From IMG/VR virus record IMGVR_UViG_3300028887_000103, positions 16,373-80,372 of that record: a stretch of 64,000 bases of DNA. One strand, given 5' to 3'. Below, in pieces: positions 1 through 64,000 of this stretch. How positions within the stretch are numbered: position 1 is the stretch's first letter; every line of letters begins with the position of its first letter. The notes beneath the pieces are model-generated. The model did no database searches. It was not told the origin of the DNA and saw only the letters and a program-made list of their open reading frames with translations. The translations under genes were made by a program, and so were the position numbers. Source of the stretch: a virus (lineage: Duplodnaviria; Caudoviricetes).

Positions 1-10
1 TATTGCCCAG

Positions 11-3000
11 ATGACTTCTGATGAACTTAGCACTTTGAATGATATGTGGCTGAAGAAGCAATCTATTGCTAATGACGAAGGTGTCCGCCAGATGACCGAC
101 CTCAAGGAAGACACCCTAGAGCAAATCAACCAGTTGAAAAATGGTGTAGATGGCACTACAGTAGATATTGAAGATGTCGGTGGTAGATTGGTTGAGAACA
201 TTGCCGAGGGTGTTTATGGTGCTATGCCTACGCTAGAAAGTGCGTTAGACCAACTTGGCGATTACATTGAAAAAGCCAAGAGAGAACTAGCGAAGTCTGG
301 CGGTGTTGGCACAGACACTACAGGTGGGGGTGTTAACACCAATGGCACTGATGATTTAGTTAGTGGGATTAAAGAAGGTATCACTGCCAATCTTGAAAAA
401 GTCAAGAGTATGCTTCCGAATATTATACTAGGGGCTATTGGTGCTTGGGGAGTAGTGAAGTTTGGTCCGAAAGTAGTAAAGGCTCTGTTCAACAAAATTG
501 GGCAAGGTTTGTTGAACGGTGGGCTTGGTGCGCAAGGAATTGCCGGTTCTCTATTCAAGTCTGCTGACCTAGGGCTCGGATTAAGAGATGGGCTACTTGA
601 AGTGGTTGACAAAATCCCTCGTGAAGATACTACCGTCAGTGGAAAGATATTAAATAAGATTCAAGGATGGTTGAGTCCAAAAGAATCATCGCAAGTAGCA
701 AAAACAGCGAAACAAGTTACCAAGACAAGCAAACCAGTTCAACAGATTGCTGAAAGTTCTACACAAATCAGCCAGAGTGTTCAAACGACAGGCCAGAGTT
801 TCTCCAAGGCTAATGGTTGGATGAGTTCAATTCAGCAAGGGGCAAAGACAATAATCTACATTGCAGGTGCTATTGCCGCTGTCGCTGGTGCTCTATGGCT
901 TGCTTACAATGCTTTGAAAGATGTTGACTTTGTAAAGTTCCAAGTCTGTCTAGTGGAGATGGTAGAGGCTGTCGTAGTATTCGGTGCATTGGCAAAACTT
1001 GCCGATATGCTTAAAGTCGGGCTTGCTGGAATCTTGGTAATTGCTGGGGTTGCGGCTGATGTTGCTCTTATAGGTTTGGCTTGTAGTTCGGCTTACAATG
1101 TGATGAAAGATATTGATTTTGTCAAATATCAACTCGTGATTGTAGAAATGATTGAAGCGTTGACAGTCTTTGGTGGATTCAGTGCTTTGCTTGGTATATT
1201 CAGTCCGATTGTCGGTCCAGGGTTATTGATGATTGCTGGGGTGGCTGGAGACGTTGCTCTAGTAGGAATGGCTTGCAGGTCTGCTTATGATAATATGAAG
1301 GATATTGACTTTGGAAAGTTCCAGCATATTATTCTTGAGATGATTGAGGCTCTCGGTGCAATGGGTGGATTTAGTGCTATATTCGGGCTTTTTGCACCAC
1401 TTGTTGGTTTGGGTTGGTTAAGTATTACTGCTATCTGTGATGAACTATGTAAAGTTTCAGATGCTCTATACAAAGTCTATATGACAGTTCCTGATGACTT
1501 TGATGGAGTCAATGACAAAATTGACCTGATTATGAAAGTTCTGAATAAGATTGCTGATACTGACCTCGGAACTTTGATTGGCACGATTGTAGCGAGCTGG
1601 GAAGTCGGACCGTTGACCAGAATCATAGATATGTATGTCTATGTCGCAGAACAGTTGAATAAATTATCCCAGATTGAACTAAATGCAGACGCTATTGAGG
1701 GTAACTTGAATTATATTAAGACTACTCTGGATACTATCAAGGCAAAAACTGATGTGATTACTGGGTGGCTAGAGGCTTCTGCGTTAGATATGGAAGCATC
1801 CACAGTCGAAAATGCCGGTAGGATTGTGATTGTCTATGGCAATATGGTAGATGCTTTGAACAAACTGGCTAACTTCAAACCAGATGAAACGGCCATTGCC
1901 AAGAGTCTTGTTTCAATGGTAGCCGTGATTACTCTATTGCGCAATCAGTCTTACGGTGGACGTGGTCTATTCAATATCTTTAACGATATGGGCACTGTGG
2001 CTAATGATGTTGACAAAATTAAGAGTATCGTCAACAACTACTTAGAAATGATACCGACCATTAAGTCGTTAGGTGATAACGAGAATAAGATTTCAGACGC
2101 GCTAGAAACCACAGTAATCGAGAATGTTGATAATATTAAAGATATCGTCCTTGCGATTGGCTCTGTGAATACGGGCGGTTGGATTGACCAGAAGGAAAGC
2201 GATGTGGGTAAAATCCAGAGCATCCTTAACAAGTTTACTGAACTTGAACCTGTAATTTGGCAGATTGCTCAGTTTAACTTGAGTTATCTAGAAGGTGACA
2301 ATAGTGCGAAAAGTAAGATTGAAAAAATCCGAAATATCGTTCTGGAAATTGGCAAGGTTGACACTGGTGGTTGGATTGACCAAAAAGAAAGTGATATGGG
2401 TAAGATTCAAAGTATCTTGAATAAGTTTACTGAAGTTGCCAAGACCACTCAACTACTAGGTAAATATCCCGTTGCTGATAACGCAACAACTTGGGTCCAA
2501 ACAGTAAGAAACCTAGTCTGGGAAATTGGGCAGATTAACAATAGCCAATCGAGTAGTCTAGACAGCAAGATAGAAGTTATTGAAAAAAGCAAAACCATAG
2601 CACAGAAGTTAGGTGAGTTTGCTTCAGTTATTCAGAATCTTCAGAGTGTTGATAATGGAAGTGTCATCGAATCATTGACGAGTGCTTTGAATCAACTATT
2701 AAATGGAGTGTCCGATAGCCTCAGCAATAGGACGAGTGACTTTGAAAATATCGGTGCTAAACTTGGTCAATCTCTTGCGTCTGGTGTTCAGAGTCAAGGC
2801 GATGCTATGACTAATGCAGGGAATGCTCTACAAAGTGCGTTCTGGTGGGCGATTAACAATAGAATGCAAGATGAATACTACCAAGGTAGGTCATTGGGCG
2901 AGAGGTTCCGTCAAGGCTTATATGATATAGATTATGGCAATGCAGGGTGGTGGGCTGTTCAAGGCTTCATTAACGGTGCTTGGGGTAGAGCAGGAAGTGG

Positions 3001-3400
3001 CGATGGTGTCTATAATGCAGGTTGGTGGATTGCTGATAGGTTCTTACAAGGTTTGAAAGATAGAGGTGGTCAGGGTTCGCCGTGGCAAACCACTATGGAA
3101 TCTGGTGTCTTTGCGGTGGAAGGTTTGGTGGAAGGTTTGAAGGCCTCCGAAGGTGCTTTGGTGGACGAAGCAAACAGTCTAGCCGACCAAGTGATTGACG
3201 CTTTGACAATAGATGACCTTGCAATGTCTCCAACACTAAATGTAGGCACAAGTGGTGGTCTTGCTCCAAGTATGGATATCGAAGGTAGTTATGCTAGGAC
3301 AAATGGCAATGTTATAATAAGACAAACTAATAATAATTACACCGAATACGATGTTGAGCAAGTTCAACGAGATTTGGCTTGGGAATTGAGTAAGGTATAA
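11..3400 (+). CDS. Tail tape measure protein (C-terminal part; frame is open to the window edge, so probably 5'-truncated)
   Basis: Long Ala/Gly/Ile-rich helical protein with hydrophobic repeats and Trp-periodic C-terminus; lies directly upstream of a Dit-like gene. Confidence 0.85.
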   Translation: MTSDELSTLNDMWLKKQSIANDEGVRQMTDLKEDTLEQINQLKNGVDGTTVDIEDVGGRLVENIAEGVYGAMPTLESALDQLGDYIEKAKRELAKSGGVGTDTTGGGVNTNGTDDLVSGIKEGITANLEKVKSMLPNIILGAIGAWGVVKFGPKVVKALFNKIGQGLLNGGLGAQGIAGSLFKSADLGLGLRDGLLEVVDKIPREDTTVSGKILNKIQGWLSPKESSQVAKTAKQVTKTSKPVQQIAESSTQISQSVQTTGQSFSKANGWMSSIQQGAKTIIYIAGAIAAVAGALWLAYNALKDVDFVKFQVCLVEMVEAVVVFGALAKLADMLKVGLAGILVIAGVAADVALIGLACSSAYNVMKDIDFVKYQLVIVEMIEALTVFGGFSALLGIFSPIVGPGLLMIAGVAGDVALVGMACRSAYDNMKDIDFGKFQHIILEMIEALGAMGGFSAIFGLFAPLVGLGWLSITAICDELCKVSDALYKVYMTVPDDFDGVNDKIDLIMKVLNKIADTDLGTLIGTIVASWEVGPLTRIIDMYVYVAEQLNKLSQIELNADAIEGNLNYIKTTLDTIKAKTDVITGWLEASALDMEASTVENAGRIVIVYGNMVDALNKLANFKPDETAIAKSLVSMVAVITLLRNQSYGGRGLFNIFNDMGTVANDVDKIKSIVNNYLEMIPTIKSLGDNENKISDALETTVIENVDNIKDIVLAIGSVNTGGWIDQKESDVGKIQSILNKFTELEPVIWQIAQFNLSYLEGDNSAKSKIEKIRNIVLEIGKVDTGGWIDQKESDMGKIQSILNKFTEVAKTTQLLGKYPVADNATTWVQTVRNLVWEIGQINNSQSSSLDSKIEVIEKSKTIAQKLGEFASVIQNLQSVDNGSVIESLTSALNQLLNGVSDSLSNRTSDFENIGAKLGQSLASGVQSQGDAMTNAGNALQSAFWWAINNRMQDEYYQGRSLGERFRQGLYDIDYGNAGWWAVQGFINGAWGRAGSGDGVYNAGWWIADRFLQGLKDRGGQGSPWQTTMESGVFAVEGLVEGLKASEGALVDEANSLADQVIDALTIDDLAMSPTLNVGTSGGLAPSMDIEGSYARTNGNVIIRQTNNNYTEYDVEQVQRDLAWELSKV
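920..1400 (+). repeat. Three imperfect protein repeats in the tape measure (D[VI]DF[VG]K[FY]Q...EM[VI]EA...)
   Basis: DVDFVKFQVCLVEMVEA / DIDFVKYQLVIVEMIEA / DIDFGKFQHIILEMIEA in the translation; coordinates approximate. Confidence 0.75.
2155..2432 (+). repeat. Duplicated segment in the tape measure (TGGWIDQKESD[VM]GKIQSILNKFTE x2)
   Basis: Near-identical peptide twice with similar DNA; coordinates approximate. Confidence 0.8.
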
Positions 3401-3401
3401 T

Positions 3402-4193
3402 ATGCAGATAAAAATAGGAAGTATCTTATATGTCGGAGGTGATTCACCGTTTCATTTAGCACCTCCTGTTCAAGGATTGGAAAGTCCTGCTATCAGAGTG
3501 GGAGACGGCTTGTATGCTGGGCGTGATGGAGGCTTTGTTTCAGGTCATTTTTACGGACACAGAACTATCGTGATAAATGGCTTCTATATTGGTGCTGATT
3601 GTGAAGAAGCGTCTGAATTGCGAGAAACTCTATTCGGGCTTTTGAGGATTCGTTATCTCCACCCGACTATAATTACTACTGCGACACACAATTGGTATAC
3701 TGAAGGGGTAGTGACAAACGTAAAATCAGACATTGAAAACGAAGTGTCTGGAAAATATCAGGTCACTTTGCTTTGTCCTGACCCGATATTCTATAAATTA
3801 AATGACGGTTCTACTGACCCTTCAACAATAAGGACAAGTGCCTCAATGACAATAACTTCTGGGACAGGGACAATAACTATTGATAGCGCTAGTTCAGTGG
3901 ACACTTACCCGATAATTACTTGGAATGGCACAATTACTGGATTTTCTGCAACTAACGAAACGACCGGGAAGACTTTTGCTCTTGACAATAGTTTACCGGG
4001 CGGAAATACAATAATTGATTTTGGAAAAAGAACTGTAATTGTAAATGATGTCTGCTATAACTCACATAGGCTTGCCACTTCAGAGTGGTGGACGCTTATT
4101 CCTGGAGAGAATGTAATTACTTTTGCGAACACGAGTGGAAACAATAATTCTGGCGTAATAAGATGGGTTAAAGAAGCGAGGGCGGGCATCTAA
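3402..4193 (+). CDS. Distal tail protein (Dit, siphovirus tail family)
   Basis: Position after tape measure; typical size; 'LLCPDPIFY' and 'WWTLIPGENVITF' Dit-like segments. Confidence 0.8.
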   Translation: MQIKIGSILYVGGDSPFHLAPPVQGLESPAIRVGDGLYAGRDGGFVSGHFYGHRTIVINGFYIGADCEEASELRETLFGLLRIRYLHPTIITTATHNWYTEGVVTNVKSDIENEVSGKYQVTLLCPDPIFYKLNDGSTDPSTIRTSASMTITSGTGTITIDSASSVDTYPIITWNGTITGFSATNETTGKTFALDNSLPGGNTIIDFGKRTVIVNDVCYNSHRLATSEWWTLIPGENVITFANTSGNNNSGVIRWVKEARAGI

Positions 4194-7100
4194 TGGCAGT
4201 TTTTACCGACCAAGACCAATTATTGATGTCCAGGAGTTTCACCTCCCCGTATGGCTATACTGTTACCACTAAAGTTTACGGTCGACGAACTGCCCTTGGG
4301 GAAGGCACTTGCACAATTCACTACCGATATGTAGTCCAAACATCGACAAATGTATCTGGGATGAGTTGGGGAAATAATGGTGGGGTCTATTGGCGAGATA
4401 CTCAACACTCACAGGTGAATAAAGGCTCTTTTGCCCTTGCATCAACTACGAGCGAACAAGAATTATTTTCAGTTGATGTATATGTGAACGACCCCAATGG
4501 GGCTACTCTTAATGCCTATACTTTTACAGTGTATAACTGGATGGGCTTGAATGAGGGTAATTCAGCAATGTCTAATGACTCATCGGCATTTACCGCTCCT
4601 GCTGGAATCGATATGAGCAATGTGCGAAGGGGGATTGATTCGTTCACAGCGAATGTGAGTTTGACAGGTTGGGGTGGCGGTGGTTCGACTGACGAGAGAA
4701 AATACCGAGAACTACAATGCTGGACTCAAGGAATGACTGAGCCAAGAAGGTATCAAGTTCAATACGGTGGGAGTTTATCTGGTGATATTACCGTGAGTAA
4801 TAGTTCTAGTGGTAGTTTGACAATTCGTCCGAATACAATGTATACGCTAGGTATTTATGCTGCTACTCGTAGTTCTGCTTGGAATGATGGTTGGGCAGGT
4901 ACAGGCTCAAAAAATAAAGGTGTCTATACTACCCTTCCGCCGAAATCCACTTTATCTTTGAATACGGCTGGTTCGAATAGTCTAATGATAAATTATTCTG
5001 CACCTGCCGATGGTGGCCAATACAGTAAAACTTTGGAATATAGTGTAGATGGTGGGACAACTTGGGTTACGGGTGCTACGATAAATTCTGGAAGTGCTAC
5101 AACTGGGACTTTCACTATTTCTAATCTTGACCCGAATACGCAATATACAATTCAAAGCCGAGTGACCACTTCTGCTGGAACTACAACAAATGATAATCTT
5201 ACGGCCAAAACAATTGGTCCAGCAACACCAACTTTGACAGTAGCGAATAATGGTTCTAACTATAAAATCCAGACTGCTACTTACGGGACAACATCTTTTG
5301 GTGGTGGGACTAACGGAGTAGTATCTTTATATGCTGGGACCAGTGCCAATCCGACCACGTTGGTAGATTCTAAAACTACTACTGGCACTTCAACTTTCAA
5401 TAATACTAATCTGCAGGGAAATAAACTTTACTACTATCGTGCTAGAACTCAAGCTGATTTTGATGGGACTACGGTCTATTCAGACTATGTGTCTGCCAAC
5501 CAAGCTACGAGACCTCCAGTCCCTTCTATCACTTCAGCAACAACTTTGCAATATGAAACTGCTAGCACTGTAACGGCTAGAGTTCAAATCAGCGTTCCTG
5601 CCGATGGTGGTTATTCTGCCCAGAAAAAAATTCAATATAGATATTCAACTGACGGTGGTTCAACCTTTACTGCGTGGGTAGATGGACCAGTTATTTCTAC
5701 AAGTTCTGCGACCACTACTTATGTAGATTACACAGGGCTTCCAGTTAGCACGACTTTTAGATTTTCAATTCGTCAGGTAGCAATCACGGGAGGGTTGGCT
5801 TCTAATACAACGACAAAAAATTACACTTCTCCGGGACAACATCAACCACCTACGAATTTTGATTTTGAAATCTTTGATGCGAATACAAACGTAGTAAATT
5901 GGCTTTCGACATTCTCTGGATATACTAGCCCGATTTATGTTCAAGGGCAATCTATGGTTGGAATGAGAATCCCCGAAGCGACAAAAGGAACTTGTTCTGA
6001 TGGTGCGACACTAACTAAATACACTGGGAAACTGGTGGTTGATAATTTTACTATTATCGACACTACTTTTAGTTATCCAGTCGTGATTTCGTTTGGGTTT
6101 AACAAACCGATAAATAGAACCACAGATTATCCGTCCAATCTAATTACTATTCAGGGTTTTGCTTACGACTCGTTGGCTACTTATACGCAAGTGGATAAGA
6201 GTGCTTTATCATTGTCTTGGGAAAAGCCAACTGTGGCTGTGAGTGGGGAACGACTGCCGACAATAGGCACAGCAAGAATTGACTATTCTGGGACTTATGC
6301 TAGATTACAAGACGCTAGTCTAAACAGCGGAAATGACTTAAACAGCATTACGGTTCAATACAGAGTTCTAGATACTGAAGGTAATGTTCTTAAAACTTGG
6401 ACTACGGTGAGTGCGCCGAGTAGTTCAATAGATACAAACAAGCCATTCTTGAGGGATTATTCTGGAAGAATTACTGTGAGCGATATTCCTGCGAGCAGTG
6501 ATTGTAAGGTGGAAGTGAAAATTACTGACCACTTTACGAGTGTTACTGATTCATACATTTTAACCGTCTGGGACAATGCACAAATCAACGAGCCAGTCCA
6601 CTGTGATATTGAATTATGGGATTGGAAAACTAATACTTTCGTTGCCGACCTTTCTTACTTAGTCGTAGGTGAGTTAAACATTACTTGGCAACTAAATGAC
6701 GTGGAAGAAGTCAGTTTTGATATGGACCTGATGGAGTTTGAAAAAAAATGTCAAGAGATGGGGTTGGATTCAGAAGACTTATTAAAACCTTATGCCCACG
6801 ATATTCGGATTCGTAGAAATGGCGAATATATCGTAGGGTGTCAACTTGTAGATGTTGATATTCAAATTTCTAACAATCCGCCTTCAAAGATTTCAGTTAA
6901 AGGCACTGGGTTCTTAAACTTATTGAAAGACCAGTATATTCTAAACGAGGCTTGGAGTGGATATACCTATGCTCAAATTGCTAGGAAACTGGTTCAGGCC
7001 GCTCAACTACCCGATTGTCTAGTGAAAAACCCAACTGGGGATATCGATACTTCTTACTGGCTATCTGGTCACGGGACGATTGCTTACAGTAATAGTGCAC

Positions 7101-8587
7101 ATTCTGGCGACGGCTGTATCTCTTGCGGTAGGTCTGGCACGGGTTGGGTGTCTGGTGGGACACAGATGGATGTTGATACTGGTCAAACTATTAAGGTTGA
7201 TATGTGGGTTAAGGGCCAGAGTGGTATTGATTGTTATGTGCGAGAAAGACGCTATGTTACCGAATATAGCGCTCAAGGAACAATTGCAAGCATCACTTTG
7301 GATGGGAGTTGGCAACACATTCAAGTAAACAGTTATACTACTGCTTTTGAAAATAGCTATATTCTAGTTGAATGTAATAGGACTGATAGCACCAATTTAT
7401 TGATTGACGATTGCTATGTTTATGCAGTAAATGATAATGCTACTCTTTGTAATATGAATATCCCTCTTGGGGTTGATACTGCTTCAGTAAATCAAGAGAG
7501 CAGTCGGCAGGTAAACTATGAACTTCAGAACGTTAAAGATGCACTAATCAACTTGACTAATATGGAAGATGACAATTTTGAGTTTGAGTTCGAGCCAGAC
7601 AGAACCTTCAATGTATATGAGAGAAAAGGTGCAGACAAACTAGACTTAGAAGTAGAATACCCAGGAAATGTAGATTCAATGACAATCTCTAGGAGTGCGT
7701 CTAATGTGGCGAACAAGATTATTGCGCTAGGTTCGGGCATCGGTGACGAGCGTTTACAAACAGTCGTATATAATAACACCTCCAGAAGTAGTATCGGGAC
7801 AAGGGAGAGCGTCACGACAGATAGTAATATCAGTCTAGAAGAAACGCTTAGAAGTAAAGCGATTGGTAATCTTTACGATAGAAAAGACCCGACTAACATT
7901 CCAAAGATTGTGATACGGGATGGTTCAATCAACCCGTCGAATGTTGAAACCGGCGATGTAGTTCTAGTGGAAGTTCACGGGGAAAACTTTATCGAGTCCA
8001 CAACTGGGGAATACAGAATAGTTAAAATTGACTATTCGTTGAGTGAAAATGTTGTCGAGAAAATGACCTTAACAGTTGAACGTCCAATCCAGCGTCCTGA
8101 AAAGAAAATGATAAGATATATCCGAGATAGTATCGCTGGCAATAGTGTAAATGGTTATAATCACTGGGTAGAAATCGAAGCATTGATGTTGGTAGGAAAT
8201 GAATATGTAGATATTGCTCGTGGGAAGACGGTGACAATCAGTTTTACTCCAGAGTCTCCTCATAATGACCCCCAGATTGTAGTAGACGGGAATACGACCA
8301 CAGAACAAAATTATCTAGGGCAAGCTGACAGTAATGTTACTGGTGCCGTAACCGTTGATTTAGGTTCAGAATATCCAGTCGATTATATTCAAGTTTGGCA
8401 CTATTGGCAAGATGGTCGAAGTTATAAGGATAATACTTTGTCTGTCGGAACTGAACTAGTGGGTGGAACGACTGGCACGGGCGCATTGTCGGATGTTTTG
8501 TGGCAATATAGTGGCACGGCTTATGTAGAATCATCACAAGGAAAGAGGTCTAAGTGGTTGCAAGAACAAAATGTAGTGGAGGGTTAG
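4193..8587 (+). CDS. Multi-domain tail/baseplate hub protein (FN3-like repeats, hub, carbohydrate-binding insert, C-terminal F5/8 discoidin-like domain)
   Basis: Thr/Ser-rich FN3-like segments (YSVDGGTTW, YRYSTDGGSTF), hub-like region (ANKIIALGSG...), CBM-like insert, VTVDLG...YIQVWHY discoidin motif. Confidence 0.75.
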   Translation: MAVFTDQDQLLMSRSFTSPYGYTVTTKVYGRRTALGEGTCTIHYRYVVQTSTNVSGMSWGNNGGVYWRDTQHSQVNKGSFALASTTSEQELFSVDVYVNDPNGATLNAYTFTVYNWMGLNEGNSAMSNDSSAFTAPAGIDMSNVRRGIDSFTANVSLTGWGGGGSTDERKYRELQCWTQGMTEPRRYQVQYGGSLSGDITVSNSSSGSLTIRPNTMYTLGIYAATRSSAWNDGWAGTGSKNKGVYTTLPPKSTLSLNTAGSNSLMINYSAPADGGQYSKTLEYSVDGGTTWVTGATINSGSATTGTFTISNLDPNTQYTIQSRVTTSAGTTTNDNLTAKTIGPATPTLTVANNGSNYKIQTATYGTTSFGGGTNGVVSLYAGTSANPTTLVDSKTTTGTSTFNNTNLQGNKLYYYRARTQADFDGTTVYSDYVSANQATRPPVPSITSATTLQYETASTVTARVQISVPADGGYSAQKKIQYRYSTDGGSTFTAWVDGPVISTSSATTTYVDYTGLPVSTTFRFSIRQVAITGGLASNTTTKNYTSPGQHQPPTNFDFEIFDANTNVVNWLSTFSGYTSPIYVQGQSMVGMRIPEATKGTCSDGATLTKYTGKLVVDNFTIIDTTFSYPVVISFGFNKPINRTTDYPSNLITIQGFAYDSLATYTQVDKSALSLSWEKPTVAVSGERLPTIGTARIDYSGTYARLQDASLNSGNDLNSITVQYRVLDTEGNVLKTWTTVSAPSSSIDTNKPFLRDYSGRITVSDIPASSDCKVEVKITDHFTSVTDSYILTVWDNAQINEPVHCDIELWDWKTNTFVADLSYLVVGELNITWQLNDVEEVSFDMDLMEFEKKCQEMGLDSEDLLKPYAHDIRIRRNGEYIVGCQLVDVDIQISNNPPSKISVKGTGFLNLLKDQYILNEAWSGYTYAQIARKLVQAAQLPDCLVKNPTGDIDTSYWLSGHGTIAYSNSAHSGDGCISCGRSGTGWVSGGTQMDVDTGQTIKVDMWVKGQSGIDCYVRERRYVTEYSAQGTIASITLDGSWQHIQVNSYTTAFENSYILVECNRTDSTNLLIDDCYVYAVNDNATLCNMNIPLGVDTASVNQESSRQVNYELQNVKDALINLTNMEDDNFEFEFEPDRTFNVYERKGADKLDLEVEYPGNVDSMTISRSASNVANKIIALGSGIGDERLQTVVYNNTSRSSIGTRESVTTDSNISLEETLRSKAIGNLYDRKDPTNIPKIVIRDGSINPSNVETGDVVLVEVHGENFIESTTGEYRIVKIDYSLSENVVEKMTLTVERPIQRPEKKMIRYIRDSIAGNSVNGYNHWVEIEALMLVGNEYVDIARGKTVTISFTPESPHNDPQIVVDGNTTTEQNYLGQADSNVTGAVTVDLGSEYPVDYIQVWHYWQDGRSYKDNTLSVGTELVGGTTGTGALSDVLWQYSGTAYVESSQGKRSKWLQEQNVVEG

Positions 8588-9094
8588 ATGGGTCAGGTTC
8601 AGAGTTATAATGAGACACACCTAGCAAATAAAGTGGCTAGCATAGAGCAAGATGTGATTCAGTTGAAAGCCCGTCAGATTTACGGGATGAATGATGTCCA
8701 AGTTTTTACTTCTAACGAGTTAAAAGAAGGGAGTCACACCTTTATCGAGCAATCTTATGACCATCAATATAGTTGGACTGGCTCAGCCACAGATATTCTA
8801 AAAGTCAGATTCGTGGGCAATAAACCTGCTAAAACTGTAGTCGGGATTTTAAGGTATGCGTTTGAAATTATTTCTCAAGGGGAATTCTATTACGTCCCAT
8901 TCCTGAAAGCGTATAGGGGTTCTAACCCAAATGTTTTGGAGTGGCTAGTCTGTGCTTATGGCGGAAACGATGCTCTTGGGAGTAGGTATACGACCTTCAA
9001 TCTAAAATTGACGGCATTGACAAATGAAGTAGGTGTGCTATCTATCGTGGATAGTTATGATATTGGCACATACTACGGATGGGTGTTAGGGTAA
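8588..9094 (+). CDS. Small tail-tip/receptor-binding-like protein, paralog 1
   Basis: N-terminal heptad segment shared with the next two genes; beta-rich C-terminus; tail operon. Confidence 0.55.
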   Translation: MGQVQSYNETHLANKVASIEQDVIQLKARQIYGMNDVQVFTSNELKEGSHTFIEQSYDHQYSWTGSATDILKVRFVGNKPAKTVVGILRYAFEIISQGEFYYVPFLKAYRGSNPNVLEWLVCAYGGNDALGSRYTTFNLKLTALTNEVGVLSIVDSYDIGTYYGWVLG

Positions 9095-9095
9095 A

Positions 9096-9497
9096 ATGGA
9101 CATTGAAAAGAAGATAGCTGAGTTACAGGAAGAGGTCAGAAGGTTCAAGACCTCACAGGCTATTGGGCAGTCTAACTCCACAAACTATAAAATAGTGTCT
9201 GGAGCAAAAATGACAATCGCTACTAACCAGTATAAGTATGGCGATGCCACAATCACTTTCACTTCAAGTGGTAGGGCTTTCCCACACTTTTGCTATACTG
9301 TAGATAGTTACACTGTTTCGGATGGAGGCACGGCTACCATTACGCCTTACTACTTACCTCAATACACTTGGAGTGAGCAGGCTGATTTGTATAAAGATTC
9401 GATGCTAATTCAGGTTAGAACATCAAGTGCCAGCCAAACAGTGACAATCTACTTTACAATCTATTCGGATACACCGGGAACTTATGTAGTGAGTTAG
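9096..9497 (+). CDS. Small tail-tip/receptor-binding-like protein, paralog 2
   Basis: IEKKIAELQEEVRRFKTSQ N-terminus resembles its neighbours. Confidence 0.55.
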   Translation: MDIEKKIAELQEEVRRFKTSQAIGQSNSTNYKIVSGAKMTIATNQYKYGDATITFTSSGRAFPHFCYTVDSYTVSDGGTATITPYYLPQYTWSEQADLYKDSMLIQVRTSSASQTVTIYFTIYSDTPGTYVVS

Positions 9498-9499
9498 AT

Positions 9500-9895
9500 A
9501 TGGATGAAAATATAGTTAACAGAGTCGTAAAACTTCAAGAAGATGTCATTAAAATAAAACAAATCCAGCGTTCTCAAAATGACAGTTTCAAATTCTATGC
9601 GTATCAGACGGATAACTTATGGAATGTCTTGCCTCATACTGCACTGGGGACGACGGTCAATTTAGAGTTTAGGCCAGTTATGAAACAGAAGGATAAAGTG
9701 GTGTGTCGATTTTACGCAGAGGATGGGAGTGCCGTTCAATACTTTCCAGAAATAGATATAGACCCAACTAACCATCTGAAAGCGACCTATCTTTTCTTTG
9801 GTTATGACCCACCGACATCACCGCCGTCGTTTGAACAGTTCTGTTATCTTGGGTGCTATACAAATTGTGAGGGTGAACTAATCTGGAGTTTATGA
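9500..9895 (+). CDS. Small tail-tip/receptor-binding-like protein, paralog 3
   Basis: IVNRVVKLQEDVIKIKQIQ N-terminus resembles its neighbours. Confidence 0.55.
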   Translation: MDENIVNRVVKLQEDVIKIKQIQRSQNDSFKFYAYQTDNLWNVLPHTALGTTVNLEFRPVMKQKDKVVCRFYAEDGSAVQYFPEIDIDPTNHLKATYLFFGYDPPTSPPSFEQFCYLGCYTNCEGELIWSL

Positions 9896-10356
9896 TGAGT
9901 AGTAGAGGTTATCTAGTAGATTTGATAGAAAGTATCGGGGAGAAGATTTGTCTGTCATCCCATATAGAAGAAAAGTTACGGGCTAGTGATAATGACGATG
10001 AAAAAGCCCAACTAGAACAGATGTTGGATGCAGTTTTGAAACAGAGGCGAGAGCAGATGAGTCTTCTGCTTGAAAATGCTGAATGTCCAGACCCAACATA
10101 TCACTGTATCGTGAAACACGCTATCGGAAGTTGGTGGCGAGATATAGAGGTTTGGGAAGCATCTAATGACAATCGTGATTTAGAAAAGACTATCCAGTCA
10201 GCAGATTTGCTGGCTATGTGTTTGAGTAAATATCTAGGAATGGAGTTTGAAGTCTGTTCTAGATGCTTATGGGATAGGATGCTCGTTAAACAGGTCGAAA
10301 ACGAGCGTTCTGATATACTTAAAACAAATGAAAAAGGAGACGAAGATGGCAACTAA
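9892..10356 (+). CDS. Hypothetical protein with Cys/His motifs (HCxxxH, CxxC)
   Basis: Coupled ORF between tail and lysis genes. Confidence 0.6.
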   Translation: MMSSRGYLVDLIESIGEKICLSSHIEEKLRASDNDDEKAQLEQMLDAVLKQRREQMSLLLENAECPDPTYHCIVKHAIGSWWRDIEVWEASNDNRDLEKTIQSADLLAMCLSKYLGMEFEVCSRCLWDRMLVKQVENERSDILKTNEKGDEDGN

Positions 10357-10603
10357 AAAAGCAATGGCTACACAACCAATTGAAACGAGTATTTCTACTC
10401 AGAGAAAATTGTCGATTGCAGTGGGCCTTCTGTCGTTTGGTGCTTTCGTGATTCAAGCCCTAGGGCAAACTTGGGGGTTCTCAGAAGTAGCAACACAGAT
10501 TGTTCAGACTTGCTTGGCAATTTCAGGTGGCATAAGTATTTACTTCTTAGGTTCAACAACTCAGAAGATTACCGAGGAGAAGAAGCAAAATGGAGAAAGT
10601 TAA
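10346..10603 (+). CDS. Holin (two predicted TM segments; start re-called to ATG 10346)
   Basis: AAGGAG Shine-Dalgarno before 10346; two hydrophobic stretches; charged C-tail; overlaps the endolysin start. Confidence 0.7.
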   Translation: MATKKAMATQPIETSISTQRKLSIAVGLLSFGAFVIQALGQTWGFSEVATQIVQTCLAISGGISIYFLGSTTQKITEEKKQNGES

Positions 10604-11615
10604 ACAATTTTTCTTTGATTATCTACACTGGCTTATAGTCGGTGGAGTAGTAGTTCTCTGTGCTTTGTTCTTAGTCGTTGGTCATAAAGGTGAAGATGGG
10701 TACGTGACTTTGTCTGGAGGGGAAGTGACAATCACAGAGTCCACTCAACAGTTTATTAAAGAGGCACAGCAAGCAATAATTGAGTATTCCGAAACGGCTA
10801 TTCCTGCTGTCATAATCAATGACAATGGCGAAGAAGAAACTATTGAAGTGCCGACAGTAGAAAGTATTGACGGTGGCGAAATACTACACGATGAAGATTG
10901 CCCAGAAGGAGAATGTGGCAAGGGTGCGTATGTTTATGCTCCAACGGATACATATCAGCATTTTAAGGATTATACTATCGGGAAATGTTGGAATGTTGAC
11001 GGTGCTTATGGAGCACAATGCTGGGACCTCTCATCTTTACACGCTATGAATTACACTAATGACAAAAGAGTGTTCTCTACTTGTGGGACTGGTGCTGCTA
11101 AAGGTATGTGGGCTTGTAAAGAACAGAATGCTGGGACAGAGTATGATTTAGTCTACAACATTGGTAATCTTATAGTCGGTGATATTGCTGTGTTTGATGG
11201 TGGGACTTGGGGACACACTTGTATCATCGCAGGTCCAGTCAAGAATGGCTATGTGGCTTGTCTTGGGCAAAACCAAGGTGGGAGTGCTTGTCCTGGTGGT
11301 GGTGCTGCTACAAACATCATAAATATATCATTGAAAAACTTCTTGGGTGCTTTCCACCCGAAGACTTATGTTGACCCAGAACCGACACCTCCAACGCCTA
11401 CACCAACTGCTAAGTGTAAGAGCTGGACACTGTCTTGGGGCGATACTCTAGGTGCAATAATGAAAACTTGTGAGGGCAAAATAGAGTGGGGTGAAGTAAT
11501 GAATGCTTACGCAAAAACTTGGACCGACGAGGCTACTGGTATGACCGTTTGGGAAGGTTGGAACACCTATCCCGGAATTGGATTATATGCTGGGCATACA
11601 ATCGTAAAGAAATAA
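10590..11615 (+). CDS. Endolysin: N-terminal TM anchor, CHAP catalytic domain, Pro/Thr linker, LysM-like C-terminal domain
   Basis: YGAQCWDL (catalytic Cys) and WGHT (His) CHAP motifs; PTPPTPTPT linker; WGDTLGAI...LYAGHTI LysM-like segment. Confidence 0.8.
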   Translation: MEKVKQFFFDYLHWLIVGGVVVLCALFLVVGHKGEDGYVTLSGGEVTITESTQQFIKEAQQAIIEYSETAIPAVIINDNGEEETIEVPTVESIDGGEILHDEDCPEGECGKGAYVYAPTDTYQHFKDYTIGKCWNVDGAYGAQCWDLSSLHAMNYTNDKRVFSTCGTGAAKGMWACKEQNAGTEYDLVYNIGNLIVGDIAVFDGGTWGHTCIIAGPVKNGYVACLGQNQGGSACPGGGAATNIINISLKNFLGAFHPKTYVDPEPTPPTPTPTAKCKSWTLSWGDTLGAIMKTCEGKIEWGEVMNAYAKTWTDEATGMTVWEGWNTYPGIGLYAGHTIVKK

Positions 11616-12107
11616 CTATTTCCCGACTGTGAAGTTGATATTTAGGGTGAGTGAAAAACCGTTCTCAAGGGCGGTTTTTTCTACTGGAATAGTAACTTGC
11701 TGTGTCGGGGTGACTGGCTCTGCTGGCTTAACCACTGGTTCAATTGGTTTCGTTACAGGTTTGACAATTGCTGTGGATTTCTTTTTCTTAGCCGTAGGCT
11801 TTGCCACTTTGTTCTCATAAAAATGATACTCGTATTCTGGTCGATTATTTTTGTCAAACTTAACGAGAGTCTCCGTCATATAGCCGAGTGAAATCTTACG
11901 ATGGACCCACGTGTTAGCGACTGATATGCGTTCTTTTGGAATACCGACAAGTTCTGCCACTTCTGTTCTGTTTTTGGCTTGTGCTAATCTGCCGTCTTTT
12001 TCGGCTTCAATAATTTTTTTCATTCGTAACTCACCGAGTTGCTTGCGAGTCAGAGGCTGTTCTGTTTTTTTCAGAAAGTCTTTTGTGAAGATTACTCTTC
12101 CATTCAT
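11616..12107 (-). CDS. Hypothetical basic protein, possible DNA-binding regulator
   Basis: Good SD (AAAGGA) on the minus strand; helix-turn-helix-like segment (RTEVAELVGIP) and Lys/Pro-rich tail. Confidence 0.55.
   Translation of the reverse strand: MNGRVIFTKDFLKKTEQPLTRKQLGELRMKKIIEAEKDGRLAQAKNRTEVAELVGIPKERISVANTWVHRKISLGYMTETLVKFDKNNRPEYEYHFYENKVAKPTAKKKKSTAIVKPVTKPIEPVVKPAEPVTPTQQVTIPVEKTALENGFSLTLNINFTVGK
11654..11680 (+). terminator. Intrinsic terminator of the late/lysis operon (inside the 3' end of the opposite-strand gene)
   Basis: AAAAACCGTTC-TCAA-GGGCGGTTTTTT hairpin plus T tract. Confidence 0.7.
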
Positions 12108-12145
12108 TGCTTTATTCCTTTCTTTTAGATTTGATATAATATAGA

Positions 12146-12333
12146 GTAGATGTGTTATTATCAGCCGTAACGAGACTGCTCTATGTGAGGTAGGTTCTTA
12201 CCTCCAACCTACATTCGGCTTTGACCTGCGAGGGTTGCTTCAGTCCGTCTGAAGTGTAAAATGTTGGCTTAAAAATGCTCACCACATCTATAACACCTCC
12301 TTTCTTTGGAAGAAGACCCTTCGGGGTCTTTTT
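12146..12333 (+). ncRNA. Candidate small RNA antisense to the leader of the 11616..12107 gene
   Basis: Extended -10 TGATATAAT (12132-12140); closing helix TAGATGTG/CACATCTA; internal hairpins; ends at a terminator; no ORF. Confidence 0.45.
12313..12333 (+). terminator. Intrinsic terminator
   Basis: AAGACCC-TTCG-GGGTCTT followed by T tract. Confidence 0.8.
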
Positions 12334-12439
12334 CTTTTTGTTAAGCAGAAAAGGCTAGGTGAAAGACGCAAGTATGAAGCGTATGACCTAGCCTATCTGT
12401 AAAGCGAGGCTTGATTATGCCTAAATCAAACCTACCCTT

Positions 12440-12468
12440 ATTATAATGCAAAACGATGAAAATGTCAA
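12440..12468 (-). promoter_or_regulatory. Consensus sigma70-type promoter on the minus strand
   Basis: TTGACA-17 nt-TATAAT on the reverse strand. Confidence 0.8.
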
Positions 12469-12501
12469 GGAAATCGTTTTTGAGGGTCGTTTTGGCTTGA
12501 A

Positions 12502-12517
12502 TAGTATAATATATCGT
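12502..12517. repeat. Intergenic motif TAGTAT-N4-TATCGT, copy 1 of 3
   Basis: Same motif and spacing at 39383-39398 and 55739-55754. Confidence 0.6.
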
Positions 12518-12673
12518 CTTTGGGTCTAAAACCGTTTCTAGACGGCAATACGCAAGAATTACGGCATATTTTTTGTGGTGGTCGTGGTGGGCTTGAAAAT
12601 CCGAGGTTGATTTTTCTGCAATTCTGTGTTATAATAGTAGAGGGCGAATATTAACATTAAGAAAGGAAATAGT

Positions 12674-12940
12674 ATGGATTTCAAGATTAAGAAACCAGTT
12701 TACTATGTAGGTGTTCAAACGGGAGATTTTGAAAATCGTGATTACCACTTGACACTTATAACCGAAGTCGACTATGGAAAGAGGACTTGGAAGGCTGAAG
12801 TAGATAAGAAGCCCAAGAAGTTCACTAAGGAGTTGGCTGAAGAAATGGTAATCTGCTTGGCCATCAACGATGCCTTTGCTGTAGTAGTCTATTGCGATGG
12901 CGAATTGACTGGTCAACCATTCACTAAACACGACAAGTAA
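12674..12940 (+). CDS. Hypothetical protein
   Basis: SD GAAAGGA; TATAAT upstream. Confidence 0.7.
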   Translation: MDFKIKKPVYYVGVQTGDFENRDYHLTLITEVDYGKRTWKAEVDKKPKKFTKELAEEMVICLAINDAFAVVVYCDGELTGQPFTKHDK

Positions 12941-12950
12941 CTACAAAAGG

Positions 12951-13205
12951 GTGGGCACAAAGAAAGGAATGGTAATGAAAAAATCCACTAAAGAGTTTAT
13001 TCAGAGACTTCTGGATAGGGAGTTGCAAGCAGAGTTCCTGCAACAGAATCCGAATCCTCTAGAGGTTGAATATGTTAGAGACCTCATAGATGCTAGTAAA
13101 GATTTTGCTAAATGCTCTGGAGACTGGATGACCGTCTATTATACCAACGGGCTAATTGAGCAAGTCTTAACGGATAAGGATTTAGGGTATTCAGGTGGCC
13201 TCTAG
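12951..13205 (+). CDS. Hypothetical protein (likely start ATG 12975)
   Basis: ORF in operon with SD. Confidence 0.65.
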   Translation: MGTKKGMVMKKSTKEFIQRLLDRELQAEFLQQNPNPLEVEYVRDLIDASKDFAKCSGDWMTVYYTNGLIEQVLTDKDLGYSGGL

Positions 13206-13244
13206 GGTGTGGAAAACTCTATAAAAGAAAGTAGCCGAAATGTC

Positions 13245-13282
13245 AAAAAAGTATTGATTTTTGGCTATTTTTTTGTTATAAT
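13245..13282 (+). promoter_or_regulatory. Repeated 38-bp promoter cassette, copy 1 of 3
   Basis: AAAAAAGTA-TTGATT-17 nt-TATAAT; 37/38 identical to 40095-40132 and 55792-55829. Confidence 0.85.
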
Positions 13283-13319
13283 TAAGGTAGGGTGGAATAA
13301 ATTAAAGAAAGGAAAATGT

Positions 13320-13466
13320 ATGCAATTTACAAAAGAAATTGACAAAAAGCTGAAAGAGTTATTTACTCAAAAAGCGTTTAGCGAAGACGAGTTGAAACTT
13401 TTGGCTGAAATAATAACCCTTGCCTACGAGGAAGGGAAAAAGGAAGGAGTGGGCAATGACAAATAA
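13320..13466 (+). CDS. Small hypothetical protein (48 aa; start re-called)
   Basis: SD AAGAAAGGA before ATG 13320; the longer GTG-start ORF runs through the promoter. Confidence 0.65.
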   Translation: MQFTKEIDKKLKELFTQKAFSEDELKLLAEIITLAYEEGKKEGVGNDK

Positions 13467-13656
13467 CTATTACAAACAAGTAAAGAGTGGTCAGTATAGG
13501 TATGTCACTAACCACGGGATGGGACCAGGTGCTTATCCAAAAGACTGCATTGGCGTAAGAGCCTTACCGAATTATAAAACAGAGTTGTTCTTTGACAGAC
13601 CATTAACGCAAGAAGAACTTGACCAATATGATATCAAAGCAGAATGGGAGAGTTAG
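13456..13656 (+). CDS. Small protein resembling the DarA C-terminal domain
   Basis: YRY...GPGAYPK...FDRPLTQEELDQYDI pattern recalled for DarA_C; SD GGAG. Confidence 0.45.
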   Translation: MTNNYYKQVKSGQYRYVTNHGMGPGAYPKDCIGVRALPNYKTELFFDRPLTQEELDQYDIKAEWES

Positions 13657-13988
13657 AAATGTTTGGTATTCCTTTAACGAAGTGGCCGATAGAAGAAATG
13701 ACAGGCTACAAGCCAAAAACTACATTCTGGAATGATTTTGAAATTGCAGAAGCGTTTGGAATAGCAGAAGTGGAAGATACTTACAAAAGATGTTTCAAAC
13801 ATTGGAAGCACGATGTAGAGTATATTACAGAATTGGCTATGGTAGTCAACTGGAGGCTTCACTATTGGTTTGGTAAGAATGACAAATTGGCTAGATTATA
13901 CGAGAAGTTCTGGTTTGATTGCGATAAGTGGTGTATGGAAAACTTAAAAGATAAGGATTTGACCTATTATGTCCGCACTACTGATTAA
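13644..13988 (+). CDS. Hypothetical phage protein
   Basis: Coupled ORF with aromatic-rich sequence. Confidence 0.7.
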   Translation: MGELEMFGIPLTKWPIEEMTGYKPKTTFWNDFEIAEAFGIAEVEDTYKRCFKHWKHDVEYITELAMVVNWRLHYWFGKNDKLARLYEKFWFDCDKWCMENLKDKDLTYYVRTTD

Positions 13989-14166
13989 GATTTACTACAT
14001 AAATCCTGCTGGAATGACAGAAAGCGTCATCTGTCAAGGAGAAACGCAAGAGGAGTTGCAGAAAGACGCAGATTTGACAATTGATAGATTGGGGTGGAAT
14101 CGTGACTACTGTTGGTCGGAAGTAGTTAGAAATAATAAAGGAAAGGAGTCTTCAAGATGTATGTAG
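13969..14166 (+). CDS. Hypothetical protein
   Basis: Overlapping ORF in the operon. Confidence 0.55.
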   Translation: MSALLIKIYYINPAGMTESVICQGETQEELQKDADLTIDRLGWNRDYCWSEVVRNNKGKESSRCM

Positions 14167-14399
14167 TCTGGTGCGAAACTACTGAAGGAAACGGATGTTA
14201 CTTCGGTGGTATCTATCGTTCTCACGATAGGGCATTAAATAGAATGAAGTGGTGTAGCAATCATTGTCTCTACGGAAATGATGCTTGGAAGATTTCGTTT
14301 GTGAAGGCACAGCCAGCGGAAGGTGGCTATTATGCAGACGCTTTTGATAACGAAATAGAACCTGGTGACAATGTTGAATATGCAGAAAATGAACAATAA
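14157..14399 (+). CDS. Hypothetical protein
   Basis: SD AAGGAG; coupled ORF. Confidence 0.65.
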   Translation: MYVVWCETTEGNGCYFGGIYRSHDRALNRMKWCSNHCLYGNDAWKISFVKAQPAEGGYYADAFDNEIEPGDNVEYAENEQ

Positions 14400-14661
14400 A
14401 GAAAGGAATGAAATGCACGGAAATAAATTTCGAGATACAGAGGGTAGGTGGATGTCAAGATGTAACCCCTACCACGATGGTCATCATTTAGGAGGAACAA
14501 TCCCAGAAGGAGATTGTCCGAAGTGTCATAAGCACTACAGAGGTCATCCTGCTTTAAGTCGGGAAGACAACAAAACTAAAATCTGTCCAGAATGTGGGCA
14601 GAGAGAAGCGTTGGAAGCGTTTCAAGGTTACTTGAAAATCAAGCACGAGAAAGGAGAATAA
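14365..14661 (+). CDS. Zinc-ribbon hypothetical protein
   Basis: CPKC and CPEC pairs. Confidence 0.65.
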   Translation: MTMLNMQKMNNKERNEMHGNKFRDTEGRWMSRCNPYHDGHHLGGTIPEGDCPKCHKHYRGHPALSREDNKTKICPECGQREALEAFQGYLKIKHEKGE

Positions 14662-14663
14662 TA

Positions 14664-14999
14664 ATGGCAGACGATGCTGTTCCAGTTTCAAATCTTACCC
14701 TTAACAAGAAGGTTCTGTATAATGCGATGCTCAAGAGTCGCAAAAAGAGTGATACAGAATTCATAAAAGATGTAGATTTGGTAATTACTTCGGCTTGGTG
14801 TGCTGGACAAATGCAGGGTGCAATGGAAACCGCACAGTATGCTGGAATAAATGAATTGATGGAAAATCCACTAGAACTGCTTGGAGTGTTAGAATACATA
14901 ACAGAAAAAGTAGAGTCTGAAATGGATGACCCATCAGAATGGGAAAAATTCACCAGAGAATTAAACAAACAAAAAACCACCTCTGATAAGGTAGATTAA
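14664..14999 (+). CDS. Hypothetical protein (start re-called to 14664)
   Basis: SD AAAGGAG before ATG 14664. Confidence 0.65.
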   Translation: MADDAVPVSNLTLNKKVLYNAMLKSRKKSDTEFIKDVDLVITSAWCAGQMQGAMETAQYAGINELMENPLELLGVLEYITEKVESEMDDPSEWEKFTRELNKQKTTSDKVD

Positions 15000-15099
15000 A
15001 GTTCCACTGGTGTTTCTATGTAGGGCAAGCCGATTTTTGTTCTGCAACTTACTATGTGATACTTGTATTTTCTTGGTTTACGCATATTGTGTCCTTCTA

Positions 15100-16113
15100 T
15101 TATACCATATTACGAGGCTTTATTAACTGCCAGATTTGCTTATTGAGGGCTTCATCGCCTCTTTTTTTCAGCGTGAAAATTAACGACCTCATCTCTTTTG
15201 ATAAAGAATTATCTAGGGCTATGTCCTTGTCAGACAAGTGCTTTCTAGGCTCATACTCGTTCTTTACGGCAAGGAAAATCAGCGAGTGGTTATATTGTAG
15301 TTCGTCTTCCCACACTTCCATCTGACGCATAAATTCGTCTGGGATATCTAAATCTTGAATTCGTTGACCACTGGATAGGAGTTCCCACACCCTCTTTTTT
15401 GTGCAATCGGACAGTAGTCTGTGGTGGTTAATAAAGTATTGAGTCTTGATTTTAACTCGTTCAAAAGTCTTCAAGTCTTGTGCGACCACCCCTTCCACTT
15501 TTTGCTTTAAGTATTCTTTAGCCTCTGCCAATGATAATTCTTTAGCGATAGGAAATGGGCATTCTTCGTCTGGAATAATTTCGTTGAAGTTCTCATCTCT
15601 TATGGCCCAGCAAACTAACTTTGGCACTGGGTGTTTAGTTAGAATGATTGCTTCGTCACCTGGAAAGTTCTGCAAAAGTTCACAGAAATAAGTATAATTC
15701 GGGGTCATCTTTAGTAAGATTTCGTCTGTGAGGAACTTGTCCACAGCATCAATATACTGGTTTTTGAAACTCCCTCTAGAAGTGACAATCAGTCCCCAAT
15801 CAGAGTCTAGTTTGATTGAGATATAATAACCATCTAGTTTTTCGGAAATTCTAGCGTTCATCAAGTTGATTTCGGCGGCTAGAGGCTCTCCTTGGTTAAA
15901 AAACTTTTCAGGGCATCTAATGACAATCTTATAATTACTGTCTAATACTAAACCCCTTGTCTGTCTAGTAATCTTGTTCCAGTTGCCTTCGAACTGGGTT
16001 TTTTGGGAGTAGTTATAGATTGACAATGGTAATCTTGGGTGGTCAACCTTGCGAATATAGCCATCATCTACTAAAGAAATCAAATCGTCAATGTCTTGTT
16101 CACTTAAATTCAT
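15100..16113 (-). CDS. RNA ligase (T4 Rnl1-like nucleotidyltransferase)
   Basis: Motif I EKLDG, EGVV and RVKIK motifs; N-terminal 'YNYSQKTQFEGNW...RGLVLD' typical of Rnl1. Confidence 0.85.
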   Translation of the reverse strand: MNLSEQDIDDLISLVDDGYIRKVDHPRLPLSIYNYSQKTQFEGNWNKITRQTRGLVLDSNYKIVIRCPEKFFNQGEPLAAEINLMNARISEKLDGYYISIKLDSDWGLIVTSRGSFKNQYIDAVDKFLTDEILLKMTPNYTYFCELLQNFPGDEAIILTKHPVPKLVCWAIRDENFNEIIPDEECPFPIAKELSLAEAKEYLKQKVEGVVAQDLKTFERVKIKTQYFINHHRLLSDCTKKRVWELLSSGQRIQDLDIPDEFMRQMEVWEDELQYNHSLIFLAVKNEYEPRKHLSDKDIALDNSLSKEMRSLIFTLKKRGDEALNKQIWQLIKPRNMV

Positions 16114-16180
16114 AATGAAAATAGCCTCTGGGAGAAAGGGTAGATGAACTCCCAGAGACTTACCTCCTCCTAACTAAATA

Positions 16181-16954
16181 CTACCACGGAAGTTCTTTGC
16201 CGTCAAGAGAGATTTTGACAAAATTCTTGTCCTCAAGGGTAAGCAAAGAGTCGTCACCATACGGGGAATAATCAGAATAGGTAGAGAATGTGTCACAGAA
16301 ATAGATTTCTTCATCGTAGTTATTATAGAAGGTTACGGTCTGGTGTGGAGTATGTCCTACAATCTGAATTACTGGAAACCAATCTGCTATGAGTTCAACT
16401 GTGTCTGCCCAGAGTGGACTAGGGTCTTGGTGTCCTCCACGAGCATAACCTACATCGCCAAGTCCGAAGAAAGCGTCTTCACAATTTTCTTGTTTACGGT
16501 GATGAAAGGCATAGTTGGTTACTTTCATAATATCCCACGGGCTTTCAAAAGGTTTTTGAAAATACTTATTCAACCACGATTTAGTGAATCCTGCGTGAGA
16601 ACAGATAAAGGAACGGTCTTTGGGAACGAAAGCGATGTCAAAAAGTTCTTCGTATTTGGTAAAGAGTGGAGATATTAACTGTGAAGTCATAAAGTTATAA
16701 CCAGAACAAGCAAAAGGTTTGCCAAACCATTCAGATAAGTCGTGGTTACCTAGCAGAAGAATAACTTTGCCTGGGTTTGATAATTTGAAATCAATCAGAT
16801 TTTCTAATAACTGTTTAGAGTATTCTGGTGCTGACATCCAATCGTCAACATAATCGCCAAGGAAAATAACTTTGTCGTATCCTTCGGACAATTCTTTAAC
16901 CCGTTCTAGTATCCCGTTCTTGGTGTGTAAATCCCCTACGAATAAGTATTTCAT
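16181..16954 (-). CDS. Calcineurin-like metallophosphoesterase
   Basis: GDLH, GDYVD, GNHD, SHAG and GHT motifs. Confidence 0.9.
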   Translation of the reverse strand: MKYLFVGDLHTKNGILERVKELSEGYDKVIFLGDYVDDWMSAPEYSKQLLENLIDFKLSNPGKVILLLGNHDLSEWFGKPFACSGYNFMTSQLISPLFTKYEELFDIAFVPKDRSFICSHAGFTKSWLNKYFQKPFESPWDIMKVTNYAFHHRKQENCEDAFFGLGDVGYARGGHQDPSPLWADTVELIADWFPVIQIVGHTPHQTVTFYNNYDEEIYFCDTFSTYSDYSPYGDDSLLTLEDKNFVKISLDGKELPW

Positions 16955-17548
16955 TTAACTTTCATCCTCCAATACACTAATTATAGTAGGGTTATCTTGA
17001 CAATTCAAGTCTGCACCTACACCTCTTGCGAGCAGATATTCGTTACAAATCTTGCCGATTAAGTATTCCATTAGGGTTTTACGTTCTTCCCAACCTTCGT
17101 TCTTGGCCTTTAGATTGCTTTTGAGGATATTGTCTATCTGTCGAATGGCAAACTTAACACCATTATCTTGAGATTTTACTGCCATCTGGATAGTTTCTTT
17201 GGACGGTGCCTTGCCATAATTCAGGAGTAGAAAATTATAAAGTTGCTCTGGAGTGACAATCTCTATTACTTCGGTGTCTGGGTCATCAGAATCACCTAAC
17301 CAGATTCGACTACCTTTTTTGTTTCTGCCTCGGTCTGGAGCGTCCCACAACCACCACGAGATATAACCATCATCGTCCCCCATAGCATCCACTAGGAAAT
17401 CTACTAGGATGTCTAGTAGTCCTGTCTTTGCGAAGCCAGTAAAGTCGGAAGGTGCGTATTCCCGAAGTGCTTCGTCGAATTTTTCTTGGGAATCTTCTTC
17501 CTTTAAGATGAGTTCCAGTATAGTTAAGAACTGTTTTTTTGTTAGCAT
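16955..17548 (-). CDS. Hypothetical protein
   Basis: Coupled ORF in the minus-strand operon. Confidence 0.65.
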   Translation of the reverse strand: MLTKKQFLTILELILKEEDSQEKFDEALREYAPSDFTGFAKTGLLDILVDFLVDAMGDDDGYISWWLWDAPDRGRNKKGSRIWLGDSDDPDTEVIEIVTPEQLYNFLLLNYGKAPSKETIQMAVKSQDNGVKFAIRQIDNILKSNLKAKNEGWEERKTLMEYLIGKICNEYLLARGVGADLNCQDNPTIISVLEDES

Positions 17549-17763
17549 TATTCCTCCTCTTTAAATAAGTTACCTTCATCAATGACAATCATACCTTTTC
17601 GCTGGATTTCTCCATCTGCTACAGTCAAGTCTTCTTCAGATAAGATATGTTCTGGGAACAGTTCAAGAAGTTGCAAGTAATTATCGGGGTCTCCTTCGTT
17701 CTGTTTGACAAACTCCCTTAAAACTCCGAGTGGCACGGCTAAATAAAACTTTTCGTTAATCAT
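17548..17763 (-). CDS. Hypothetical protein
   Basis: Coupled ORF. Confidence 0.6.
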   Translation of the reverse strand: MINEKFYLAVPLGVLREFVKQNEGDPDNYLQLLELFPEHILSEEDLTVADGEIQRKGMIVIDEGNLFKEEE

Positions 17764-18157
17764 AGAGGTCGTCTTCCTTTCTTAAACTGTCCAAACATTC
17801 TTCTAACATTATAGCCAATTCATCGTGGGAGGTAGGACGGTTTGTCCAGAATCCTCGTCCACAATACTTATACCAAGTGATTTCTAAATCTCTCCACTTG
17901 AAGTTGATAGGTTGAGGGTTTGGGCTACTGTCATCATAGTCCCAACCCCAATCGTATGCGTGAACCTCGAAGGCGTCGTTTTTGTAGCCTTCTACATTGC
18001 CGGTATTTCTCCACGGATTTTGGTCATCATATTCTTTTTGATGAATATTCCACATCACTCTTAACCAATCATTTTCGATATAAGTTAAGATACAATCTAA
18101 AAAGTGATAACTGACACCGAGATTGTCGTTATTCATACTTCTCCCTTCTATATACAT
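17756..18157 (-). CDS. Hypothetical protein
   Basis: Coupled ORF, Trp-rich. Confidence 0.65.
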   Translation of the reverse strand: MYIEGRSMNNDNLGVSYHFLDCILTYIENDWLRVMWNIHQKEYDDQNPWRNTGNVEGYKNDAFEVHAYDWGWDYDDSSPNPQPINFKWRDLEITWYKYCGRGFWTNRPTSHDELAIMLEECLDSLRKEDDLYD

Positions 18158-18629
18158 TAGATTGGTCTTTTTCTATCAAGTTGGCAATCTTGCGAGTGCC
18201 TACGAATAAGTTCTCATATCGGTTATAGATAATCTGCATCTGGGAGAGTCTATACTTCCACTCTAGAAGTTGCTGTTGGGCTTTGATGTATTCCGGCTGA
18301 GTTTTGACAAAAGATTCACGGTCTTTGGCATTGGCAAGTCCGAGGTCTTCCTTGCGTTGATTGCATTTTCGCCAGAGTTCAGCAGTGATTGTGTCCACAT
18401 CAAGTTTGGCGTAATCGTATGCTCGTTGAAGTTTAGCGAGGAACAAGCCTGCTTCTGCTAGCATATTCGGGTCGTGTGATAAATGAAATCTGACCTGTTC
18501 TTCGTTAAAGCCCTCCATCTCACCTACCTGAATAGTCCGAATCATTTCGTTTTGTGCCTCTTCCACCCTATCAACATATTTTTGCAATCGGGCTATTCTT
18601 TGTTCTTCTGATTGAGTGAGGCTTTTCAT
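18129..18629 (-). CDS. Helical protein, possibly UvsY-like recombination mediator
   Basis: Coiled-coil character and location in the recombination operon; resemblance is weak. Confidence 0.35.
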   Translation of the reverse strand: MKSLTQSEEQRIARLQKYVDRVEEAQNEMIRTIQVGEMEGFNEEQVRFHLSHDPNMLAEAGLFLAKLQRAYDYAKLDVDTITAELWRKCNQRKEDLGLANAKDRESFVKTQPEYIKAQQQLLEWKYRLSQMQIIYNRYENLFVGTRKIANLIEKDQSNVYRREKYE

Positions 18630-18660
18630 ACCACAATCATATCATAACGGAATGAAAAAA

Positions 18661-18900
18661 TCAACCTCTGAATTTCTCCCCAACCCACTTTTTCGTAAGG
18701 TGATATTTTCCACAGTAGGAACATTGGTAATAATTCAATCTGATACCATATTTCATACACTGGTGTCTAATCATTCGGTTGGCTGCTCCAGAAGTTTCGT
18801 AGGCTTTCTTTTTCTTGCACTCGGAATACCAGCGTCGCTTATCTATGCGATAATTTTTGTTATGGATTTTACCTCGTAACTGCTTGCGAGAGTATTTCAT
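18661..18900 (-). CDS. Small basic zinc-binding hypothetical protein
   Basis: YQCSYCGKYHLT motif. Confidence 0.6.
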   Translation of the reverse strand: MKYSRKQLRGKIHNKNYRIDKRRWYSECKKKKAYETSGAANRMIRHQCMKYGIRLNYYQCSYCGKYHLTKKWVGEKFRG

Positions 18901-18909
18901 TGGCTCTCC

Positions 18910-19350
18910 TTAAAGAGTTTTGCCGTTGAACTTGATTGAAATACTCCTAGATTTTTTTACATCAAAACCAGCAGGAGGATTGAGACCTGCCTTTAGATAA
19001 TTGCTAACTAACTTGGTGTTAGGTATTCTTTGATAAAACTTGCCATTCGGTGCTTGGAAAACATTATCCACTTGAACTGTCGTGGTGTATTCTTCTGGGA
19101 CTTGTGTTTCGTCTGACACAACAACCGTGTTCCTATCTGTGATTGAAATGTCTAAAGTATTATCCCCAAGAGAAATGCTTTCTTTGACTTTGCCAGTGGT
19201 TTCTTCTTTTAACCGTTTCTTTAACTCCTCTATTTCGGCTTTGGTTTGGTTATAGAAATCAATCTGGGCTTTGACCTGTTCTGATACTTGTTGGAGTTGC
19301 GATTCCAACTTTAAGATTGACAATGCTGTTTCTTTGTTTTGCTCGTTCAT
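18910..19350 (-). CDS. Siphovirus Gp157-like coiled-coil protein
   Basis: N-terminal coiled coil, then 'VVVSDETQVPEEY'; next to exonuclease and annealase. Confidence 0.5.
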   Translation of the reverse strand: MNEQNKETALSILKLESQLQQVSEQVKAQIDFYNQTKAEIEELKKRLKEETTGKVKESISLGDNTLDISITDRNTVVVSDETQVPEEYTTTVQVDNVFQAPNGKFYQRIPNTKLVSNYLKAGLNPPAGFDVKKSRSISIKFNGKTL

Positions 19351-19361
19351 AACTAACCTTT

Positions 19362-19937
19362 CTAGAATGTGATTTTACTAGGGTCAAGTCCTGAAAAGAT
19401 GGATTCAAACTTATCTTGAAAATCTTTCATTGGATAAATTCGGTGAACAAACATTGCGTCCTTTAAGTTATCCACATCTGGATTGTAAAGAACCAAGTCA
19501 TTCCAATCTCGTTCAGTGACCCATAACTGATATTGAATCTGGCAGATAATATGAGGGTCTAGGTTCTGGTTTACTTCATAATGCCGTTTCAAACTAAAGC
19601 ACTTGACTTCAACCATTCCGTCTTTGTTGACTAGTCCGTCTGGGCTACACCCTACAAAAGGATGTTTGTCGTTGATGACAAAACCTACATCTGTGGTAGG
19701 AGAATAAATTTCAGAGTAAATCTCTTTTGCTTCTGGCTCTAGTTTATGCCCTCGTTCTGTCCAGTAGTTGCCTCTGAATGCGTTGGTCTGTGGAGCGTTC
19801 TTATGTCTTAAGATTTCTTGAACTGATGCTCCGTTGATAAGACCATAAGCGTCAGTTGCCGAGATGTATTTTGCTCTTAAGTCCAACCATTCTTGGCTTC
19901 CTTGTGGCACCTTGTCACTTGGAATAATGGTAATCAT
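19362..19937 (-). CDS. YqaJ/lambda-exonuclease-like recombination nuclease
   Basis: QGSQEWLDLR, GHKLE, GCSPDGLV, EVKC and QIQYQL motifs. Confidence 0.9.
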   Translation of the reverse strand: MITIIPSDKVPQGSQEWLDLRAKYISATDAYGLINGASVQEILRHKNAPQTNAFRGNYWTERGHKLEPEAKEIYSEIYSPTTDVGFVINDKHPFVGCSPDGLVNKDGMVEVKCFSLKRHYEVNQNLDPHIICQIQYQLWVTERDWNDLVLYNPDVDNLKDAMFVHRIYPMKDFQDKFESIFSGLDPSKITF

Positions 19938-20536
19938 TAAGATTCACCCTTGATAGCATTAACGATTGCTTGCTTTTTGCTTTTGCTAGTTCTAATCTTT
20001 TCTGCCATTTCTGGAGATAGATAAGTATAAACTATCTGATTATCGTCAGGTAACTTGGTATTGATAATCTGCAAAGCACTAATGTTACCGGCCTCGTCAT
20101 AAGCAATCTTGGCAACTTCAAAGTTTGCGTCTGGGTAAAACTTCCCATTGCGAGAAGTATTATTATACTTGCTAGATGGCACCCAGATGAATGGGGAAGT
20201 ATAAAGTTCTCTACCTATACCCCAGTTGACACAGGCTCTTTTGAATGAGTCAGATGCGATGCCCTTTTCTTTTTCGGTGTTGGATTCTGTGCCGACATCT
20301 TCTTTTTCTATCCACTGATTTTTCATTTTGTCCCAGATAGATACAATACAGTTAGCATTGTCCCTAGAATGATGTCTTTGCCAGTTTCTACTCCCAACCG
20401 TTTCGTCCAAGATGTTCATATCACATCTAGCGTCTTTGTAGAGTAAGAGTGTGCAACCCTTTTCTTTTGATATTCCGACCCGACATTCAATTTCGTCGGC
20501 TCGTAGTTTGCGAAACTTTAACGAATCGTCTTGCAT
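19937..20536 (-). CDS. Sak/Rad52-like single-strand annealing protein
   Basis: LLYKDAR...LDETVG and ASDSFKRACVNWGIGRELY motifs. Confidence 0.85.
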   Translation of the reverse strand: MQDDSLKFRKLRADEIECRVGISKEKGCTLLLYKDARCDMNILDETVGSRNWQRHHSRDNANCIVSIWDKMKNQWIEKEDVGTESNTEKEKGIASDSFKRACVNWGIGRELYTSPFIWVPSSKYNNTSRNGKFYPDANFEVAKIAYDEAGNISALQIINTKLPDDNQIVYTYLSPEMAEKIRTSKSKKQAIVNAIKGES

Positions 20537-20570
20537 TTTTTGCCTCCTTTTTGTTAAATTCTATACCCTT

Positions 20571-20637
20571 ATTATAAAACTAAAACTTCAAAAAGTCAAT
20601 AGAAACTCGTGTAATTTTCTGCATTTCATATTATAAT
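20571..20637. promoter_or_regulatory. Divergent promoter pair (recombination operon vs replication gene)
   Basis: Minus strand TTGACT-17-TATAAT (20571-20599); plus strand TATAAT (20632-20637). Confidence 0.7.
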
Positions 20638-20651
20638 AGGGTTATGGAAAA

Positions 20652-21722
20652 GTGGAGGTAAGCACATTTCCAAGAAAGGAGTTAAGAGTGGGGAATGAAG
20701 AACAAAAACGGAGTAAAATTTCGGTCATCAATGAGGAAATATTGAGTGACAAAAATCTTACGCCATCGGAAAAGATGGTGTATGCTAGAATCTGCTATTT
20801 TGAATTGTTCTTTGAAAGTCCAAAAGAAACAGCAGAGTATCTTGGCTTGAGTGAGTGGGCAGTCAAGTCGGCAAAAAGGAAACTTGAGCAATTGGGCTAC
20901 ATTATCTGTGTGCAAGATACAGGTCGTGGAAAGCAATATATTGCTGATGTCAATGTAGGTGTTGGAAATACCAATAGCAGATGTTTGGAAAAACAACATC
21001 AGGTGTTGGAAAAACCAATATCAGATGTTGGAAATAACAACATCAGATGTTTGGAAAACCAATACATAGGTAAGAATATAATAAAGAATATAGGTAAGAA
21101 AGAGAATAAGAAAGAAAGTGGGCGAGAGACTTTTGCTAGCATTTTGGAAGAAAAGGTGGCAGATGAAGAATTGAGGGTTCTGTTTCAAGAGTTTATCAAG
21201 ATGCGTAAGATGATTCGTGCTCCTTTAACGAATTATGCTCTTAAGTTGGCTATCAACAAAACAGAAAAGTTGTCTGGGGGTGATATTGAAAAAGCCAAGC
21301 GAATAGTGGAACAGAGTATCGAGAGGTCGTGGAAAGGTCTGTTTGATGTTCCAGATGAGGTTAAGCAAAAGTCCAATGACAATCTTTACAAGCCAAAAGA
21401 TGGAGAAGATATTTCTTATCGCAGAATGTTCGGGGTGTGGAAAAAGTTTCTAGGGTATTCAGTCAAGGAGACGAATGACAATGTTCAAGCGTGTAGAGAT
21501 TTGCTAGCAGATATAGGCGAAGAGTCACTGACACGGCTGATAGTGGCTCTGAAGATGCGAGGCGAGCACAAGTTTTTGACAAAAGAGTTGAAGTCGGTGT
21601 CAGATTTTGTCGGGTTAAAACAGAATGTTGGAGTAGTGCAGAGTTTCTATGATGAGCACTGGAAGTTCTGGAAGATGAGACAAGAGGCAGAGTCTAAAGG
21701 TAAGAAGGTTTGGGAATTGTAA
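20652..21722 (+). CDS. Phage replication initiator (N-terminal HTH, low-complexity linker, helical C-terminal domain); likely start GTG 20688
   Basis: LTPSEKMVY...TAEYLGLSEWAVKSAKRKLEQLGYI winged-HTH; 'EFIKMRKMIRAPLT...IVEQSIERSWKGLF' initiator-type domain. Confidence 0.7.
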   Translation: MEVSTFPRKELRVGNEEQKRSKISVINEEILSDKNLTPSEKMVYARICYFELFFESPKETAEYLGLSEWAVKSAKRKLEQLGYIICVQDTGRGKQYIADVNVGVGNTNSRCLEKQHQVLEKPISDVGNNNIRCLENQYIGKNIIKNIGKKENKKESGRETFASILEEKVADEELRVLFQEFIKMRKMIRAPLTNYALKLAINKTEKLSGGDIEKAKRIVEQSIERSWKGLFDVPDEVKQKSNDNLYKPKDGEDISYRRMFGVWKKFLGYSVKETNDNVQACRDLLADIGEESLTRLIVALKMRGEHKFLTKELKSVSDFVGLKQNVGVVQSFYDEHWKFWKMRQEAESKGKKVWEL

Positions 21723-21763
21723 AATTCGGGAAAATGAATTATAATTAAGAAAAGGAGTAACAG

Positions 21764-22132
21764 ATGTCTAAAGTCGTAGGAATCTTACTTAAAAACAACA
21801 AGGTAGATAGTCTTGGAGTCAAGCAGTGGCTTTATGTCACAAAAGATAAGTTTGACAAAATGATGGAATCTCAACTTGACCCAGAAATGCGTGGCTTTAG
21901 ATGGGCTGTGAAAGATGTCACTTTTACAATGGCTGATATTGCAGAAACAAAGGAAATGGATGATGATTACGCTAGAACATTGCCAACTTGGGGAAAGTAT
22001 ATCGAAGAAAGAGTGCAAGAGCAGAAACTTCTGGAAGCAAAGCAACAAGAGAGTTTGAATCCAGAAGGGTTGAAAAAGTTAGAAGAGATGAAGGCTAATT
22101 TTAGGCTTAACAAGGGGGTAAATGATAACTAG
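21764..22132 (+). CDS. Hypothetical protein
   Basis: SD AAAGGAG. Confidence 0.7.
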   Translation: MSKVVGILLKNNKVDSLGVKQWLYVTKDKFDKMMESQLDPEMRGFRWAVKDVTFTMADIAETKEMDDDYARTLPTWGKYIEERVQEQKLLEAKQQESLNPEGLKKLEEMKANFRLNKGVNDN

Positions 22133-22466
22133 GTATTTTGATAAGAATGGGCAGGAGTTGAAAGTGCCAATCAACCCAGCACATCTTTGGACGAATAATG
22201 CAAAAGATAACAGACCACCTGATTATGTGATAATTAAACAGAATGAAGTAGAAGAAATGTTGACCGACCCCTACGGACAATCAACAATGATAAGACACTT
22301 GAGTGAACCAGTAGAAGAAGTCTACTGTCGTTGGCAGTGGGATAGTGGAACTTGGTATCACCTGATTTGTATGGTAGTTCGAGGGAATCAAGTTATAATA
22401 GACCGAAGACCAAACGGATGGAGTTTCTATGAAGAGTTCCAGAAACATAGACCGAGGTTTCGATGA
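22122..22466 (+). CDS. Hypothetical protein
   Basis: Coupled ORF. Confidence 0.65.
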   Translation: MITRYFDKNGQELKVPINPAHLWTNNAKDNRPPDYVIIKQNEVEEMLTDPYGQSTMIRHLSEPVEEVYCRWQWDSGTWYHLICMVVRGNQVIIDRRPNGWSFYEEFQKHRPRFR

Positions 22467-22684
22467 AACAGGAGGAATGGCCAATGACAAAATTGCCAGA
22501 ATATTATAGTGTCCCGATACAATGCGTTAACTGTGGCAGTAAATTCATAGATGACGACCCAGGGTATTATTCTGACCCAGGAGTTATCGGGGAAGCAATA
22601 AATATAAAGAAAGGAATGAAAATCTGCGAAGTTGAATGTCCACTCTGCGGATGTCTAACACTAGCGAGATGGAGGGTAAGATGA
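22463..22684 (+). CDS. Zinc-ribbon hypothetical protein
   Basis: CVNC and CPLCGC motifs. Confidence 0.6.
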   Translation: MKQEEWPMTKLPEYYSVPIQCVNCGSKFIDDDPGYYSDPGVIGEAINIKKGMKICEVECPLCGCLTLARWRVR

Positions 22685-23493
22685 GTCAAAGAGATAAAGC
22701 AAAAGTTATTCTGGAAGAATTGAAAAACAGAGGATTCCATCCAGAGGGAGTTAAATATCAGGGTGGCTACTTCCTGTTTGATTTCGGAAAAGATATGGTC
22801 GTTCATTTTCGGCTAAAAGAGTGTAAAGGTTGGCTGTTTGCTATCTGGTGGAATGTAGATGACAAAAATCAATTCGACTTCTTTACTCAATTTGAAAAGA
22901 ATATAGATAAGTTCAAGCCGACTGCTTCTAATTTTGTCCAAACCGATATATCTTATGCGAAAAAGGATGCCCGCTCTATCGTAGATTTCTATCTTCTGCC
23001 GATAATAAAGTTTATTCGGAATCATAAATATGTGGCTTGGTGCTATGACAATTACTATTACCTCAAGAGTTGGCAGTATATGACAGGTTTCGAGGCTTGG
23101 CGTGAATATACAAAATACAGTCTGAAATATTACAGGTTGAAACCGTTGGTAGAAAAAAGAATGGTAAAGCGATGGAAGAAGATTATGCGAGGGATTTGCG
23201 ACCAAGAACTAGAGAATTATGCCATCGTGGATGATAATGTTGGCGGGGTAATCTGCTATCCGAGATTTCATATTGTCTGCGAAAACTTTAAGGAGGAAAA
23301 AGTAGAGAAAGGTTACTGGACACTTGAGATAGATGAACAAGATGTCAAACTAAAAAAGAAGATTGATAGGTTCAACAAAAAACTAAAAAGAATGCAGAAG
23401 AGATTCGGGCATATGTTTGATGTGGATGAAATCAGAACTCATATCGGAGTTGTCGTAAATGGAAAGAGACTTGTAAAACAGAAGAAGAAATAG
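22681..23493 (+). CDS. Hypothetical protein (start re-called to 22681)
   Basis: GGAGG SD; ATGA overlap with the previous stop. Confidence 0.7.
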   Translation: MSQRDKAKVILEELKNRGFHPEGVKYQGGYFLFDFGKDMVVHFRLKECKGWLFAIWWNVDDKNQFDFFTQFEKNIDKFKPTASNFVQTDISYAKKDARSIVDFYLLPIIKFIRNHKYVAWCYDNYYYLKSWQYMTGFEAWREYTKYSLKYYRLKPLVEKRMVKRWKKIMRGICDQELENYAIVDDNVGGVICYPRFHIVCENFKEEKVEKGYWTLEIDEQDVKLKKKIDRFNKKLKRMQKRFGHMFDVDEIRTHIGVVVNGKRLVKQKKK

Positions 23494-23596
23494 TATAATT
23501 AAATTGAGGACAGTGGTTCATTGGTTCTGTCCTCCAGTTTAGGTGCATTACCGGGGCTAGTCAATTCCTTTCGGCTAGTCCCGTCAAGGAGAAAAG

Positions 23597-23758
23597 ATGA
23601 TTACAATAGGTATAATGATAATCGGTTTAGGAATAGGACTTATCTGCTTTGCTTTACTCCTCATCGGTGGGTTTGTCGGAATCTGTCTAATACCAGTTGC
23701 TATAGTTCTGTGTCTATTGAAGGCTCTGTGGAAAATGACTTTTGACAAAGAAAACTGA
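23597..23758 (+). CDS. 53-aa very hydrophobic membrane protein (not in ORF track)
   Basis: SD AAGGAG; MITIGIMIIGLGIGLICFALLLIGGFVGICLIPVAIVLCLLKALWKMTFDKEN. Confidence 0.7.
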   Translation: MITIGIMIIGLGIGLICFALLLIGGFVGICLIPVAIVLCLLKALWKMTFDKEN

Positions 23759-23770
23759 CCTTGCTATAAT
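23742..23770 (+). promoter_or_regulatory. Consensus promoter upstream of the RNA island
   Basis: TTGACA-17 nt-TATAAT with TG extension. Confidence 0.85.
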
Positions 23771-23789
23771 TAAAATACGCATAACAAAC

Positions 23790-24075
23790 AAGCCCATTAA
23801 AAAGTGAGTAGGTTGATAATATCGGTTTGATGATGCCGAGGTAGCCAAAAATACTGTCGTTAAGAAGATACGAGATGGGTGGATGGTGACGGCGAAGAAT
23901 ATCACCACGAGTCCCCAATCCAGAGGTTTAGAAGAGAGATTCGCCAAGAATATAGTTCGGTGACGCTAAACCAAACCGTGAGAACGGAGTTGCAAGGACA
24001 GTAACCTTACAAGCCGAACCAACCAATACTAATTGCCAGCACGGGTGAAGTTATGTTTGATTGAAATGCTGGCAT
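23790..24075 (+). ncRNA. Candidate structured ncRNA 1 (upstream of tRNA)
   Basis: No credible ORF; nested helices (TCGGTTT/AAGCCGA, GGCGAA/TTCGCC, CCGT-GAGA-ACGG, TGCCAGCA/TGCTGGCA); boundaries approximate. Confidence 0.55.
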
Positions 24076-24077
24076 AT

Positions 24078-24153
24078 TGTGGGGAGATGCGGAAGTCGCA
24101 TACTGGCCTCATAAACCAGTTGTTAGTAGGAGCGTTACCTGCCCCCACAACCA
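24078..24153 (+). tRNA. tRNA with CAT anticodon (Met or Ile2) and non-canonical T-loop
   Basis: 76 nt; acceptor TGTGGGG/CCCCACA; encoded ACCA end; D-stem ATGC/GCAT; anticodon loop CTCATAA; T-stem GTAGG/CCTGC with loop AGCGTTA. Confidence 0.8.
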
Positions 24154-24155
24154 TA

Positions 24156-24185
24156 TTGACAATGAAAATATGAATGTGCTATAAT
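24156..24185 (+). promoter_or_regulatory. Promoter for ncRNA 2
   Basis: TTGACA-18 nt-TATAAT with TG extension. Confidence 0.75.
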
Positions 24186-24191
24186 GTAAGC

Positions 24192-24468
24192 AGATTCGGA
24201 CTCGTGCGTCGTGCACGAAGAAAAAGCACCTTTCAGTTGTGGCAGTAGTAGCATAATAAACCCCCCAAGACGGTTAATGCTGAATGTAAATCCGAGAGGA
24301 ATATATCTGGGAGGCGATAAGCCGAAGGATGAACTGCAGAAATGTTTACATTTGAAAATCGGGCTTAAAATATATGGAAAATGCAACACGAAGCCTTGGA
24401 GCCCGTCAATGTAGAGACACTGGCGAGAGTTAGTTCCTACCTACTGTCATAACTGAAGGGTGTTTTTT
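24192..24468 (+). ncRNA. Candidate structured ncRNA 2 closed by a 28-bp helix
   Basis: 24221-24248 pairs fully with 24441-24468 (24 Watson-Crick + 4 G-U); interior has GAGA tetraloop hairpins; ends in a T tract. Confidence 0.7.
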
Positions 24469-24486
24469 GTGTTATAATTTGGATGA

Positions 24487-24593
24487 GGGGCTGACAGGAT
24501 TAGAATCTTAAAGAATGTTACGGACGAAAAAGGGTTTGAAAATAAGTCTGGAGTACTTAAGATGACGTGGTTTCGACACCACCAGCTCCACCA
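24487..24593 (+). ncRNA. Minimal tmRNA-like RNA (tRNA-like domain only, 107 nt)
   Basis: 5' GGGGCTG pairs with CAGCTCC-A-CCA (G3-U70 alanine identity); D-arm-less 5' segment; P2-like helix ATCTTAA/TTAAGAT; GAC-GTGGT-TTCGAC-ACCAC T arm; own TGTTATAAT -10 just upstream. Confidence 0.8.
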
Positions 24594-24606
24594 GGAGGAG
24601 AGGAAT

Positions 24607-25170
24607 ATGGGAAGACCGAAGATTAGAGAGGATTGTTCTGTTACTGGTTGTGACAAGCCCTATTTTGGTAGAGGCTACTGTGTTATGCATTATGCTCGTT
24701 GGAAGAAAAATGGAGATACTGGACCAATAGGAAAGTATGGACAAAGGAGAAAAGTTTTTAGGACAGAAGACCACCCACTTTATGAAACTTATAGAGGTAT
24801 GGTAAAAAGATGTTGTTTGAAGACGCATATTCACTATAAAGATTATGGCGGTAGGGGTATTAAGGTTTGCGATAGATGGTTAGGTAAAAATGGGTTTGAT
24901 AATTTTATTGAAGATATGGGTGAAAAGCCAAGCGGATACAGTTTGGATAGAATAGACAATGATGGTAATTATTGCCCAGAAAATTGTCGTTGGGCTACCC
25001 ATATAGAACAGGCTAGCAACAAACGTAACAATAAAATTATTACATATAAAGGTGAAACCCATACAGCGGCAGAGTGGAGTAGGATTCTAGGTATAAGACC
25101 AGGCACATTTTCTGAACGAAGAAGGGCATATCCTAACGACAAGGACAAATGGTTTAAGGAGTTGGTATGA
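24607..25170 (+). CDS. HNH homing-type endonuclease (start re-called to 24607)
   Basis: CSVTGC...GYCVMHY N-terminal motif; [12 protein letters not shown]; [20 protein letters not shown]...QASNKR; SD GGAGGAG right after the RNA's CCA. Confidence 0.9.
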
Positions 25171-25463
25171 GAAATCGTCTTTTTCAACAAAAAGATATTT
25201 ACAATAATCGTGAGTATGTCTTAAAATCTAGGGCACGACAAGGCGATTGTTTATGGTGTTATCCGAATCATAATGAAAATCGTAGAGGACATAAGAGTAG
25301 ATGGGGTAGAAAAGTGGCTTCCAGACGACAATACACCACGGGAAAAGGCAGAAAAGAAGTAGATTGGACTAAACACCCATACTGGGATTTATGGGATGAA
25401 CATTACGAAAGGAGAAACAAAGGTGTTAAACACGACCTTTATCTTGCCTGGGAATGTGCCTAG
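25167..25463 (+). CDS. Small basic hypothetical protein
   Basis: ATGA-coupled ORF. Confidence 0.55.
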
Positions 25464-25803
25464 CAAGAAGAATTCAAGACAAGTATTCGTTAAGCACGGT
25501 AGAATTACAAACATTCCGTCAAAACGATACAAAGAGTGGCACGACCAAGCAATGACAATACTAGACGGGTTTGGACGATTAAACCCTCCTTATGAAATAA
25601 TCTTGACTTTCTGGATGAAAGATAATCGCAGGTGTGATTTAGATAATAAGTTGGCTAGCGTTCTAGATTTATTTCAGGATGCTGGAATCATTGAAGATGA
25701 CTGTTGGCAAAAACTAACTAGTATCAAAGCAAACGCAGGTGGAATAAGTAGAGATGCTCCACGGGTTAAGGTAGAAATACATTCAGGGCTTGACAAAACA
25801 TAA
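25423..25803 (+). CDS. rusA: RusA-like Holliday junction resolvase (start re-called to GTG 25423)
   Basis: VPSKKN, RRCDLDNKLASVLDLFQDAGIIEDD motif with catalytic Asp residues. Confidence 0.85.
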   Translation: MLNTTFILPGNVPSKKNSRQVFVKHGRITNIPSKRYKEWHDQAMTILDGFGRLNPPYEIILTFWMKDNRRCDLDNKLASVLDLFQDAGIIEDDCWQKLTSIKANAGGISRDAPRVKVEIHSGLDKT

Positions 25804-25841
25804 AGAGTTTGCTATAAAGAGGGAAATAGGAGGTTGAAAAG

Positions 25842-26666
25842 TTGAAGACTGATTTTCGAAGAGATGCTAAAGTGCTGTTCTATGATTTAGAAGTAGCACC
25901 AAGACTAGGTTATTACTACGGCGCTTATGAAGTTACACCAATCAAGGAGGTTAGACCTCCGATTTTGCTTTCTGTGGCTTGGAAATGGCTTGGGGATAAA
26001 AAGGCTCATTGTCTAACACTTTATGATAGGCCGACAGTTGACCCATACAATGACAAACTACTAGTAAACGAACTGTGGAATCTTTTGGACGAGTGTCAGA
26101 TAGCGGTAGGGCATAATTCCAAACGATTTGATGATAAAATGGCTAACTACTTCTTTATTAAGCACGATATGACACCTCCAAGTCCGTTCAAGGAGTTTGA
26201 CACTTTGCAGACTGCTAAAAAGTATTTCAAATTCGATTGCAACAAACTTGACTATCTGGGTAAAATGCTTGTCGGGGAAGGGAAAACAGAAGTCACTTAT
26301 GGAGATGTCTGGGAGGAGTTGCTAGAAGGGAATAGAAAAGAGAGAAAGAAAGCGTCTGATTTGATGGCTGAATACAATATCAGAGATGTGGAAGTTCTTG
26401 AAAAAATATATCTTAAGATGTTGCCGTGGGCTACTAATCACCCGAATATGGCTCTTTATGCTGGGCAAGAGCACATCTGTCCAAGATGTGGAAATGATAG
26501 CGAGTTCCAAGTCAAGAGTTATCGGAGAACAGGTGTCCAGATTAACGCTATTCAATATCAATGTAAGAAATGTGGTGGCTATGTCACTAGAGTTTTGACA
26601 AAAGAAGAACGGGAGGAACTCAAAGAAGAGGGCAAACTCAAGCCAATTTTCAGAAATGTGGTATAA
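25842..26666 (+). CDS. DnaQ/RNase H-like 3'-5' exonuclease with C-terminal zinc ribbon
   Basis: YDLEV, GHNSKRFDD, NKLDYL and YNIRDVEVLE motifs; CPRC...CKKC. Confidence 0.8.
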   Translation: MKTDFRRDAKVLFYDLEVAPRLGYYYGAYEVTPIKEVRPPILLSVAWKWLGDKKAHCLTLYDRPTVDPYNDKLLVNELWNLLDECQIAVGHNSKRFDDKMANYFFIKHDMTPPSPFKEFDTLQTAKKYFKFDCNKLDYLGKMLVGEGKTEVTYGDVWEELLEGNRKERKKASDLMAEYNIRDVEVLEKIYLKMLPWATNHPNMALYAGQEHICPRCGNDSEFQVKSYRRTGVQINAIQYQCKKCGGYVTRVLTKEEREELKEEGKLKPIFRNVV

Positions 26667-26784
26667 TATAAGCAAGATAAACTGGGCAAGGTATGGATAA
26701 AGAAACTAAACGAGTATTAAACCTACTAGAAGAAGAACTAAAGAATACGAACAAGAACGAAGCGTAGGTAGGTTCCAGTTTATT

Positions 26785-26810
26785 AAAAAGGAGTCAGAAG
26801 GCTCTTTTTT
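26785..26810 (+). terminator. Intrinsic terminator
   Basis: AAAAAGGAGTC-AGAA-GGCTCTTTTTT. Confidence 0.65.
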
Positions 26811-26831
26811 TCTTGTGATATAATCAGGCTA

Positions 26832-27086
26832 ATGAAAAAAATAATCCGAAAAAGTAAACTCGGATGGGTCTTGACAGATGATTCAATTACAGTGTTCGAC
26901 CGATTACAGGCTACAGTCTATCATACTTACGACTTGACAAACAGGCAACCGTTTGATGTGATGAAATACAAGATATTGAAATCTAAACCAGAAGAGTATA
27001 ACTCTTGGGTGGATGTTCTAGATTTAGCAGTTAAACAAGGAATACGAGGATATGGAACAAGAATGCCAGAGTTGGAAGAGTCTTGA
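26832..27086 (+). CDS. Hypothetical protein (probably leaderless)
   Basis: TGATATAAT 7 nt before the ATG; no SD. Confidence 0.65.
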   Translation: MKKIIRKSKLGWVLTDDSITVFDRLQATVYHTYDLTNRQPFDVMKYKILKSKPEEYNSWVDVLDLAVKQGIRGYGTRMPELEES

Positions 27087-27498
27087 CCCTATGTATTTTT
27101 GGCCTCTGGTAATGAGGTGGAAAAATAGGGTTTGCCCAAGAATAGTGATAAAAGGTAATTCAGAAGAAGAGTTTTTGGAACAAATTTCTAAACATCCAGA
27201 AATGGATTTTGTTATCGAGGATAGCGAAAGTCTAGTTGCTCCAAGGTTCAACAACCTAGTGTATAGGTGGCGAAATAAGATGTCGTATAAGAGCTGGGTT
27301 GACGAGTGGGCTAGGGTAGATTATTTAGTCTGTGATGAAAATGACAAAGATTACTGGATGCAGGCTGGGCTTTGCGGAGTAAAGGTATTCTTTAGCTGGG
27401 AGAAGTTCGTAGAGGCTTTGAATAGAGGTGAGATTCTGGTCTTGAGTAAGATAGATAGAATTGACCAATGGGAAATGACAAAAAACCTCTTGACATAA
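27052..27498 (+). CDS. Hypothetical protein (start uncertain)
   Basis: ORF fills the gap in a plus-strand operon. Confidence 0.55.
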   Translation: MEQECQSWKSLDPMYFWPLVMRWKNRVCPRIVIKGNSEEEFLEQISKHPEMDFVIEDSESLVAPRFNNLVYRWRNKMSYKSWVDEWARVDYLVCDENDKDYWMQAGLCGVKVFFSWEKFVEALNRGEILVLSKIDRIDQWEMTKNLLT

Positions 27499-27525
27499 CT
27501 AACTAGGTGTGCTACTTTAAAACTA

Positions 27526-28152
27526 ATGGTTACGATAATTACTTTAGTTAGCAATCGGAAAGGATTTGAAAATCTGAAGAGAAATCTAGTCAGTTTTGAA
27601 TCTGATTGGAAACTTGGGGTGGATATTCTTTGTATTGTTTCAGACTATGACTTATATCTAGAATGTCGGAATTTCTTGCACGAAAATGTAGATAGAGGGG
27701 AATGTCTAGTTGTCTTTGACCAAGATGCTACCTTAAAGTCTGGAAAAGAATATCTGGATACCAAGAATGAATATGTGTTCTTACTTGCCGAGAATGTCAG
27801 AGTTCCGAGTGGTGGTATCACTAAACTATACAAAAACTATCTTGAAAAACCACAGGCAGGGTTCATCACAGGGGAGTGGAACCAATTCCCGACTGTTCGC
27901 TGGGTCAAAGATATCTATGGTGCTCCGAAGTATATCTATTCAAATGAGCCGTCACCTTATGGGTTAAGAATGGATATAGATGTGGCAGAAGTCCACGGCA
28001 TAATGACAAAAACTAGTCTATACAAAGAATTGTTCTGTGCAGAGGATTTAGATGGTTACGGTAGTCATAGTTTCGGGATACGATTAAGAAGGCAAGGATA
28101 CAAAAATTATATTAACACAGGGGTAGAATACAAATATGGAGGTAACGAGTGA
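27526..28152 (+). CDS. Putative GT-A-fold glycosyltransferase-like protein
   Basis: N-terminal 'VTIITLV' strand, 'YVFLLAENV' at the DxD position, C-terminal 'FGIRLRRQGYKNYI' GT2-like segment; canonical DxD not seen. Confidence 0.4.
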   Translation: MVTIITLVSNRKGFENLKRNLVSFESDWKLGVDILCIVSDYDLYLECRNFLHENVDRGECLVVFDQDATLKSGKEYLDTKNEYVFLLAENVRVPSGGITKLYKNYLEKPQAGFITGEWNQFPTVRWVKDIYGAPKYIYSNEPSPYGLRMDIDVAEVHGIMTKTSLYKELFCAEDLDGYGSHSFGIRLRRQGYKNYINTGVEYKYGGNE

Positions 28153-29033
28153 AAATAATTATGTTGAAGGGGTTGCCTGCGAGTGGAAAATCTACTTGGG
28201 CTAGGGAGCGTCAAAAGGAAGGTGGCAATTATCTAGTCATAAGCAAAGATGAAATTCGTAAGATGTTCGGCGGGTATGCCCCCAAGCGAGAGAAAGATGT
28301 CTTAAGAGTAAGAAATGAACTGATAAAACTGGGCATTAAACTACGCAAGAATGTAATAGTGGATGATACCAACTTGAACATCAAGCACGAAAGATATATC
28401 AGACAATTGGCAAATGAACTAGGGGTGAAGTTTGAAATCAACGATGACTTTATGGAAGTTCCACCAGAAGAATGTATAAAACGAGATTTACACCGTGGAG
28501 AAAAGGCCGTCGGTGCTAGCGTGATTTGGGATATGTATTATAGATGGGTGGCACCAGACCCACAAGTCAATTTAGATGTAAACTTTGACAAACCGAGGTG
28601 TGTGATTTGTGATGTCGATGGCACATTGGCTCTGAATACAGAGGGCAGAAGTTTCTACGATTTGTCCAGAGTTAACGAGGATACGGCTGACCCGTTTGTC
28701 TCTTGCGTAGTAGATGCTCTGTATAACTATGGCACTGAAATCAATGGGGATAAATACCCTAGCATAATTATCTTGAGTGGAAGGGAAGAAATAAGTAGAG
28801 AAGCCACGGAGGGGTGGCTTAAACAATATGGTATTCCTTATGACCAAGTGATAATGCGAGAAACTGGGGATAAACGGAGTGATAGTATTGTGAAGCGAGA
28901 ACTCTATGAAAAATATGTAGAGCCAAACTACTGTGTCTTGGGAGTGATAGATGATAGACCTAGCGTCTGTGCTGTCTGGCGTAGTTTAGGCTTAAGAGTT
29001 GCTCAAGTTGGTAACCCATATATTGATTTCTGA
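28149..29033 (+). CDS. pseT: Polynucleotide 5'-kinase/3'-phosphatase (T4 PseT-like)
   Basis: GLPASGKST P-loop, VIVDDTN, then HAD domain DVDGTL, SGR, IDDR. Confidence 0.9.
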   Translation: MKIIMLKGLPASGKSTWARERQKEGGNYLVISKDEIRKMFGGYAPKREKDVLRVRNELIKLGIKLRKNVIVDDTNLNIKHERYIRQLANELGVKFEINDDFMEVPPEECIKRDLHRGEKAVGASVIWDMYYRWVAPDPQVNLDVNFDKPRCVICDVDGTLALNTEGRSFYDLSRVNEDTADPFVSCVVDALYNYGTEINGDKYPSIIILSGREEISREATEGWLKQYGIPYDQVIMRETGDKRSDSIVKRELYEKYVEPNYCVLGVIDDRPSVCAVWRSLGLRVAQVGNPYIDF

Positions 29034-29071
29034 ACTAGAAGTATGTTAAACTATAAAAAAGGAGACAATAG

Positions 29072-29284
29072 ATGAAAGAAAAAGCAACAAGTGGCGGAGT
29101 AGGTTTCTTAAGTTTACTATTCTTGCTATTTCTAGGTTTGAAACTTGGTAATGTGATTGACTGGTCGTGGTGGTGGGTGTTTGCACCACTTTGGGTTCCA
29201 GTGGCACTGTTCGTAGTCTTTATCGGGCTAGCGTTCTTGGGAGTGGTAATCTTTAACCCAAGATGGAAGAAGGGAAAGAAATGA
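29072..29284 (+). CDS. Small membrane protein
   Basis: Two hydrophobic segments with 'IDWSWWWVFAPLW'. Confidence 0.75.
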   Translation: MKEKATSGGVGFLSLLFLLFLGLKLGNVIDWSWWWVFAPLWVPVALFVVFIGLAFLGVVIFNPRWKKGKK

Positions 29285-29691
29285 TTACACCTTTTCGTCA
29301 GATTCGAAATGGATTTAGAAGAGTCAAGTGGTGGTTTATGCGAGCCAACGGGACACTTCCACCGTGCGACTGGTGGGATTATAAGTATAGTCTTGCCGAC
29401 TTTATCAAGCAGGGGCTTTCTGGGTTATTGCACGAAGGAGTGACTGACTGGGATAGCAAACATCATAAGAAGGAAAAGAAGGATTTGGAGTTTGTTCTAG
29501 ACTGGGCTATTGAGTTCCCTTATTATGAATCTGGAATAATTGCAAGCAATGAGGATGACTGCAAAAATCTAAAAAACCAGTTCGGTGATGAAGTTTTGGT
29601 AATGACAAAAGATGACTTTGAGGAGTTCCAGAAGAGGACAGAAAAAGCATTTAAACTGTTAGCGAAAAATATACATACTTTATGGGATTAA
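29263..29691 (+). CDS. Hypothetical protein
   Basis: Coupled ORF. Confidence 0.65.
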   Translation: MEEGKEMITPFRQIRNGFRRVKWWFMRANGTLPPCDWWDYKYSLADFIKQGLSGLLHEGVTDWDSKHHKKEKKDLEFVLDWAIEFPYYESGIIASNEDDCKNLKNQFGDEVLVMTKDDFEEFQKRTEKAFKLLAKNIHTLWD

Positions 29692-29692
29692 G

Positions 29693-30454
29693 ATGAAAAC
29701 AAAAGATTTAGATATAGTTTACTGTCTCAAAGAAAAAGTAACTCACGAGGAGTTCAGGTATTCTTTGAGGTCATTGAAAAACATAGAGCACAACCGAGTA
29801 TGGGTTTTTGGTGGCTGTCCAGATTGGCTTGATTTAGATAAGGTAGAATATGTCAAGACACTACAGAATAAGGGGAATAAATGGCTCAATGTGGCAAGTA
29901 TGCTTTTAGAGATTGCAGAGAATGACAATGTCACGGAAGATTTTATCTGGTTCAATGACGATTTCTTTGTGCTTCAAAAAACAGATGAGTTGAATTACTA
30001 CTATGATAGGACACTTTCAGCCAGAATATCTGATTTCTATAAACTTCATCTGTATCTGATGAATAACAACTACACTCGTAGGTTGGCGAATGCGAATAGA
30101 GCGTTGAAGTGGAAGAAACAAACCACACTAAACTATGAATTACATTTACCGATAATCTTTAACCGTAAGAAGTTGGCAGAAGTGATAAAGGCTTATCCAA
30201 ATGTCGGTGCCAAGAGAAGTCTCTACGGGAATAATTATGTAGAAGATGCCATCCAACGAAATGATGTTAAGATATATGACAATGAAAATACCCCCGACGA
30301 TACTTGGGATTTTGTATCCACTAGCGATAGTTCTTTTGTTGCAGGAAATGTTGGAAAATATATTCGTCAGAAGTTTAAGGCTAAAAGCAAATATGAAAAA
30401 GTTGACAAGAAAAAAAGCAAGCGCTATAATAAAACTGAAAAGGAGAACGAATGA
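29693..30454 (+). CDS. Stealth-like sugar-phosphotransferase/glycosyltransferase
   Basis: DIVY, EEFRYSLRSL, FIWFNDDFF and YELHLP motifs resemble Stealth conserved regions. Confidence 0.65.
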   Translation: MKTKDLDIVYCLKEKVTHEEFRYSLRSLKNIEHNRVWVFGGCPDWLDLDKVEYVKTLQNKGNKWLNVASMLLEIAENDNVTEDFIWFNDDFFVLQKTDELNYYYDRTLSARISDFYKLHLYLMNNNYTRRLANANRALKWKKQTTLNYELHLPIIFNRKKLAEVIKAYPNVGAKRSLYGNNYVEDAIQRNDVKIYDNENTPDDTWDFVSTSDSSFVAGNVGKYIRQKFKAKSKYEKVDKKKSKRYNKTEKENE

Positions 30455-30543
30455 ACTGCTGGGATTCGCCACTAGATAAAATAACTTACTATCCACTAAC
30501 GGATACAGTTAAATATGAAACATTTTCTAATAAGGAGGCAAAT

Positions 30544-30750
30544 ATGTCACTAACTAAAAGATATGCTAACAGAAATCGTAGTGCCGATGAGCAACTGGCC
30601 ATAGATGAAGGGCTTTTGCGGGAAGATGGGACTCTGACTTCAGAAGGGCGAGAGTTTCTTTGTCAGATACTTTTTGATGATGAGAGTATCAAAGAAAAGT
30701 TCTATGAGGCTTTACGAGAGTTGATTGATGAAGAAGACGAGGAAGAATAA
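30544..30750 (+). CDS. Small acidic hypothetical protein (start re-called)
   Basis: SD AAGGAGG before ATG 30544. Confidence 0.6.
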   Translation: MSLTKRYANRNRSADEQLAIDEGLLREDGTLTSEGREFLCQILFDDESIKEKFYEALRELIDEEDEEE

Positions 30751-30829
30751 TGGATATTGACAATCCTAGTCCGAAAGTAGCCCTTACCGAGAATGGAATA
30801 GTAGTCAAAAATCGGGCTTATCGGAGGAA

Positions 30830-31249
30830 GTGGAAAAACAGGGCTATGTTAGAGGGGAAACAGTCCAAGAAGTTCTATACTCAAAAGAAGAAAGGGAAAA
30901 GGAAGAAAAAATGAAAGATGAAATGAAAAAAGCCAGAAATCTGGTCAATAAAATTGTGAAGAAGTTTAATCGTAACGATTTAGATTGGACAGTGCAAGTG
31001 AGTATTAACTCTACCCGTCCAGAACGAGTGAATTACTGTGCTCAAATAGAAGCACCGGCTAATGGGTTACAACCATTGACTTGGGTGAAAGAAAGTTTTG
31101 CCGAGTTAGAAGATGCATTGAAAATCGCCGAAAAGGGTTTAGACCAAGATGCTGTGGATAGGGCTTGGCACGAGGCTGAAATACAGAGGGCAGAGTCCCT
31201 TATTAAATACCACAAGGACGCTATTGCTGAACTTGATAATGAAAGTTAG
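30830..31249 (+). CDS. Hypothetical protein
   Basis: Plus-strand ORF; start uncertain. Confidence 0.6.
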   Translation: MEKQGYVRGETVQEVLYSKEEREKEEKMKDEMKKARNLVNKIVKKFNRNDLDWTVQVSINSTRPERVNYCAQIEAPANGLQPLTWVKESFAELEDALKIAEKGLDQDAVDRAWHEAEIQRAESLIKYHKDAIAELDNES

Positions 31250-31289
31250 ATGATATAAAATGGGGGTTATAAAAAGAAAAGGAGAGCAG

Positions 31290-31532
31290 ATGGAAAGTTT
31301 AAGTTCAAAAGCAAAAGAGTTCTTAAGGTTATGGACGGAGTTAAGCCCGTATGCGAAGAATTCCACATCCGTAGTCAATGACAAAGAAAATTGTAGAATA
31401 TACTTTGTGATTGACGATTTCGATGGAAATGTAGGAAGTTTTGAATATCATCTCTACCACAAGAATATGACAGGGTTTGAGACTTTAGAAGATAAGAAAC
31501 CTTACAAGATTACAGATTTGATAAACTCATAA
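31290..31532 (+). CDS. Hypothetical protein (start re-called)
   Basis: SD AAGGAG. Confidence 0.6.
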   Translation: MESLSSKAKEFLRLWTELSPYAKNSTSVVNDKENCRIYFVIDDFDGNVGSFEYHLYHKNMTGFETLEDKKPYKITDLINS

Positions 31533-31612
31533 CCTCTTGTATTTTTCTACAAAATGACTTATAATAATAATTGGTAATGCTATAAATATCATTTAACAAA
31601 AGGAGGTATGAA

Positions 31613-32011
31613 ATGGCAATCAATTCAGTAAATCTAGTCGGAAGGCTAGTTCAAGACCCAACACTAAAATCTGTCGGGGATAATTTACAGATGTGCCAAT
31701 TTACTTTAGCCGTTGACAAACGAGGCAAGGATAAAGGAACAAACTTTATTGATTGCGTGGCTTGGAATAAGACGGCAGAAACAATTGCCCAATATGTGAA
31801 AAAAGGTAATCAGTTCGGGGTGTCAGGTCGTCTAGACCACCAAGTCTGGGAAAAAGATGGACAGAAGAACAGCAAGATTTCTGTTATCGTGGACGATTTT
31901 ACTTTTGTTTCTGGAGGAGAAAGAAAAACCCCTAGCGAAGAAGTTGGCTTGTATGATAGACCACCGAAAGAAGACAAAGAAGAAATAGATTTGAGTCAGA
32001 TTCCTTTCTAG
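31613..32011 (+). CDS. ssb: Single-stranded DNA-binding protein
   Basis: INSVNLVGRLVQDP, FIDCVAW, VSGRL; acidic tail ending IPF. Confidence 0.95.
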   Translation: MAINSVNLVGRLVQDPTLKSVGDNLQMCQFTLAVDKRGKDKGTNFIDCVAWNKTAETIAQYVKKGNQFGVSGRLDHQVWEKDGQKNSKISVIVDDFTFVSGGERKTPSEEVGLYDRPPKEDKEEIDLSQIPF

Positions 32012-32031
32012 ATTTATTGTCTGCGAAGCGC

Positions 32032-32057
32032 AAAAAATCCTCTACGGAGGGTTTTTT
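32032..32057. terminator. Intrinsic terminator (possibly bidirectional)
   Basis: AAAAAATCCTC-TACG-GAGGGTTTTTT. Confidence 0.8.
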
Positions 32058-32177
32058 GTTGAGTATGCTATAATGATGCTAGTTTTAGTTCCCCAGAAAA
32101 CTAAAACTGTAAACCGTTGGCGAGGACATAGATGTCCTAACCAGAAATACAACAACTAAAACCGAAAGGGGAATACA

Positions 32178-32816
32178 GTGAAAAAAAATCTTAAAGATGT
32201 CAATATGGGCTGGGTTGCGACATCTGCTATAGTGGCTTATGCAATTATAGCGATTGCGACTGATATGTTCGCAAACAAAATGCTAAGCATCGGAAGTCTA
32301 ACGCTAGCAGGCGGTATTCTGATGATTCCGTTCAGTTTCACCATTCGTGACTTAATCCACAAATTGATTGGGTTTGACAATGTGAAGAAGGTGGTCTGGA
32401 CTACTGCAATTGTAAATCTAGTGGTAGCGATATTACTTATCGTTCTAGATGTTATTCCGTCGGCAGTTCCGGGCCAACAAGAGGCTTGGCACGCTTTGAT
32501 GGGTGCTAGTTGGCGAGTGATAATCGCTTCGTTCATAGCACAACTTGTGGCTGATTTAGGTAATACCTATGTCTACCAATGGGTGTGGAATAAACTTGGC
32601 GATAAACACGTTTGGTTGAGGACTATCATTTCAAACTTGCCAGCGTGTTTTCTAGATTCGGCGATATTCAGTTATATTGCGTTTCTAGGGGTGCTTGACC
32701 CAAACATTATCTGGGCGAGTGTTATAAGTTCATTCGCAGTAAAGTATGTCCTGTCGATTGTAGCGACACCACTTACTTACTTGAGTGAAACAAAGGAAAA
32801 AGAAAAGAAGAAATGA
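32178..32816 (+). CDS. yhhQ: YhhQ/VUT-family queuosine-precursor transporter
   Basis: Multi-TM protein with FTIRDLI, RVIIASFIA and RTIISN...DSAIFSYIAF motifs. Confidence 0.85.
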   Translation: MKKNLKDVNMGWVATSAIVAYAIIAIATDMFANKMLSIGSLTLAGGILMIPFSFTIRDLIHKLIGFDNVKKVVWTTAIVNLVVAILLIVLDVIPSAVPGQQEAWHALMGASWRVIIASFIAQLVADLGNTYVYQWVWNKLGDKHVWLRTIISNLPACFLDSAIFSYIAFLGVLDPNIIWASVISSFAVKYVLSIVATPLTYLSETKEKEKKK

Positions 32817-32858
32817 CAATATCCTGCTGGTCTGGGCTGGCAGGGGTAAAGGAATAGA

Positions 32859-33101
32859 ATGAGTCTAATTGAAGCAACAGGTCTAATAGCAACACTCCTA
32901 GTCTTTGTATCGTTCCTACCCAAGAATATCGTGTTTATCCGATGGGCTAACTTGATAGGAAGTATATTCTTCGTCATCTATGGCTTTGGGATAGGTGCGT
33001 TCTGGACGGGGTTTATGAATGCTTGTTTGATACTTGTTCAGGCTTATCACTTAACTAAAATCTATATGGAAAGGAAAAAGAATGGCAGGAAAGATAAATA
33101 G
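32859..33101 (+). CDS. Small multi-TM membrane protein (YgjV/PQ-loop-like)
   Basis: Three hydrophobic segments; 'IRWANLIGSIFFVIYG' pattern. Confidence 0.55.
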   Translation: MSLIEATGLIATLLVFVSFLPKNIVFIRWANLIGSIFFVIYGFGIGAFWTGFMNACLILVQAYHLTKIYMERKKNGRKDK

Positions 33102-33444
33102 TCTTACTGAAGAAGAGCAAGCAAAATGGCTTGACAATACTTATGGGATTGACGAGATTAAATTCGTCGAGGAAATACAGCATCATTGTCCACTAGGTGA
33201 GCAGGTCGGAGTGACAACTTATAATGTGGAAGTCGTGCCTGGAAAGCACTTGGCAGAGTTAATCCAACTGCACTGGGATATTCAGAAACTAATGGGACAA
33301 ACATTCACACTTGAAAGTGGTGCTGCTGAAGTTCTAGAGATAGTGAAAAAAGCGTATGTTGACCCTGAATATGTCTGTGTGAGAGCCAAGTGTCCACCCA
33401 ACCGACATATGAGCGTGGAAGTATCAGTGGAATACGAGGGTTAA
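33082..33444 (+). CDS. QueF-like T-fold protein
   Basis: HHCPLGEQ aligns by eye with QueF 'SLCPxTGQ'; 'ELIQL' and 'TFTLE' match later QueF elements; cluster context. Confidence 0.55.
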   Translation: MAGKINSLTEEEQAKWLDNTYGIDEIKFVEEIQHHCPLGEQVGVTTYNVEVVPGKHLAELIQLHWDIQKLMGQTFTLESGAAEVLEIVKKAYVDPEYVCVRAKCPPNRHMSVEVSVEYEG

Positions 33445-34266
33445 ATGTTACTGTTCTTCGCCGCTACAGAAGCAAGACAACACAGGGACGCTGCAATCGA
33501 GGGAGGTGTTAAAAACTCCCTCCAGTCTTTTTACACACTAGGTTGCGGTAAAGGAGTTCCAGATAACAAGAAGTTTGAGAATTATCTACTTGATTCGGGT
33601 GGGTATTCTGCTAGAAAGCACGGTATAGACATCAATGTCGAAGATTATGCTAGGTATCTCAATAACTACAAGATTAAAGTGGCGTTCAATCTAGACTTCA
33701 AGGACAATGACAAAAGTCTTCGGAATCAGAAATATCTTGAAACCCATACCGATACTTATGTGCTTCCTGTTTACCACGGGACAGAATGGATGAATCCGAA
33801 GTGGGATGGGTTGCTTGAATACTATATGGAACACTACCCATATATTGCTTTGGGTGGTATGGCAGGCAGGGAAAACTCGAAGGAAAATCTACCGAGATTT
33901 TTGAATTATGTATTCAGCAGAACTAAAAACAAAACCCAAGTTCACGGTCTAGGAATGACTAGTGAGCCACTGCTTAAGCAATATCCGTTCTATTCTGTCG
34001 ATTCCACGAGTTGGATGAGTCCAGCATTGTTCGCCAACAGCAGAATACACGGCGAGAAGTGGATGAAGGCTAACGCTAAAAGCAGACACTTCACCTATAA
34101 CATCATAGATGAGATGCCGTTCTGGTTTAAACTTGAAAAAGATGTTACGAAACTCTGGGAACAAAGAGGGGTGAGGTGGGGAAAGTTTGATTATGATATA
34201 TTCATATCAAAGAGGAAGAAAGAAATTCCTACTTTTGAAGAATGGAGAAATCATAATATAATATAA
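33445..34266 (+). CDS. DpdA/TGT-like guanine transglycosylase, paralog 1
   Basis: LLDSGGYS, FNLD, LPVYHG, IALGG, VHGLG and YPFYSVDSTSW motifs. Confidence 0.8.
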   Translation: MLLFFAATEARQHRDAAIEGGVKNSLQSFYTLGCGKGVPDNKKFENYLLDSGGYSARKHGIDINVEDYARYLNNYKIKVAFNLDFKDNDKSLRNQKYLETHTDTYVLPVYHGTEWMNPKWDGLLEYYMEHYPYIALGGMAGRENSKENLPRFLNYVFSRTKNKTQVHGLGMTSEPLLKQYPFYSVDSTSWMSPALFANSRIHGEKWMKANAKSRHFTYNIIDEMPFWFKLEKDVTKLWEQRGVRWGKFDYDIFISKRKKEIPTFEEWRNHNII

Positions 34267-34268
34267 CT

Positions 34269-34784
34269 ATGGCAAGTGGTGTTTATATTATAAAAGTAGG
34301 CAAAACTAAATATGTCGGAGCATCTGGCAATCTAAAGGTTAGAAAAGAAATACATTTTAATCAATTAAAAAGAGGAAAGCATTATAATCCATATTTACAA
34401 GAAGCCTACAACAAAAGTCAGGAATTTCGATTTGAAATAATAGAAGAGTGTGAAAATTCTTTTGAAAGGGAAAGGTGGTGGGTAGAGAGAATAGGAATAG
34501 AAAAATTAGCAAATGAAATTCTACCAGACGGGGTTAGTGGGATTCCAAGCGAGAGGATGAATAAGAAGCGTTCAGATTCTCTAAAAAAGTATTATGAAAC
34601 CCACGATGGTAATAAAACTTGGTTAGGGAAGACCAGGTCAGAAGAAACAAAACAAAAACTCCGAGAGCATCATAACCCTAAGAGCAATCCAAAAGGGTGT
34701 GTTCGGTCCGAGGAAACAAAGAGGAAAATCTCAGAATCAATTAAGAAGTGGCATCAGGAGAGGAAAAATGCAGGAAAAAGCTAA
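34269..34784 (+). CDS. GIY-YIG homing endonuclease with NUMOD3-like repeats
   Basis: GVYII...KYVGAS, HYNPYLQEAYNK; C-terminal SEETKQKLRE / SEETKRKISES. Confidence 0.85.
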   Translation: MASGVYIIKVGKTKYVGASGNLKVRKEIHFNQLKRGKHYNPYLQEAYNKSQEFRFEIIEECENSFERERWWVERIGIEKLANEILPDGVSGIPSERMNKKRSDSLKKYYETHDGNKTWLGKTRSEETKQKLREHHNPKSNPKGCVRSEETKRKISESIKKWHQERKNAGKS

Positions 34785-35424
34785 AGAAATATTTGAGTTT
34801 GACCCTAAAAAACTTTTGAAGGTTCCTATTTCGGAGGTTCGGGAAAATAATTGGAATCCAAAAGACCCAAATAGCCCAGAATATGAAAAAGTAAAAAGGT
34901 CTATCGAAATCAATGGTTTAACTCAACCAATTTTTGTTAGAGAGAATAGTGATGGGGATACAAAATATGAAGTCTTAGACGGAGCTCATAGATTTAGAAG
35001 TTGCAAAGAATTGGGGTTCAAGGAAATTTACATCTATAACGAAGGTGTTGTCCCAGACCCTTTGGCAAAAAGTTTCACTATCTATCATCAAATTCAGGTT
35101 CCGTTCGATGAAGCAGAATTGGCACCAATCGTGATGGAGTTAAACAACTTGCAGATGGAGTTACCTTACAACGAACTAGAGATAGATGGTTTTAGGAACT
35201 TGGCTAGTTTTGATTTTGATAAGGCTTACGAAAGTCAAACACCGTTGAAAGAAGACAATGACAAAGATGAGGAAATCTTAACTATAAAGATGACGGCAGA
35301 CCAGATAGAAAAGGTCAATAACGCTATCGAGGAAGTGAAGGCTTCTAAAAAAGTAAAAGAAGGGGAGGCATTGACAATGTTATGCGAAGGAGGGCTAGAT
35401 GTTATATTTTCTGACGAATCTTAA
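34768..35424 (+). CDS. ParB/Srx N-terminal domain protein 1 (start re-called)
   Basis: NNWNPK, SIEINGLTQPIFVRE, YEVLDGAHR. Confidence 0.85.
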   Translation: MQEKAKEIFEFDPKKLLKVPISEVRENNWNPKDPNSPEYEKVKRSIEINGLTQPIFVRENSDGDTKYEVLDGAHRFRSCKELGFKEIYIYNEGVVPDPLAKSFTIYHQIQVPFDEAELAPIVMELNNLQMELPYNELEIDGFRNLASFDFDKAYESQTPLKEDNDKDEEILTIKMTADQIEKVNNAIEEVKASKKVKEGEALTMLCEGGLDVIFSDES

Positions 35425-36304
35425 GAAACAGGCACCGTGGCAAATAGACTATGAAAATCTTTACCAGAAATACTTGACCGTGCCATATAAAGTTCTTACA
35501 GATAGAAGTCAATTGAGTGAGTTGACCGATAAAGATATTCTTTGGATACAACACTTTTTGGATATTGATACTCCAGAAACTAGGGCTTGCAAGGCTCGTA
35601 AGATGGCTCAGGTCAATGGAACAGCAGTCAACCCGTATATTGGTGCCGTGGATAAGAAACAGGAAGAAATTGAATACAACGAGATTTTAGACATTGCTTT
35701 GGTTTTTGATAGCGTAATCTCTTCCACAATGAAACACGCTTATCCGAAGGTAGATTTTTGGCGAGTAGGGTTCCCGATTCCAGAAATAAAACTTCCTCAA
35801 GTAGAAAAAAAGAAACAAATCTGCATTGCTGGAAGGCTGGATGCTTACAAGAATGTGAATATAAATATCTGGCTGACAGAGAATTTACGACGAGAAGGGT
35901 ATAAAGTAATCTTCTGTTACCCAGATAAAGATGTCCAAGCAGAAAGAGTCCAACTTTACAAACCAGAGAAGTTTGACAATCTTGAGTTCAGACGCTGTAA
36001 GAAGGAAGAATGGCTACAGATTGCCAACGAGAGTGAGTTCTATCTTTTGACAAGTTTCGATGATGTCTGTTCTGTGAGTATGTGGGAAGCCTACTATGCT
36101 GGGTGCTATTTACTTATTCCAGACATTCAAACCGGAATTATCAGGTATCCTGCGTATGTCAATCCACAGTTCCGTGCGTTTGACCGAGATTCTTTGGAAT
36201 GTTTAGTGGAAACAAAACCAAAACAAACCGTCAATACAATCAATATAATACCTCAAAAATGCGTAGAAAGGTTGGAGGAATACTTAAATGAAGAAAGTCT
36301 ATGA
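35399..36304 (+). CDS. GT-B-fold glycosyltransferase
   Basis: C-terminal 'ICIAGRLDAYKN' and 'LLTSFDDVCSVSMWEAYYAGC' match GT4-like nucleotide-sugar binding segments. Confidence 0.7.
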   Translation: MLYFLTNLKKQAPWQIDYENLYQKYLTVPYKVLTDRSQLSELTDKDILWIQHFLDIDTPETRACKARKMAQVNGTAVNPYIGAVDKKQEEIEYNEILDIALVFDSVISSTMKHAYPKVDFWRVGFPIPEIKLPQVEKKKQICIAGRLDAYKNVNINIWLTENLRREGYKVIFCYPDKDVQAERVQLYKPEKFDNLEFRRCKKEEWLQIANESEFYLLTSFDDVCSVSMWEAYYAGCYLLIPDIQTGIIRYPAYVNPQFRAFDRDSLECLVETKPKQTVNTINIIPQKCVERLEEYLNEESL

Positions 36305-37319
36305 TTTAGATGGGACTATCTGTGAAAATGGAAGTCCAGAAAACTTTGCAAATGCAATTGCTTTTAAGGAAGTGATTGCTGAAATAAACAATTCTTACGA
36401 TGCTGGCGATGAAATCGTGATTCACACTGCTAGGCTAGCAAAAGACCGAGAAGTGACAAAAGAATGGCTTAAAAAGAATGGAGTAAAGTATCACGAGTTG
36501 CTAATGGGCAAACCAACGGCTGACCTCTATATTGATGATAAAGCCCTTCCTTACATTCCAGCAAGAGGGCCACAACTCAATAGGAAGAAGTTGGCTGTCT
36601 GTATCTCTGGAGGGATGGATTCTTACATCGCTTACTGGTATGCCATCTATGAAAAAGGATATGACCCTGAAGATATTATCTGTCTAAACTTTGATATCGG
36701 GCATCCTTACAGAAAGAAAGAACAGGAATGTTTGAAAAAGTTAGAAATTCCTTATGAAACTATCACGGTGGATATTTTGCGACCAGAGTTTGGCAATATG
36801 CCAGACGAGGAAAATTATATTATCCCGGCAAGGAATATGATTTTTGCGTCTATAGCATCTGGATTTGCTGAACGGGTGTGGATAATGGGAATGAAATACG
36901 AAGACCATTACTTTATGCTAGACAAGAATACAAACTTCTTTAAGGGTGCGTCTTTCATTTTAAGTCAAGCAACAGGAAACCCTACAGTAGTGGAAACCCC
37001 GTTCAAGAACTTGACAAAAACTGACATCATTAACTGGGCAAAGAACTTCAAACTTCCTCACCTGCACGATACGACTTCTTGCTATAACCCAGACCATCAA
37101 AGATGTGGTAAATGTTCGCTATGCTTTAAGAGATATATCGCTATGAAGGCTTGTGGTCTAGACGAAGAGTTTGCTACTGACCCTACCCAATCAGAAGAGG
37201 CAAAGCGTCTAGTGGAGGCTTACAGAGAAGCAGTGAAAAATAATGATTACACCCACTACCAGAAGGATAGAATTGAAGAAACCTTCCGAGTGCTGGGTTT
37301 GGATGAAAAAGGATACTAG
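36288..37319 (+). CDS. HAD-phosphatase-like domain fused to QueC-like PP-loop ATPase
   Basis: N-terminal YDLDGT, HTAR, MGKP...YIDDKA; C-terminal SGGMDS, IPARNMIF and CYN...CGKCSLC zinc site. Confidence 0.8.
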   Translation: MKKVYDLDGTICENGSPENFANAIAFKEVIAEINNSYDAGDEIVIHTARLAKDREVTKEWLKKNGVKYHELLMGKPTADLYIDDKALPYIPARGPQLNRKKLAVCISGGMDSYIAYWYAIYEKGYDPEDIICLNFDIGHPYRKKEQECLKKLEIPYETITVDILRPEFGNMPDEENYIIPARNMIFASIASGFAERVWIMGMKYEDHYFMLDKNTNFFKGASFILSQATGNPTVVETPFKNLTKTDIINWAKNFKLPHLHDTTSCYNPDHQRCGKCSLCFKRYIAMKACGLDEEFATDPTQSEEAKRLVEAYREAVKNNDYTHYQKDRIEETFRVLGLDEKGY

Positions 37320-38126
37320 ATGCTAATTTTCTTTGCAGGAGCAGAAGGAGAAGACTTTAGAATAATTCTAAAGCAGGCAGGAGCCAAGAATGTGCTTCAA
37401 TCGTTTTGGGCTTTAAGACCAGACAAACCACCGAAGACAGAGGCGTTTGACAATTATTTACTAGATTCAGGTGGGTTTTCGGCAAGGCAACACGGAGTTG
37501 AAATAAGTGTCCAAGAGTATGCTAACTACTTGAATATGTATAAAATCAAGTATGCTTTCAACTTGGATGTTCTAGACTTAAAGACGAGTTTGAAAAACCA
37601 AGACTACCTAGTCAGAAATACCAACACTTACATTATGCCAGTCTATCACGGCAATGAATGGATTGACCCTAAAACCAGAGATTTGCTTGATTATTATATC
37701 GAGTGCTTCCCATACATAGCCCTAGGAGGTATGGCAGGCAGAGAAAATAGCAAAGCCAACCTTCCGAAGTTTCTAAATTATGTATTCAAGAGAACTAGAG
37801 ATAAGACAAAAGTCCACGGGCTAGGGATGACGGGGGTGACCTTCCTTCGCAAATACCCGTTCTTCTCGGTAGATTCAACGAGTTGGATTTGCATAAACCG
37901 ATATGCCCAGAGTAAAGTCTATTCCCACGAGATGACCAGAGTTCGGCTTAACAACAGGTCGTGGAGGGAAAATCTTGTTCCAGAAGCAAAACATTGGATT
38001 GGAGTGCAAAATGAAATGACAAGGCTATGGGATAGACGGGGTATCGTCTGGGGAAACCTCGACTATGATAAACTGATGGCAGAAAGAAAGGTTATGACCT
38101 ATGAAGAATGGAAGGAAAAGAAATGA
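37320..38126 (+). CDS. DpdA/TGT-like guanine transglycosylase, paralog 2
   Basis: LLDSGGFS, FNLD, MPVYHG, IALGGMAGRENSK, YPFFSVDSTSW; clear paralog of 33445..34266. Confidence 0.8.
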   Translation: MLIFFAGAEGEDFRIILKQAGAKNVLQSFWALRPDKPPKTEAFDNYLLDSGGFSARQHGVEISVQEYANYLNMYKIKYAFNLDVLDLKTSLKNQDYLVRNTNTYIMPVYHGNEWIDPKTRDLLDYYIECFPYIALGGMAGRENSKANLPKFLNYVFKRTRDKTKVHGLGMTGVTFLRKYPFFSVDSTSWICINRYAQSKVYSHEMTRVRLNNRSWRENLVPEAKHWIGVQNEMTRLWDRRGIVWGNLDYDKLMAERKVMTYEEWKEKK

Positions 38127-38704
38127 GAGATTTTAACCCAGATAACATACAGATTGTGGGTATAGATGAGGTTCGGCCTAACGGCTGGAACCCTAAACTT
38201 GAAAATACACCAGAATATCAAAAGATTGTAGAAAGTATCCAAGTCAATGGCTTCAAGTCCCCTATTATCGTGCGAGAAGTAGAAGGAGAAGACGGCTATG
38301 AAATCTGTGACGGTTGTCAGAGATGGAATGCCGCTAAACAACTAGGCTTTGACAAAATCTACATTTACAACTTGGGTAAGATTTCAGAAAGTGAAGCGAA
38401 GTCTATCACTATCTGGATGGAAACTCAAGTCAAGTTTGATGAGTTGCAACTTGCACCACTTGTGGCAGAATTAAACGATTTGCAAATGACAATGCCATAC
38501 ACGGAAGATGAAGTTCAAGATTACATAAATATGCTTCACTTCGATTTTGAGGGTGATGGCAAAATCAGTTTGAGTGTTAAATGCACTCCAGAACAGTTCG
38601 ATAAGATTAAAGAATGTCTGAATGTCTATACTTACAACAATGAAGTGGAGGAAGACAAGGCTTTGGTGGAAATGGTAAAACTAGGAGTGAAGAGGTATGA
38701 GTAG
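38123..38704 (+). CDS. ParB/Srx N-terminal domain protein 2
   Basis: NGWNPK, SIQVNGFKSPIIVRE, YEICDGCQRW. Confidence 0.85.
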   Translation: MRDFNPDNIQIVGIDEVRPNGWNPKLENTPEYQKIVESIQVNGFKSPIIVREVEGEDGYEICDGCQRWNAAKQLGFDKIYIYNLGKISESEAKSITIWMETQVKFDELQLAPLVAELNDLQMTMPYTEDEVQDYINMLHFDFEGDGKISLSVKCTPEQFDKIKECLNVYTYNNEVEEDKALVEMVKLGVKRYE

Positions 38705-39329
38705 TGATTTTGACCCAAAAAATCTGAAGAAGATTAAAATATCTGAAATGCTGTTTAACGACTGGAATCCGAAGGAGAATGAAAAAGACTATGAGAAGGT
38801 CAAGAAGTCGATAGTCGTCAATGGATTGGTCACTCCAATTTTTGTGCGTAAAACAGATGAGGGCTATGAGGTTGTCGATGGTAATCAGAGGGCAAGGGCT
38901 TGCAGAGAGTTAGGTTACACAGAAATCTATGTCTATGATTTAGGTGAAATCAGTGAGGCAGAGGCAAAACAACTAGTTCTTTATCTTCAGATTCAAGTTC
39001 CGTTCGTAACTGATATGCTAGCACCAATCGCTGTGGAATTGGAAAGTCTAGGTATGGAGTTGCCCTACAATGAAAAAGAGATGCAGAAGTTTCGTGATTT
39101 AGAAGCGTTTGATATGGACACGGCTTATGAAGACGAAGAACCAGTGCCAGAGCCAGAAAAACCAGAAGACGAGATAAAAGAAAAACTTAAAACCTACAAG
39201 ATTAAACTCCAACCAGAAGATTTCGATATAGTGCGAGATGCTATTGATAAAGTCATAATGTCCGAGAATGTGAATGAAGGCAGGGCTTTGGAGTTGCTTT
39301 TGCTTGTGGCGATGGAATGGGAAAGTTAG
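38697..39329 (+). CDS. ParB/Srx N-terminal domain protein 3
   Basis: NDWNPK, SIVVNGLVTPIFVR, YEVVDGNQR. Confidence 0.85.
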   Translation: MSSDFDPKNLKKIKISEMLFNDWNPKENEKDYEKVKKSIVVNGLVTPIFVRKTDEGYEVVDGNQRARACRELGYTEIYVYDLGEISEAEAKQLVLYLQIQVPFVTDMLAPIAVELESLGMELPYNEKEMQKFRDLEAFDMDTAYEDEEPVPEPEKPEDEIKEKLKTYKIKLQPEDFDIVRDAIDKVIMSENVNEGRALELLLLVAMEWES

Positions 39330-39382
39330 AATAGGTCCTACGAGGCGTTTTAAGCCGTCTAGGAGCCGTTCTAGAACAAAAG

Positions 39383-39398
39383 TAGTATCCAGTATCGT
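39383..39398. repeat. Intergenic motif TAGTAT-N4-TATCGT, copy 2 of 3
   Basis: TAGTAT-CCAG-TATCGT. Confidence 0.6.
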
Positions 39399-39457
39399 TC
39401 TTGACAATAAAGAGGCTTATACTTGATTTTAGAGGCGTTTTCAGTTATAATGTAAAT

Positions 39458-39724
39458 ATGAGAACGAAATATAATCTCAAAGAAGATGAAGAAGTCATTG
39501 TCACAGTGGCACAAATCATCGACATCGTAGAAGGAATTGCTAGCATCAGCAATCTCATAGATGACGAGATTAAGAATATGCCACCAGAAAAACAGAGAAA
39601 AGCCACTATTACTATTTTGGCACTGTTTACTGTCGTGGCTAGACTTTTCCCGTCCAAGCAAAGAAAGTTGATATTCAAGGATTTGAAAGAAGTCTGCGGG
39701 GTTGACTTGATGGATTTGCTCTAA
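39458..39724 (+). CDS. Hypothetical protein (probably leaderless; start re-called)
   Basis: TATAAT 6 nt before ATG 39458. Confidence 0.6.
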   Translation: MRTKYNLKEDEEVIVTVAQIIDIVEGIASISNLIDDEIKNMPPEKQRKATITILALFTVVARLFPSKQRKLIFKDLKEVCGVDLMDLL

Positions 39725-40065
39725 TGAGAGAAGACAACCGCTGTCCAGAGGGTTATCCAGTCTTCAGAGATGGTGGGTTTCACAAGAATCTTCTAGTAGA
39801 TGAAGGCACCTACATAGTTGATAGATACGGCAGAGTTTGCGTTACCACAACCAGCAATAAATGGGAAAAATTGCAGGGGTCTGTCCAAGAATGGAATCAA
39901 GGTTTCGTCCGTGCTAGGTATTTTAGCAACAAGGGCGATTTTTTGACCTATTCTAATCAAATACGGCTTGCTACAGCCGAAGAAGTGGAAAAAACGAGGA
40001 AATGGGCAAAATCCGTGGAAATGCCGTATGAAATGGATAAAAATGGGCAGTTTCGCCTCTGTTAA
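39724..40065 (+). CDS. Hypothetical protein
   Basis: TAATG-coupled ORF. Confidence 0.65.
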   Translation: MREDNRCPEGYPVFRDGGFHKNLLVDEGTYIVDRYGRVCVTTTSNKWEKLQGSVQEWNQGFVRARYFSNKGDFLTYSNQIRLATAEEVEKTRKWAKSVEMPYEMDKNGQFRLC

Positions 40066-40094
40066 ACCTGTGGAAAACTCCTCAAGAAAAAGTC

Positions 40095-40132
40095 AAAAAA
40101 GTATTGATTTTTTGCTATTTTTTTGTTATAAT
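40095..40132 (+). promoter_or_regulatory. Repeated 38-bp promoter cassette, copy 2 of 3
   Basis: Differs from the other two copies at one base. Confidence 0.85.
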
Positions 40133-40178
40133 ATAGGTATAGGGGGAAAGGGTAAATTAAGGAAAAGAAAGGAAAAGT

Positions 40179-40481
40179 ATGAGAATTACAATTTACCAAC
40201 CAGTCAAGCCAGAATATATGTTTAGGGTTGACGAAAATAAGCACTTTTACAAAATCAGAGATTACGAGATAGTCTTTGACGAAATAGAAGATGACGGAAT
40301 CTACTTAAATCAAGCAGACAAAGATATTTTGGAAGGCTTGTTTGAAAGATTCAACTGTGGGGAATATCCAGAAAGTTATCGTGGACACAGTTTGTCCGTT
40401 GGTGACATTGTGGAATTAAATGACAATCTTTACATCTGTGACAGTATCGGATGGAATAAGATTGAATGGGTAAAGGATTAA
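40179..40481 (+). CDS. YodL-like domain protein
   Basis: IYQ...F...N...YRGHSLSVGDIVEL...Y.CDSIGW motif. Confidence 0.7.
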   Translation: MRITIYQPVKPEYMFRVDENKHFYKIRDYEIVFDEIEDDGIYLNQADKDILEGLFERFNCGEYPESYRGHSLSVGDIVELNDNLYICDSIGWNKIEWVKD

Positions 40482-40490
40482 GGAGGAGAT

Positions 40491-40616
40491 ATGATAATCT
40501 TAAGCAAAGAAGAAGCCAGAAGGATGGAGAAGAACATCATCGACCCAGAGACAGAAATGTCGGAGATGGACTTATTTGAATGGCAACATTGTAACGAAGA
40601 CTGGAGGATAGCATAA
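40491..40616 (+). CDS. 41-aa hypothetical protein (not in ORF track)
   Basis: SD AAGGAGG; TAATG overlap with the next gene. Confidence 0.6.
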   Translation: MIILSKEEARRMEKNIIDPETEMSEMDLFEWQHCNEDWRIA

Positions 40617-40807
40617 TGGATGCTAGACAAGCAAGGGAAAGGTTGGCTGAAATCAGGTATATGTATAAGACCAAACAGATTGAAGCCGATGAAGCATATA
40701 GGTTGGCAGAAGAGCCACTAAAGATTTATAATGACAAAGCGACTGAAATTGCTAAGAAATATGGAGTCAGACCAAAAACATTACCAAACAAGATAATCTA
40801 TTGGTAG
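40616..40807 (+). CDS. Hypothetical protein
   Basis: Coupled ORF. Confidence 0.65.
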   Translation: MDARQARERLAEIRYMYKTKQIEADEAYRLAEEPLKIYNDKATEIAKKYGVRPKTLPNKIIYW

Positions 40808-40819
40808 AAAGGAGTTGAA

Positions 40820-41056
40820 ATGAAAAAGATTAAAGTAGAAATTCATATAGATTGTGACCCGATGGCGAGATATCAAGAGTATCTAGGCAAAAAGGTTTTC
40901 AAGATTTTAGGTCAAGAATATCGGAGACCAGATTGGACACTTTTCGGGGATTGGGTGTGGGAGAATGTAGAAATGGATGAAGAAACTGAAAAGAAGGTCG
41001 GAGAGTTGCTAAAAGATGCCTATGAAAAAAATATGTGCCGATATGCACAATGGTAG
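40820..41056 (+). CDS. Hypothetical protein
   Basis: SD GAAAGGAG. Confidence 0.7.
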   Translation: MKKIKVEIHIDCDPMARYQEYLGKKVFKILGQEYRRPDWTLFGDWVWENVEMDEETEKKVGELLKDAYEKNMCRYAQW

Positions 41057-41065
41057 GGAGGACAG

Positions 41066-41293
41066 ATGAGTTTTAGATTAAATCAAAATGCCAGAGATTT
41101 CTACGGAGATAAAGACTATACAATTTCGGAAGGGATATTGTCTGGAAAAGGAAAGTTGATAGTCAGACGAGATATGACTACAAACTGGAAAAACCAGTAT
41201 CTTTATCGTGAAGGGTTGATAGTAATGCAGGTGGATGGACGAGAAGCAAAGAAATTTGCTAAAGATAACAATTTAACAATAGGAAAGGAATAG
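41066..41293 (+). CDS. Hypothetical protein
   Basis: SD GGAGG. Confidence 0.7.
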   Translation: MSFRLNQNARDFYGDKDYTISEGILSGKGKLIVRRDMTTNWKNQYLYREGLIVMQVDGREAKKFAKDNNLTIGKE

Positions 41294-41295
41294 AT

Positions 41296-41586
41296 ATGAA
41301 ATACAATAAGAATCTATCTTTAGGACAAAATGCTATGCGTGGAGTAGATATTACAGAACCAGATGAGATATTTACACCAGAGAATACTAGGTGGGAAGTA
41401 GAAGAGAATGAATATGGGCATCAAGAAAGTCACCTTGTCTATACAGGAGATATGGAAGAACTTGTGGAAGAAACTGGGTTAACAGAAGATGAGTTATATG
41501 ACGAACTAGCAGAATATGAAGCAGAAAGTTTAGATTTGATTGAATCCCAACGAGAAATAGATGAAGCCAGAAAAGGTCAGTATTGA
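41296..41586 (+). CDS. Acidic hypothetical protein
   Basis: SD AAAGGA. Confidence 0.7.
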   Translation: MKYNKNLSLGQNAMRGVDITEPDEIFTPENTRWEVEENEYGHQESHLVYTGDMEELVEETGLTEDELYDELAEYEAESLDLIESQREIDEARKGQY

Positions 41587-41626
41587 TAAGATGAATTTTT
41601 GCTGTATAATGTAAGAAAGGAGTCTA

Positions 41627-42049
41627 ATGAAAATCATAGATTTTGAAAAGAAAGGAAATGTCGTCAAGTTCTACTTGGGCATATCCAAAGATTTTACTGG
41701 AGATGATTGGAATGATGCACCTTATGACTGTAACGCAGAAAGAGTTTCGTCAGAGTATATTCTAGGCACTATGGAAGTGATGTTCCCATACGATTATTCG
41801 GTGAGAGAGCCGAAAGAGCCAGAATGGGAAAGACATTCTTGGACAAAAGATGATATGAAAAATAGGAAAGTCCCCTGCATAGTGGCTAAAAGATATCCAG
41901 AAGACGAAAGTGAAGATTATTTTGACAAGGTATTGGCTGATTCAGAATCTCTAAAGGTGTATTTTGGAGACGATGTAGCGGATGTTAAGAGTTTGCTTTA
42001 TTCGGCAGACGATAAGATAGTGGCGAATATATGTTTGAAAAAGTTTTAA
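41627..42049 (+). CDS. Hypothetical phage protein
   Basis: SD AAAGGAG; GDDWNDAPYDCNA motif. Confidence 0.7.
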   Translation: MKIIDFEKKGNVVKFYLGISKDFTGDDWNDAPYDCNAERVSSEYILGTMEVMFPYDYSVREPKEPEWERHSWTKDDMKNRKVPCIVAKRYPEDESEDYFDKVLADSESLKVYFGDDVADVKSLLYSADDKIVANICLKKF

Positions 42050-42300
42050 GCAAAGAAGAAATCGAAGAATTAAATAGAAAAGCATACGAAACTTGTGCTT
42101 GGGAAATTACTTCGGAAGCAGAAGATGAAAAAGCAATAAAAAAAATAAAGGCTTGGGAACGACTGAAAGAAAAAGGGTTCAGATTTAAGGGTTGGAGAAC
42201 TGCTGACTTGGGTGCAGATAAATACTATTTCGTAATAACAGCCGAAGCCGATGATGCCTGTAAAGATGACCTGGACATTTGTTTCGGAGGTAAAGAATGA
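42031..42300 (+). CDS. Hypothetical protein
   Basis: Coupled ORF. Confidence 0.65.
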   Translation: MFEKVLSKEEIEELNRKAYETCAWEITSEAEDEKAIKKIKAWERLKEKGFRFKGWRTADLGADKYYFVITAEADDACKDDLDICFGGKE

Positions 42301-42533
42301 AGTATAAAATTGGCAGGAAGTATGGATGGTTTGACCGTGCTAACAGAAAAATAGAAACAGTGACATTAGTAGGTGTTCATAGAGATTGCACAAAACCGTG
42401 GAATTTTGGCAAGGAACCGATGGAGTATTATGTCCAGTTTGACAATGGAGAAATTACGATGGGTTACGAGAATAATTTGCTTACGGAATATATTGATTCA
42501 AATGGAGTTAAACATAAAGGAGGCGAAGAATGA
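42297..42533 (+). CDS. Hypothetical protein
   Basis: ATGA-coupled ORF. Confidence 0.65.
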   Translation: MKYKIGRKYGWFDRANRKIETVTLVGVHRDCTKPWNFGKEPMEYYVQFDNGEITMGYENNLLTEYIDSNGVKHKGGEE

Positions 42534-42808
42534 ATAAAGAGAAGAAGAATGGGTATTGGTTTAGCCCTTGCATAAACTGTGGGCAAATGCCTACGGTAGA
42601 AGACACAGAATTATGTGGGCCTTGCTGTTTCGGTGAAGCAGATAGTTTATGGGATTGGCTTTGGGAAGATTGGAAAGGCTGTAAAAAAGCCAGCAAGTAT
42701 GCCTCGAAATTATTGAAAGAAGTAAATGGTGCGGGGTTAAGATATATACCAGATATTGAAAATCGTTTGAAAGAAATAGTGAAGGAGGGTAAAGATGGGA
42801 ATGTTTGA
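42530..42808 (+). CDS. Cys-rich hypothetical protein
   Basis: CINC...CGPCC; coupled ORF. Confidence 0.65.
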   Translation: MNKEKKNGYWFSPCINCGQMPTVEDTELCGPCCFGEADSLWDWLWEDWKGCKKASKYASKLLKEVNGAGLRYIPDIENRLKEIVKEGKDGNV

Positions 42809-43076
42809 TTGGGTGCAAAGAAAACCTGCTAAGTGTCCTGTCTGTGGAAAAGATATTGACGAGTTCCAGAGTAAGGATGGGTTCAAAAAATTGCTAAAAG
42901 TTACCCCAGAGCAACTCATAAAGGACGCATACGAGGTATTAGGCGAAACGGAAGTCCAGTACTACGGATATTGTGATAACGGCTGTGGGGCACTTTATTA
43001 TATCTACAATAGACAGAAAGGTAAATGGACAGAAGATTTTTTGAAAAACGAGGAGTTATATGAACAAAAAGATTAA
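42795..43076 (+). CDS. Zinc-ribbon hypothetical protein
   Basis: CPVC...CDNGC. Confidence 0.65.
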   Translation: MGMFDWVQRKPAKCPVCGKDIDEFQSKDGFKKLLKVTPEQLIKDAYEVLGETEVQYYGYCDNGCGALYYIYNRQKGKWTEDFLKNEELYEQKD

Positions 43077-43161
43077 AGGTTTAGAGCCAGCATTCTGGAT
43101 TTTTCTAATTATCGTGGCGATAATGACAATCATTGCTGTAAAGGTGGCTTATGGCATCTAG
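43060..43161 (+). CDS. 33-aa single-TM peptide (not in ORF track)
   Basis: SD GAGGAG; MNKKIKGLEPAFWIFLIIVAIMTIIAVKVAYGI. Confidence 0.55.
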   Translation: MNKKIKGLEPAFWIFLIIVAIMTIIAVKVAYGI

Positions 43162-43169
43162 GAGAAAGA

Positions 43170-43628
43170 ATGCTCGTATTTTGTGATATAGATGGGGTTT
43201 TAGCCGATTGTAACCACAGACTGCATTACTTAAGCGAGAAGAATTACGACAAGTTCTATTCCGAAGAAGAAATGATGAATGACAAACCTATTGAAGAAGG
43301 TTTAGGTTTGCTTGAGATACTTTTGAATGACCCATTCTGCAGGGTAGTTCTCTTAACGGGGAGGCCATATCGGACAGAGAAACAAACTAGGGAGTGGCTA
43401 AAAACATACAGTTACCATAAAGGCATTGAAAAAATAGATATTGTTATGCGTAAAGACCACGACTACAGACCATCAGAAGTGGTTAAAGTAGAAGCACTAA
43501 ACCAGTTCAATACGGGAGACTTCAAACTTGGAGTTTTAGTTATTGATGACGACCCCAAGAATGTGGTTGCTGTGGAAAAGGGTGTGGAAAACTGTAAAGG
43601 TATTCTCTTTGGAACATCAAGATTATAG
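43170..43628 (+). CDS. HAD-family phosphatase (PNK 3'-phosphatase-like)
   Basis: DIDGVL, LTGRP, MRKDHDYRPSEVVK, VIDDD. Confidence 0.8.
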   Translation: MLVFCDIDGVLADCNHRLHYLSEKNYDKFYSEEEMMNDKPIEEGLGLLEILLNDPFCRVVLLTGRPYRTEKQTREWLKTYSYHKGIEKIDIVMRKDHDYRPSEVVKVEALNQFNTGDFKLGVLVIDDDPKNVVAVEKGVENCKGILFGTSRL

Positions 43629-43687
43629 TTGATTTCTACCTGCATCGAAATTATAATTGGGTTATAAATTAACAACCCGGAGGTAGA

Positions 43688-44011
43688 ATGATAAAAGATA
43701 TAAAAGAAATAAGCCAGAGCCAAAGCACTATGACAGAGAGTGAATTGCAGGTGGTGGTTGCTTGTAAATGGCTAAAAATCGGTATTCCAAGTATGGCAGG
43801 AGGGGAGGCATTGGCAATGTGGCTTGAGAAGCACATAGATGGGATAGAAAGCATCTTTGGTGCTGATGATAGGGTATATATCAGGACAAAAACTCCAGAG
43901 TTAAATAAGGAGTTAGCAGAGTTTCTAATAGGAAAGGAGGTAGGTGACGAATTACAGTGGAAAAAATGTAAAGAGTCAGACCGTTGGTGGTTGATGGTTT
44001 GGTGGGATTGA
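43688..44011 (+). CDS. Hypothetical protein
   Basis: SD GGAGGT. Confidence 0.65.
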   Translation: MIKDIKEISQSQSTMTESELQVVVACKWLKIGIPSMAGGEALAMWLEKHIDGIESIFGADDRVYIRTKTPELNKELAEFLIGKEVGDELQWKKCKESDRWWLMVWWD

Positions 44012-44111
44012 GGGGAATGATAATGTCTGATGACCACTGGGCTTCCGAAGGTAGAAAGTGGCAAAATCAAATTAACAAACTAATAGATACTTACAGAGAA
44101 AGGGTAAAAAA

Positions 44112-44357
44112 ATGGCAACAAAAAAATTCAAAAAGGTAACAGTTTATCTTTATTCACAAATAGAACCACTCGTGTTTGAAGATGGTTGGTTCTATGTGAC
44201 CCCAAAAGATTTGAGCGACACTAGGGTAGAAGAGTTTATCCCGATGGGCCCAAACTTTGTCCGAAAAACAGATATTAGCAAGATTTTTGTAGAAGATGTC
44301 GTGAGAGAAGTAGAAGATAAGAAGGAAAAGAAAGATGAGAATGACAAAGGAAATTAA
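44112..44357 (+). CDS. Hypothetical protein
   Basis: ORF in operon. Confidence 0.65.
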   Translation: MATKKFKKVTVYLYSQIEPLVFEDGWFYVTPKDLSDTRVEEFIPMGPNFVRKTDISKIFVEDVVREVEDKKEKKDENDKGN

Positions 44358-44526
44358 ACTTACTTGTAACGGAGATTCTCCAGACGAGTTGCAATGTAGT
44401 TTAGAATACGATAATTGGCACTTTGACGGGACTTATGATGAAGTCAAAGAACAACTAGATAGTTTGATAAATCAAATGGATTATGAGGTAAAGAAAGGTA
44501 GAAAGTATGAAAGTCAATACAAATAA
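44335..44526 (+). CDS. Hypothetical protein
   Basis: Coupled ORF. Confidence 0.6.
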   Translation: MRMTKEIKLTCNGDSPDELQCSLEYDNWHFDGTYDEVKEQLDSLINQMDYEVKKGRKYESQYK

Positions 44527-44788
44527 GATGCGAGATAAGATATTAGCACTAGTTAAAAAAGATGCTAGGTTTGCCAACGATGACAAATTGCTAATCGCTG
44601 CTATCTGGTGGGGTGAAGGGTGGAAAGATAAAGAACTCTACAAACACTTGAAGGCTGTGTCCAGTGCTGAAACTATCAGAAGGACTAGAGCCAAACTAGT
44701 GGAAGAGGGGTTGATTAAGCCAAATGAAAAAGTTCAACAAGCCAGAAAAGAAGCAGAGCAGTGGGCAAGGGGTGATTTAGGCTATTAA
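44507..44788 (+). CDS. Hypothetical protein
   Basis: Coupled ORF; SAETIRRTR motif. Confidence 0.65.
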   Translation: MKVNTNKMRDKILALVKKDARFANDDKLLIAAIWWGEGWKDKELYKHLKAVSSAETIRRTRAKLVEEGLIKPNEKVQQARKEAEQWARGDLGY

Positions 44789-44806
44789 ACAAACAAGGAG
44801 GTAAAG

Positions 44807-45082
44807 GTGCCATTTCATTTAGTTTATGAAGAAGAGGGGAAAGTCAGAAGACAACAATTTAGCAGTTACTATCAATGCGTGGTGAAGAAGGAACAACTTC
44901 GGAAAAAAGGAATAACAGCAAAATACGGGGAAAGCGGTAGTGATGTAACCCAGCACTATGAAAATAAGATATTCGGGGTAGGAGATAAAGAAGCCATCAA
45001 AAGATTTTTGAAAGTCTGCGATAATGTTGGTGACCTACACAATTCTAAAACTTATGCTAAAATGAAGGCTAAAAAGGAATAA
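44807..45082 (+). CDS. Hypothetical protein
   Basis: SD AAGGAGG with GTG start. Confidence 0.6.
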   Translation: MPFHLVYEEEGKVRRQQFSSYYQCVVKKEQLRKKGITAKYGESGSDVTQHYENKIFGVGDKEAIKRFLKVCDNVGDLHNSKTYAKMKAKKE

Positions 45083-45084
45083 GA

Positions 45085-45378
45085 ATGGACGAATTGGTAG
45101 AAAAGGTTAAAATCTGGGGAAGGGAAAAAGGCATTGACAATCCTTCCCGACAATTAAACAAGGTGACAGAGGAAGTAGGTGAGTTAGCCCACGAGGTATG
45201 CAGAGATAGACTAGATAGCGAAGAGTTCCGAGATGCAATCGGAGATGTTCTAGTGACAGTGATAATCCTAGCCGACATAACAGGAAATGACCCAAAAGAA
45301 TGTCTAGAGGAAGCCTATAACGAAATAGCAAATCGGAAAGGAATTACCTCTGATGGAATGTTCATCAAAGACTTGTGA
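45085..45378 (+). CDS. mazG: MazG-like nucleotide pyrophosphohydrolase
   Basis: KVTEEVGELA, DAIGDVLVT, CLEEAYNEI.NRKG. Confidence 0.85.
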   Translation: MDELVEKVKIWGREKGIDNPSRQLNKVTEEVGELAHEVCRDRLDSEEFRDAIGDVLVTVIILADITGNDPKECLEEAYNEIANRKGITSDGMFIKDL

Positions 45379-45435
45379 AAATAGATGAAAGGTGTTATAA
45401 TATAAGTATTAACAAATTAAGAAAGGAAGGCAAGT

Positions 45436-46215
45436 ATGAGTCATTTCGTAGTTATGGTGACTAGAACAGATGAAGATTCAGTTGAGTCACAACTAGAACC
45501 TTTTTACGAGCAAGGGAATGAAAATGATTCCTTTATGGAAAAGGAGTATTATCTAAAGAATGACGAAAAGGAAATAGAGGAGTGGTTAGATAGCGAAATC
45601 AAAAGTTTCAATGAACATCTAAACAATCCAGATGTTTCAGTAGACAACAAAAGGTGGTGTCAAAATTGTCTGAAAGATTTAGAGAGAATTAAGAATCTTA
45701 AGACCGTCAGAGGTAAATTGAAGGCTATCAAGAGGCACGAAGGAGGAGGGCTTGACAAAGATGGGCTATATTGGTTAAACAACCCGAATGCCCAATGGGA
45801 CTGGTGGTCAATTGGTGGCAGGTGGGATGGCTGGTTGGTGGATAAAAATGGTATTCATTGTAACATCTGCACAGTAAAAGATTTAGATTTTGATAGGATG
45901 CGAGAAGCAGAAAAGGAAAGTCGTGCTAGATATTATGACCAAGAAATGAAAAAGAAGGAAGAAAAGCCAGAGTATAAGCCACTATTCTGGGATTTCGACC
46001 ATATTCCTACGAGAGAAGAATATATTAACAAGGAACTTTCAGTAGCACCTTATGCGTTTCTACACGACGGGGAGTGGGTTGAGAGAGGCGAAATGGGTTG
46101 GTGGGGAATAAGCAATGACAAATTCTCTGCTGAAGAATGGGATAAGAAGTTTGAAGAGTTCATCAAAAGTCTAGACCCAGAAACAGAAATAACAATTGTA
46201 GATTGCCACATATAA
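45436..46215 (+). CDS. Hypothetical phage protein
   Basis: SD; NPNAQWDWWSIGGRW and PYAFLHDGEW...GWWG motifs. Confidence 0.75.
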   Translation: MSHFVVMVTRTDEDSVESQLEPFYEQGNENDSFMEKEYYLKNDEKEIEEWLDSEIKSFNEHLNNPDVSVDNKRWCQNCLKDLERIKNLKTVRGKLKAIKRHEGGGLDKDGLYWLNNPNAQWDWWSIGGRWDGWLVDKNGIHCNICTVKDLDFDRMREAEKESRARYYDQEMKKKEEKPEYKPLFWDFDHIPTREEYINKELSVAPYAFLHDGEWVERGEMGWWGISNDKFSAEEWDKKFEEFIKSLDPETEITIVDCHI

Positions 46216-46460
46216 GGAGGCGAATGACAAAAGGTAGAATAAGACTAGAGTGGGATGGCCGAGTGCTTGAAGAACAAGAAGATGGCTCAATTACTATTTC
46301 GTTAAATAGAGAAGACCTGCTAGAATGCACTGTTCAGATATACGGAGAGTATCTTCTAAAAGGTGGCAAGAAAAGTGGCTTCGGAAAGTATATTGACGAA
46401 GAATTAAGAAAAGTGAGAGAAGAAAGGATTAAGAGAGAATATGGAAAACAAGAAAGTTAA
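46203..46460 (+). CDS. Hypothetical protein
   Basis: SD AAGGAGG (likely start 46224). Confidence 0.6.
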   Translation: MPHIRRRMTKGRIRLEWDGRVLEEQEDGSITISLNREDLLECTVQIYGEYLLKGGKKSGFGKYIDEELRKVREERIKREYGKQES

Positions 46461-46869
46461 ACTTGATGACCTCTATTTTGGGGTAAAGTTATATCCACTA
46501 TCCTACAGTTCTAAAGATGACTCGAAGGAATTGAAAACCTACAACCTGTTTGATTTTGGAAGAGTGAAGTGGAGTGTTGCTAGATGGGTGACGATGAATG
46601 ATAAAGAAAAGAAGGAAATCTGGAGTGACCCGCTAATGTTCTGTTTCGGAGATGTCTGGAGTAGGTGTGAATATGAATTCATTGTCTGTCCGTGGGGTGG
46701 TTTAGATGAGAATGATAAAGTTATAGATGTCGGAATTAAGATGGATACTTTTGAAATGTATGTTAAACCTAACGAAAAACTGCTGATGAATATGGTAAAT
46801 AGTGTGAGTGTCAGTAGCGCTAAAAAGTATCTATCAGAAGAAAGAAAGCGTATCAAGGGGTTGAAATAG
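46441..46869 (+). CDS. Hypothetical protein
   Basis: Coupled ORF. Confidence 0.65.
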   Translation: MENKKVKLDDLYFGVKLYPLSYSSKDDSKELKTYNLFDFGRVKWSVARWVTMNDKEKKEIWSDPLMFCFGDVWSRCEYEFIVCPWGGLDENDKVIDVGIKMDTFEMYVKPNEKLLMNMVNSVSVSSAKKYLSEERKRIKGLK

Positions 46870-46903
46870 AATAGTTTTGCTATAATTCCTCATAGGAGGA
46901 ATA

Positions 46904-47398
46904 ATGCAAGAGAAGAAATATACTGCTCAAGATATTGAGGAATTAAAAAAGAAAGACCCTAAAGAATTAACTGCTAAAGAAAAAGGTTTGATAAATCTAC
47001 GACCAAACAAGCCAGGTGAAACTGGTGACAAACATCTAGGAGGAAGAAAGAAGGGTACTCCAAATTGGTCAACCCATTTCAAAAGATTGATGGGCGATGA
47101 ACAGTTCTTAAATACTATTATCAGTGCTCTACCTCAACAGTGGGAAGGAGTAGTTGATAAATATCCTGCCAGCGTGATAGCGGCTGGGCTGATTACTACT
47201 GCCACTCAACAGATTGCAAAAAGTGTCGTGGAGGGGAAACCAGTTGACGAACAAACACTACGAATAATAGATAGAATTTCAAAGATTGGATATGGAGATG
47301 AAAGTAGAGTAACGCTGAACACAGAAGAAGGCTTCTTTGATAAAGTGAACTTCACTTTCAATGTGGTAGAGGACAGAGAGCAACCAGAGGAATCCTAG
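46904..47398 (+). CDS. Terminase small subunit (putative)
   Basis: NLRPNKPGETGD..GGRKKGTPN motif; directly upstream of TerL. Confidence 0.7.
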   Translation: MQEKKYTAQDIEELKKKDPKELTAKEKGLINLRPNKPGETGDKHLGGRKKGTPNWSTHFKRLMGDEQFLNTIISALPQQWEGVVDKYPASVIAAGLITTATQQIAKSVVEGKPVDEQTLRIIDRISKIGYGDESRVTLNTEEGFFDKVNFTFNVVEDREQPEES

Positions 47399-48819
47399 TG
47401 GATATAAGTAAGAAGCAAAGACAATTTCTACAACTGCTGGAAGACCCTACCATTAACGAACTTCTGATTGGAGGAGCAGGTGGAGGTGCCAAGAGTTTCA
47501 GTCTAGGGATGGGAGCAACTCTTTTGGCTAGAAAGTATCCAGGGGTTAGAATCTTTATGGGAAGAAAAACCCTAAAAAGTCTTAAGCAATCTACTGTCAA
47601 TACTCTACTTACAAAGGTGTTCCCATTTCTCGGAATAAGTGGCAATGATTATGCTATCCACTTCCAAGATATGACGCTAGATTATAAGAATGGTTCAAAG
47701 ATAATTTTTGGCGAATTGGATACAGTCCCGTCCGACCCAGATTTTTCTAGGATTGGCTCTACTGAATACGATATAGCAATCGTAGATGAGGCAGGTGAGA
47801 TAACCTTACAAGCAAAAAATGCTATCAAAACTCGTATTGGTCGTGGTATCCTGGCTAATTATGGAGTGCCGGGGAAGTTGATAATATCGGCTAACCCTAG
47901 CACCAACTTTTTGTTCTCTGAATACTATGAGCCATACGAAAGACAGGGTGGGGGTGGTTTTCAGAAATGGCAAATCGGTCATACGACTGTTTACGAGGGA
48001 ACAGAGAAGGAAAAACGATTGCCGTCATATCGGGGGTTCTTAAGAATGGGTGCTTACGATAACCCTTTCTTGCCACAAGCATACATTGACAATCTTAAGA
48101 CTCTTCCAGATAGGGAAAGAAGAAGAATTCTTGACGGGGATTGGCATTATGCTGATGATGAAAGTTCGCTGTTTAGAAGTGGTTTGCTAGATAAGGCTAC
48201 CATCTGGGAGTTACCAGAAAGCGATGAAAATGAGTGTTTTATCGGGGTTGACCTTTCCGATTCGGGTAAAGATAAGACTATATTCAGTTTGATAAAAAAT
48301 GGCATACTCGTAAACCAGAAGGCTTCTAGCGTTCAGATGAACTGGGAAAAAGAATCTAAACTTCCAATGGGTAGATTGATAACAGATGAACTAGTAGAGT
48401 TTGCCCAGAGAAATGGGATTGACCAGCGTCTAGCAAGTCGTATAGCAGTAGAAATTAACGGTGTGGGTGCTAGTGTTCGTGACTTCTTACGGGAAAGAGG
48501 TTGGCATATTACAGAATACACTGCAACTCATAAGTCTAGGAGTGAAAATTATTACAATCTGATGCTTGATATGGACGCAGGAGACATAAAGATATATCAC
48601 GAAATAAATGACTTGGACGGCTTAAGAAGAGAATTGTCTGCTCATTCCTACGAGATGAACAACCAAGAGCCAAGCGTAGTGAAAAAGGAAAAGATTAAAC
48701 TAACAATCGGGCATTCACCTGACCGTGCAGATAGTTTTGCTATCGCTAACTTTGCTAGAAGGATGGCCGAGCATCCAGAATTGAGTCCAAGAACTAATCG
48801 CAATCGCTTGATTTTCTAG
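47398..48819 (+). CDS. Terminase large subunit
   Basis: GGAGGGAKS Walker A, IVDEA Walker B, SANP coupling motif, IGVDLS RNase-H nuclease Asp, SPDRADS. Confidence 0.95.
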   Translation: MDISKKQRQFLQLLEDPTINELLIGGAGGGAKSFSLGMGATLLARKYPGVRIFMGRKTLKSLKQSTVNTLLTKVFPFLGISGNDYAIHFQDMTLDYKNGSKIIFGELDTVPSDPDFSRIGSTEYDIAIVDEAGEITLQAKNAIKTRIGRGILANYGVPGKLIISANPSTNFLFSEYYEPYERQGGGGFQKWQIGHTTVYEGTEKEKRLPSYRGFLRMGAYDNPFLPQAYIDNLKTLPDRERRRILDGDWHYADDESSLFRSGLLDKATIWELPESDENECFIGVDLSDSGKDKTIFSLIKNGILVNQKASSVQMNWEKESKLPMGRLITDELVEFAQRNGIDQRLASRIAVEINGVGASVRDFLRERGWHITEYTATHKSRSENYYNLMLDMDAGDIKIYHEINDLDGLRRELSAHSYEMNNQEPSVVKKEKIKLTIGHSPDRADSFAIANFARRMAEHPELSPRTNRNRLIF

Positions 48820-48853
48820 AGAGAAGATATTAAAATAGTAGAAAGGAGAAATA

Positions 48854-49201
48854 ATGAAAGCAGTAGATTTTAAGGAATATTCCAAAAATGTTATGAATTA
48901 TTGCTGGAAACTATTATTCGACAAGAGTAAAGAATATGCCAGCGACGAAGATGTGCTGGCTAATTTTAAGCAACCGACATCTTTGCTAGAAACTAATCCA
49001 GTCAAGGTGTGTCTGATGTATGATATGAAGCATATAGCGTCAATGGCAAAGATGGCTAATGATGTGGATAAGGGTATATTGCCAACGAAGGAATTGCTTT
49101 TAGAAAAAGTCGGAGACTACATTAATTACGGCTTATTGTTCTATTCTAATATGCTTGAGATGATAGAAGAAGAAAAGGCAGGATATGAAGAAGAAAGTTG
49201 A
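48854..49201 (+). CDS. Nucleotide-modification-associated domain protein (DUF1599/Nmad1-like)
   Basis: KSKEYASDEDVLANFK and EKVGDYINYGLL pattern. Confidence 0.55.
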   Translation: MKAVDFKEYSKNVMNYCWKLLFDKSKEYASDEDVLANFKQPTSLLETNPVKVCLMYDMKHIASMAKMANDVDKGILPTKELLLEKVGDYINYGLLFYSNMLEMIEEEKAGYEEES

Positions 49202-49589
49202 TGTAGATTTGACAAAAGTAGAAATCGTGTTGGAAAATTGCGAGGTATTTACTTTTGACGCTTGTGATGTTACTGTTCTGGTCGGAGGTTTGGGTGCGAG
49301 TTTTTGGAGTGGTGATTTTGTTTTTGACAATGCCAAGTATGCGAAGATTTACATCAACAAGGATGCTAAAGCGTCTGGGGGGTGGGAGAATGAGGCTTGG
49401 CAAGATAGAATTCATAAAGACATCACACAAGTTCATCTTCACTTTGAGGATGGTTCTAGCGTAGGGTATCATCTAGATTGGGATATAGAAACTAGTGACT
49501 ATGAAAATAGTTACGAAGAGGATACCGAAAACGAATTACAAAAAATCTACACAATATGTAACCCTAAATGGAAGGAGATTTATGAGTAA
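49185..49589 (+). CDS. Hypothetical protein
   Basis: Coupled ORF. Confidence 0.65.
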   Translation: MKKKVDVDLTKVEIVLENCEVFTFDACDVTVLVGGLGASFWSGDFVFDNAKYAKIYINKDAKASGGWENEAWQDRIHKDITQVHLHFEDGSSVGYHLDWDIETSDYENSYEEDTENELQKIYTICNPKWKEIYE

Positions 49590-50124
49590 ACTAAAACTAA
49601 TTGCTTGCGTGGCAAAAGACGGTGGGATAGGGAAAGACGGAAAGTTATTATTCCACTCTAAAAAAGATATGGTTTATTTTAAGCGAATGACAATGGGACG
49701 GACGGTGGTGATGGGGAGGAAGACTTACGAAAGTTTAGGTAAACCACTTGCCCACAGGAATAATGTAGTTATCTCAAAAAAGCCAATGGATGAAAATATA
49801 TCAGAATGCGTCTGGGGTTATCGAAGCGTGGAAGAGTTCTTGTCTAAATTAAACGAGGAACAAGAATTTTTCGATATCAAGGCTATTCTGATGAAAGAAA
49901 CAGATGTATATGTTATCGGAGGAGGTTCTGTTTACGAGCAACTTCTACCGTTCTGTGATACATTATATCTAACCGAAGTGGATGTAACTAGAGAAGCAGA
50001 CACCTTCTTCCCGAAGTTTGACAAAAATGACTTCAACCAGAGAGTTCTTGACGAATGGGAGGAAGACGGGTTGAGATATAAACTTACAGAATATACGAGA
50101 AAAAAGGATGATAACAGCAAATGA
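49582..50124 (+). CDS. folA: Dihydrofolate reductase (start re-called)
   Basis: IACVAKDGGIG, DMVYFK..T, VVMGRKTYES, VIGGG.VY, LYLTEVD, DTFFP. Confidence 0.95.
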   Translation: MSKLKLIACVAKDGGIGKDGKLLFHSKKDMVYFKRMTMGRTVVMGRKTYESLGKPLAHRNNVVISKKPMDENISECVWGYRSVEEFLSKLNEEQEFFDIKAILMKETDVYVIGGGSVYEQLLPFCDTLYLTEVDVTREADTFFPKFDKNDFNQRVLDEWEEDGLRYKLTEYTRKKDDNSK

Positions 50125-50419
50125 TACTGCAGAAGATATAAAGCCAAGAAAGGGCTTGTATCTGATGACGGATATTTTCGGCAACCAGCGTAGAGTGGAA
50201 GTGATGCCAGCAGAGAAATCTATGCTGATTAAAATGAAGGACAATCCACCAAAACTAAAGACGAATGACAATTATGATACCTTCCTTTACAAAAAAGGCT
50301 CTGTGAGGCTAAAATATGCCGATTACAGCCTACTTTACTGCTTCAATGATATGGAGTTTAAGTTATACCCTAAAGAGGGGTCTGAGCCACTATATTTTGA
50401 GTTTGAAAAGAAAATATAG
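50108..50419 (+). CDS. Hypothetical protein
   Basis: Coupled ORF. Confidence 0.6.
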   Translation: MITANDTAEDIKPRKGLYLMTDIFGNQRRVEVMPAEKSMLIKMKDNPPKLKTNDNYDTFLYKKGSVRLKYADYSLLYCFNDMEFKLYPKEGSEPLYFEFEKKI

Positions 50420-50523
50420 TATAATACGACAAAGGTTCCTCCCTGTCAATGACAAACCTCTGGGTTTAGACGGGGAGGTCATTTTTTACTTGATTTTTTC
50501 TGGAATGTGTATTATAATGAAAG

Positions 50524-50625
50524 GGTAGTAGATGTAAATCTACTGCCGGTTACAAGTTGGTAGGATGTTCTCAACCCCTACGACTATGTGAGAAAGGAGA
50601 GTGGTAGAAATACCACTTTCTTTTT
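50524..50625 (+). ncRNA. Candidate ~100-nt small RNA
   Basis: TTGATT-17-TATAAT promoter; GGTAGTAGAT-GTAA-ATCTACTGCC hairpin; second hairpin; terminator hairpin plus T tract; no ORF. Confidence 0.45.
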
Positions 50626-50776
50626 GATAAAAAATACCTGTCTTGCTGTATGTTAATCCAGCACTTTCTAACAGGGGTGAAATTGGACAATTCGTGCGTA
50701 TTATGGTCTCTCGATTAACCCATTCGTTGAGTGCTAAAATAGAAAATACACATTAAAAATAACGAAAGGGAAATAG

Positions 50777-51190
50777 ATGAGAATAATTTACGATAACGAG
50801 AAGCATACTGCAGATTTTGATTTAGATAAGTTCTATAAATCTTTGAATAGATATGGCGAGGTGAGCAAAGACCAGATAACCAAAGAACTTGAAAATTGGC
50901 ACTATGACCCGTTGCATTATTCTTGTCTAGTGGAAATTGGAGTTAAACTACTTCCTGATGAAAAAAGTGCTAGGGCTTACTACAATGACCACGCTAAAGA
51001 AAATCAAGATTTTGAAAGATTAAGGAGAATCACGGGTTATCTAGTGGGAAGTCTAGAGCGATGGAATGATGCAAAAAAGGCCGAGGAGAAGGCTAGAGTC
51101 AAACACGCTTTAGGTGGACAATACACACCAGAGGAGAAGACCGCTATCGAGGTGTTGAAACTGGAAAATAGTGTGATGTCACAGTTCTAA
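50777..51190 (+). CDS. Stand-alone NrdD C-terminal (glycyl-radical motif) domain protein
   Basis: RLRRITGYLVG...WNDAKKAEEKARVKH matches the class III RNR C-terminus; catalytic barrel absent. Confidence 0.75.
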   Translation: MRIIYDNEKHTADFDLDKFYKSLNRYGEVSKDQITKELENWHYDPLHYSCLVEIGVKLLPDEKSARAYYNDHAKENQDFERLRRITGYLVGSLERWNDAKKAEEKARVKHALGGQYTPEEKTAIEVLKLENSVMSQF

Positions 51191-51363
51191 TGATAAAAAA
51201 ATACATACTATACTTATTGAGATGGCAATTAAGCACCCCTATCCTTGCTGTATGTCTAATCTGGTTGGCAGGCTTGGGTGAGGTGTGGGCTACTATTGTG
51301 GCTAATCTTATTGGTGGGCTAATCTTCTTCTGGGTTGATAGGCTAATCTTCAAAAAGGGTTGA
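51190..51363 (+). CDS. 57-aa membrane protein, GtrA-like (not in ORF track)
   Basis: MIKKYILYLLRWQLSTPIL...ANLIGGLIFFWVDRLIF; TAATG overlap. Confidence 0.6.
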   Translation: MIKKYILYLLRWQLSTPILAVCLIWLAGLGEVWATIVANLIGGLIFFWVDRLIFKKG

Positions 51364-51477
51364 AAAAACTGGGGAAAAATAGTATAATATATACAGGAGG
51401 TAGTCCAAGCATTGGGTTGCCTTCTTTTATGCTATAATAAGATTAACGATTAAAAAACTTTTGAGGAATAAAATAAA

Positions 51478-52413
51478 ATGAGTTTACCACAAAGATATGG
51501 AGTAGATAAGAAAATCAATTCTATGGAAGGCTTATCTGCGTATGAAAATGGAGGAAAGGGGAGTGGAAACTTCGGTCACGAAGGCCGTCCAGGTTTAGTA
51601 GGGGGTAGTGGCGGAAGAGGAGTAAGTGCCACTAGTTTTCACGAGTCTAGACAAAGAGTAGGTTCGGTTGAAAAAGAGGCGAAAGAGGCTGAAAGGCTTA
51701 AACGAGAGGAAGAGGCTTATTCAGAAGTTATGAATCCAACCAGAAAGTTAGATGACGAAACGCTTGAGATGGGGCGTGAGGCTGTTAACAGTGCGATGGA
51801 TACTGCTGATGCTAAACTCCGTTCGGGAAAAATACAACCAACGGTAGATGGCAAACCTTTTGCACCGTGGCGAAGAGAATTGAAAGAAAGTGGACAGACG
51901 TTAGCAACCCCGCTAGAAGGGGACACAGACAATTCTGTCATCTCGTCTGTAATGGGTCAGTTATCAGATGGGATTTGGGAAAATTCTCCTGCTATGGAAT
52001 CCTACTGGAGAATGTGCGAACCATTCAAAGCGGATGATGGAAAAATATATATGAAAGTAAGCAAGAAACTTGATTATGTAGATTATACTGACCATCGTGG
52101 TGTTAGACACTGGAAAAACAATAAATATGCAAATCTGACTAATGCTGGAGTTAGAGATTTCTGGGGTAAAAAGGTGAAACAGGTAGTAGATACAGAGCGT
52201 AGGGATTCCAAGCATTCTTCAATATTCAAGGGGAATGAGGATTATTCTTGGCGACCAGATAATAATACTAGGCTTCAATATATGCACTCAACTAAAGAAG
52301 GTGCTAAAAATCCAACAGTAGGGGATGCTTATAGAGTTTGGGCAAAACTTGTTGCACCCAAGACCGCCAAGTTAAATCGCAACCCATTCGATTATAGAGA
52401 GGACAATTACTAG
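51478..52413 (+). CDS. Tag-bearing hypothetical protein (one NGGKGSGNFGH tag), putative capsid cargo
   Basis: Tag at 51547-51612 near the N-terminus. Confidence 0.7.
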   Translation: MSLPQRYGVDKKINSMEGLSAYENGGKGSGNFGHEGRPGLVGGSGGRGVSATSFHESRQRVGSVEKEAKEAERLKREEEAYSEVMNPTRKLDDETLEMGREAVNSAMDTADAKLRSGKIQPTVDGKPFAPWRRELKESGQTLATPLEGDTDNSVISSVMGQLSDGIWENSPAMESYWRMCEPFKADDGKIYMKVSKKLDYVDYTDHRGVRHWKNNKYANLTNAGVRDFWGKKVKQVVDTERRDSKHSSIFKGNEDYSWRPDNNTRLQYMHSTKEGAKNPTVGDAYRVWAKLVAPKTAKLNRNPFDYREDNY

Positions 52414-52414
52414 A

Positions 52415-55414
52415 ATGAAAAAAGAAATCTACAATAAACTTAAAAAAAAGGTGGACAGGTTAGAGTTGCTCATCAATGGGGGTAAAGGTTCTGGTAACTT
52501 CGGTCATAGCGGGCGACCTGGAGAAGTAGGTGGTAGTGGAGATGGTGCAGGTGCCTCAGAGGGTGGCGCTGACAGACTGCAAGGTCCAGCAAAAACTAGA
52601 GAAGAATATGTCTATAAGAAAGCGAGTGAAAAATGCCAAGGTGATGCGTCTGATGTATATGCGTCACTGAGCGAACACGCTGAGTGGATTGCTGATGATG
52701 GCTCTTTTGCTGAAGGCTATAATGCTGATGACTATTGGAAATTAGCAGATAGACTGGGGGTTCGGGGTGATAAATTGGGTGAGCAGAGTAGAGTATATAC
52801 ACAGCAAGACTTAGTGGAAGGGTTCAAAAGGCTCGTAAAAGAGGTTGAACCTTATGGGTTGCTAGATGGCTCTAGTTCAAATGATAAACTGGATGAGTTT
52901 TTGGGCACTTATGACTTTGACCGACGGAATGGTCTTAACGGGAGAGTGTTTGAAAATGGCGGGAAAGGTTCTGGCAATTTCGGTCACGCTGGCCGTCCGG
53001 GAGAAGTAGGTGGTAGTGGTAGAGGGGTTAAGGCAAGTTCGCTTCATAGTAAAGGAGAGACTTCTACCAGCTCAGAGGAAAAAGAGAGGTCAAAAGCGTT
53101 ACAAGCATCTTTTGAATCTGCCGCGCTTGAAAGTCAATTAAGAGATAAAAGATTTGAGTTAAAGAAGCGGGGTCTGTTTGATTATTATGACTATGAAGAT
53201 ATGAGAATGGACGAGTTAGTTGAAGATGGGGCTACTCCTGTAGATTTAGCTAACCAGAAACTTATTGATTCTATACGCCGAGAGTATGATGAAAAGACGC
53301 AGGCTTTGAAAGATGAAATAGAGGATTTAGAAAAACAGGTTAGGGCTAAGTATAAAGTAGTGGATGATTATCTGGAAAAATATGGCAAGAAGAATAGTTT
53401 CGTCACTAATGGTGGTAAGGGGTCTGGGAATTTCGGACATTCAGGACGACCTGGGGAAGTAGGTGGGTCTGGCAAAGGTTTTAGTGCTGGAGAAAAAGTT
53501 GAAGTTTCGGCAGGAATCTTCGGAAGTTATGAGGCAAAGATTGTCAAAAAACTTAAAGATAGTGAAAAACCTGTCTTTTCGGAAGAAGGAGAAGATTATT
53601 ATGAGGTTTCTAGAACTTCTCACGGTTCAGAAGTCAAAGGAATAGTGAAGAGTTCCGATATTAAGAAAAAGGGTGCGAACGAAAAAGGTAAGAAAGAAGC
53701 AAAAACCCAGACGGTTTCTTTGAAGGGTAAATCTCTTTATGAAAAAGTGCATATGATTGAGGCTGGAGATGAAGTTCACATCACACCGAAAGATAATCTG
53801 CCAAACTTTGACAGAAAGATTAAGGTTGATTATATTCAAGATGGCACCATTCATTACGGTAGTTCAGAAACAAGCGATGGTTATACTTATCCTGCTTGGG
53901 CAATTAAAGACATCACAAAGATTATAAGAAAGAAAAAGAATTCAATCTACGCTGAAGTGTCCAGAAGGCTTGACAAGATTGAAAAAATGTTAAATGGTGG
54001 AAAAGGTTCAGGTAACTTCGGGCATTCTGGGAGGCCAGGAGAAGTAGGAGGCAGTGGAAATGGTAAAGGTAACACAAAGATTGCAGAATTGGAATCTAAA
54101 ATTGCTCAAGTCGAACAAGATTATGCAGACAACCGTCGGACAAAAATTGATATGCTAAAGACCAAGAGGGCACTAATGGAAGAGTTGTCCCAAGCGAGGT
54201 TAGAGGAGGCTTCGGCAAAAAGGAAAGAAGAAAAGGGGAAGGAATGGTCTATTCCTGTTTCAGATAAATCAAAGGAATGGGAAAGGTCGAAAAATTACAA
54301 GATAGAGTATTGCGACTCTGAAGCATTGGAAAATTTCAAAGATGAATTCGAAGGGTTAAGCAATGAGGACGCCTTTGAAGGGCTTAAATCTATACTCGAA
54401 ACATTGCCAAAAGATTTTGATACTAATGTTACGGCGAAGTTAGGTTTATCTGCTGGCAATGGGACAGTGGGTAGAATGCCGGCTAAAGGTTCTAGTGTTT
54501 CTAGACAAGTTGCTGGGGATTATCTGCTAGCATCAATGGCAAAGATGCATAGCCGAAGAGATTTGAGTCTTGACAGAACTTCGGATAAAAGAAGGTTTGA
54601 AGCATTTAGGCAAGTTATCGATTCACCTGCTGGGACATATTTTGATAGCGATAAATTATTCGATGATACGACATATCTTCGTGACACAAAAAAGAATTCA
54701 ACAATAGTCAATGGGGGTAAGGGCAGTGGCAACTTCGGACACGCTGGCAGACCTGGTGAGGTTGGTGGCTCAAGTAAAGATGGAGGGGGGATGAACCCAA
54801 ACACCAAGATTGCGAGGGATTTAGCCAAACAAAAAGAGTATATTGAAAAAGCCAAGCAAGTGACTAAAGACATTGAGGACAGAATTGGTCAAAAGATGAA
54901 GGAAGGGGAAACCTACACGGCTTTTGATGAAGCGAAATTTAGTAGGTTCAAGTTCTTCCACGGTGAAGATGGAACTGAATATACCTACGATAAGATTGCT
55001 GATATGATTACCAAGACAAATCCGAAGACGGGCGACCAAGAAGTTGTTACCAAGCAAAAGAAGGATTATGGTTCGGAAAGAAGTGGAGTTAGCAAGAGAG
55101 ATGGACATCAAATAGCTAGTGAGTTTGCTGATTTATCGGCAGAATTAGAAACAGCGAGAACCAACTTGAAAATGTTGAAAGAGGATAAAGGGAAAGCGTA
55201 TAAAGACCTATCTGGAAGAAATACATTTATGGATAGAAGTTCTGAAATTAGTAGGTCATTACATTACGCAGAGGCATTAGGTAAGAGTAAAATGTCTAAA
55301 GAGACCAAAAAGTTGGTTAAAGAGATGGAAAAAGAATTACGCTCCATCCGAGATGAATATGATAAATTAGGGACTGATAAATACTTTGACCCAGATTTGA
55401 ATCACGAGAATTAG
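52415..55414 (+). CDS. Tag-punctuated polyprotein-like protein (five tags), putative capsid cargo
   Basis: Tags start at 52475, 52955, 53408, 53993 and 54710, separating unrelated segments. Confidence 0.75.
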   Translation: MKKEIYNKLKKKVDRLELLINGGKGSGNFGHSGRPGEVGGSGDGAGASEGGADRLQGPAKTREEYVYKKASEKCQGDASDVYASLSEHAEWIADDGSFAEGYNADDYWKLADRLGVRGDKLGEQSRVYTQQDLVEGFKRLVKEVEPYGLLDGSSSNDKLDEFLGTYDFDRRNGLNGRVFENGGKGSGNFGHAGRPGEVGGSGRGVKASSLHSKGETSTSSEEKERSKALQASFESAALESQLRDKRFELKKRGLFDYYDYEDMRMDELVEDGATPVDLANQKLIDSIRREYDEKTQALKDEIEDLEKQVRAKYKVVDDYLEKYGKKNSFVTNGGKGSGNFGHSGRPGEVGGSGKGFSAGEKVEVSAGIFGSYEAKIVKKLKDSEKPVFSEEGEDYYEVSRTSHGSEVKGIVKSSDIKKKGANEKGKKEAKTQTVSLKGKSLYEKVHMIEAGDEVHITPKDNLPNFDRKIKVDYIQDGTIHYGSSETSDGYTYPAWAIKDITKIIRKKKNSIYAEVSRRLDKIEKMLNGGKGSGNFGHSGRPGEVGGSGNGKGNTKIAELESKIAQVEQDYADNRRTKIDMLKTKRALMEELSQARLEEASAKRKEEKGKEWSIPVSDKSKEWERSKNYKIEYCDSEALENFKDEFEGLSNEDAFEGLKSILETLPKDFDTNVTAKLGLSAGNGTVGRMPAKGSSVSRQVAGDYLLASMAKMHSRRDLSLDRTSDKRRFEAFRQVIDSPAGTYFDSDKLFDDTTYLRDTKKNSTIVNGGKGSGNFGHAGRPGEVGGSSKDGGGMNPNTKIARDLAKQKEYIEKAKQVTKDIEDRIGQKMKEGETYTAFDEAKFSRFKFFHGEDGTEYTYDKIADMITKTNPKTGDQEVVTKQKKDYGSERSGVSKRDGHQIASEFADLSAELETARTNLKMLKEDKGKAYKDLSGRNTFMDRSSEISRSLHYAEALGKSKMSKETKKLVKEMEKELRSIRDEYDKLGTDKYFDPDLNHEN

Positions 55415-55708
55415 ATGATAATATTTTACTCAAAGAGTTGTGAAAGTTGTGCAGGAAACCACGCTTTGGCGAAGATGAAAAACCACTGTAAACGACAGGG
55501 GGTAAAGTTTGAAGAGCATAGGACTGTGCTTTGGGTAAGATATGAAGATGAAGCCAAACAGATAATGGAGTTGAATGAAGGGCTTAAATTGCCCTTCTTC
55601 TATTCCACTAATTCCGGGGAAGTTTTGTCGGGGTATAGTTTGACACCCCTAGAAACCTTACAAAAATTGATTGAAATTGACAAATCTAGTGAAAAACTAG
55701 GCTCGTAA
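55415..55708 (+). CDS. Thioredoxin/glutaredoxin-like small redoxin
   Basis: N-terminal IFYSKSCESC (CxxC) and cis-Pro 'LPFF' segment. Confidence 0.6.
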   Translation: MIIFYSKSCESCAGNHALAKMKNHCKRQGVKFEEHRTVLWVRYEDEAKQIMELNEGLKLPFFYSTNSGEVLSGYSLTPLETLQKLIEIDKSSEKLGS

Positions 55709-55738
55709 ACGAGTTCTAAAGCGTCTCTCGGCTGAAAG

Positions 55739-55754
55739 TAGTATAAAATATCGT
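55739..55754. repeat. Intergenic motif TAGTAT-N4-TATCGT, copy 3 of 3
   Basis: TAGTAT-AAAA-TATCGT. Confidence 0.6.
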
Positions 55755-55791
55755 GGGTGAAATAAGCGAAAAAATCAGATAAAAATCTTTG

Positions 55792-55829
55792 AAAAAAGTA
55801 TTGATTTTTCGCTATTTTTTTGTTATAAT
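55792..55829 (+). promoter_or_regulatory. Repeated 38-bp promoter cassette, copy 3 of 3
   Basis: Differs from the other two copies at one base. Confidence 0.85.
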
Positions 55830-55940
55830 AGGGTTATAGAAATGGAAGTTTCTATCTAGGGGCTTGGTTGACTTCCTCCTAGTAAAACAAGGAACAGAAG
55901 CAAAAAAGGGTGGGCAACCATTAAAAGAAAGGAAAAAAGT

Positions 55941-56186
55941 ATGTTCGGAAAAGAAATGAAATGGACAAATTGGAGTCAGATTAAGAAGTGGGCGAAATCG
56001 AAAGGTTTTGACAATCTGGTTGCCAGAATGGAATTAAATGACCGTGCTTGGATGTCAAGTGGCGAGTTTGGTAGAAGCCAAGCACAAATCTGCGACAGTT
56101 TAAGGTTTGCAGAAAATGAAGAAGAAGCAATGCAAATTGCTGAAGAATATAATAAGGCTTTTGCCAGCAACTACGGATTGTATTGA
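55941..56186 (+). CDS. Hypothetical protein
   Basis: SD AAGAAAGGA. Confidence 0.7.
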   Translation: MFGKEMKWTNWSQIKKWAKSKGFDNLVARMELNDRAWMSSGEFGRSQAQICDSLRFAENEEEAMQIAEEYNKAFASNYGLY

Positions 56187-56196
56187 AAGGAGGAAT

Positions 56197-56763
56197 ATGT
56201 CAACAAGAAGTAGAATTGGAATGGTAATGCCAGATGGCAAGATAAAGAGTATCTACTGCCACTGGGACGGCTATCCAGAAGGAGTGGGTGTAAAACTGGA
56301 GAAGTATTACAAAAACCCAAAGCAAATCGAGGAATTGATGGAATTGGGTGACATTTCAAGTCTAGGTGACCACTATGACAAAGAAGCATCAGGCTTGGAT
56401 TGGAAAATGTTTGAAATAGCAAACAAGGACAAGAAGAAACTGGAGGAAATTCAGAAAAAGACGGCAAATTGCACAGTCGCTTACAAGGACAGAGGCGAGA
56501 ATAGTCCTGCCAGAATTGATGCCGATGAAGATGAGTTCTTGGCAAGTCTAGGTAGGAACTGGGAAGAATACACTTACCTCTACAAAGAAGATTATGATGG
56601 TGTCTATAAGTGGCACCTCGTGGAAACACCGTTCTTTCATCCATTACACGAGGAATTGAAAAAGCGTGGGGTGAAAGATTTGGATAGTGACGAGAGGCAG
56701 ATGGGTATTGATGTCATTAAGAAACTTGACTTAGAAGACGGGATGAAAGTGGAGTTTAACTAA
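56197..56763 (+). CDS. Hypothetical phage protein (MSTRSRIG...YCHWDGYP motif; start re-called)
   Basis: SD AAAGGAGG before ATG 56197. Confidence 0.75.
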   Translation: MSTRSRIGMVMPDGKIKSIYCHWDGYPEGVGVKLEKYYKNPKQIEELMELGDISSLGDHYDKEASGLDWKMFEIANKDKKKLEEIQKKTANCTVAYKDRGENSPARIDADEDEFLASLGRNWEEYTYLYKEDYDGVYKWHLVETPFFHPLHEELKKRGVKDLDSDERQMGIDVIKKLDLEDGMKVEFN

Positions 56764-56906
56764 TGAGTGACCTGACTGCTGAGATGTTTGAAAAAGTCAA
56801 GGAAATGGGGTATAACAGTTTTGAGGAACTGCATAAAGCAGGATATGTAGTAGTTCTAGAGGGGAATGAATGGAAAATAATGAAACGGGAGGAAGCATAT
56901 GGCTAG
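56763..56906 (+). CDS. 47-aa hypothetical protein (not in ORF track)
   Basis: TAATG-coupled; overlaps the next start. Confidence 0.5.
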   Translation: MSDLTAEMFEKVKEMGYNSFEELHKAGYVVVLEGNEWKIMKREEAYG

Positions 56907-57180
56907 AAAGCGATTGAATATGACTGCGGAAGAACGCAGGAAATATAACAATGAGATGCATCGGAAACAGACTAAGGTGCGTAGAGAAAGGGCTGAGCGA
57001 GAGGCTTACAAGGAAATTGTAAAGACTGTTGCTGATACCTTTGAAAAACTTGGTTGGAATGAAGTTGACTTACTAGTTGGTGCAGATAATGAGATGATAG
57101 ATAAGGCTGTGGAAGAATTGATAAAAGCAGACAAGTTCAAAATCGTGCTAGGGTCGAAAATCGGTGTTAAAATTAAATAG
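56899..57180 (+). CDS. Hypothetical protein
   Basis: SD GGAGG. Confidence 0.65.
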   Translation: MARKRLNMTAEERRKYNNEMHRKQTKVRRERAEREAYKEIVKTVADTFEKLGWNEVDLLVGADNEMIDKAVEELIKADKFKIVLGSKIGVKIK

Positions 57181-57192
57181 AAAGGAGATAAG

Positions 57193-57537
57193 ATGCCGAA
57201 ACAACAAGAAATAATAGATGCAGATAATTGGCTAGAGCATCTTCAAAATGAAAAAGCCTCTATTGCCAGAAGGGGAAGGAAAATACGGAGGGCTGAAAAG
57301 GTATTTACTATTCTGTGGGTAGTATCTTTAACGGTTGGAATGGTAATGACATTCTTTATGCCGGGTCTTGCGTCTTATCTAGTGTTCGTGAGTGTCATAT
57401 TCGCAGGGCTAGGTATGGATTGTTCTGGGTATCTATGGGGAGTTGCAGAAGGAAGGTTGGAGCACAATCTTGACGACCTCATAGAATACGAAAAAGAAAG
57501 GAGAAAAAATGCAGAACATTTCGAAAGCGGGAAGTAA
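57193..57537 (+). CDS. Membrane protein (two TM)
   Basis: Hydrophobic central segments; SD AAAGGAG. Confidence 0.7.
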   Translation: MPKQQEIIDADNWLEHLQNEKASIARRGRKIRRAEKVFTILWVVSLTVGMVMTFFMPGLASYLVFVSVIFAGLGMDCSGYLWGVAEGRLEHNLDDLIEYEKERRKNAEHFESGK

Positions 57538-57724
57538 AGTAGAAGAAGCCCGTCAACTAATTAACAAATTATCTAGGGAAGAACTAGAAAAATATGGAAA
57601 GCCTGCATTGGAGTATATTGGAGATTATCCTCTATATGGCTCGATGTCTAATATCGGCTATGATGAGGCTATTCTATTAACAATAGCGTTAGAGGGGAAA
57701 GAGTTTTTCGAAGGAGTAAAATGA
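57509..57724 (+). CDS. Hypothetical protein
   Basis: SD AAAGGAG. Confidence 0.6.
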   Translation: MQNISKAGSKVEEARQLINKLSREELEKYGKPALEYIGDYPLYGSMSNIGYDEAILLTIALEGKEFFEGVK

Positions 57725-58146
57725 AAAAGTTGCTAGTGACCGACCCGTGCTATCTTATTAACGAAACCGACTGGGCAGGTATGTGTGATGCCTGTTTTGG
57801 AAAAGTTGAAGGTGATGAAGGGTTTAAGAAGTTCAAAAACCAAGTTCAGGAATTGCTACGAGCAATATCTGGAGATATTAAGGCAGTAGCAGATGAAACT
57901 GGAATCGGAGATTGGACAAATAGCATTGACAATCAGATGTTTTATGCAGATTCAGGTATGGTATGCGTGGTGGAAGATACGAAGAAGTTGCGAGAGTATC
58001 TAGACAAATACAAAATAATTCTACCTATCGGGGTGGCAAGGGTTGAAGTAGAAGATGATGCTATGTATAAGATTGATACCCACAACCCGAATTGGAGTGT
58101 GGTGGAGATTTTAGATTCTAAAAAATTACTGAGGTCAGACGAATAA
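57721..58146 (+). CDS. Hypothetical protein
   Basis: ATGA-coupled; VTDPCY and FYADSGMVCV motifs. Confidence 0.7.
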   Translation: MKKLLVTDPCYLINETDWAGMCDACFGKVEGDEGFKKFKNQVQELLRAISGDIKAVADETGIGDWTNSIDNQMFYADSGMVCVVEDTKKLREYLDKYKIILPIGVARVEVEDDAMYKIDTHNPNWSVVEILDSKKLLRSDE

Positions 58147-58201
58147 TTACTATTCAACTTTGCTTGTGTTATAATGGGGTTATAGTAAATTAACAAAGCA
58201 C

Positions 58202-58231
58202 AAAAAGGAGGGTCTTTAACAACCCTCCCTT
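58202..58231. terminator. Terminator hairpin usable from the minus strand (possibly both)
   Basis: AAAAAGGAGGGT-CTTTAACA-ACCCTCCCTT. Confidence 0.6.
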
Positions 58232-58582
58232 GTAGGTATCCAGATAAGACAACCTACCTACATAAATCTATTATAGCACACGTTAGACTAAAAATCTAGT
58301 GCTAAAAATGTTACCGTTCCGAGCGGGATACAAAATCGGCACCTCTGTAAATTGGGCCACCGTCTAGGGTTGACGAGTCCGACCTAGAAACAGATTCCTA
58401 CAGCCTCGAGGGTTAAAAAGTAGAGGCAGGAGAGGTGAAAATAATGTCGCTAGAAAGAAAACTGGACTGGAATTTAGGTTTTCACTAGAACAGCTTTGTT
58501 AAATCGTCTTATATCTCTATCACCTATTTCTAGGGGGTAAAACCTTATTGAGTGAAAATAAAAACTGTGCTAAAATTAAACT

Positions 58583-59146
58583 ATGAAACAACCCACTTGC
58601 AAAATCTGTGGCTCTCATTCGCACTATACTTATATGTGCTTCCAGAACCCTAAAAGAAAAGCGGCTCTAAAACGCAAATATAGCGAGTTTAAGGCAGGGA
58701 AAGTTCCGAAGAGGGATAAGTTATTAAGCAATGAAAAAAGTCTTGACAGAAAGCGTTTGATACTTGAATTGGATAAGTATTGCTCGTTATATGTGAGGCT
58801 TAAGGCAAGCAATAAATATGGGGTATTGAGTTGCTACACTTGTGGAAAAAGAATACCGTGGAAGACAGCCCATTGCTGTCATTTTATTTCTCGAAGATTT
58901 GGTGGCACTAGATTTGATTTTGACAATCTTCGTGCTGGCTGTGAAAACTGCAATGTCGCTTTACACGGGAACTTGGAAGTGTATAGAAAAAACTTGGTGA
59001 GAGAGATAGGTGAGAAGGCAGTTGATAATCTTGAGCAGAGGAAAAATCAGAAGATATCAACACCTGATTTAGAAACTCTTTTGGAAGAGACTAAACAAAA
59101 ATACAAAAATCTAATAGCAGAGAAAAAGGCAGAACAGATAAAATAG
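58583..59146 (+). CDS. ninG: NinG/Rap-like recombination endonuclease
   Basis: CYTCG, HCCHFISRR..GTRFDFDN...GCENCN motifs. Confidence 0.8.
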   Translation: MKQPTCKICGSHSHYTYMCFQNPKRKAALKRKYSEFKAGKVPKRDKLLSNEKSLDRKRLILELDKYCSLYVRLKASNKYGVLSCYTCGKRIPWKTAHCCHFISRRFGGTRFDFDNLRAGCENCNVALHGNLEVYRKNLVREIGEKAVDNLEQRKNQKISTPDLETLLEETKQKYKNLIAEKKAEQIK

Positions 59147-59207
59147 TTTTTTGCTATAATAGAAGTAACGATTAAAAAATTAACTTGAAAATATAGGTAA
59201 ATTAACA

Positions 59208-62200
59208 ATGGCACTCAGAGATACGTTCTTGAATATGCTTGGCGTAGAGACTCAAGAAGTTCAAAAAACAAGCAATGGAGCAATAAGGTCCGCTAGAGAC
59301 TTTCTCAGAAATGGAAACCGTGAAAGATTATATCCTACTTGGTCAGATATTAAGATGTCTGATTCGGATATGTATCGTGGTTACTCCTACGCTGTGATAC
59401 AAAAACGAGGAAATAAGGTTGCCTCACTTGCGAAAAATAACCTTAAAACTTGGGCAAATCAAGAGGTCGTTGACGAGTTTCAAAAGAAAAATGAAACTGT
59501 GATGCACCCCTATCTAAAACTAATTGAAGATTCTACCAAGTTCACAGAAAAACAATTTTGGAAAAACATTTCTATCTATCTAGATTTGGCAGGTAGGTAT
59601 TACTTGGGAGTGGTTCGTAACACCGTCAAACCGTTCAATCCAAAACTTCCAGTTATTACAACCGACCCAACCGAGTTCGTGATGCTTAACCCTTACGAAA
59701 TTCGTAGAGTGGTTGACAAAAACGGGTTGGTGGCAGGTTATATTGAAAGGAAGAAAGATGGCAGATATAGGGAATGGCCGGTTCATCAGATTATTGAATT
59801 GCGTGAATTAAACCCATTCGACCCAGAGAATAGCCAATGGGCTATGACTGACGCTGCTAAAAATGCTGTCTATACAATCAACCAGAGTGGCGATTATACA
59901 AGGCAGTCTCTCAATGGCAATATAGACGCACCTGGAATTATTACGACTGATGTCCTATTAAATGATGAAGACTTTGCTAACTTCAAATCGAGAGTCACTC
60001 AACATACGAAGGGTGAACCCCTGTTTGGTAATGGCACAGGTGCTATCAAATGGGATTCAATGCAGATTGATTTAGACAAGGCCGCTCTACTAGATATTAA
60101 CGAAATTAACAGAACTGAATTGTTCGCTGTATCTGGGACAAGTAAAACTTCTCTAGGTATTGAGCAATCAGGGACGACAAGGGAAACAGCGAGAGTTCAG
60201 AGTGAGCAGTTTATTTCTGATACTGCCCAACCACGGCTAGAAGACATCGTGGATTTCTTGAACTTGGACTATAAAAAGTATTACAACCGTGAGTATAAAA
60301 AGACTGGCTACAGCATTGAGGTGGAAAGTGCTGTGGGTAAAGATTATGATACAGAACAAAAAGCAACAGCGTTAAAACAAAGTCAATTCCAATTGGCAAT
60401 GCAACTTATTCAGGCAGGCTATACTACTCAAAGTGCTTATCAGTTTGCTGAAGGTGAGATTGATTTTGCTGACTTGGAACTAGAAAAGGGCATTGATAAA
60501 CCGAAGAATCCAGACCAACCAGAAGAGCCCGACGAGAGTGCCTCTAATCCGCAAAATATACCACCTGACAGCGGTTCTGGTGGTGGGAATGATAAAAGTA
60601 TCGTGTCGGAAGAAGAAAGTGGTTCAAACGAGAATCTGGAGGACCTGAATGGACTTGAACCACACAATGATTTAGTAGAAAATGGTGGCAAGGGAAGTGG
60701 TAACTTTGGACACGAAGGACGGCCGGGGCTAGTAGGGGGAAGCGGAGATGGTGGCTTAACCTCTTTTGAAGAAGAAATCTCTGCTATTGATAATCCAGAT
60801 ATTCTTTACAAAAAACAAGAAAGTCTAGTGACTACTGAAGTTGTTAGCTGTTTGGAGAAAGATAGCGATTCTCTTACGGGAGAGGAAAAAGACGTTTTGA
60901 AAGAGTTTTATGACAAAACTAATCTTTTGAGAAAAAAGTTGTTTAAGTTGGAGTGGTCAGATATAGAAAAGGCAGATAAAAAAATCTCCGAGTGGATATC
61001 TGGGGCCCTAGACTGGGAATTTAGGGATATTGATTTTGACCCAGTAGATATTAGACTGTCTAAATCCACGGTTCAAGGGATGTTAGATAAAGAATCTGAG
61101 TTAATTGCTTATCGTATTCAAGCCACGGATAGGATGGAGAAAAGCAAAGGCTCCTCGTTCAGTCTATCAGAAACTTTTTCCGAATCTTCTCCAGATTCAG
61201 AGACCCCTTATGTTTTTGCTCAGAAAGTAACTAAAGAAAATACTATTTTAACCCCGAACATAGTTCAAGCCGGCTACGGTTATGAGCTTGGCCCCAATTG
61301 GCAACACGAGATTGTGCTTTCGAATGATAAAGAGTTAATGCCGATAAATAACTCTGTGGAGGGTGAGAAGTGCGACCCTTTAACACGGAATGGAGGGAAA
61401 GGCTCAGGAAACTTTGGGCATAGTGGAAGACCTGGAGAAGTCGGAGGAAGTGGTAATGGTTCTGCCACAGATTTTCAGAATGAACTTGATAATATAGAGT
61501 CTTACCATATTCCAGAAGCAACTAAAGCAAAACTAAGCGATTTACAAAAAATCAATACTTACAATAAGATAGAAGAATATCTTGCTAGCAAAGGTATTGA
61601 GGTTGATACTGATGCCGAATCTTTAAAAGGTGAAAGAAAAGATGAAGTCATTTCCTCTCCTGCCGATACTTTTGTTAGGTTAGCAATCGGAATAGAGGCT
61701 TATCAGGATACTTTTGGTTCAGATGCTTTAAGTTCTTTGAAGAAGGTCAAGTTTTATGACAATGATGAAGATTCTCAAGCCGCTTACTATTATTCTGAAA
61801 TAGGAGAAAAAGAGCCAAAAGAAGGGCAAATAAGTTTTCGTCAATGGGGTAATACAGGCAAAACTATATTTCACGAGTTAGCTCACGCCTTTCAAGATTC
61901 ACATAAAAAATCTGGAGAAGATGCTGTAACCTACTCCGATAGGATGGTGAAAGAGGCAGGTTTGAGTGAAAAATCTGGGTCTTATATGGGAGCGAGTCAG
62001 AGTGGAAATGGAAAAGGGTTACAAGCAGAAAGGTTTGCTGATGCTTTCGCTAAGGGTTTCGCTAGTGGAAATAAGGAAGGACTTGACTTCATAGAAAGAG
62101 TAGCTCAGATTGAGAAAAAGAAAAATCACTGCACCTGTGAACACGACCATAAGGTTGAAACTTTTATTAACGAGGTGGCACAGGATGACGGCAAGGTAGT

Positions 62201-63971
62201 AGATAAGGCTTACAAGGAGTTTCTACAAGAAGTCCGAGATATTGAAAAAGAAACGATTGATGCTTCTGTCAGAAAAGTGGAGGTTAACGCTTTTGAAATC
62301 TCTGATATTATCGGGCCGAAGAAGCGTAAAACTCTTACCGAGAAATTGAAAAACGCATTACATAAATACTGGTGGCTAATCTTCCCACTATTTGCTAATA
62401 ATTCAATGTCTAAGCGTAATGAGGAGTTCGGTAAGGATATTGGGTTCGTGTTTAGCAACGAACTACAAGCAGGAGTGGATGACAATGCTCTAAGGGTTGC
62501 TGAAGGGCATATGGAAACTATCTTAAATGATATTCTAGGTGCGAGCAATCGGGCTTACACTAATATCTTAGAGGAGGCTGCTGCTGAAATCATAATAAAT
62601 GTCTATGATGATTCCCCGACGAAATGGGAAAAATACTTTGAGCATAAACCAACAATGGCTGAAGCCCTATCAAGTATCAGGAAGACAGATATTCTAGAGG
62701 AAAATCGTAAAATCTATGAAAAAGCGAATAAGATGGCTTTTGAAGGCTATAACCGACGGGATATAATCAAGGCAATCCGAGAGGAATATAATTATATCAG
62801 CGAAACAAGGGCTACCCTGATTGCTAGAAATGAAACCTCTAGGGCGTTTACTAGAAGTCAGTTTGAAGCAGATAAGCAATTCTTAAACAGCATTGGTAAA
62901 CTTGGTCAGGCTTACAAGGTTTGGTATTCAAGACGACCTGCTAACGAGCAAGATAAGATTTGCGACTTCTGCAATGAGATGATTCGTTCCTCCGAGGAAA
63001 ATCCAGTTCCTTTTGAAGAACCGTTCATCAAATATGGGGATTCAATGGAAGTAGTTGGTAATGATGGAAAATTAAAGATATTTACGGCTAACTACGAGGA
63101 TATAGAGGGAGGTTGTCTGCACCCGAATTGTATGTGTGGCTATCATTTAGTTTTCAAGAACGCATCGGGAGAGTTTATCAAGACTTTGAATGGTGGTTCT
63201 GGGTCAGGGAACTTTGGTCATAGCGGAAGACCCGGCGAGGTCGGTGGCAGTGGTAAAGGTGATATTACCACAGGGAAAGATTTGTTCAACGCTAAGATGA
63301 GTGATAAATTGGAAGCGTTTAGAAACTTAACTCCAGAAGAGCAGGCAGTATTTTGTGAAAAAGCGATGGAAATGGACTACTCGGATATGCCTCAAGATTT
63401 AGCCGATACCGACTTTCAAAGAATATCTTACGCTTTAGGAATCAAAGATAAACCAAAAACGGTTAGTGATGAAGAATTCAAAGAGTTAGTAGAGAGTGGA
63501 GAGATGGAATACTTCAGATGTGTCAAAGATTACTATAAATTGAGTTCTAAAGAGATTGCAGAGAGGCTCTCAACGGGTGAATATACTTATCAAGGTAACG
63601 GCGATTATTGTGATGGAACTTATTTTACACCAGATTGGGGAGCTATGACTGCATATTCTAATTCGGACAGTGACTCGGTTATTCGTAGCATAGTGGATAT
63701 AGATGCAAATATCTACTATACTGATGCTCGTGAGCCATTTGACGCTAAAATGCTTCATACAATGAGAATACTTGAGGAAAAGACTGGAATGAAGCAAAAT
63801 ACCTCTAGAGCCGTTGCTTTATTGGGCGCTGGATATGATGGGTGGAATTTCATAAGTGGGGGTGTTAACAAAGAATATCTCTGTATGTTGAATAGAAAAT
63901 ATCTAACTGTCAATAAAGACAATTACAGTCTTCAAAAATCGGATTATGAAAGGAGTGATGATGTGGAATAA
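59208..63971 (+). CDS. Portal protein fused to tag-delimited cargo domains and a MuF (phage head morphogenesis) domain
   Basis: N-terminal ~430 aa portal-like; three tags (60681, 61389, 63189); R-S-QxE ART-like domain; HELAH zincin; MuF motifs (RATLIARNET, CDFC, LHPNCMC); C-terminal ART-like domain. Confidence 0.8.
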   Translation: MALRDTFLNMLGVETQEVQKTSNGAIRSARDFLRNGNRERLYPTWSDIKMSDSDMYRGYSYAVIQKRGNKVASLAKNNLKTWANQEVVDEFQKKNETVMHPYLKLIEDSTKFTEKQFWKNISIYLDLAGRYYLGVVRNTVKPFNPKLPVITTDPTEFVMLNPYEIRRVVDKNGLVAGYIERKKDGRYREWPVHQIIELRELNPFDPENSQWAMTDAAKNAVYTINQSGDYTRQSLNGNIDAPGIITTDVLLNDEDFANFKSRVTQHTKGEPLFGNGTGAIKWDSMQIDLDKAALLDINEINRTELFAVSGTSKTSLGIEQSGTTRETARVQSEQFISDTAQPRLEDIVDFLNLDYKKYYNREYKKTGYSIEVESAVGKDYDTEQKATALKQSQFQLAMQLIQAGYTTQSAYQFAEGEIDFADLELEKGIDKPKNPDQPEEPDESASNPQNIPPDSGSGGGNDKSIVSEEESGSNENLEDLNGLEPHNDLVENGGKGSGNFGHEGRPGLVGGSGDGGLTSFEEEISAIDNPDILYKKQESLVTTEVVSCLEKDSDSLTGEEKDVLKEFYDKTNLLRKKLFKLEWSDIEKADKKISEWISGALDWEFRDIDFDPVDIRLSKSTVQGMLDKESELIAYRIQATDRMEKSKGSSFSLSETFSESSPDSETPYVFAQKVTKENTILTPNIVQAGYGYELGPNWQHEIVLSNDKELMPINNSVEGEKCDPLTRNGGKGSGNFGHSGRPGEVGGSGNGSATDFQNELDNIESYHIPEATKAKLSDLQKINTYNKIEEYLASKGIEVDTDAESLKGERKDEVISSPADTFVRLAIGIEAYQDTFGSDALSSLKKVKFYDNDEDSQAAYYYSEIGEKEPKEGQISFRQWGNTGKTIFHELAHAFQDSHKKSGEDAVTYSDRMVKEAGLSEKSGSYMGASQSGNGKGLQAERFADAFAKGFASGNKEGLDFIERVAQIEKKKNHCTCEHDHKVETFINEVAQDDGKVVDKAYKEFLQEVRDIEKETIDASVRKVEVNAFEISDIIGPKKRKTLTEKLKNALHKYWWLIFPLFANNSMSKRNEEFGKDIGFVFSNELQAGVDDNALRVAEGHMETILNDILGASNRAYTNILEEAAAEIIINVYDDSPTKWEKYFEHKPTMAEALSSIRKTDILEENRKIYEKANKMAFEGYNRRDIIKAIREEYNYISETRATLIARNETSRAFTRSQFEADKQFLNSIGKLGQAYKVWYSRRPANEQDKICDFCNEMIRSSEENPVPFEEPFIKYGDSMEVVGNDGKLKIFTANYEDIEGGCLHPNCMCGYHLVFKNASGEFIKTLNGGSGSGNFGHSGRPGEVGGSGKGDITTGKDLFNAKMSDKLEAFRNLTPEEQAVFCEKAMEMDYSDMPQDLADTDFQRISYALGIKDKPKTVSDEEFKELVESGEMEYFRCVKDYYKLSSKEIAERLSTGEYTYQGNGDYCDGTYFTPDWGAMTAYSNSDSDSVIRSIVDIDANIYYTDAREPFDAKMLHTMRILEEKTGMKQNTSRAVALLGAGYDGWNFISGGVNKEYLCMLNRKYLTVNKDNYSLQKSDYERSDDVE

Positions 63972-64000
63972 GTTAGCAGAAAGTGGAACGATTTTGTTGA

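What the first reader, a model, noticed from the sequence alone, without database searches (positions are those of the whole stretch)
24192..24468. Standalone RNA closed by a 28-bp helix whose only imperfections are G-U pairs
Seen: 24221-24248 vs 24441-24468 pair at all 28 positions, and the four departures from a DNA inverted repeat are all G-U on the plus strand, which points to selection at RNA level. The ~190-nt interior has AATGTAAA/TTTACATT, CGGGCT/AGCCCG, two GAGA tetraloop hairpins and possible pseudoknots (CCCCAAGA with TCTGGG; ATATAT x2). It has its own promoter and a T-tract end. Inference: a compact, possibly catalytic or protein-binding ncRNA of unknown class.
Basis: partly seen in the sequence, partly recalled or inferred. 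Interest (0 to 1): 0.7.

Follow-up and report, generated by a model that had tools for sequence, protein, structure and literature searches.

The report
New folded RNA in rumen phages
The flagged stretch is a real stand-alone gene for a roughly 277-nucleotide, intricately folded non-coding RNA that matches no catalogued RNA family and sits in a conserved cluster of phage RNAs that includes tRNA look-alikes; what it does is still unknown.

Summary
24221-24248 pairs with 24441-24468 at 28 of 28 positions, with four G-U pairs on the plus strand. It is the longest uninterrupted helix in the window (28; the best of 40 shuffles reached 22).

The RNA, called ncB here, has a perfect sigma-70-type promoter and ends in a U-tract. 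I found six more full-length copies and one cut copy in metagenomic phage contigs, at least one from a bovine sample. All lie in the same gene neighbourhood.

The alignment supports a five-way junction: P1, P2, a three-hairpin P3 domain, P4 and P5. 95.7% of cells are paired, against 38-45% in slid controls. 30 of 77 pairs show compensatory changes. I also found a covarying pseudoknot, CCAAG 24265-24269 with CUUGG 24395-24399.

No Rfam family matches, GOLLD, ROOL and tmRNA included. There is no conserved open frame.

ncB always follows a second conserved RNA (ncA) fused to a tRNA-like element. It usually precedes a miniature tmRNA-like alanine acceptor domain. This is a phage "RNA island" resembling the tRNA-island setting of GOLLD and ROOL.

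The function is not established. My best guess is a trans-acting scaffold or binding RNA. The scan had noted this stretch only in this same genome, not on other DNA.

The parts
24156..24185 (+). Promoter of ncB: -35 TTGACA 24156-24161, 18-nt spacer, extended -10 TGcTATAAT 24177-24185. Predicted start about 24190-24193.
   Evidence: 12 of 12 hexamer matches with TG. The -10 TATAAT is kept in the homologues whose aligned stretch reaches it, with TG before it in most (alignment A1; tail of A3).
24202..24218 (+). 5' leader hairpin (6-bp stem, 5-nt loop) just after the predicted start.
   Evidence: MFE fold. Equivalent hairpins with different stem letters occur in L011, L007, L014 and L004; L015 has none.
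24221..24248 (+). P1, 5' strand of the 28-bp closing helix. The basal GCACCUUUCA is almost invariant in the family.
   Evidence: window; helix 1 has 28 pairs, 96.9% of cells paired, 6 pairs with compensatory changes.
24251..24280 (+). P2 hairpin: stems 24251-24254/24277-24280 and 24259-24262/24272-24275, with the C-rich loop L2 at 24263-24271.
   Evidence: helices 2 and 3 are 100% paired and 5 of 8 pairs covary. Coordinates.
24265..24269 (+). Pseudoknot, 5' strand (CCAAG in loop L2).
   Evidence: the four core pairs are formed in 7 of 7 sequences and 3 of them covary (10 double-change cells against at most 3 in slid controls).
24281..24354 (+). P3 domain. The long-range stem 24281-24289/24346-24354 encloses three hairpins: P3a with a GAGA loop (24290-24301), P3b with a GAUAA loop (24305-24330) and P3c with a GAAA loop (24336-24345).
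   Evidence: helix 4 has 7 of 9 pairs with compensatory changes; helices 5-8 are also supported. Coordinates.
24360..24405 (+). P4 stem 24360-24366/24399-24405, enclosing a loop of about 32 nt in the window (about 30-40 nt in the family), variable in sequence.
   Evidence: helix 9 has 7 pairs, 3 with compensatory changes, 93.9% of cells paired.
24395..24399 (+). Pseudoknot, 3' strand (CUUGG), at the 3' end of the P4 loop.
24411..24440 (+). P5 hairpin with an internal loop and a GAGA tetraloop (24425-24428).
   Evidence: helix 10 has 11 pairs, 96.1% of cells paired, 3 pairs with compensatory changes.
24441..24468 (+). P1, 3' strand, ending in the U6 tract 24463-24468. UGAAGGGUG is invariant except for a two-base change in L015. 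It probably doubles as the intrinsic terminator.
   Evidence: A run of six to eight U follows in every homologue that is not cut by a contig end.
23778..24077 (+). Neighbour ncA: a second conserved structured RNA with its own perfect promoter (23742-23770). It is always upstream of ncB.
   Evidence: promoter; 8 sequences, 61 predicted pairs, 31 with compensatory changes. (nhmmer).
24078..24153 (+). tRNA-like element (CAU anticodon loop, encoded CCA) fused to the 3' end of ncA.
   Evidence: ARAGORN calls tRNA-Met(CAU) at the same position in L007, L011 and L014, and another tRNA in L015. In the window itself ARAGORN made no call.
24487..24593 (+). Miniature tmRNA-like tRNA-like domain (G3:U70, ACCA end), 18 nt downstream of ncB, behind an extended -10 at 24470-24478.
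   Evidence: RF00023, 37.7 bits, E 3e-13, below the gathering score; homologues in L007, L011, L015 and L019 show a compensatory C5-G to A5-U change in the acceptor stem.

Best explanation
ncB is a stand-alone gene for a stable non-coding RNA of about 277 nt, belonging to a previously uncatalogued family.

What is shown:
- It sits behind a consensus host-type promoter and ends at a U-tract.
- Its fold is conserved and strand-specific: a roughly 28-bp closing helix P1, then a five-way junction carrying P2, a three-hairpin P3 domain, P4 and P5.
- It has GNRA tetraloops (two GAGA and a GAAA in the window) and a pseudoknot that ties loop L2 to the P4 loop.
- It is always found with ncA and a tRNA-like element just upstream. 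It is usually followed by a mini tmRNA-like alanine-acceptor domain.

What is inferred:
- It is made at high level by host RNA polymerase as soon as the phage DNA enters the cell.
- P1 serves as terminator stem and as a rigid handle or processing stalk. A helix this long is a natural RNase III substrate.
- The compact core acts in trans by its shape, as a scaffold or binding partner for another macromolecule. That partner could be the co-encoded RNAs or a host translation or RNA-metabolism component.
- This is analogous to the tRNA-island-associated 'ornate' phage RNAs GOLLD and ROOL.

My odds: real structured ncRNA family about 0.9; the scaffold or binding mechanism about 0.35.
For: Helix and strand:
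- 28 of 28 pairs with 4 G-U on +.
- Longest helix in the window; shuffles reached at most 22.
- The covariance model scores 270 bits on + and 30 on -.

Promoter and end:
- Promoter 12 of 12 with TG.
- The -10 box (where the aligned stretch reaches it) and the U-tract (where the contig allows) are kept in the homologues.

Family:
- Six further full copies and one cut copy, found through contigs encoding homologues of the upstream 285-aa protein and through one metagenome pattern scan.

Fold:
- 95.7% of cells paired against 38-45% when slid.
- 30 of 77 pairs with double changes against 3-6 when slid; 0 of 500 shuffles reach the observed values.
- Pseudoknot: 4 of 4 core pairs formed in 7 of 7 sequences, 3 of them covarying.

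Not coding:
- Open stretches differ in strand, frame and length between homologues.

Not a known family:
-.

Context:
- ncA plus a tRNA-like element lies directly upstream in every locus with ncB.
- The tmRNA-like domain lies downstream in the window, L007, L011, L015 and L019.
- The phage also encodes T4-type Pnkp and Rnl1 RNA-repair enzymes.
- GOLLD and ROOL are phage RNAs near tRNA islands, and GOLLD sometimes has a tRNA in the linker between its two domains (PMC5737381; bioRxiv 10.1101/2024.12.08.627333).
Against: - There is no expression or end-mapping data.
- Only 7 full sequences are available, from about 5 distinct lineages (window/L011 and L019/L020 are near-duplicates), so the covariation statistics are not independent events.
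- No partner has been identified. I saw no conserved complementarity between ncB and ncA; the one candidate I looked at by eye (UGCAAC in the ncB P4 loop against GUUGCA in ncA) is not kept across the family.
- ncA plus the tRNA-like element occurs without ncB in L006 and L016, so the RNAs are not strictly interdependent.
- ncB (about 250 nt) is far smaller than GOLLD or ROOL, shares no detectable homology with them, and is a separate transcription unit.
- The function of GOLLD and ROOL is itself unknown, so the analogy predicts little.
Confidence: 0.55

Rival explanations
1. Ribozyme. The folded core catalyses a reaction, for example self-cleavage or self-processing, or RNase P-like trimming of the adjacent tRNA-like and tmRNA-like precursors.
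For: The size and complexity (five-way junction, pseudoknot, GNRA loops, several invariant unpaired stretches) are in the range where catalytic RNAs are found. It lies next to RNAs that need end-processing.
Against: No Rfam ribozyme family, RNase P included, matches even at E<=10. The short resemblances to RNase P conserved regions that I noticed by eye have the wrong strand order for helix P4. Host RNase P would suffice for processing. There is no conserved candidate cleavage site.
Confidence: 0.1
2. Decoy or inhibitor RNA for host takeover or anti-defence. ncB binds and blocks a host protein, such as an RNA-targeting defence nuclease, RNase III or a translation factor.
For: The strongest possible early promoter. 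The phage carries Pnkp plus Rnl1, the T4-type answer to tRNA-cutting host defences, together with tRNA-like RNAs. Part of P1 is invariant in sequence where only pairing would be needed for a plain helix. This suggests sequence-specific recognition.
Against: No defence system or target is known for this host, which is itself unknown. There is no mimicry of a known RNA. This reading overlaps with the best explanation (binding by shape) rather than excluding it.
Confidence: 0.15
3. Origin-associated RNA. The transcript primes or activates phage DNA replication through an R-loop or primer RNA, as reported for some lactococcal phage origins and for ColE1 RNA II (from my own knowledge, not checked here).
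For: The locus lies inside the replication module, after the O-like/DnaD-like initiator and before RusA and the polymerase exonuclease. It carries two tandem consensus promoters.
Against: The region holds tRNA-like and tmRNA-like genes, not iterons or AT-rich repeats. A pseudoknotted, tetraloop-rich fold closed by its own terminator helix is not what a primer needs. The cumulative GC skew shows no turn here.
Confidence: 0.07
4. The body of a split tmRNA. ncB supplies the pseudoknot and message part, and the separately transcribed mini tRNA-like domain supplies the alanine acceptor.
For: ncB is followed by a tmRNA-like acceptor domain with G3:U70. A long closing helix around a pseudoknotted interior recalls tmRNA helix 2. 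In the window a GCA-started 10-codon frame ends at a UAA.
Against: That frame is not kept: it is 4, 6, 10 or 20 codons in the homologues, and its changes are the compensatory changes of stem P3. The tRNA-like domain closes on itself with its own covarying P2 and offers no free strand to pair with ncB. In the relatives it is fused to a different RNA, ncC. tmRNA models match only the acceptor domain. No phage SmpB is present.
Confidence: 0.03
5. Cis-regulatory leader or riboswitch, or merely an oversized terminator or DNA palindrome, controlling read-through into the downstream genes.
For: P1 plus the U-tract has the form of an intrinsic terminator. The core size is like that of large riboswitches.
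Against: A 28-bp P1 is too stable to switch. The next unit has its own promoter (24470-24478). What follows ncB differs between phages: ncC-TLD in most relatives, a glycosyltransferase gene in L007. The interior is conserved with covariation, which a terminator loop would not be. The G-U and covariation pattern is strand-specific, and therefore at the RNA level.
Confidence: 0.05

Closest known systems
GOLLD RNA (Rfam RF02032)
   Same: A phage-encoded, elaborately folded RNA of unknown function found beside tRNA genes. GOLLD has two separately folding domains with a variable linker that sometimes holds a tRNA. This mirrors the order ncA, tRNA-like element, ncB (bioRxiv 10.1101/2024.12.08.627333).
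   Different: No match to the GOLLD model at E<=10. ncB is about 250 nt against more than 800 nt. ncB has its own conserved promoter and terminator, so it is a separate molecule. No evidence of oligomer formation.
ROOL RNA (Rfam RF03087)
   Same: ROOL was first found in cow rumen metagenomes, in phages and prophages near tRNAs, with pseudoknots and multistem junctions (PMC5737381). At least one ncB homologue comes from a bovine metagenome.
   Different: No match to the ROOL model at E<=10 (that search's control genomes gave no hit either, but the window-wide Rfam scans were also blank). ROOL averages 581 nt with six junctions and three pseudoknots. ncB has one five-way junction, one inner junction and one pseudoknot.
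tmRNA (RF00023)
   Same: The neighbouring element at 24487-24593 has the tmRNA acceptor and T-arm features. ncB has a long closing helix around a pseudoknotted interior.
   Different: ncB itself has no tRNA-like part, no conserved tag frame, and no match to any tmRNA model.
Leader-trailer processing helices of rRNA precursors (RNase III stalks)
   Same: A long, nearly perfect helix formed by the 5' and 3' flanks of a structured RNA. From established knowledge, such helices are cut by RNase III during maturation.
   Different: ncB is not an rRNA. Here the stalk also carries the terminator U-tract, and its basal 10 bp are invariant in sequence. Cleavage has not been tested.
phi29 pRNA (packaging RNA)
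   Same: A phage RNA from a strong early promoter whose paired 5'/3' ends form a protruding helix below a multi-helix junction (from my own knowledge).
   Different: No Rfam match. This phage has a conventional large terminase, and the locus lies in the replication module.

Membership tests
GOLLD (RF02032) | Match to the family covariance model (conserved 3' domain, 416 positions, gathering score 150 bits) | tested here: not met
   no match at E<=10 in the whole phage record. Searches gave nothing either.
GOLLD (RF02032) | Phage or prophage location near tRNA genes, with a tRNA sometimes in the inter-domain linker | tested here: met
   ncA, then a tRNA-like element, then ncB, in a phage record. 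This is a contextual feature only.
ROOL (RF03087) | Match to the family covariance model (574 positions, gathering score 99.1 bits) | tested here: not met
   no match at E<=10 (the controls also gave no hit, so this is weak on its own). Searches were also blank.
ROOL (RF03087) | About 580 nt, six multistem junctions, three pseudoknots | tested here: not met
   about 250 nt, two junctions, one pseudoknot.
tmRNA (RF00023 and permuted forms) | tRNA-like acceptor and T-arm with G3:U70 inside the molecule | tested here: not met
   the only tmRNA match is the separate element at 24487-24593, not ncB.
tmRNA (RF00023 and permuted forms) | Conserved tag reading frame with resume codon and stop | tested here: not met
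   no frame is conserved in position or length. The candidate GCA...UAA frame varies from 4 to 20 codons.
6S RNA | Rod-like helix with a large central bubble | tested here: not met
   a five-way junction, not a rod. No Rfam 6S match.
Intrinsic terminator | G+C-rich stem immediately followed by a U-tract | tested here: met
   the base of P1 (GCACC/GGGUG) followed by U6-U8 in all homologues. The 'loop', however, is a conserved 190-nt fold, so the terminator is only one role of P1.
Riboswitch or cis-regulatory leader | Sits in the 5' UTR of the regulated gene with an alternative, switchable terminator | tested here: not met
   the downstream unit has its own promoter and differs between phages. 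P1 has 28 bp.
Self-cleaving ribozymes, RNase P, group I/II introns | Match to the family model | tested here: not met
   no such match at E<=10. Catalysis itself cannot be tested here.

The most novel reading that the evidence does not exclude
ncB, ncA and the co-encoded tRNA-like and mini tmRNA-like RNAs form one phage-made multi-RNA device aimed at the host's translation or ribosome-rescue machinery. One possibility is an RNA-only assembly that displays aminoacylatable tRNA-like ends, as has been speculated for GOLLD cages with linked tRNAs. ncB would be a structural subunit.
Probability: 0.12. Interest if true: 0.85.

Novelty: new variant of a known kind. Interest (0 to 1): 0.55.

Why it matters
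Large, pseudoknotted RNAs with several conserved tetraloops and invariant unpaired stretches are rare outside ribosomes, ribozymes and riboswitches. Past examples have repeatedly led to new biochemistry.

This one comes with unusually clear handles for experiment:
- a defined promoter and terminator;
- a small size suited to probing and cryo-EM;
- a testable pseudoknot;
- a conserved set of companion RNAs (ncA with a tRNA-like element; a miniature tmRNA-like alanine acceptor) in phages that also carry tRNA-repair enzymes.

It adds a third, smaller and modular example to the unexplained association between ornate phage RNAs and tRNA islands. It could help to show what that association is for.

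Tried and rejected
Searches for more copies that found none:
- blastn of the region against 50,697 phage records: no match.
- tblastn of a 999-aa protein against the same records: no match. TerL reached only 29% identity or less, so there is no cultured relative and the host is unknown.
- Pattern scans for ncB, ncA and the tRNA-like domain in IMG/VR: none beyond the own record.
- Pattern scan of genome contigs: none.
- The metagenome scan gave one true copy (L011) and two chance matches (L012, L013).
- Loci found through relatives of the 285-aa protein in IMG/VR and in genomes carry no ncB.
- The covariance-model search of three genomes returned only short terminator-like hits.

Expression:
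- No RNA holder was listed for the stretch. Therefore no read mapping was done.

Ideas dropped:
- Split tmRNA: dropped for lack of a conserved frame or a pairing partner.
- RNase P-like motifs seen by eye (GAUGAA, CAGAAA, GGGCUUA): dropped because the strand order does not fit helix P4 and Rfam is silent.
- A possible UGCAAC/GUUGCA contact between ncB and ncA is not conserved.
- Palindromic loops for self-association are not conserved.

Neighbouring protein:
- The fold of the upstream 285-aa protein (pLDDT 85.7) gave only weak similarity to the T4 MotA DNA-binding domain (E 0.05). There is no link to the RNA.

Other:
- I first used a wrong accession for GOLLD (RF01998 is a group II intron piece) and corrected it.

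Full report
**Setting**

The window is part of an 80,372-bp IMG/VR virus record that CheckV rates as complete. Cultured phages have no close relatives: a DNA search and a search with a 999-aa protein were blank, and TerL reached at most 29% identity.

The finding lies in the replication module. Upstream are an O-like/DnaD-like initiator and a 285-aa protein of no known family. Downstream are an HNH endonuclease, RusA and a polymerase exonuclease subunit.

About 860 nt between 23746 and 24606 hold no credible gene.

**The observation**

Arms 24221-24248 and 24441-24468 pair at 28 of 28 positions on the + strand. Twenty-four pairs are Watson-Crick and four are G-U.

Scanning the whole 64-kb window for uninterrupted WC+GU helices with a span up to 330 nt, this is the longest, at 28 bp. 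Forty dinucleotide-preserving shuffles gave a mean of 17.7 and a maximum of 22.

The + strand folds better than the - strand: -95.7 kcal/mol (z -5.3) against -74.0 (z -3.6).

A 12-of-12 promoter with a TG extension lies at 24156-24185. The helix ends in U6.

**Homologues**

Direct DNA searches were blank. I therefore took homologues of the upstream 285-aa protein and fetched their contigs. One metagenome pattern scan added L011.

blastn, nhmmer and a covariance model find ncB at these places:

| Locus | Position | Identity to the window |
|---|---|---|
| L011 | 958-1216, - strand | 96% |
| L007 | 7586-7852 | 74% |
| L015 | 1765-2024 | 74% |
| L019 | 4347-4606 | 74% |
| L020 | 1863-2122 | 74% |
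| L014 | 5652-5907, 3' tip cut by the contig end | 68% |
| L004 | 6847-6952, cut by the contig end | 77% |

One sample is labelled as a bovine metagenome, and several sample names suggest rumen surveys (that reading of the names is mine and was not checked).

Nothing more was found in IMG/VR, in one genome per prokaryote species, or in 23 more distant phage loci. The family is therefore rare in the collections I could reach.

**The fold**

RNAalifold on seven sequences predicts 77 pairs, 30 of them with compensatory double changes.

Counting on the alignment gives 95.7% of cells paired, against 38-45% when partners are slid by 1-3 columns. It gives 30 covarying pairs against 3-6. None of 500 shuffles reaches the observed values.

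The architecture, in window coordinates:

| Element | Coordinates | Notes |
|---|---|---|
| P1 | 24221-24248 / 24441-24468 | closing helix |
| P2 | 24251-24280 | hairpin with a C-rich loop |
| P3 | 24281-24289 / 24346-24354 | stem enclosing three hairpins capped by GAGA (GAAA in L007), GAUAA and GAAA |
| P4 | 24360-24366 / 24399-24405 | encloses a variable loop |
| P5 | 24411-24440 | hairpin capped by GAGA |

A search for covarying helices among unpaired columns gave a single hit. Loop L2 pairs with the 3' end of the P4 loop: CCAAG 24265-24269 with CUUGG 24395-24399. In other members the pair reads CCUAG/CUAGG, CUUAG/CUAAG and CCUGA/UCAGG.

On the model-based alignment, the four core pairs form in 7 of 7 sequences and three of them covary.

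The covariance model scores 270 bits on the + strand and 30 on the - strand. Open frames are not conserved in strand, frame or length. ncB is therefore an RNA-level, strand-specific, non-coding element.

The upper part of P1 covaries. Its basal 10 bp (GCACCUUUCA / UGAAGGGUG, including a U-G wobble) are nearly invariant. This points to a sequence-specific role beyond pairing, such as termination, processing or recognition.

The extended -10 box is kept in the copies whose aligned stretch reaches it, and the U-tract in every copy not cut by a contig end. This supports an independent transcription unit. A 5' leader hairpin is present in most copies.

**Known families**

Rfam 15 gives nothing at gathering scores for the whole window. 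Nothing overlaps ncB even at E<=10. ROOL and GOLLD models tested directly are also blank. The phage encodes no reverse transcriptase and no SmpB.

**Context: an RNA island**

The surroundings matter as much as ncB itself.

- *ncA.* Upstream, behind another 12-of-12 promoter, lies ncA (23778-24077). It is conserved in the same loci, with 31 of 61 predicted pairs covarying.
- *tRNA-like element.* ncA is fused at its 3' end to a tRNA-like element (24078-24153). ARAGORN calls tRNA-Met(CAU) at the same place in L007, L011 and L014. In L019 and L020 ARAGORN called no tRNA there.
- *Mini tmRNA-like domain.* Eighteen nucleotides downstream of ncB, behind an extended -10 box, lies a 107-nt tmRNA-like tRNA-like domain with G3:U70 and an ACCA end. 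L007, L011, L015 and L019 carry homologues with a compensatory change in the acceptor stem and a covarying P2. In those loci it is fused to a further ~100-nt RNA, ncC, which the window lacks.
- *Co-occurrence.* Every ncB copy has ncA plus the tRNA-like element directly upstream. ncA occurs without ncB in L006 and L016.
- *RNA-repair enzymes.* The phage also encodes a T4-type polynucleotide kinase-phosphatase (28149-29033) and an Rnl1-family RNA ligase (15100-16113, - strand).

**Interpretation**

Shown:
- an independent, strongly promoted, terminator-ended gene for a conserved pseudoknotted RNA of a new family;
- membership of a conserved cluster of phage RNAs that includes tRNA look-alikes.

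Inferred:
- early, high expression by host polymerase;
- P1 as terminator plus handle or RNase III stalk;
- a trans-acting role by shape.

The closest known kind is the GOLLD/ROOL group. These are phage RNAs beside tRNA islands, and GOLLD has two separately folded domains and sometimes a tRNA in the linker (PMC5737381; bioRxiv 10.1101/2024.12.08.627333). ncB is not a member of either family, because the model matches were tested and not met. It is also much smaller and separately transcribed. The function of those RNAs is unknown too, so the analogy is about setting and style, not mechanism.

Rivals:

| Reading | My odds | Main objection |
|---|---|---|
| Ribozyme | 0.10 | no family match, no candidate cleavage site |
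| Protein decoy or anti-defence RNA | 0.15 | overlaps with my reading; no target known |
| Origin or primer RNA | 0.07 | no iterons or AT-rich repeats; the fold is not what a primer needs |
| Split tmRNA body | 0.03 | the candidate tag frame is not conserved, and the acceptor domain closes on itself |
| Riboswitch, or terminator only | 0.05 | P1 is too stable to switch, and the downstream units differ |

**Limits**

- There is no transcript evidence; no RNA run was listed.
- There are only about five independent lineages.
- The host is unknown. The promoters and ribosome-binding sites suggest Bacillota.

The earlier notes of this scan concern this same genome only. No look-alike stretch on other DNA had been recorded.

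Noticed in passing
window 23742-24077: ncA is a second structured RNA of about 300 nt behind a perfect promoter. It contains long invariant blocks (for example AGAUACGAG, CCAGAGGU, GAGUUGCA) and 31 of 61 predicted pairs covary across 8 loci. No Rfam match. It also occurs without ncB in L006 and L016.
   Followed up: partly
window 24078-24153; L007 7460-7531; L011 1279-1356; L014 5526-5601; L015 1675-1745: A tRNA-like element is fused directly to the 3' end of ncA. It reads as tRNA-Met(CAU) in several loci, while in L019 and L020 no tRNA is called. This suggests a processing or structural role rather than decoding in some phages.
   Followed up: partly
window 24487-24593; L011 730-839(-); L015 2668-2777; L019 4746-4854; L007 8763-8864: A family of miniature tmRNA-like alanine-acceptor domains (G3:U70 kept; C5-G to A5-U compensatory change; covarying P2; conserved A-rich 20-nt loop with GGGUUUGAAAA or a close variant in four of the five copies; L007 differs). 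In four of the five loci a ribosome-binding site and start codon follow within about 10-20 nt of the CCA end (an HNH gene in the window, L015 and L019); L011 lacks this.
   Followed up: partly
L011 about 840-942(-); L015 2550-2667; L019 4630-4745; L007 8650-8762: ncC is a ~100-nt RNA closed by GUGAGGG/CCCUCAC, behind a TGCTACAAT promoter (TGTTATAAT in L007) and fused to the 5' side of the tmRNA-like domain in the relatives. It is absent from the window.
   Followed up: no
window 28149-29033 (+) and 15100-16113 (-): A T4-type polynucleotide kinase-phosphatase (AAA_33 + HAD_PNKP, E 3e-39) and an Rnl1-family RNA ligase (E 4e-10; phrog_562, 1e-36). Together these form a tRNA-repair pair, hinting at a host that cuts tRNAs.
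   Followed up: partly
window 22636-23493: The 285-aa protein always lies upstream of the RNA island and has no Pfam or PHROG family. A confident AlphaFold model (pLDDT 85.7) shows only weak similarity to the DNA-binding 'double-wing' domain of T4 MotA (Foldseek E 0.05, prob 0.92).
   Followed up: partly
L006 3701-4849(-); L016 4830-5912(-): A TnpB (IS605 OrfB) gene is inserted between the 285-aa gene and ncA in two relatives that lack ncB.
   Followed up: no
L020 about 2198-2296: A run of N masks most of ncC and the tRNA-like domain in this locus.
   Followed up: no
L015 2030-2052: A second, canonical terminator hairpin follows the ncB U-tract in this relative. This suggests P1 alone may not terminate fully.
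   Followed up: no

Follow-up and report, generated by a model that had tools for sequence, protein, structure and literature searches.

The 64-kb stretch of phage DNA analyzed here (the window) belongs to an 80,372-bp IMG/VR genome record, rated complete and of ∼40% GC, and carries at positions 24487 to 24593 of the plus strand a real phage gene for a tag-less mini-tmRNA. The encoded RNA consists of the tRNA-like domain (TLD) of a one-piece tmRNA and a stub of helix 2 (P2) closed by a hairpin, in all 107 nt, and the gene is present in one copy in the phage genome. It is neither a chance match nor a fresh deletion, both of which are ruled out by conserved copies of 101 to 113 nt at the same spot in related phages. 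TLD-only tmRNAs are rare in curated data and are missed by standard annotation. Mycobacteriophage DS6A carries a known example of this kind, to which the window element adds a new member. What the analysis adds further is a covarying family for this reduced form, the occurrence of full-length and reduced forms at a single locus in one group of phages, a set of alanine identity elements that is strictly conserved, and a host lead to Candidatus Saccharibacteria. With a probability of roughly 60%, we propose that the RNA acts as an alanylated, SmpB-binding competitor of host trans-translation.

A complete tRNA-like domain without an mRNA domain

A sequence-only reading of the window had described a complete alanine-type tRNA-like domain at this position, and the sequence reads accordingly. 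The 7-bp acceptor stem GGGGCUG/CAGCUCC contains the G3·U70 wobble pair; its 5′ strand, with G3, occupies 24487 to 24493, and its 3′ strand, with U70, is followed by the discriminator A73 and an encoded CCA (24583 to 24593; CUCCACCA, invariant across all relatives). Downstream of the 5′ strand lies an 11-nt D-loop analogue that lacks a D stem (24494 to 24504; ACAGGAUUAGA, read directly from the sequence as GACAGGAUUAGA). It aligns with the tmRNA consensus GAucuGGaUUCGAC, and its counterpart in the relatives and in Saccharibacteria tmRNAs is UAGUUUAGAC. The 5′ strand of P2 (24505 to 24516) includes an internal-loop GAA (24513 to 24515) that is kept in the long forms of the family. The apical hairpin (24521 to 24550) is formed by a 5-bp stem (24521 to 24525 with 24546 to 24550) and a 20-nt A-rich loop with the family motif GAAAAnGG(C/G)U. 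It is followed, within 24550 to 24563, by GGAGUA (24550 to 24555) and the 3′ strand of P2 (24556 to 24563); the GAGUA that faces the GAA is kept in the nine long forms, and this internal loop may be a loop-E/S-turn-like motif. A GAC connector (24564 to 24566) agrees with the tmRNA consensus GGAC, its A and C being invariant in the family (columns A79 and C80). The T arm that had been described (24567 to 24582; GUGGU-UUCGAC-ACCAC) is present and turns out to be irregular in this copy, with either a 5-bp stem ending in U-A and the 6-nt loop UUCGAC or a 4-bp stem and an 8-nt loop.

The sequence-only reading had also suggested ARAGORN and Rfam searches, and these gave a divided answer. ARAGORN called 0 tRNA or tmRNA genes in the 64-kb window, and Rfam at gathering cut-offs gave no match to the element. 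A permissive cmscan of 23450 to 24650, in contrast, matched the tmRNA family RF00023 at exactly 24487 to 24593, with 37.7 bits (E = 2.9e-13), below the gathering cut-off of 47 bits. The alignment runs end to end from model position 1 to 374, with the tRNA-like domain aligned to positions 1 to 31 and 320 to 374 and the 288 inner positions replaced by 22 nt. A covariance model built from the family (R1) scored the element at 97.2 bits. The minimum free energy fold reproduces the same four helices, with a z-score of −1.4 that is not significant alone. With tRNA-Ala the element has in common G3·U70, A73, CCA, and the stacking of its T arm on the acceptor stem, but it has no D stem and no anticodon arm; the cloverleaf sought with RF00005 and ARAGORN was not found, and the P2 arm with its 20-nt loop replaces the anticodon arm.

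The further claim that pseudoknots and tag open reading frame are absent is borne out. The 22 nt that stand in for 288 model positions contain none of the pseudoknots PK1 to PK4, nor is there a resume codon with a stop-closed tag frame; only the 20-nt loop is left in the window copy, where the frames starting at GAA and at GGG continue into the T arm. Across the 12 distinct family sequences described below, no frame is consistently closed, and the RNA therefore has no mRNA domain. The apical loop motif, GAAAAnGG(C/G)U(A/U), is nevertheless conserved across the family. In 7 of the 12 sequences, GAA AAY NGC in the loop runs into UAA or UAG; in 4 of the 12, the window copy included, that frame has no stop, for which reason a one-codon or three-codon loop frame (GGC UAA) was rejected as a general feature. 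In the tag frames of host and phage, GCA GAA (or GAG) comes first and an A-rich run leads on to GCU. The apical loop is similar to the beginning of the host tag region and may be a vestige of it. Acceptor stem and P2 are both closed inside the one 107-nt piece, which is not the arrangement of a two-piece (permuted) tmRNA. A two-piece tmRNA in which the RNA encoded directly upstream (see below) would be the coding piece was also rejected, as its TAATAA (24254 to 24259) is not conserved as stop codons in the relatives.

The closest known counterpart is mycobacteriophage DS6A, listed as a "TLD only" tmRNA on the tmRNA Website (PMC4131195, PMC11915505); of the 97,179 sequences in the 2025 tmRNA database, 9 are classed as "standard, no CDS" (PMC11915505). 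We located the DS6A element at JN698994 28478 to 28560, where it scores 39.2 bits with the family model. Both RNAs are phage-borne and combine a complete alanine-type acceptor stem, a stemless D-loop, a P2 stub, and a T arm with the absence of a tag frame and pseudoknots, and both match RF00023 from end to end below its cut-off (43.2 bits for DS6A versus 37.7 bits for the window element). The features of the DS6A type, a complete tRNA-like domain on a short P2 stub without CDS or pseudoknots and homology to true tmRNA and not to tRNA, are thus found in the window element. The DS6A RNA differs in being only 83 nt long and GC-rich, in lacking an encoded CCA, and in belonging to a temperate actinophage, whereas the 107-nt window element has a longer P2 arm with a conserved internal loop and the 20-nt apical loop, an encoded CCA, and membership in a family patterned on Saccharibacteria-type tmRNA. 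The CDS-less tmRNAs of mitochondria (jakobid and oomycete) and the ∼65-nt tmRNAs of plastids are likewise cut down to the tRNA-like domain, without a tag frame, but they are organellar, mostly encoded by permuted two-piece genes, and of an unrelated lineage (PMC11915505). Full-length phage tmRNAs have been described in Bxz1-type mycobacteriophages and in Bacillus phage G (PMC4131195).

Three further mini-tmRNAs of 105 to 117 nt were found on unrelated IMG/VR contigs: L118 (12368 to 12479, minus strand), L119 (2160 to 2264), and L120 (4806 to 4922). The copies in L119 and L120 score above the Rfam tmRNA cut-off, and that in L118 was found with the family model. All three have canonical UUCGA T loops, and L118 has the same odd 6-nt T loop as the window copy. 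Contig L118 also contains a Pistol ribozyme match above cut-off at 3190 to 3268.

A covarying family at a conserved phage locus

A search of related phages for the same truncated form, as the sequence-only reading had recommended, yielded a family. Relatives were found through the polymerase-exonuclease gene 1.25 kb downstream of the element, which has more than 200 homologues, many of them on contigs of 70 to 86 kb; contigs were fetched across 55 to 93% identity of this protein and represent ∼80-kb gut and rumen phages. Syntenic elements of 101 to 113 nt were present in eight fetched contigs (L124, L125, L127, L128/L129, L130, L135, and L139/L140), and a scan with the family pattern added L142 from IMG/VR and L143 to L146 from JGI metagenomes. 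The position of the element is constant, where the tRNA region of these phages ends and just upstream of a module of small open reading frames, RusA, and polymerase-exonuclease, and often directly after a tRNA array (L139, 227 to 5041, 28 genes; L142, 13 to 660, 7 genes; L146, 160 to 1385, 8 genes). In L146, the element begins 4 nt past a tRNA-Glu gene.

Covariation statistics were computed on a model-based alignment of 12 distinct sequences. Standard pairs fill 97.2% of the cells, compared with 68.9% in shuffled alignments and 34 to 46% when partners are slid, and none of 500 shuffles equaled any of the observed pairing measures. Compensatory changes on both sides occur at 20 of the 25 pairs and in every helix: all eight helix 2 pairs, all five pairs of the apical stem, and all five pairs of the T stem have changed. 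In the acceptor stem, pairs 5-68 and 6-67 covary freely (CG/UA/AU and UA/AU) beside the only five pairs that never vary, G1-C72, G2-C71, G3·U70, G4-C69, and G7-C66; A73 and CCA are likewise invariant. As read from this pattern of substitution, the alignment shows that selection maintains the reduced form. The sequence-only reading had named, as one outcome that would undermine the proposal, that relatives carry a full-length tmRNA and the element is a recent degenerate deletion. The first part does apply, in the lineage of L136 and L138 described below, where the full-length tmRNA is at the same locus; the second does not, given 12 sequences in which every helix covaries, from phages with 55 to 93% identity in the neighboring polymerase-exonuclease.

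The window copy keeps the body of the family, and its apical loop is closely like that of L143. It departs from the relatives at the elbow, where its D-loop contains GG and its T loop UUCGA, the latter found in no other family copy; the relatives have AGU and GGC(A/G)GUA, respectively. That D-loop and T loop changed together fits a maintained elbow contact, as far as a single lineage can indicate. A GG-type D-loop is also present in 5 of 401 Saccharibacteria-class genomes, and the window copy may thus follow another host.

Homing endonuclease genes recur at this locus. In the window, the CCA is followed directly by the Shine-Dalgarno sequence GGAGGAGAGG and a gene for a 187-amino-acid HNH homing endonuclease (24594 to 25170, plus strand, with ATG at 24607; phrog_3377, E = 5.8e-51). 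The same HNH gene occupies the same place in L124, and L131 and L132 carry a different one, of the HNH_3 type, inserted in the element between the P2 return strand and the T loop, with a 3′ remnant of the element at 5168 to 5191 of L131. The inserted HNH_3 reading frame (4548 to 5191 in L131, and likewise in L132) passes through this 3′ remnant, and the two acceptor halves are mismatched (GGGGTAG versus CAGCTCC). In contig L133, no copy of the element was detected. The element is therefore dispensable in some relatives, being split in L131 and L132 and not found in L133.

The sequence-only reading had assigned the element its own extended −10 promoter; the promoter-like TGTTATAAT is indeed present (24470 to 24478, plus strand), with 8 nt between it and G1, but a −35 element is lacking, the promoter scan did not pick it up, and it is not conserved in relatives. 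The element lacks a downstream terminator, and its CCA directly adjoins the HNH gene's ribosome-binding site, so that 3′ processing must be assumed. Only one sequencing run contains the stretch in full, a bovine gut metagenome and possibly the source sample. Short contigs from two bovine metatranscriptome runs of a single study span only 24243 to 24416; positions 24516 to 24821 are uncovered in two RNA runs and two DNA runs alike, and these data consequently have no bearing on expression of the element.

The region of the element had no blastn match among 50,697 phage records, an exact scan for the 3′ end of the element had no match, and the family pattern had none in 185,579 species genomes. 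Of 117 sequences returned when IMG/VR was scanned loosely for the end motifs, 6 also had a T-loop motif near the 3′ end, and none of these is a relative; these six were rejected as chance matches or as tRNA genes with an upstream GGGGCTG. Searching for related loci with the upstream 285-amino-acid protein found none, and searching with the exonuclease found two distant loci, both without the element.

Full-length tmRNA at the same locus and a probable host

A gathering-level cmscan of the relatives identified a full-length tmRNA of 330 nt at the same locus in L136 (872 to 1201; 67.7 bits, above cut-off), which ARAGORN did not call. It shares with the mini family the acceptor stem GGGGCUG/CAGCUCC, a similar D-loop (GACAAAGUUUAGAC), and GGAC before the T arm, and its T-arm loop GGCAGUA is of the noncanonical type common to L136 and most of the family. 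It differs in retaining ∼220 nt with a 17-codon frame from GCA to UAA, which encodes the tag AEEKPTAYVLYQPAMAY, and a pseudoknot region. By protein identity, L136 (57%) falls between relatives at 58% and 55% that carry the mini form. Since the ends of the L136 tmRNA are nearly identical to those of a host gene, recombination through these shared ends could have brought the full-length copy back from a host.

The noncanonical T loop is a natural tmRNA variant, as it was seen in more than 120 cases in a scan of species genomes. Seven cases were checked, of which four are alphaproteobacterial-type permuted tmRNAs (RF01849) and three are one-piece tmRNAs of Candidatus Saccharibacteria (82 to 96 bits). 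The tmRNA of Nanosyncoccus is identical to that of L136 over the 3′ 32 nt and differs at one base over the 5′ 20 nt. The tags of the Saccharibacteria, AEKTTAKHVIYSPAFA and AENKTAKHVLYAPAYA, are similar to that of L136, and they end in AYA or AFA rather than in the AMAY of the phage copy. Another genome of the Saccharibacteria class combines UAGUUUAGAC with a GGCGGUA T loop exactly as several mini copies do. More broadly, the one-piece Saccharibacteria tmRNAs (L228, L165, L168, and G251) resemble the mini family in UAGUUUAGAC, the GGC(A/G)GUA T loop, and the GGGGCUG acceptor strand; they differ in being bacterial, 356 to 379 nt long, and equipped with tag frames, and the window copy itself, with GG and UUCGA, does not have the Saccharibacteria-type elbow. 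From the full-length tmRNA at the same locus, together with the D-loop and T-loop signatures common to Saccharibacteria tmRNAs, it follows that the mini family derives from tmRNA and copies a tRNA-like domain of the host type. These similarities suggest that the host is probably a saccharibacterium. The terminase gave no host call, with at most 29% identity to cultured phages.

A conserved noncoding RNA of ∼280 nt is encoded directly upstream of the mini-tmRNA (24192 to 24470, plus strand), ending in GGGTGTTTTTTG and preceded by a perfect promoter, TTGACA-18-TATAAT with an upstream TG (24156 to 24185). It shows compensatory changes in relatives and has no Rfam match. Three of 301 Saccharibacteria-class genomes hold homologues with 69 to 71% identity; the match is intergenic in the one locus checked (L269), and in two others it lies near a tRNA-Lys gene. 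By sequence similarity, this neighboring RNA gene and the tRNA-like domain together point to Candidatus Saccharibacteria as the host. To our knowledge, few phages are known for this group. Farther upstream, a second gene-free conserved stretch (23771 to 24155, plus strand) follows another perfect promoter (23742 to 23770); it is ∼75% identical to L125, is also present in L127 and L131, and contains a compensatory pair, GGTGA..TCACC and GATGA..TCATC. Its 3′ end (∼24078 to 24152) has by eye the look of a degenerate tRNA-Met, with a CTCATAA loop, and the aligned place in L125 is called as tRNA-Met.

Proposed competition with host trans-translation

The reading that we favor makes the mini-tmRNA a competitor of the host tmRNA. 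The RNA would be cut out of its transcript like a tRNA, charged with alanine by the host alanyl-tRNA synthetase (AlaRS), and bound by host SmpB and EF-Tu as the tRNA-like domain of the host tmRNA is. Saccharibacteria encode SmpB (for instance at G251:C2:211259-211642), and none was found in the phage genome. The invariant acceptor pairs and A73 include the identity elements by which AlaRS recognizes its substrates. We infer charging because this alanine set (G1-C72, G2-C71, G3·U70, G4-C69, A73, and CCA) is invariant while neighboring pairs vary. With neither a resume codon nor a stop, the RNA could not complete trans-translation; from this would follow competition with the host tmRNA for SmpB and stalled ribosomes and, during infection, less degradation tagging. 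Both this role and the tag-free rescue considered next had been suggested in the sequence-only reading, and both build on analogy with the DS6A-type RNA. A precedent is the DS6A-like molecule that is reported to inhibit tmRNA strongly in E. coli whether or not it could be charged, perhaps through titration of SmpB (Mao et al. 2009, cited by Hudson et al. 2014 [PMC4131195] and by PMC11915505). By the same accounts, inhibition by this TLD analogue needed no chargeability (PMC4131195, PMC11915505), and the strict conservation of G3·U70 consequently hints at more than a passive sponge and suggests that charging matters. If the proposed function is true, these phages interfere with ribosome rescue in ultra-small bacteria.

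The same conservation also allows for a second and distinctly less probable reading, in which the RNA itself rescues ribosomes. Alanyl-mini-tmRNA would enter stalled ribosomes with SmpB and EF-Tu, take over the nascent chain, and add one alanine; the chain would be freed by drop-off, by peptidyl-tRNA hydrolase, or by an Arf-type factor, leaving ribosomes recycled and proteins unmarked. Tag-free rescue of this sort is a proposal made for the CDS-less mitochondrial tmRNAs. Invariant G3·U70, A73, and CCA would be expected of it, although a sponge is reported not to need chargeability (PMC4131195, PMC11915505), and mitochondria keep their CDS-less tmRNAs together with SmpB (PMC11915505). The AMAY ending of the L136 tag, set against AYA or AFA in Saccharibacteria, could mean that the phage lineage avoids the host degradation signal. 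Against tag-free rescue, an RNA with no stop or resume codon would need a further factor for release.

It is doubtful that the element instead mimics an alanine tRNA or tRNA-like domain for some other target, whether as a decoy for a tRNA- or tmRNA-cutting nuclease or defense system or as a sink for AlaRS, EF-Tu, or the CCA-adding enzyme. Such a role would suit its location in the phage tRNA region and the presence of a polynucleotide kinase-phosphatase gene (28149 to 29033, plus strand; phrog_505, E = 1.3e-82) that is conserved in all relatives fetched; enzymes of this type are typical of RNA repair. Moreover, SmpB binding alone leaves the conserved apical loop motif and internal loop unexplained. 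However, the features retained are exactly those of the tRNA-like domain of the host tmRNA and not those of tRNA-Ala, and no partner gene was found adjoining the element.

Two readings are improbable. One is that the element is a functionless, decaying remnant of a former full-length phage tmRNA that persists as a landing site for homing endonucleases. The full-length tmRNA of L136 at the same locus, the HNH genes beside or inside the element, and the failure to detect it in L133 would all agree with such a history, but a remnant would not retain pairing of 97%, compensatory change at 20 of 25 pairs, and an invariant alanine set across divergence of the neighboring protein to 55% identity. The other, comparably slim in our estimate, is that the apical loop descends from the tag region of a Saccharibacteria-type tmRNA as a vestige and that those members with a stop are the smallest known trans-translation template, which would add alanine and about three residues and then terminate, giving rescue without a degradation tag; the window copy, with no stop, would then be a further-reduced form. 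Least credible of all is an attP site carrying a piece of host ssrA for integration: many mobile elements integrate into ssrA (PMC11915505), but the 80-kb genome has no match to a tyrosine integrase (PF00589), the 5′ half of the domain is also present, and the family pattern is unmatched in the species genomes.

Contigs L136 to L138 encode a 539-amino-acid TROVE/Ro60-like protein (7017 to 8636 in L136). In L135, a match to the Tymovirus tRNA-like 3′ untranslated region element (12317 to 12386; 41.1 bits against a cut-off of 40) lies beside an SSB gene and may be either another tRNA-like RNA or chance.

What the first reader, a model, noticed from the sequence alone, without database searches (positions are those of the whole stretch)
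32178..39329. Expanded 7-deazaguanine-type modification cluster with a glycosyltransferase
Seen: yhhQ, small membrane protein, QueF-like, DpdA-like 1, (GIY-YIG), ParB-N 1, GT-B, HAD-QueC, DpdA-like 2, ParB-N 2, ParB-N 3, translationally coupled. Known: phage DpdA inserts preQ0, preQ1, G+ or ADG-type bases into DNA to block restriction, and QueF-like enzymes convert preQ0. Inference: salvage of a precursor, insertion, then sugar hypermodification, possibly giving an undescribed base.
Basis: partly seen in the sequence, partly recalled or inferred. Interest (0 to 1): 0.8.

Follow-up and report, generated by a model that had tools for sequence, protein, structure and literature searches.

The report
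Phage deazaguanine DNA operon with sugar transferase
An uncultured 80-kb phage carries a tightly packed 11-gene operon that almost certainly swaps guanine in its DNA for an imported 7-deazaguanine. The operon also holds a real sugar-transferring enzyme locked to an unusual QueC-phosphatase fusion, which predicts but does not prove a sugar-bearing purine that I found in no paper.

Summary
The two calls that no Pfam model supports held up on structure.

- **The 120-aa protein** models as a T-fold closest to archaeal archaeosine synthase QueF-L. It keeps the catalytic Cys but lacks the NADPH motif of QueF.
- **The 301-aa protein** is a GT4-like GT-B glycosyltransferase with intact donor-binding motifs.

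The 80-kb genome has no FolE, QueD or QueE, so the base or its precursor must be imported (YhhQ) or taken from the host.

Comparison with about 30 related metagenomic loci adds four points:
- YhhQ, the 80-aa membrane protein and QueF-L-like form an invariant trio.
- Each DpdA travels with ParB-N (DpdB-like) partners. The window combines two such cassettes from separate lineages, one split by a homing endonuclease.
- QueC here belongs to a phage-only subtype with altered substrate motifs that always comes with a small HAD phosphatase.
- The GT accompanies every member (10 of 10) of the closest QueC subgroup.

The likeliest product is a glycosylated 7-deazaguanine in DNA. The acceptor atom and the role of the HAD are unresolved. 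This scan has noted sugar transferases inside phage deazaguanine clusters before, on other DNA, but not this GT and HAD-QueC family.

The parts
32178..32816 (+). YhhQ/Vut_1 7-deazaguanine precursor transporter (212 aa)
   Evidence: PF02592 1.2e-34 and TIGR00697 91 bits, above its cut-off. Always followed by TM80 and QueF-L-like in the 13 related loci found through QueF-L-like.
32859..33101 (+). 80-aa predicted three-helix membrane protein (TM80). Possibly a transporter subunit; function unknown.
   Evidence: Hydrophobic sequence. Weak Imp-YgjV match, E 0.024. 57-94% conserved beside YhhQ in relatives; beside the GT in L024/L031, where YhhQ is absent.
33082..33444 (+). QueF-L-like T-fold protein (120 aa). 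Predicted to act on the nitrile of preQ0 through a Cys thioimide; not an NADPH reductase.
   Evidence: Model pLDDT 94.6. Best match is archaeosine synthase QueF-L 5jyx (TM 0.77/0.88, rmsd 1.7 A, 24% id, Z 14.4), against Z 11.6 for B. subtilis QueF. C36 is invariant in 39 homologues. The QueF motif reads ELIQLHWD against ELKSLKYY in the validated phiSM QueF.
33445..34266 (+). DpdA-a, DNA guanine transglycosylase (273 aa)
   Evidence: phrog_887 7e-37. About 30% identical to phiSM and 9g-like DpdA. Keeps the invariant DSGG, NLD, PVYH, HGLG and SVDS columns shared with phiSM DpdA. Forms a clade with L003a and L008.
34269..34784 (+). Free-standing GIY-YIG/NUMOD3 homing endonuclease inserted between DpdA-a and ParB1
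   Evidence: NUMOD3 3.6e-7, GIY-YIG 3.9e-4, TIGR01453 2.9e-13, phrog_314. It appears as a clean gap of about 510 nt against relative L003, with lower identity just downstream.
34768..35424 (+). ParB-N 1, predicted DpdB-like NTPase partner of DpdA-a
   Evidence: ParB_N 1.3e-10. DGAHR at the GxxRxxA/DGQQR position (motif from PMC10164549). Adjacent to a DpdA in most related loci that hold one.
35399..36304 (+). GT4-like GT-B glycosyltransferase (301 aa)
   Evidence: No Pfam hit. Model pLDDT 70. Foldseek TarM/SenB/GtfA 4e-7; VIA Z 18.6-16 to GT4 enzymes over about 280 residues. The profile reaches PF00534/PF13439 proteins. G145-R146...K151 and D222-x7-E230 are invariant. Always next to HAD-QueC of the same subtype.
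36288..37319 (+). HAD phosphatase (residues 1-90) fused to a DKN-type QueC-like PP-loop ATPase (residues 100-343)
   Evidence: QueC 2.9e-24. HAD motifs DLDGT, HTAR, GKP and IDDK. The HAD domain hits PDB 1xpj 9e-9 and 9iqw 1.2e-7. SGGMDS, IPARN, TK and the four Zn cysteines are kept; YPDC becomes LDKN and YxQxHxxE becomes FDIGHPY..KE.
37320..38126 (+). DpdA-b, second DNA guanine transglycosylase (268 aa)
   Evidence: phrog_887 1.2e-38. 52% identical to DpdA-a. Forms a clade with L003b and L005, separate from DpdA-a. All invariant columns are kept.
38108..38704 (+). ParB-N 2, predicted DpdB-like partner of DpdA-b
   Evidence: ParB_N 7.8e-11. DGCQRWNA fits GxxRxxA. A two-ParB arrangement follows the b-type DpdA in L005, L013 and L020.
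38697..39329 (+). ParB-N 3, second ParB-like protein of the b cassette
   Evidence: ParB_N 9.6e-10. DGNQRARA fits GxxRxxA. A separate lineage in the ParB tree.

Best explanation
This is a phage operon for post-replicative replacement of guanine in its own DNA by a 7-deazaguanine. It is built from four modules.

1. **Salvage (inferred).** YhhQ, with the 80-aa membrane protein, imports preQ0 or a close precursor. The phage has no FolE, QueD or QueE.
2. **Nitrile conversion (inferred).** The QueF-L-like T-fold enzyme attacks the nitrile with its invariant Cys and turns it into something other than the amine. The formamidine of archaeosine (G+), made with free ammonium, is the most likely product. 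This could happen on the free base or on preQ0 already in DNA.
3. **Insertion (homology shown, activity inferred).** Two DpdA transglycosylases from separate lineages exchange G for the base. Each has ParB-N partners that play the role of the bacterial ATPase DpdB. The two cassettes probably act at two different sets of sites, raising the density of modification.
4. **Decoration (inferred).** The GT4-like enzyme, together with the DKN-type QueC-like ATPase and its fused HAD phosphatase, builds a sugar-bearing side chain on the deazaguanine. My preferred chemistry is that the QueC-like domain activates the 7-carboxylate of CDG (7-carboxy-7-deazaguanine) supplied by the host. The phosphatase removes a phosphate from an intermediate or from the sugar precursor. 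The GT then adds a sugar from a host nucleotide sugar.

The result would be DNA carrying a bulky, glycosylated purine that blocks restriction enzymes and possibly other nucleases. Which atom carries the sugar, and whether the sugar is added before or after insertion, is not settled.
For: **Gene identities.**

**No de novo pathway.** The whole 80-kb genome (CheckV 100%) gives no match for FolE, QueD or radical SAM.

**QueF-L-like.** Cys36 is invariant. Both lysines of the NADPH motif are missing, unlike the validated phiSM QueF (PMC10516641).

**DpdA with ParB-N.**
- Most DpdA genes in the related loci sit next to a ParB-N gene.
- The same holds in Cellulophaga phiSM.
- Bacterial DpdA needs the ParB-like ATPase DpdB, with its DGQQR motif (PMC10164549). 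The window proteins carry DGAHR, DGCQR and DGNQR.
- The two DpdAs belong to clades that each occur alone in related phages.

**GT.**
- The fold is shown by VIA Z 18.6.
- G145-R146...K151 and D222-x7-E230 are invariant.
- A GT gene lies directly against the HAD-QueC gene in the window, L003, L005, L008, L012, L024/L031, L025/L032, L026, L028 and L033. In L010 it lies about 2 kb upstream.
- It is present in 10 of 10 loci of the close QueC subgroup and in 1 of 10 other DKN-type loci (Fisher p 1e-4, not corrected for relatedness).

**Sugar context in relatives.** A UDP-Glc/GDP-Man dehydrogenase lies in L025, and a PF03567 carbohydrate-type sulfotransferase lies directly upstream of the GT in L026.

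**HAD and QueC coupling.** The two are fused in both orders (HAD-QueC here, QueC-HAD in L028 and L042). In many other loci they are separate adjacent ORFs.

**HAD subfamily.** It is the subfamily of AfhF, the sugar-bisphosphate phosphatase of a phage DNA glycosylation pathway.

**No pyrimidine acceptor route.** The genome has no ThyA-like pyrimidine hydroxylase or hydroxymethylase that could give another DNA acceptor.

**Precedents.**
- GT4-type HuiG glycosylates a preQ0-derived base.
- QueC homologues act as amide ligases (bioRxiv 10.64898/2026.04.15.718813; PMC13329287).
Against: - No product can be seen with these tools. None of the eight known DNA deazaguanines has a hydroxyl for an ordinary O-glycosylation.
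- The GT model has only moderate confidence (pLDDT 70), and the protein passes no Pfam threshold.
- Four GT-bearing loci (L024, L025, L026, L033) show no QueF-L-like within 8-9 kb, so the sugar step and the QueF-L-like step are not obligatorily linked.
- The HAD goes with DKN-type QueC in about ten loci that have no detectable GT. It may therefore serve QueC chemistry (for example pyrophosphate removal or an unknown phosphorylated substrate) and not the sugar.
- The phage has no recognisable sugar nucleotidyltransferase or sugar isomerase, so an AfhE/AfhF-like donor pathway is not present.
- The Asp general acid/base of QueF and QueF-L (Cys+7) is Gly here, so the chemistry of QueF-L-like may differ from both.
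- Phage proteins once called QueF-L by HHpred turned out to give dPreQ1 (PMC6884629).
- No DpdA was found within 8 kb of the GT/HAD-QueC pair in L025 and L026.
Confidence: 0.5

Rival explanations
1. An ordinary known modification with no sugar on DNA. The operon gives dG+ (or dPreQ0, dADG or dPreQ1) in phage DNA. The GT serves something else, such as glycosylating a protein or a host surface molecule, or it is only a structural partner of the QueC-like enzyme. The HAD simply pulls the QueC reaction forward, for example by hydrolysing pyrophosphate.
For: - Every known phage deazaguanine system ends in one of eight unglycosylated bases (PMC10516641).
- HAD plus DKN-type QueC occurs without a GT in about ten loci.
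- All the fusion partners of this HAD family release pyrophosphate: QueC and the cytidylyltransferases PF01467 and PF02348.
- No sugar-activation genes are present in the genome.
Against: - The GT lies directly against HAD-QueC, usually overlapping it, in phages whose QueC is 46-95% identical, and it is present in 10 of 10 loci of that subgroup.
- A GT acting on an unrelated target would not keep this position.
- Its donor-binding motifs are invariant.
- A sugar dehydrogenase and a sulfotransferase join the pair in relatives.
Confidence: 0.27
2. The sugar is put on the free base, or a small glycosylated deazapurine is made. The GT and HAD-QueC act on the free 7-deazaguanine, as HuiG does in huimycin synthesis. 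The product is either inserted afterwards by a DpdA that tolerates a large 7-substituent, or it is a small molecule that is never put into DNA.
For: - GT4-type HuiG glycosylates a preQ0-derived free base, and roseomycin-type QueC homologues are amide ligases on free CDG.
- L025 and L026 show the GT/HAD-QueC pair without a detectable DpdA nearby.
- From my own knowledge, TGT-type enzymes tolerate bulky groups on the 7-aminomethyl of preQ1.
Against: - In 9 of 11 GT-bearing loci a DpdA, and in most of these a ParB-N too, lies in the same gene row.
- A phage has no obvious use for a free nucleoside antibiotic.
- The family is absent from 185,579 bacterial and archaeal species genomes, unlike secondary-metabolite clusters.
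Confidence: 0.15
3. The target is not DNA. The TGT-like and QueC-like proteins modify tRNA, or they conjugate a deazaguanine to a protein as Cap9/Cap10 and QatC do. This could, for example, interfere with host CBASS or Qat defence.
For: QueC-family and TGT-family proteins do carry out protein deazaguanylation in defence systems (PMC13329287). The QueC-like domain here departs from the canonical preQ0-synthase signature.
Against: - The DpdA-like proteins match the phage DpdA family (phrog_887) and keep the columns shared with phiSM DpdA.
- They are about 270 aa with no extra RNA-binding domain, and they are paired with ParB-N DNA-type NTPases.
- QatC scores only 9e-5, far below its cut-off, and PADLOC gives plain QueC.
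Confidence: 0.05

Closest known systems
Cellulophaga phage phiSM dPreQ1/mdPreQ1 cluster (FolE, QueF, DpdM, DpdA1, ParB-like, QueC, QueD, QueE; Cui, Hutinet et al. 2023, PMC10516641)
   Same: It has a DpdA1-type transglycosylase, the best phage match at about 30% identity, directly followed by a ParB-like gene. It also has a T-fold enzyme acting on preQ0 and a QueC in one gene row. Its purpose is protection of phage DNA from restriction.
   Different: - phiSM makes the base de novo. It has a canonical YPDC QueC and a true NADPH QueF (ELKSLKYY).
- It has no YhhQ, no HAD and no GT.
- The window has no FolE, QueD or QueE. It has a QueF-L-like protein without the NADPH motif, a DKN-type QueC fused to a HAD, a GT, and two DpdA/ParB cassettes.
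Enterobacteria phage 9g dG+ system (DpdA plus Gat-QueC; Hutinet et al. 2019, PMC6884629)
   Same: It is a phage that puts archaeosine into DNA through a DpdA1-type enzyme. The window's DpdAs hit the same PHROG and are about 30-34% identical to 9g-like (Nonagvirus) DpdA.
   Different: In 9g the amidine is attributed to a glutamine amidotransferase-QueC fusion. Here the candidate is a QueF-L-like T-fold protein, a route not documented in a phage: Cui 2023 found that no phage QueF aligned with QueF-L.
Archaeal archaeosine synthase QueF-L (Pyrobaculum calidifontis; PDB 5jyx, 5k0p; PMC5485725)
   Same: It has the same T-fold, is of similar size (about 105 aa against 120 here), and has the catalytic Cys. 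It lacks the NADPH motif. It is the best structural match (Z 14.4, rmsd 1.7 A, 24% identity).
   Different: - Neither PDB sequence searches nor Pfam detect any similarity.
- The Asp at Cys+7 is Gly here, with an invariant Glu at Cys+4.
- The archaeal enzyme acts on preQ0 in tRNA. The phage protein is genetically tied to a transporter, and its substrate is unknown.
Bacterial Dpd modification module DpdA/DpdB/DpdC (Salmonella Montevideo; PMC10164549)
   Same: A TGT-like DNA transglycosylase works with a ParB-fold NTPase that carries a DGxxR motif.
   Different: - The phage ParB-N proteins are about 200 aa and fall below the cut-offs of the named NCBIfam ParB-family models they match. No DpdB model matched them in PADLOC or NCBIfam.
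- There is no DpdC and there are no restriction genes.
- There are three ParB-N genes for two DpdAs.
Arabinosyl-5-hydroxycytosine DNA pathway of phages RB69, DLP3 and HY126 (PMC13326640)
   Same: It is a phage DNA hypermodification that combines GT4-like GT-B transferases with a small HAD phosphatase of the 1xpj/9iqw subfamily (AfhF). The window's HAD hits 9iqw at 1.2e-7, and its GT model aligns to the HY126 GT at Z 13.7.
   Different: That pathway modifies cytosine. It needs a ThyA-like hydroxylase, a sugar isomerase and a kinase/uridylyltransferase, and none of these is in this genome. Here the HAD is fused to QueC.
Glycosyltransferases known to act on 7-deazaguanines: HuiG of huimycin synthesis (free base), and QTMAN/GTDC1 on queuosine in tRNA (the latter from my own knowledge and scan note e1-4377401)
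   Same: These are GT4-type GT-B enzymes that put a sugar on a 7-deazaguanine derivative.
   Different: Neither acts on DNA. The window GT shows no sequence similarity to any named GT family at Pfam thresholds. The acceptors there (N2 of an O6-methyl base; the cyclopentenediol of Q) are not expected here.

Membership tests
Phage DpdA-type 7-deazaguanine DNA modification system | A DpdA (TGT-like) transglycosylase of the phage type | tested here: met
   phrog_887 7e-37 and 1.2e-38. 29-34% identity to phiSM and Nonagvirus DpdA. The DSGG, HGLG and SVDS columns are invariant with phiSM DpdA.
Phage DpdA-type 7-deazaguanine DNA modification system | A source of the 7-deazaguanine base (de novo genes or a transporter) | tested here: met
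   YhhQ scores above the NCBIfam cut-off, and a QueC-like gene is present. FolE, QueD and QueE are absent from the whole genome, so the supply is by salvage or from the host.
Phage DpdA-type 7-deazaguanine DNA modification system | A 7-deazaguanine nucleoside in virion DNA | not testable with these tools
   This needs LC-MS/MS of DNA, and the phage is uncultured.
QueF nitrile reductase (preQ0 to preQ1) | NADPH-binding QueF motif E(S/L)K(S/A)hK(L/Y)(Y/F/W) | tested here: not met
   The aligned stretch reads E59-L-I-Q-L-H-W-D in the window and is similar in 39 homologues. The validated phiSM QueF reads ELKSLKYY (motif from PMC10516641).
Archaeal QueF-L amidinotransferase | T-fold of QueF-L type with the thioimide-forming Cys | tested here: met
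   5jyx is the top match (TM 0.77/0.88, Z 14.4, 102 residues, rmsd 1.7 A). C36 is invariant and aligns with the CP-motif Cys of phiSM QueF.
Archaeal QueF-L amidinotransferase | Conserved Asp general acid/base (Cys+7 in QueF and QueF-L) | tested here: not met
   Cys+7 is the invariant G43. E40 and Q41 are invariant instead. The Asp is described as conserved in PMC5485725. I therefore call the protein QueF-L-like, not a member.
Archaeal QueF-L amidinotransferase | Acts on preQ0 embedded in nucleic acid, using free ammonium | not testable with these tools
   This needs an enzyme assay.
Canonical QueC (preQ0 synthase; signature of Libby et al. 2026, PMC13329287) | SGGxDS loop, VPxRN, conserved Lys and the Zn cysteine cluster | tested here: met
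   SGGMDS, IPARN, TK244TD, and C265/C273/C276/C279 with Y266.
Canonical QueC (preQ0 synthase; signature of Libby et al. 2026, PMC13329287) | Substrate motifs YxQxHxxE and YPDC | tested here: not met
   The window has FDIGHPYRKKE (the His position is Tyr) and MLDKN (Cys replaced by Lys, Tyr by Leu). The same change is seen in all HAD-associated QueCs. Canonical phage QueCs in L011, L019, L088 and phiSM keep Y(A/P)DC and GQxH/GSxH; the GQ pair holds in L011, L019 and phiSM, and L011 lacks the His.
GT4-type GT-B glycosyltransferase | Two-Rossmann GT-B fold | tested here: met
   VIA Z 18.6-16 over 270-290 residues to GT4 enzymes (6eji, BshA, sucrose-phosphate synthase, TarM). Foldseek PDB 4e-7 and BFVD 3e-8. 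The model is only pLDDT 70.
GT4-type GT-B glycosyltransferase | Sequence membership (Pfam Glycos_transf_1) and the EX7E donor-site motif | tested here: inconclusive
   No Pfam hit even at E 1. The family profile does reach true PF00534/PF13692 proteins at about 1e-10 to 1e-4. G145-R146...K151 and D222-x7-E230 are invariant; the first Glu of the motif is Asp here.
DpdB (ParB-like ATPase partner of bacterial DpdA) | ParB N-terminal NTPase domain with a DGQQR/GxxRxxA motif, encoded next to dpdA | tested here: met
   ParB_N 1e-10, 8e-11 and 1e-9. The motifs are DGAHR, DGCQRWNA and DGNQRARA. A ParB-N gene lies adjacent to DpdA in most related loci that hold both.
DpdB (ParB-like ATPase partner of bacterial DpdA) | Match to a curated DpdB model, or a SspE-like C-terminal domain | tested here: inconclusive
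   PADLOC and NCBIfam gave no DpdB match, only generic ParB and a methyltransferase-linked ParB. The C-terminal halves were not modelled. I treat these proteins as functional analogues, not members.
AfhF/1xpj-type small HAD phosphatase | The four HAD motifs and sequence similarity to the subfamily | tested here: met
   DLDGT, HTAR, GKP and IDDK. 1xpj 9e-9 and 9iqw 1.2e-7. TIGR01689 1.8e-6, below its cut-off.
AfhF/1xpj-type small HAD phosphatase | A sugar bisphosphate as substrate | not testable with these tools
   No kinase, nucleotidyltransferase or isomerase partner is present in the genome, so the substrate may differ.

The most novel reading that the evidence does not exclude
The virion DNA of this phage group carries a sugar-bearing 7-deazaguanine, which would be the first glycosylated purine reported in any DNA. 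Its side chain would be assembled by a dedicated three-part unit. A QueC-derived ATP-dependent enzyme with a remodelled, Lys/Arg-containing substrate pocket acts first. A fused HAD phosphatase then uncovers a hydroxyl or prepares the sugar. A GT4-like transferase adds the sugar. In this phage the product would be combined with a QueF-L-type archaeosine branch and written at two site sets by two DpdA/ParB cassettes.
Probability: 0.4. Interest if true: 0.9.

Novelty: new variant of a known kind. Interest (0 to 1): 0.72.

Why it matters
Deazaguanine replacement is one of the main ways in which phages hide purines from restriction enzymes and Cas nucleases. All eight known DNA forms are small.

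- **A sugar on such a base** would extend glycosylation of phage DNA, so far known only for pyrimidines, to purines. It would define new targets and blind spots for type IV restriction, DNA glycosylase defences and sequencing chemistry.
- **Three parts apart from the sugar question** are absent from every paper I could search. They are a phage QueF-L-like family lacking the NADPH motif and tied to a transporter, the constant DpdA/ParB-N pairing in phages, and a phage-only DKN-type QueC that always brings a HAD phosphatase. Each can be tested with standard enzyme assays.
- **A route to the bench exists.** Cultured Stenotrophomonas phages (Menderavirus) carry the DKN-type QueC plus HAD-like pair.

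Tried and rejected
- **Close relatives.** Megablast of the 7-kb cluster against 50,697 phage records gave no match. tblastn of the GT against phages gave no match. A pattern scan of IMG/VR with the GT alignment found no relative.
- **PDB sequence searches.** The QueF-L-like profile gave only repeated weak hits to polyubiquitin (short GKTxTLE stretches, each domain E above 100). The GT profile gave thermosome at E 0.01. I reject both as chance.
- **DpdA near the GT pair in L025 and L026.** Neither blastp nor hhalign against a DpdA alignment found one within 8 kb. The full records could not be searched.
- **Host genomes.** The HAD-QueC family gave no relative in 185,579 bacterial and archaeal species genomes.
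- **A phage-encoded sugar-activation route like AfhE/AfhF.** The genome has no NTP_transferase, NTP_transf_3 or SIS domain.
- **A hydroxylated pyrimidine as the GT's acceptor.** The genome has no ThyA-like gene.
- **Operon signals.** The promoter and terminator scan found counts no higher than in shuffled sequence, so it gives no information on operon boundaries.
- **QueF-L-like as a nitrilase regenerating CDG.** I rejected this as the main reading. In L011 and L019 it sits with a canonical QueC, which would make a futile cycle.
- **The HAD as a pure companion of the GT.** I rejected this after finding about ten HAD plus QueC loci without a GT.
- **Literature.** Searches for glycosylated deazaguanine in DNA, HAD-QueC fusions or phage QueF-L found nothing relevant. 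The library is incomplete, so this is not proof of absence.

Full report
**What is there**

The window is bases 16373-80372 of an 80,372-bp IMG/VR virus record that CheckV rates complete. Between 32178 and 39329 eleven ORFs lie head to tail on the + strand. Ten overlap or abut. The exception is a 42-nt gap after the first gene.

- YhhQ: PF02592 1.2e-34; TIGR00697 above its cut-off.
- A GIY-YIG/NUMOD3 homing endonuclease.
- Three ParB_N proteins.
- A QueC domain preceded by a HAD domain.
- Two proteins of the phage DpdA family: phrog_887 7e-37 and 1.2e-38.

The two DpdA-like proteins are 52% identical to each other. They are about 30% identical to DpdA of Cellulophaga phage phiSM and of 9g-like coliphages, whose DNA is known to carry deazaguanines (PMC6884629; PMC10516641).

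**The two unsupported labels**

The 120-aa 'QueF-like' and the 301-aa 'GT-B' proteins hit nothing in Pfam, PHROGs, NCBIfam or PADLOC.

*The 120-aa protein.*
- It has 81 homologues at 55-93% identity, none with a function assigned.
- Its model is confident (pLDDT 94.6).
- The best structural match is archaeal archaeosine synthase QueF-L: 5jyx, TM 0.77/0.88, rmsd 1.7 A, 24% identity, Z 14.4. B. subtilis QueF gives Z 11.6 and GTP cyclohydrolase I about 12.
- Cys36 is invariant and aligns with the CP-motif Cys of the experimentally validated phiSM QueF.
- phiSM QueF has the NADPH motif ELKSLKYY and an Asp seven residues after the Cys. The window family reads ELIQLHWD and has Gly at that position, with invariant Glu40 and Gln41 instead.

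It is therefore not a QueF reductase. It is QueF-L-like, but not a clean member of QueF-L.

One caution applies. Phage proteins once assigned to QueF-L by HHpred gave dPreQ1 in DNA (PMC6884629). Those proteins, however, carry the NADPH motif (PMC10516641).

*The 301-aa protein.*
- It has only 13 close homologues.
- Its model is moderate (pLDDT 70).
- The model aligns over 270-290 residues with GT4 enzymes at Z 16-18.6. It also aligns with T4 alpha-glucosyltransferase (Z 15.2), the phage HY126 DNA glycosyltransferase (Z 13.7) and a pterin glucosyltransferase (Z 15.9).
- A profile that includes two 36-37% relatives found 38 clusters at E below 1e-10 among 1.84 billion representatives. Its weaker hits, about 1e-10 and weaker, include true PF00534/PF13439 glycosyltransferases.
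- G145-R146...K151 and D222-x7-E230 are invariant. These lie where GT4 enzymes bind the nucleotide sugar.
- The protein-language-model search agrees for both proteins.

**What the genome lacks**

Six-frame profile searches of all 80 kb find none of the following:
- FolE, QueD or a radical SAM enzyme.
- A sugar nucleotidyltransferase or a SIS isomerase.
- A ThyA-like enzyme.
- A Pfam-recognisable GT.

So the base cannot be made de novo, and no hydroxylated pyrimidine acceptor can be made. If the GT uses a nucleotide sugar, the host supplies it.

**Comparative anatomy**

I collected about 30 distinct related loci through the GT, QueF-L-like and HAD-QueC families. I annotated them with one HMM panel. 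Five patterns emerge.

1. **An invariant trio.** YhhQ, the 80-aa membrane protein and QueF-L-like are adjacent in all 13 distinct loci found through QueF-L-like, whatever else varies. The smallest versions are DpdA-YhhQ-TM80-QueF-L-like, preceded by a ParB-N gene in L015 and a weak ParB-N match in L021. L011 and L019 add a canonical QueC.
2. **DpdA with ParB-N.** Most DpdA genes in these loci, and the one in phiSM, have a ParB-N gene beside them. The bacterial DpdA needs the ParB-fold ATPase DpdB, whose DGQQR motif is essential (PMC10164549). The window proteins carry DGAHR, DGCQR and DGNQR at that place. The phage papers I read do not mention ParB.
3. **Two cassettes, not a recent duplication.** In a DpdA tree the a copy groups with the sole DpdA of L008. 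The b copy groups with the sole DpdA of L005. Related phage L003 has the same double arrangement without the homing endonuclease. Against L003 the endonuclease is a clean insertion of about 510 nt, with reduced identity in the 5' part of ParB1.
4. **A distinct QueC subtype.**
   - The window's QueC keeps SGGxDS, (V/I)PxRN, the Lys and the zinc cysteines.
   - The substrate motifs that Libby et al. 2026 show to be essential are changed. YPDC reads (L/Y/F)DKN, and the His of YxQxHxxE is Tyr.
   - Every QueC of this kind that I found has a small HAD phosphatase fused in front, fused behind (L028, L042), or encoded as the neighbouring ORF. Canonical phage QueCs have none adjacent.
   - The family is absent from 185,579 bacterial and archaeal species genomes.
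   - The nearest cultured-phage proteins are only 26-28% identical.
   - Among cultured phages, Stenotrophomonas Menderavirus phages have FolE, inositol-3-phosphate synthase, a HAD-like gene, a DKN-type QueC and a QueE-like gene in a row.
5. **The GT follows the closest QueC subgroup.** This subgroup has a conserved C-terminal extension of about 45 residues.
   - All ten distinct loci of the subgroup have the GT: nine directly against the QueC gene, and one (L010) with it about 2 kb upstream.
   - Only one of ten other DKN-type loci has a GT (L028) (Fisher p 1e-4, descriptive only, since the loci are related).
   - In L025 a UDP-Glc/GDP-Man dehydrogenase lies in the same row.
   - In L026 a PF03567 sulfotransferase lies directly upstream of the GT.
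   - L024, L025, L026 and L033 have the GT pair but no QueF-L-like within reach. L012, L024 and L028 have FolE, QueD and QueE with the DKN-type QueC as the only QueC.

**The HAD domain**

All four HAD motifs are intact. Its closest solved relatives are 1xpj and 9iqw. DLP3 gp81, the homologue of AfhF, has 1xpj as its best structural match, so this appears to be the subfamily of AfhF. AfhF is the Mg-dependent phosphatase that turns arabinose-1,5-bisphosphate into arabinose-1-phosphate in the arabinosyl-5-hydroxycytosine DNA pathway of phages HY126, RB69 and DLP3 (PMC13326640).

Other homologues of the domain are fused to cytidylyltransferases of sugar-activation pathways. This points to sugar-phosphate chemistry. 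Two facts pull the other way:
- The phage lacks the rest of such a pathway.
- The HAD follows QueC even where no GT is present.

I leave its substrate open. Candidates are a phosphorylated intermediate of the QueC-like reaction, a sugar phosphate, or pyrophosphate.

**How it most likely works**

*Shown.* Shown here means gene identities, motif states, gene order and co-occurrence.

*Inferred from established knowledge.*
- YhhQ imports preQ0 or preQ1.
- DpdA exchanges G in duplex DNA.
- ParB-N supplies the NTPase function that DpdB supplies in bacteria.
- The Cys of QueF-L-like forms a thioimide with a nitrile.

*Inferred with less support.*
- QueF-L-like gives the amidine G+. I put this at about 50%, against a reductase using another reductant, a hydratase giving the amide, or something else.
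- The two cassettes write at different sites.
- The GT with the DKN-type QueC and HAD builds a sugar-bearing side chain.

Because the GT tracks the QueC subgroup and not QueF-L-like, the sugar is more likely attached to what the QueC-like enzyme makes than to G+. A coherent scheme has the QueC-like enzyme acting as a ligase on the 7-carboxylate, dephosphorylation exposing a hydroxyl, and then glycosylation. QueC homologues that act as amide ligases and GT4-type HuiG acting on a preQ0-derived base are precedents. The scheme itself is untested.

**Comparison with the known, and novelty**

The core (DpdA plus a deazaguanine supply) is a known kind of system. The following appear in no paper I could search:
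- The GT locked to a QueC subtype.
- The DKN-type QueC and HAD unit.
- A QueF-L-like family without the NADPH motif, tied to a transporter.
- The general DpdA/ParB-N pairing in phages.
- Two cassettes in one operon.

Notes from this scan report sugar transferases inside other phage deazaguanine clusters, mostly DpdL/DpdA3 or Gat-QueC types on other DNA. The theme is therefore recurrent in the scan. Sequence look-ups found this GT and this HAD-QueC in no other scanned genome. I rate the finding a new variant of a known kind, with interest 0.72.

Noticed in passing
window 27526-30454: Upstream of the cluster lie a 208-aa protein with no family hit, a full PNKP (kinase plus HAD_PNKP, 2.9e-39), a 142-aa protein, and a Stealth_CR2-like protein (4e-7, below its cut-off). 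PNKP and the Stealth-like gene recur at the same place in L003, L005, L013 and L020, with or without the GT. They look lineage-linked and not tied to the sugar step.
   Followed up: partly
window 34269-34784 and 34780-35100: The GIY-YIG endonuclease is a clean insertion of about 510 nt relative to phage L003. DNA identity to L003 drops from 79-87% upstream to 57-69% in the first 300 nt of ParB1, as expected for co-conversion around a homing site. A promoter-like site (10 of 12) lies at 34235-34262, but such sites are no more frequent than chance.
   Followed up: partly
L024:2777-6610 and L026:11332-13347: In relatives the deazaguanine synthesis genes themselves carry mobile elements. A QueE-like gene carries a LAGLIDADG domain and a FolE carries an intein (L024). 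L026 has a further intein/LAGLIDADG ORF.
   Followed up: no
L111 (Stenotrophomonas phage vB_SmaM_Bhz51, OR797040.1 27973-33502): Cultured Menderavirus phages have FolE, an inositol-3-phosphate synthase, a small HAD-like 'polynucleotide kinase', a DKN-type QueC-like gene, a 403-aa unknown and a QueE-like gene in a row. My HMM found no DpdA within 7 kb. They are a candidate for an undescribed modification that can be tested at the bench.
   Followed up: partly
L010:10438-11790; L025:5118-6413 and 11742-16597; L026:6195-7085: Relatives add different accessory enzymes to the same core. L010 has a full-length SHMT-family enzyme. L025 has a UDP-Glc/GDP-Man dehydrogenase, a lysine-aminomutase-like radical SAM enzyme and an acetyltransferase. 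L026 has a carbohydrate-type sulfotransferase. This suggests a family of differently decorated bases.
   Followed up: no
L028:5923-6984 and L042:1414-2403: The HAD domain is fused to the C-terminus of QueC here, the reverse of the window's order. L024, L031, L033-L037 and L040 have it as a separate neighbouring ORF. The fusions appear to have arisen independently.
   Followed up: yes
L027:14338-14939: A distant GT relative (E 1e-29) lies in a phage whose DNA polymerase A is fused to a uracil-DNA glycosylase. A recent paper links that architecture to T-modified genomes. This phage also has FolE and a distant DpdA-like gene.
   Followed up: no
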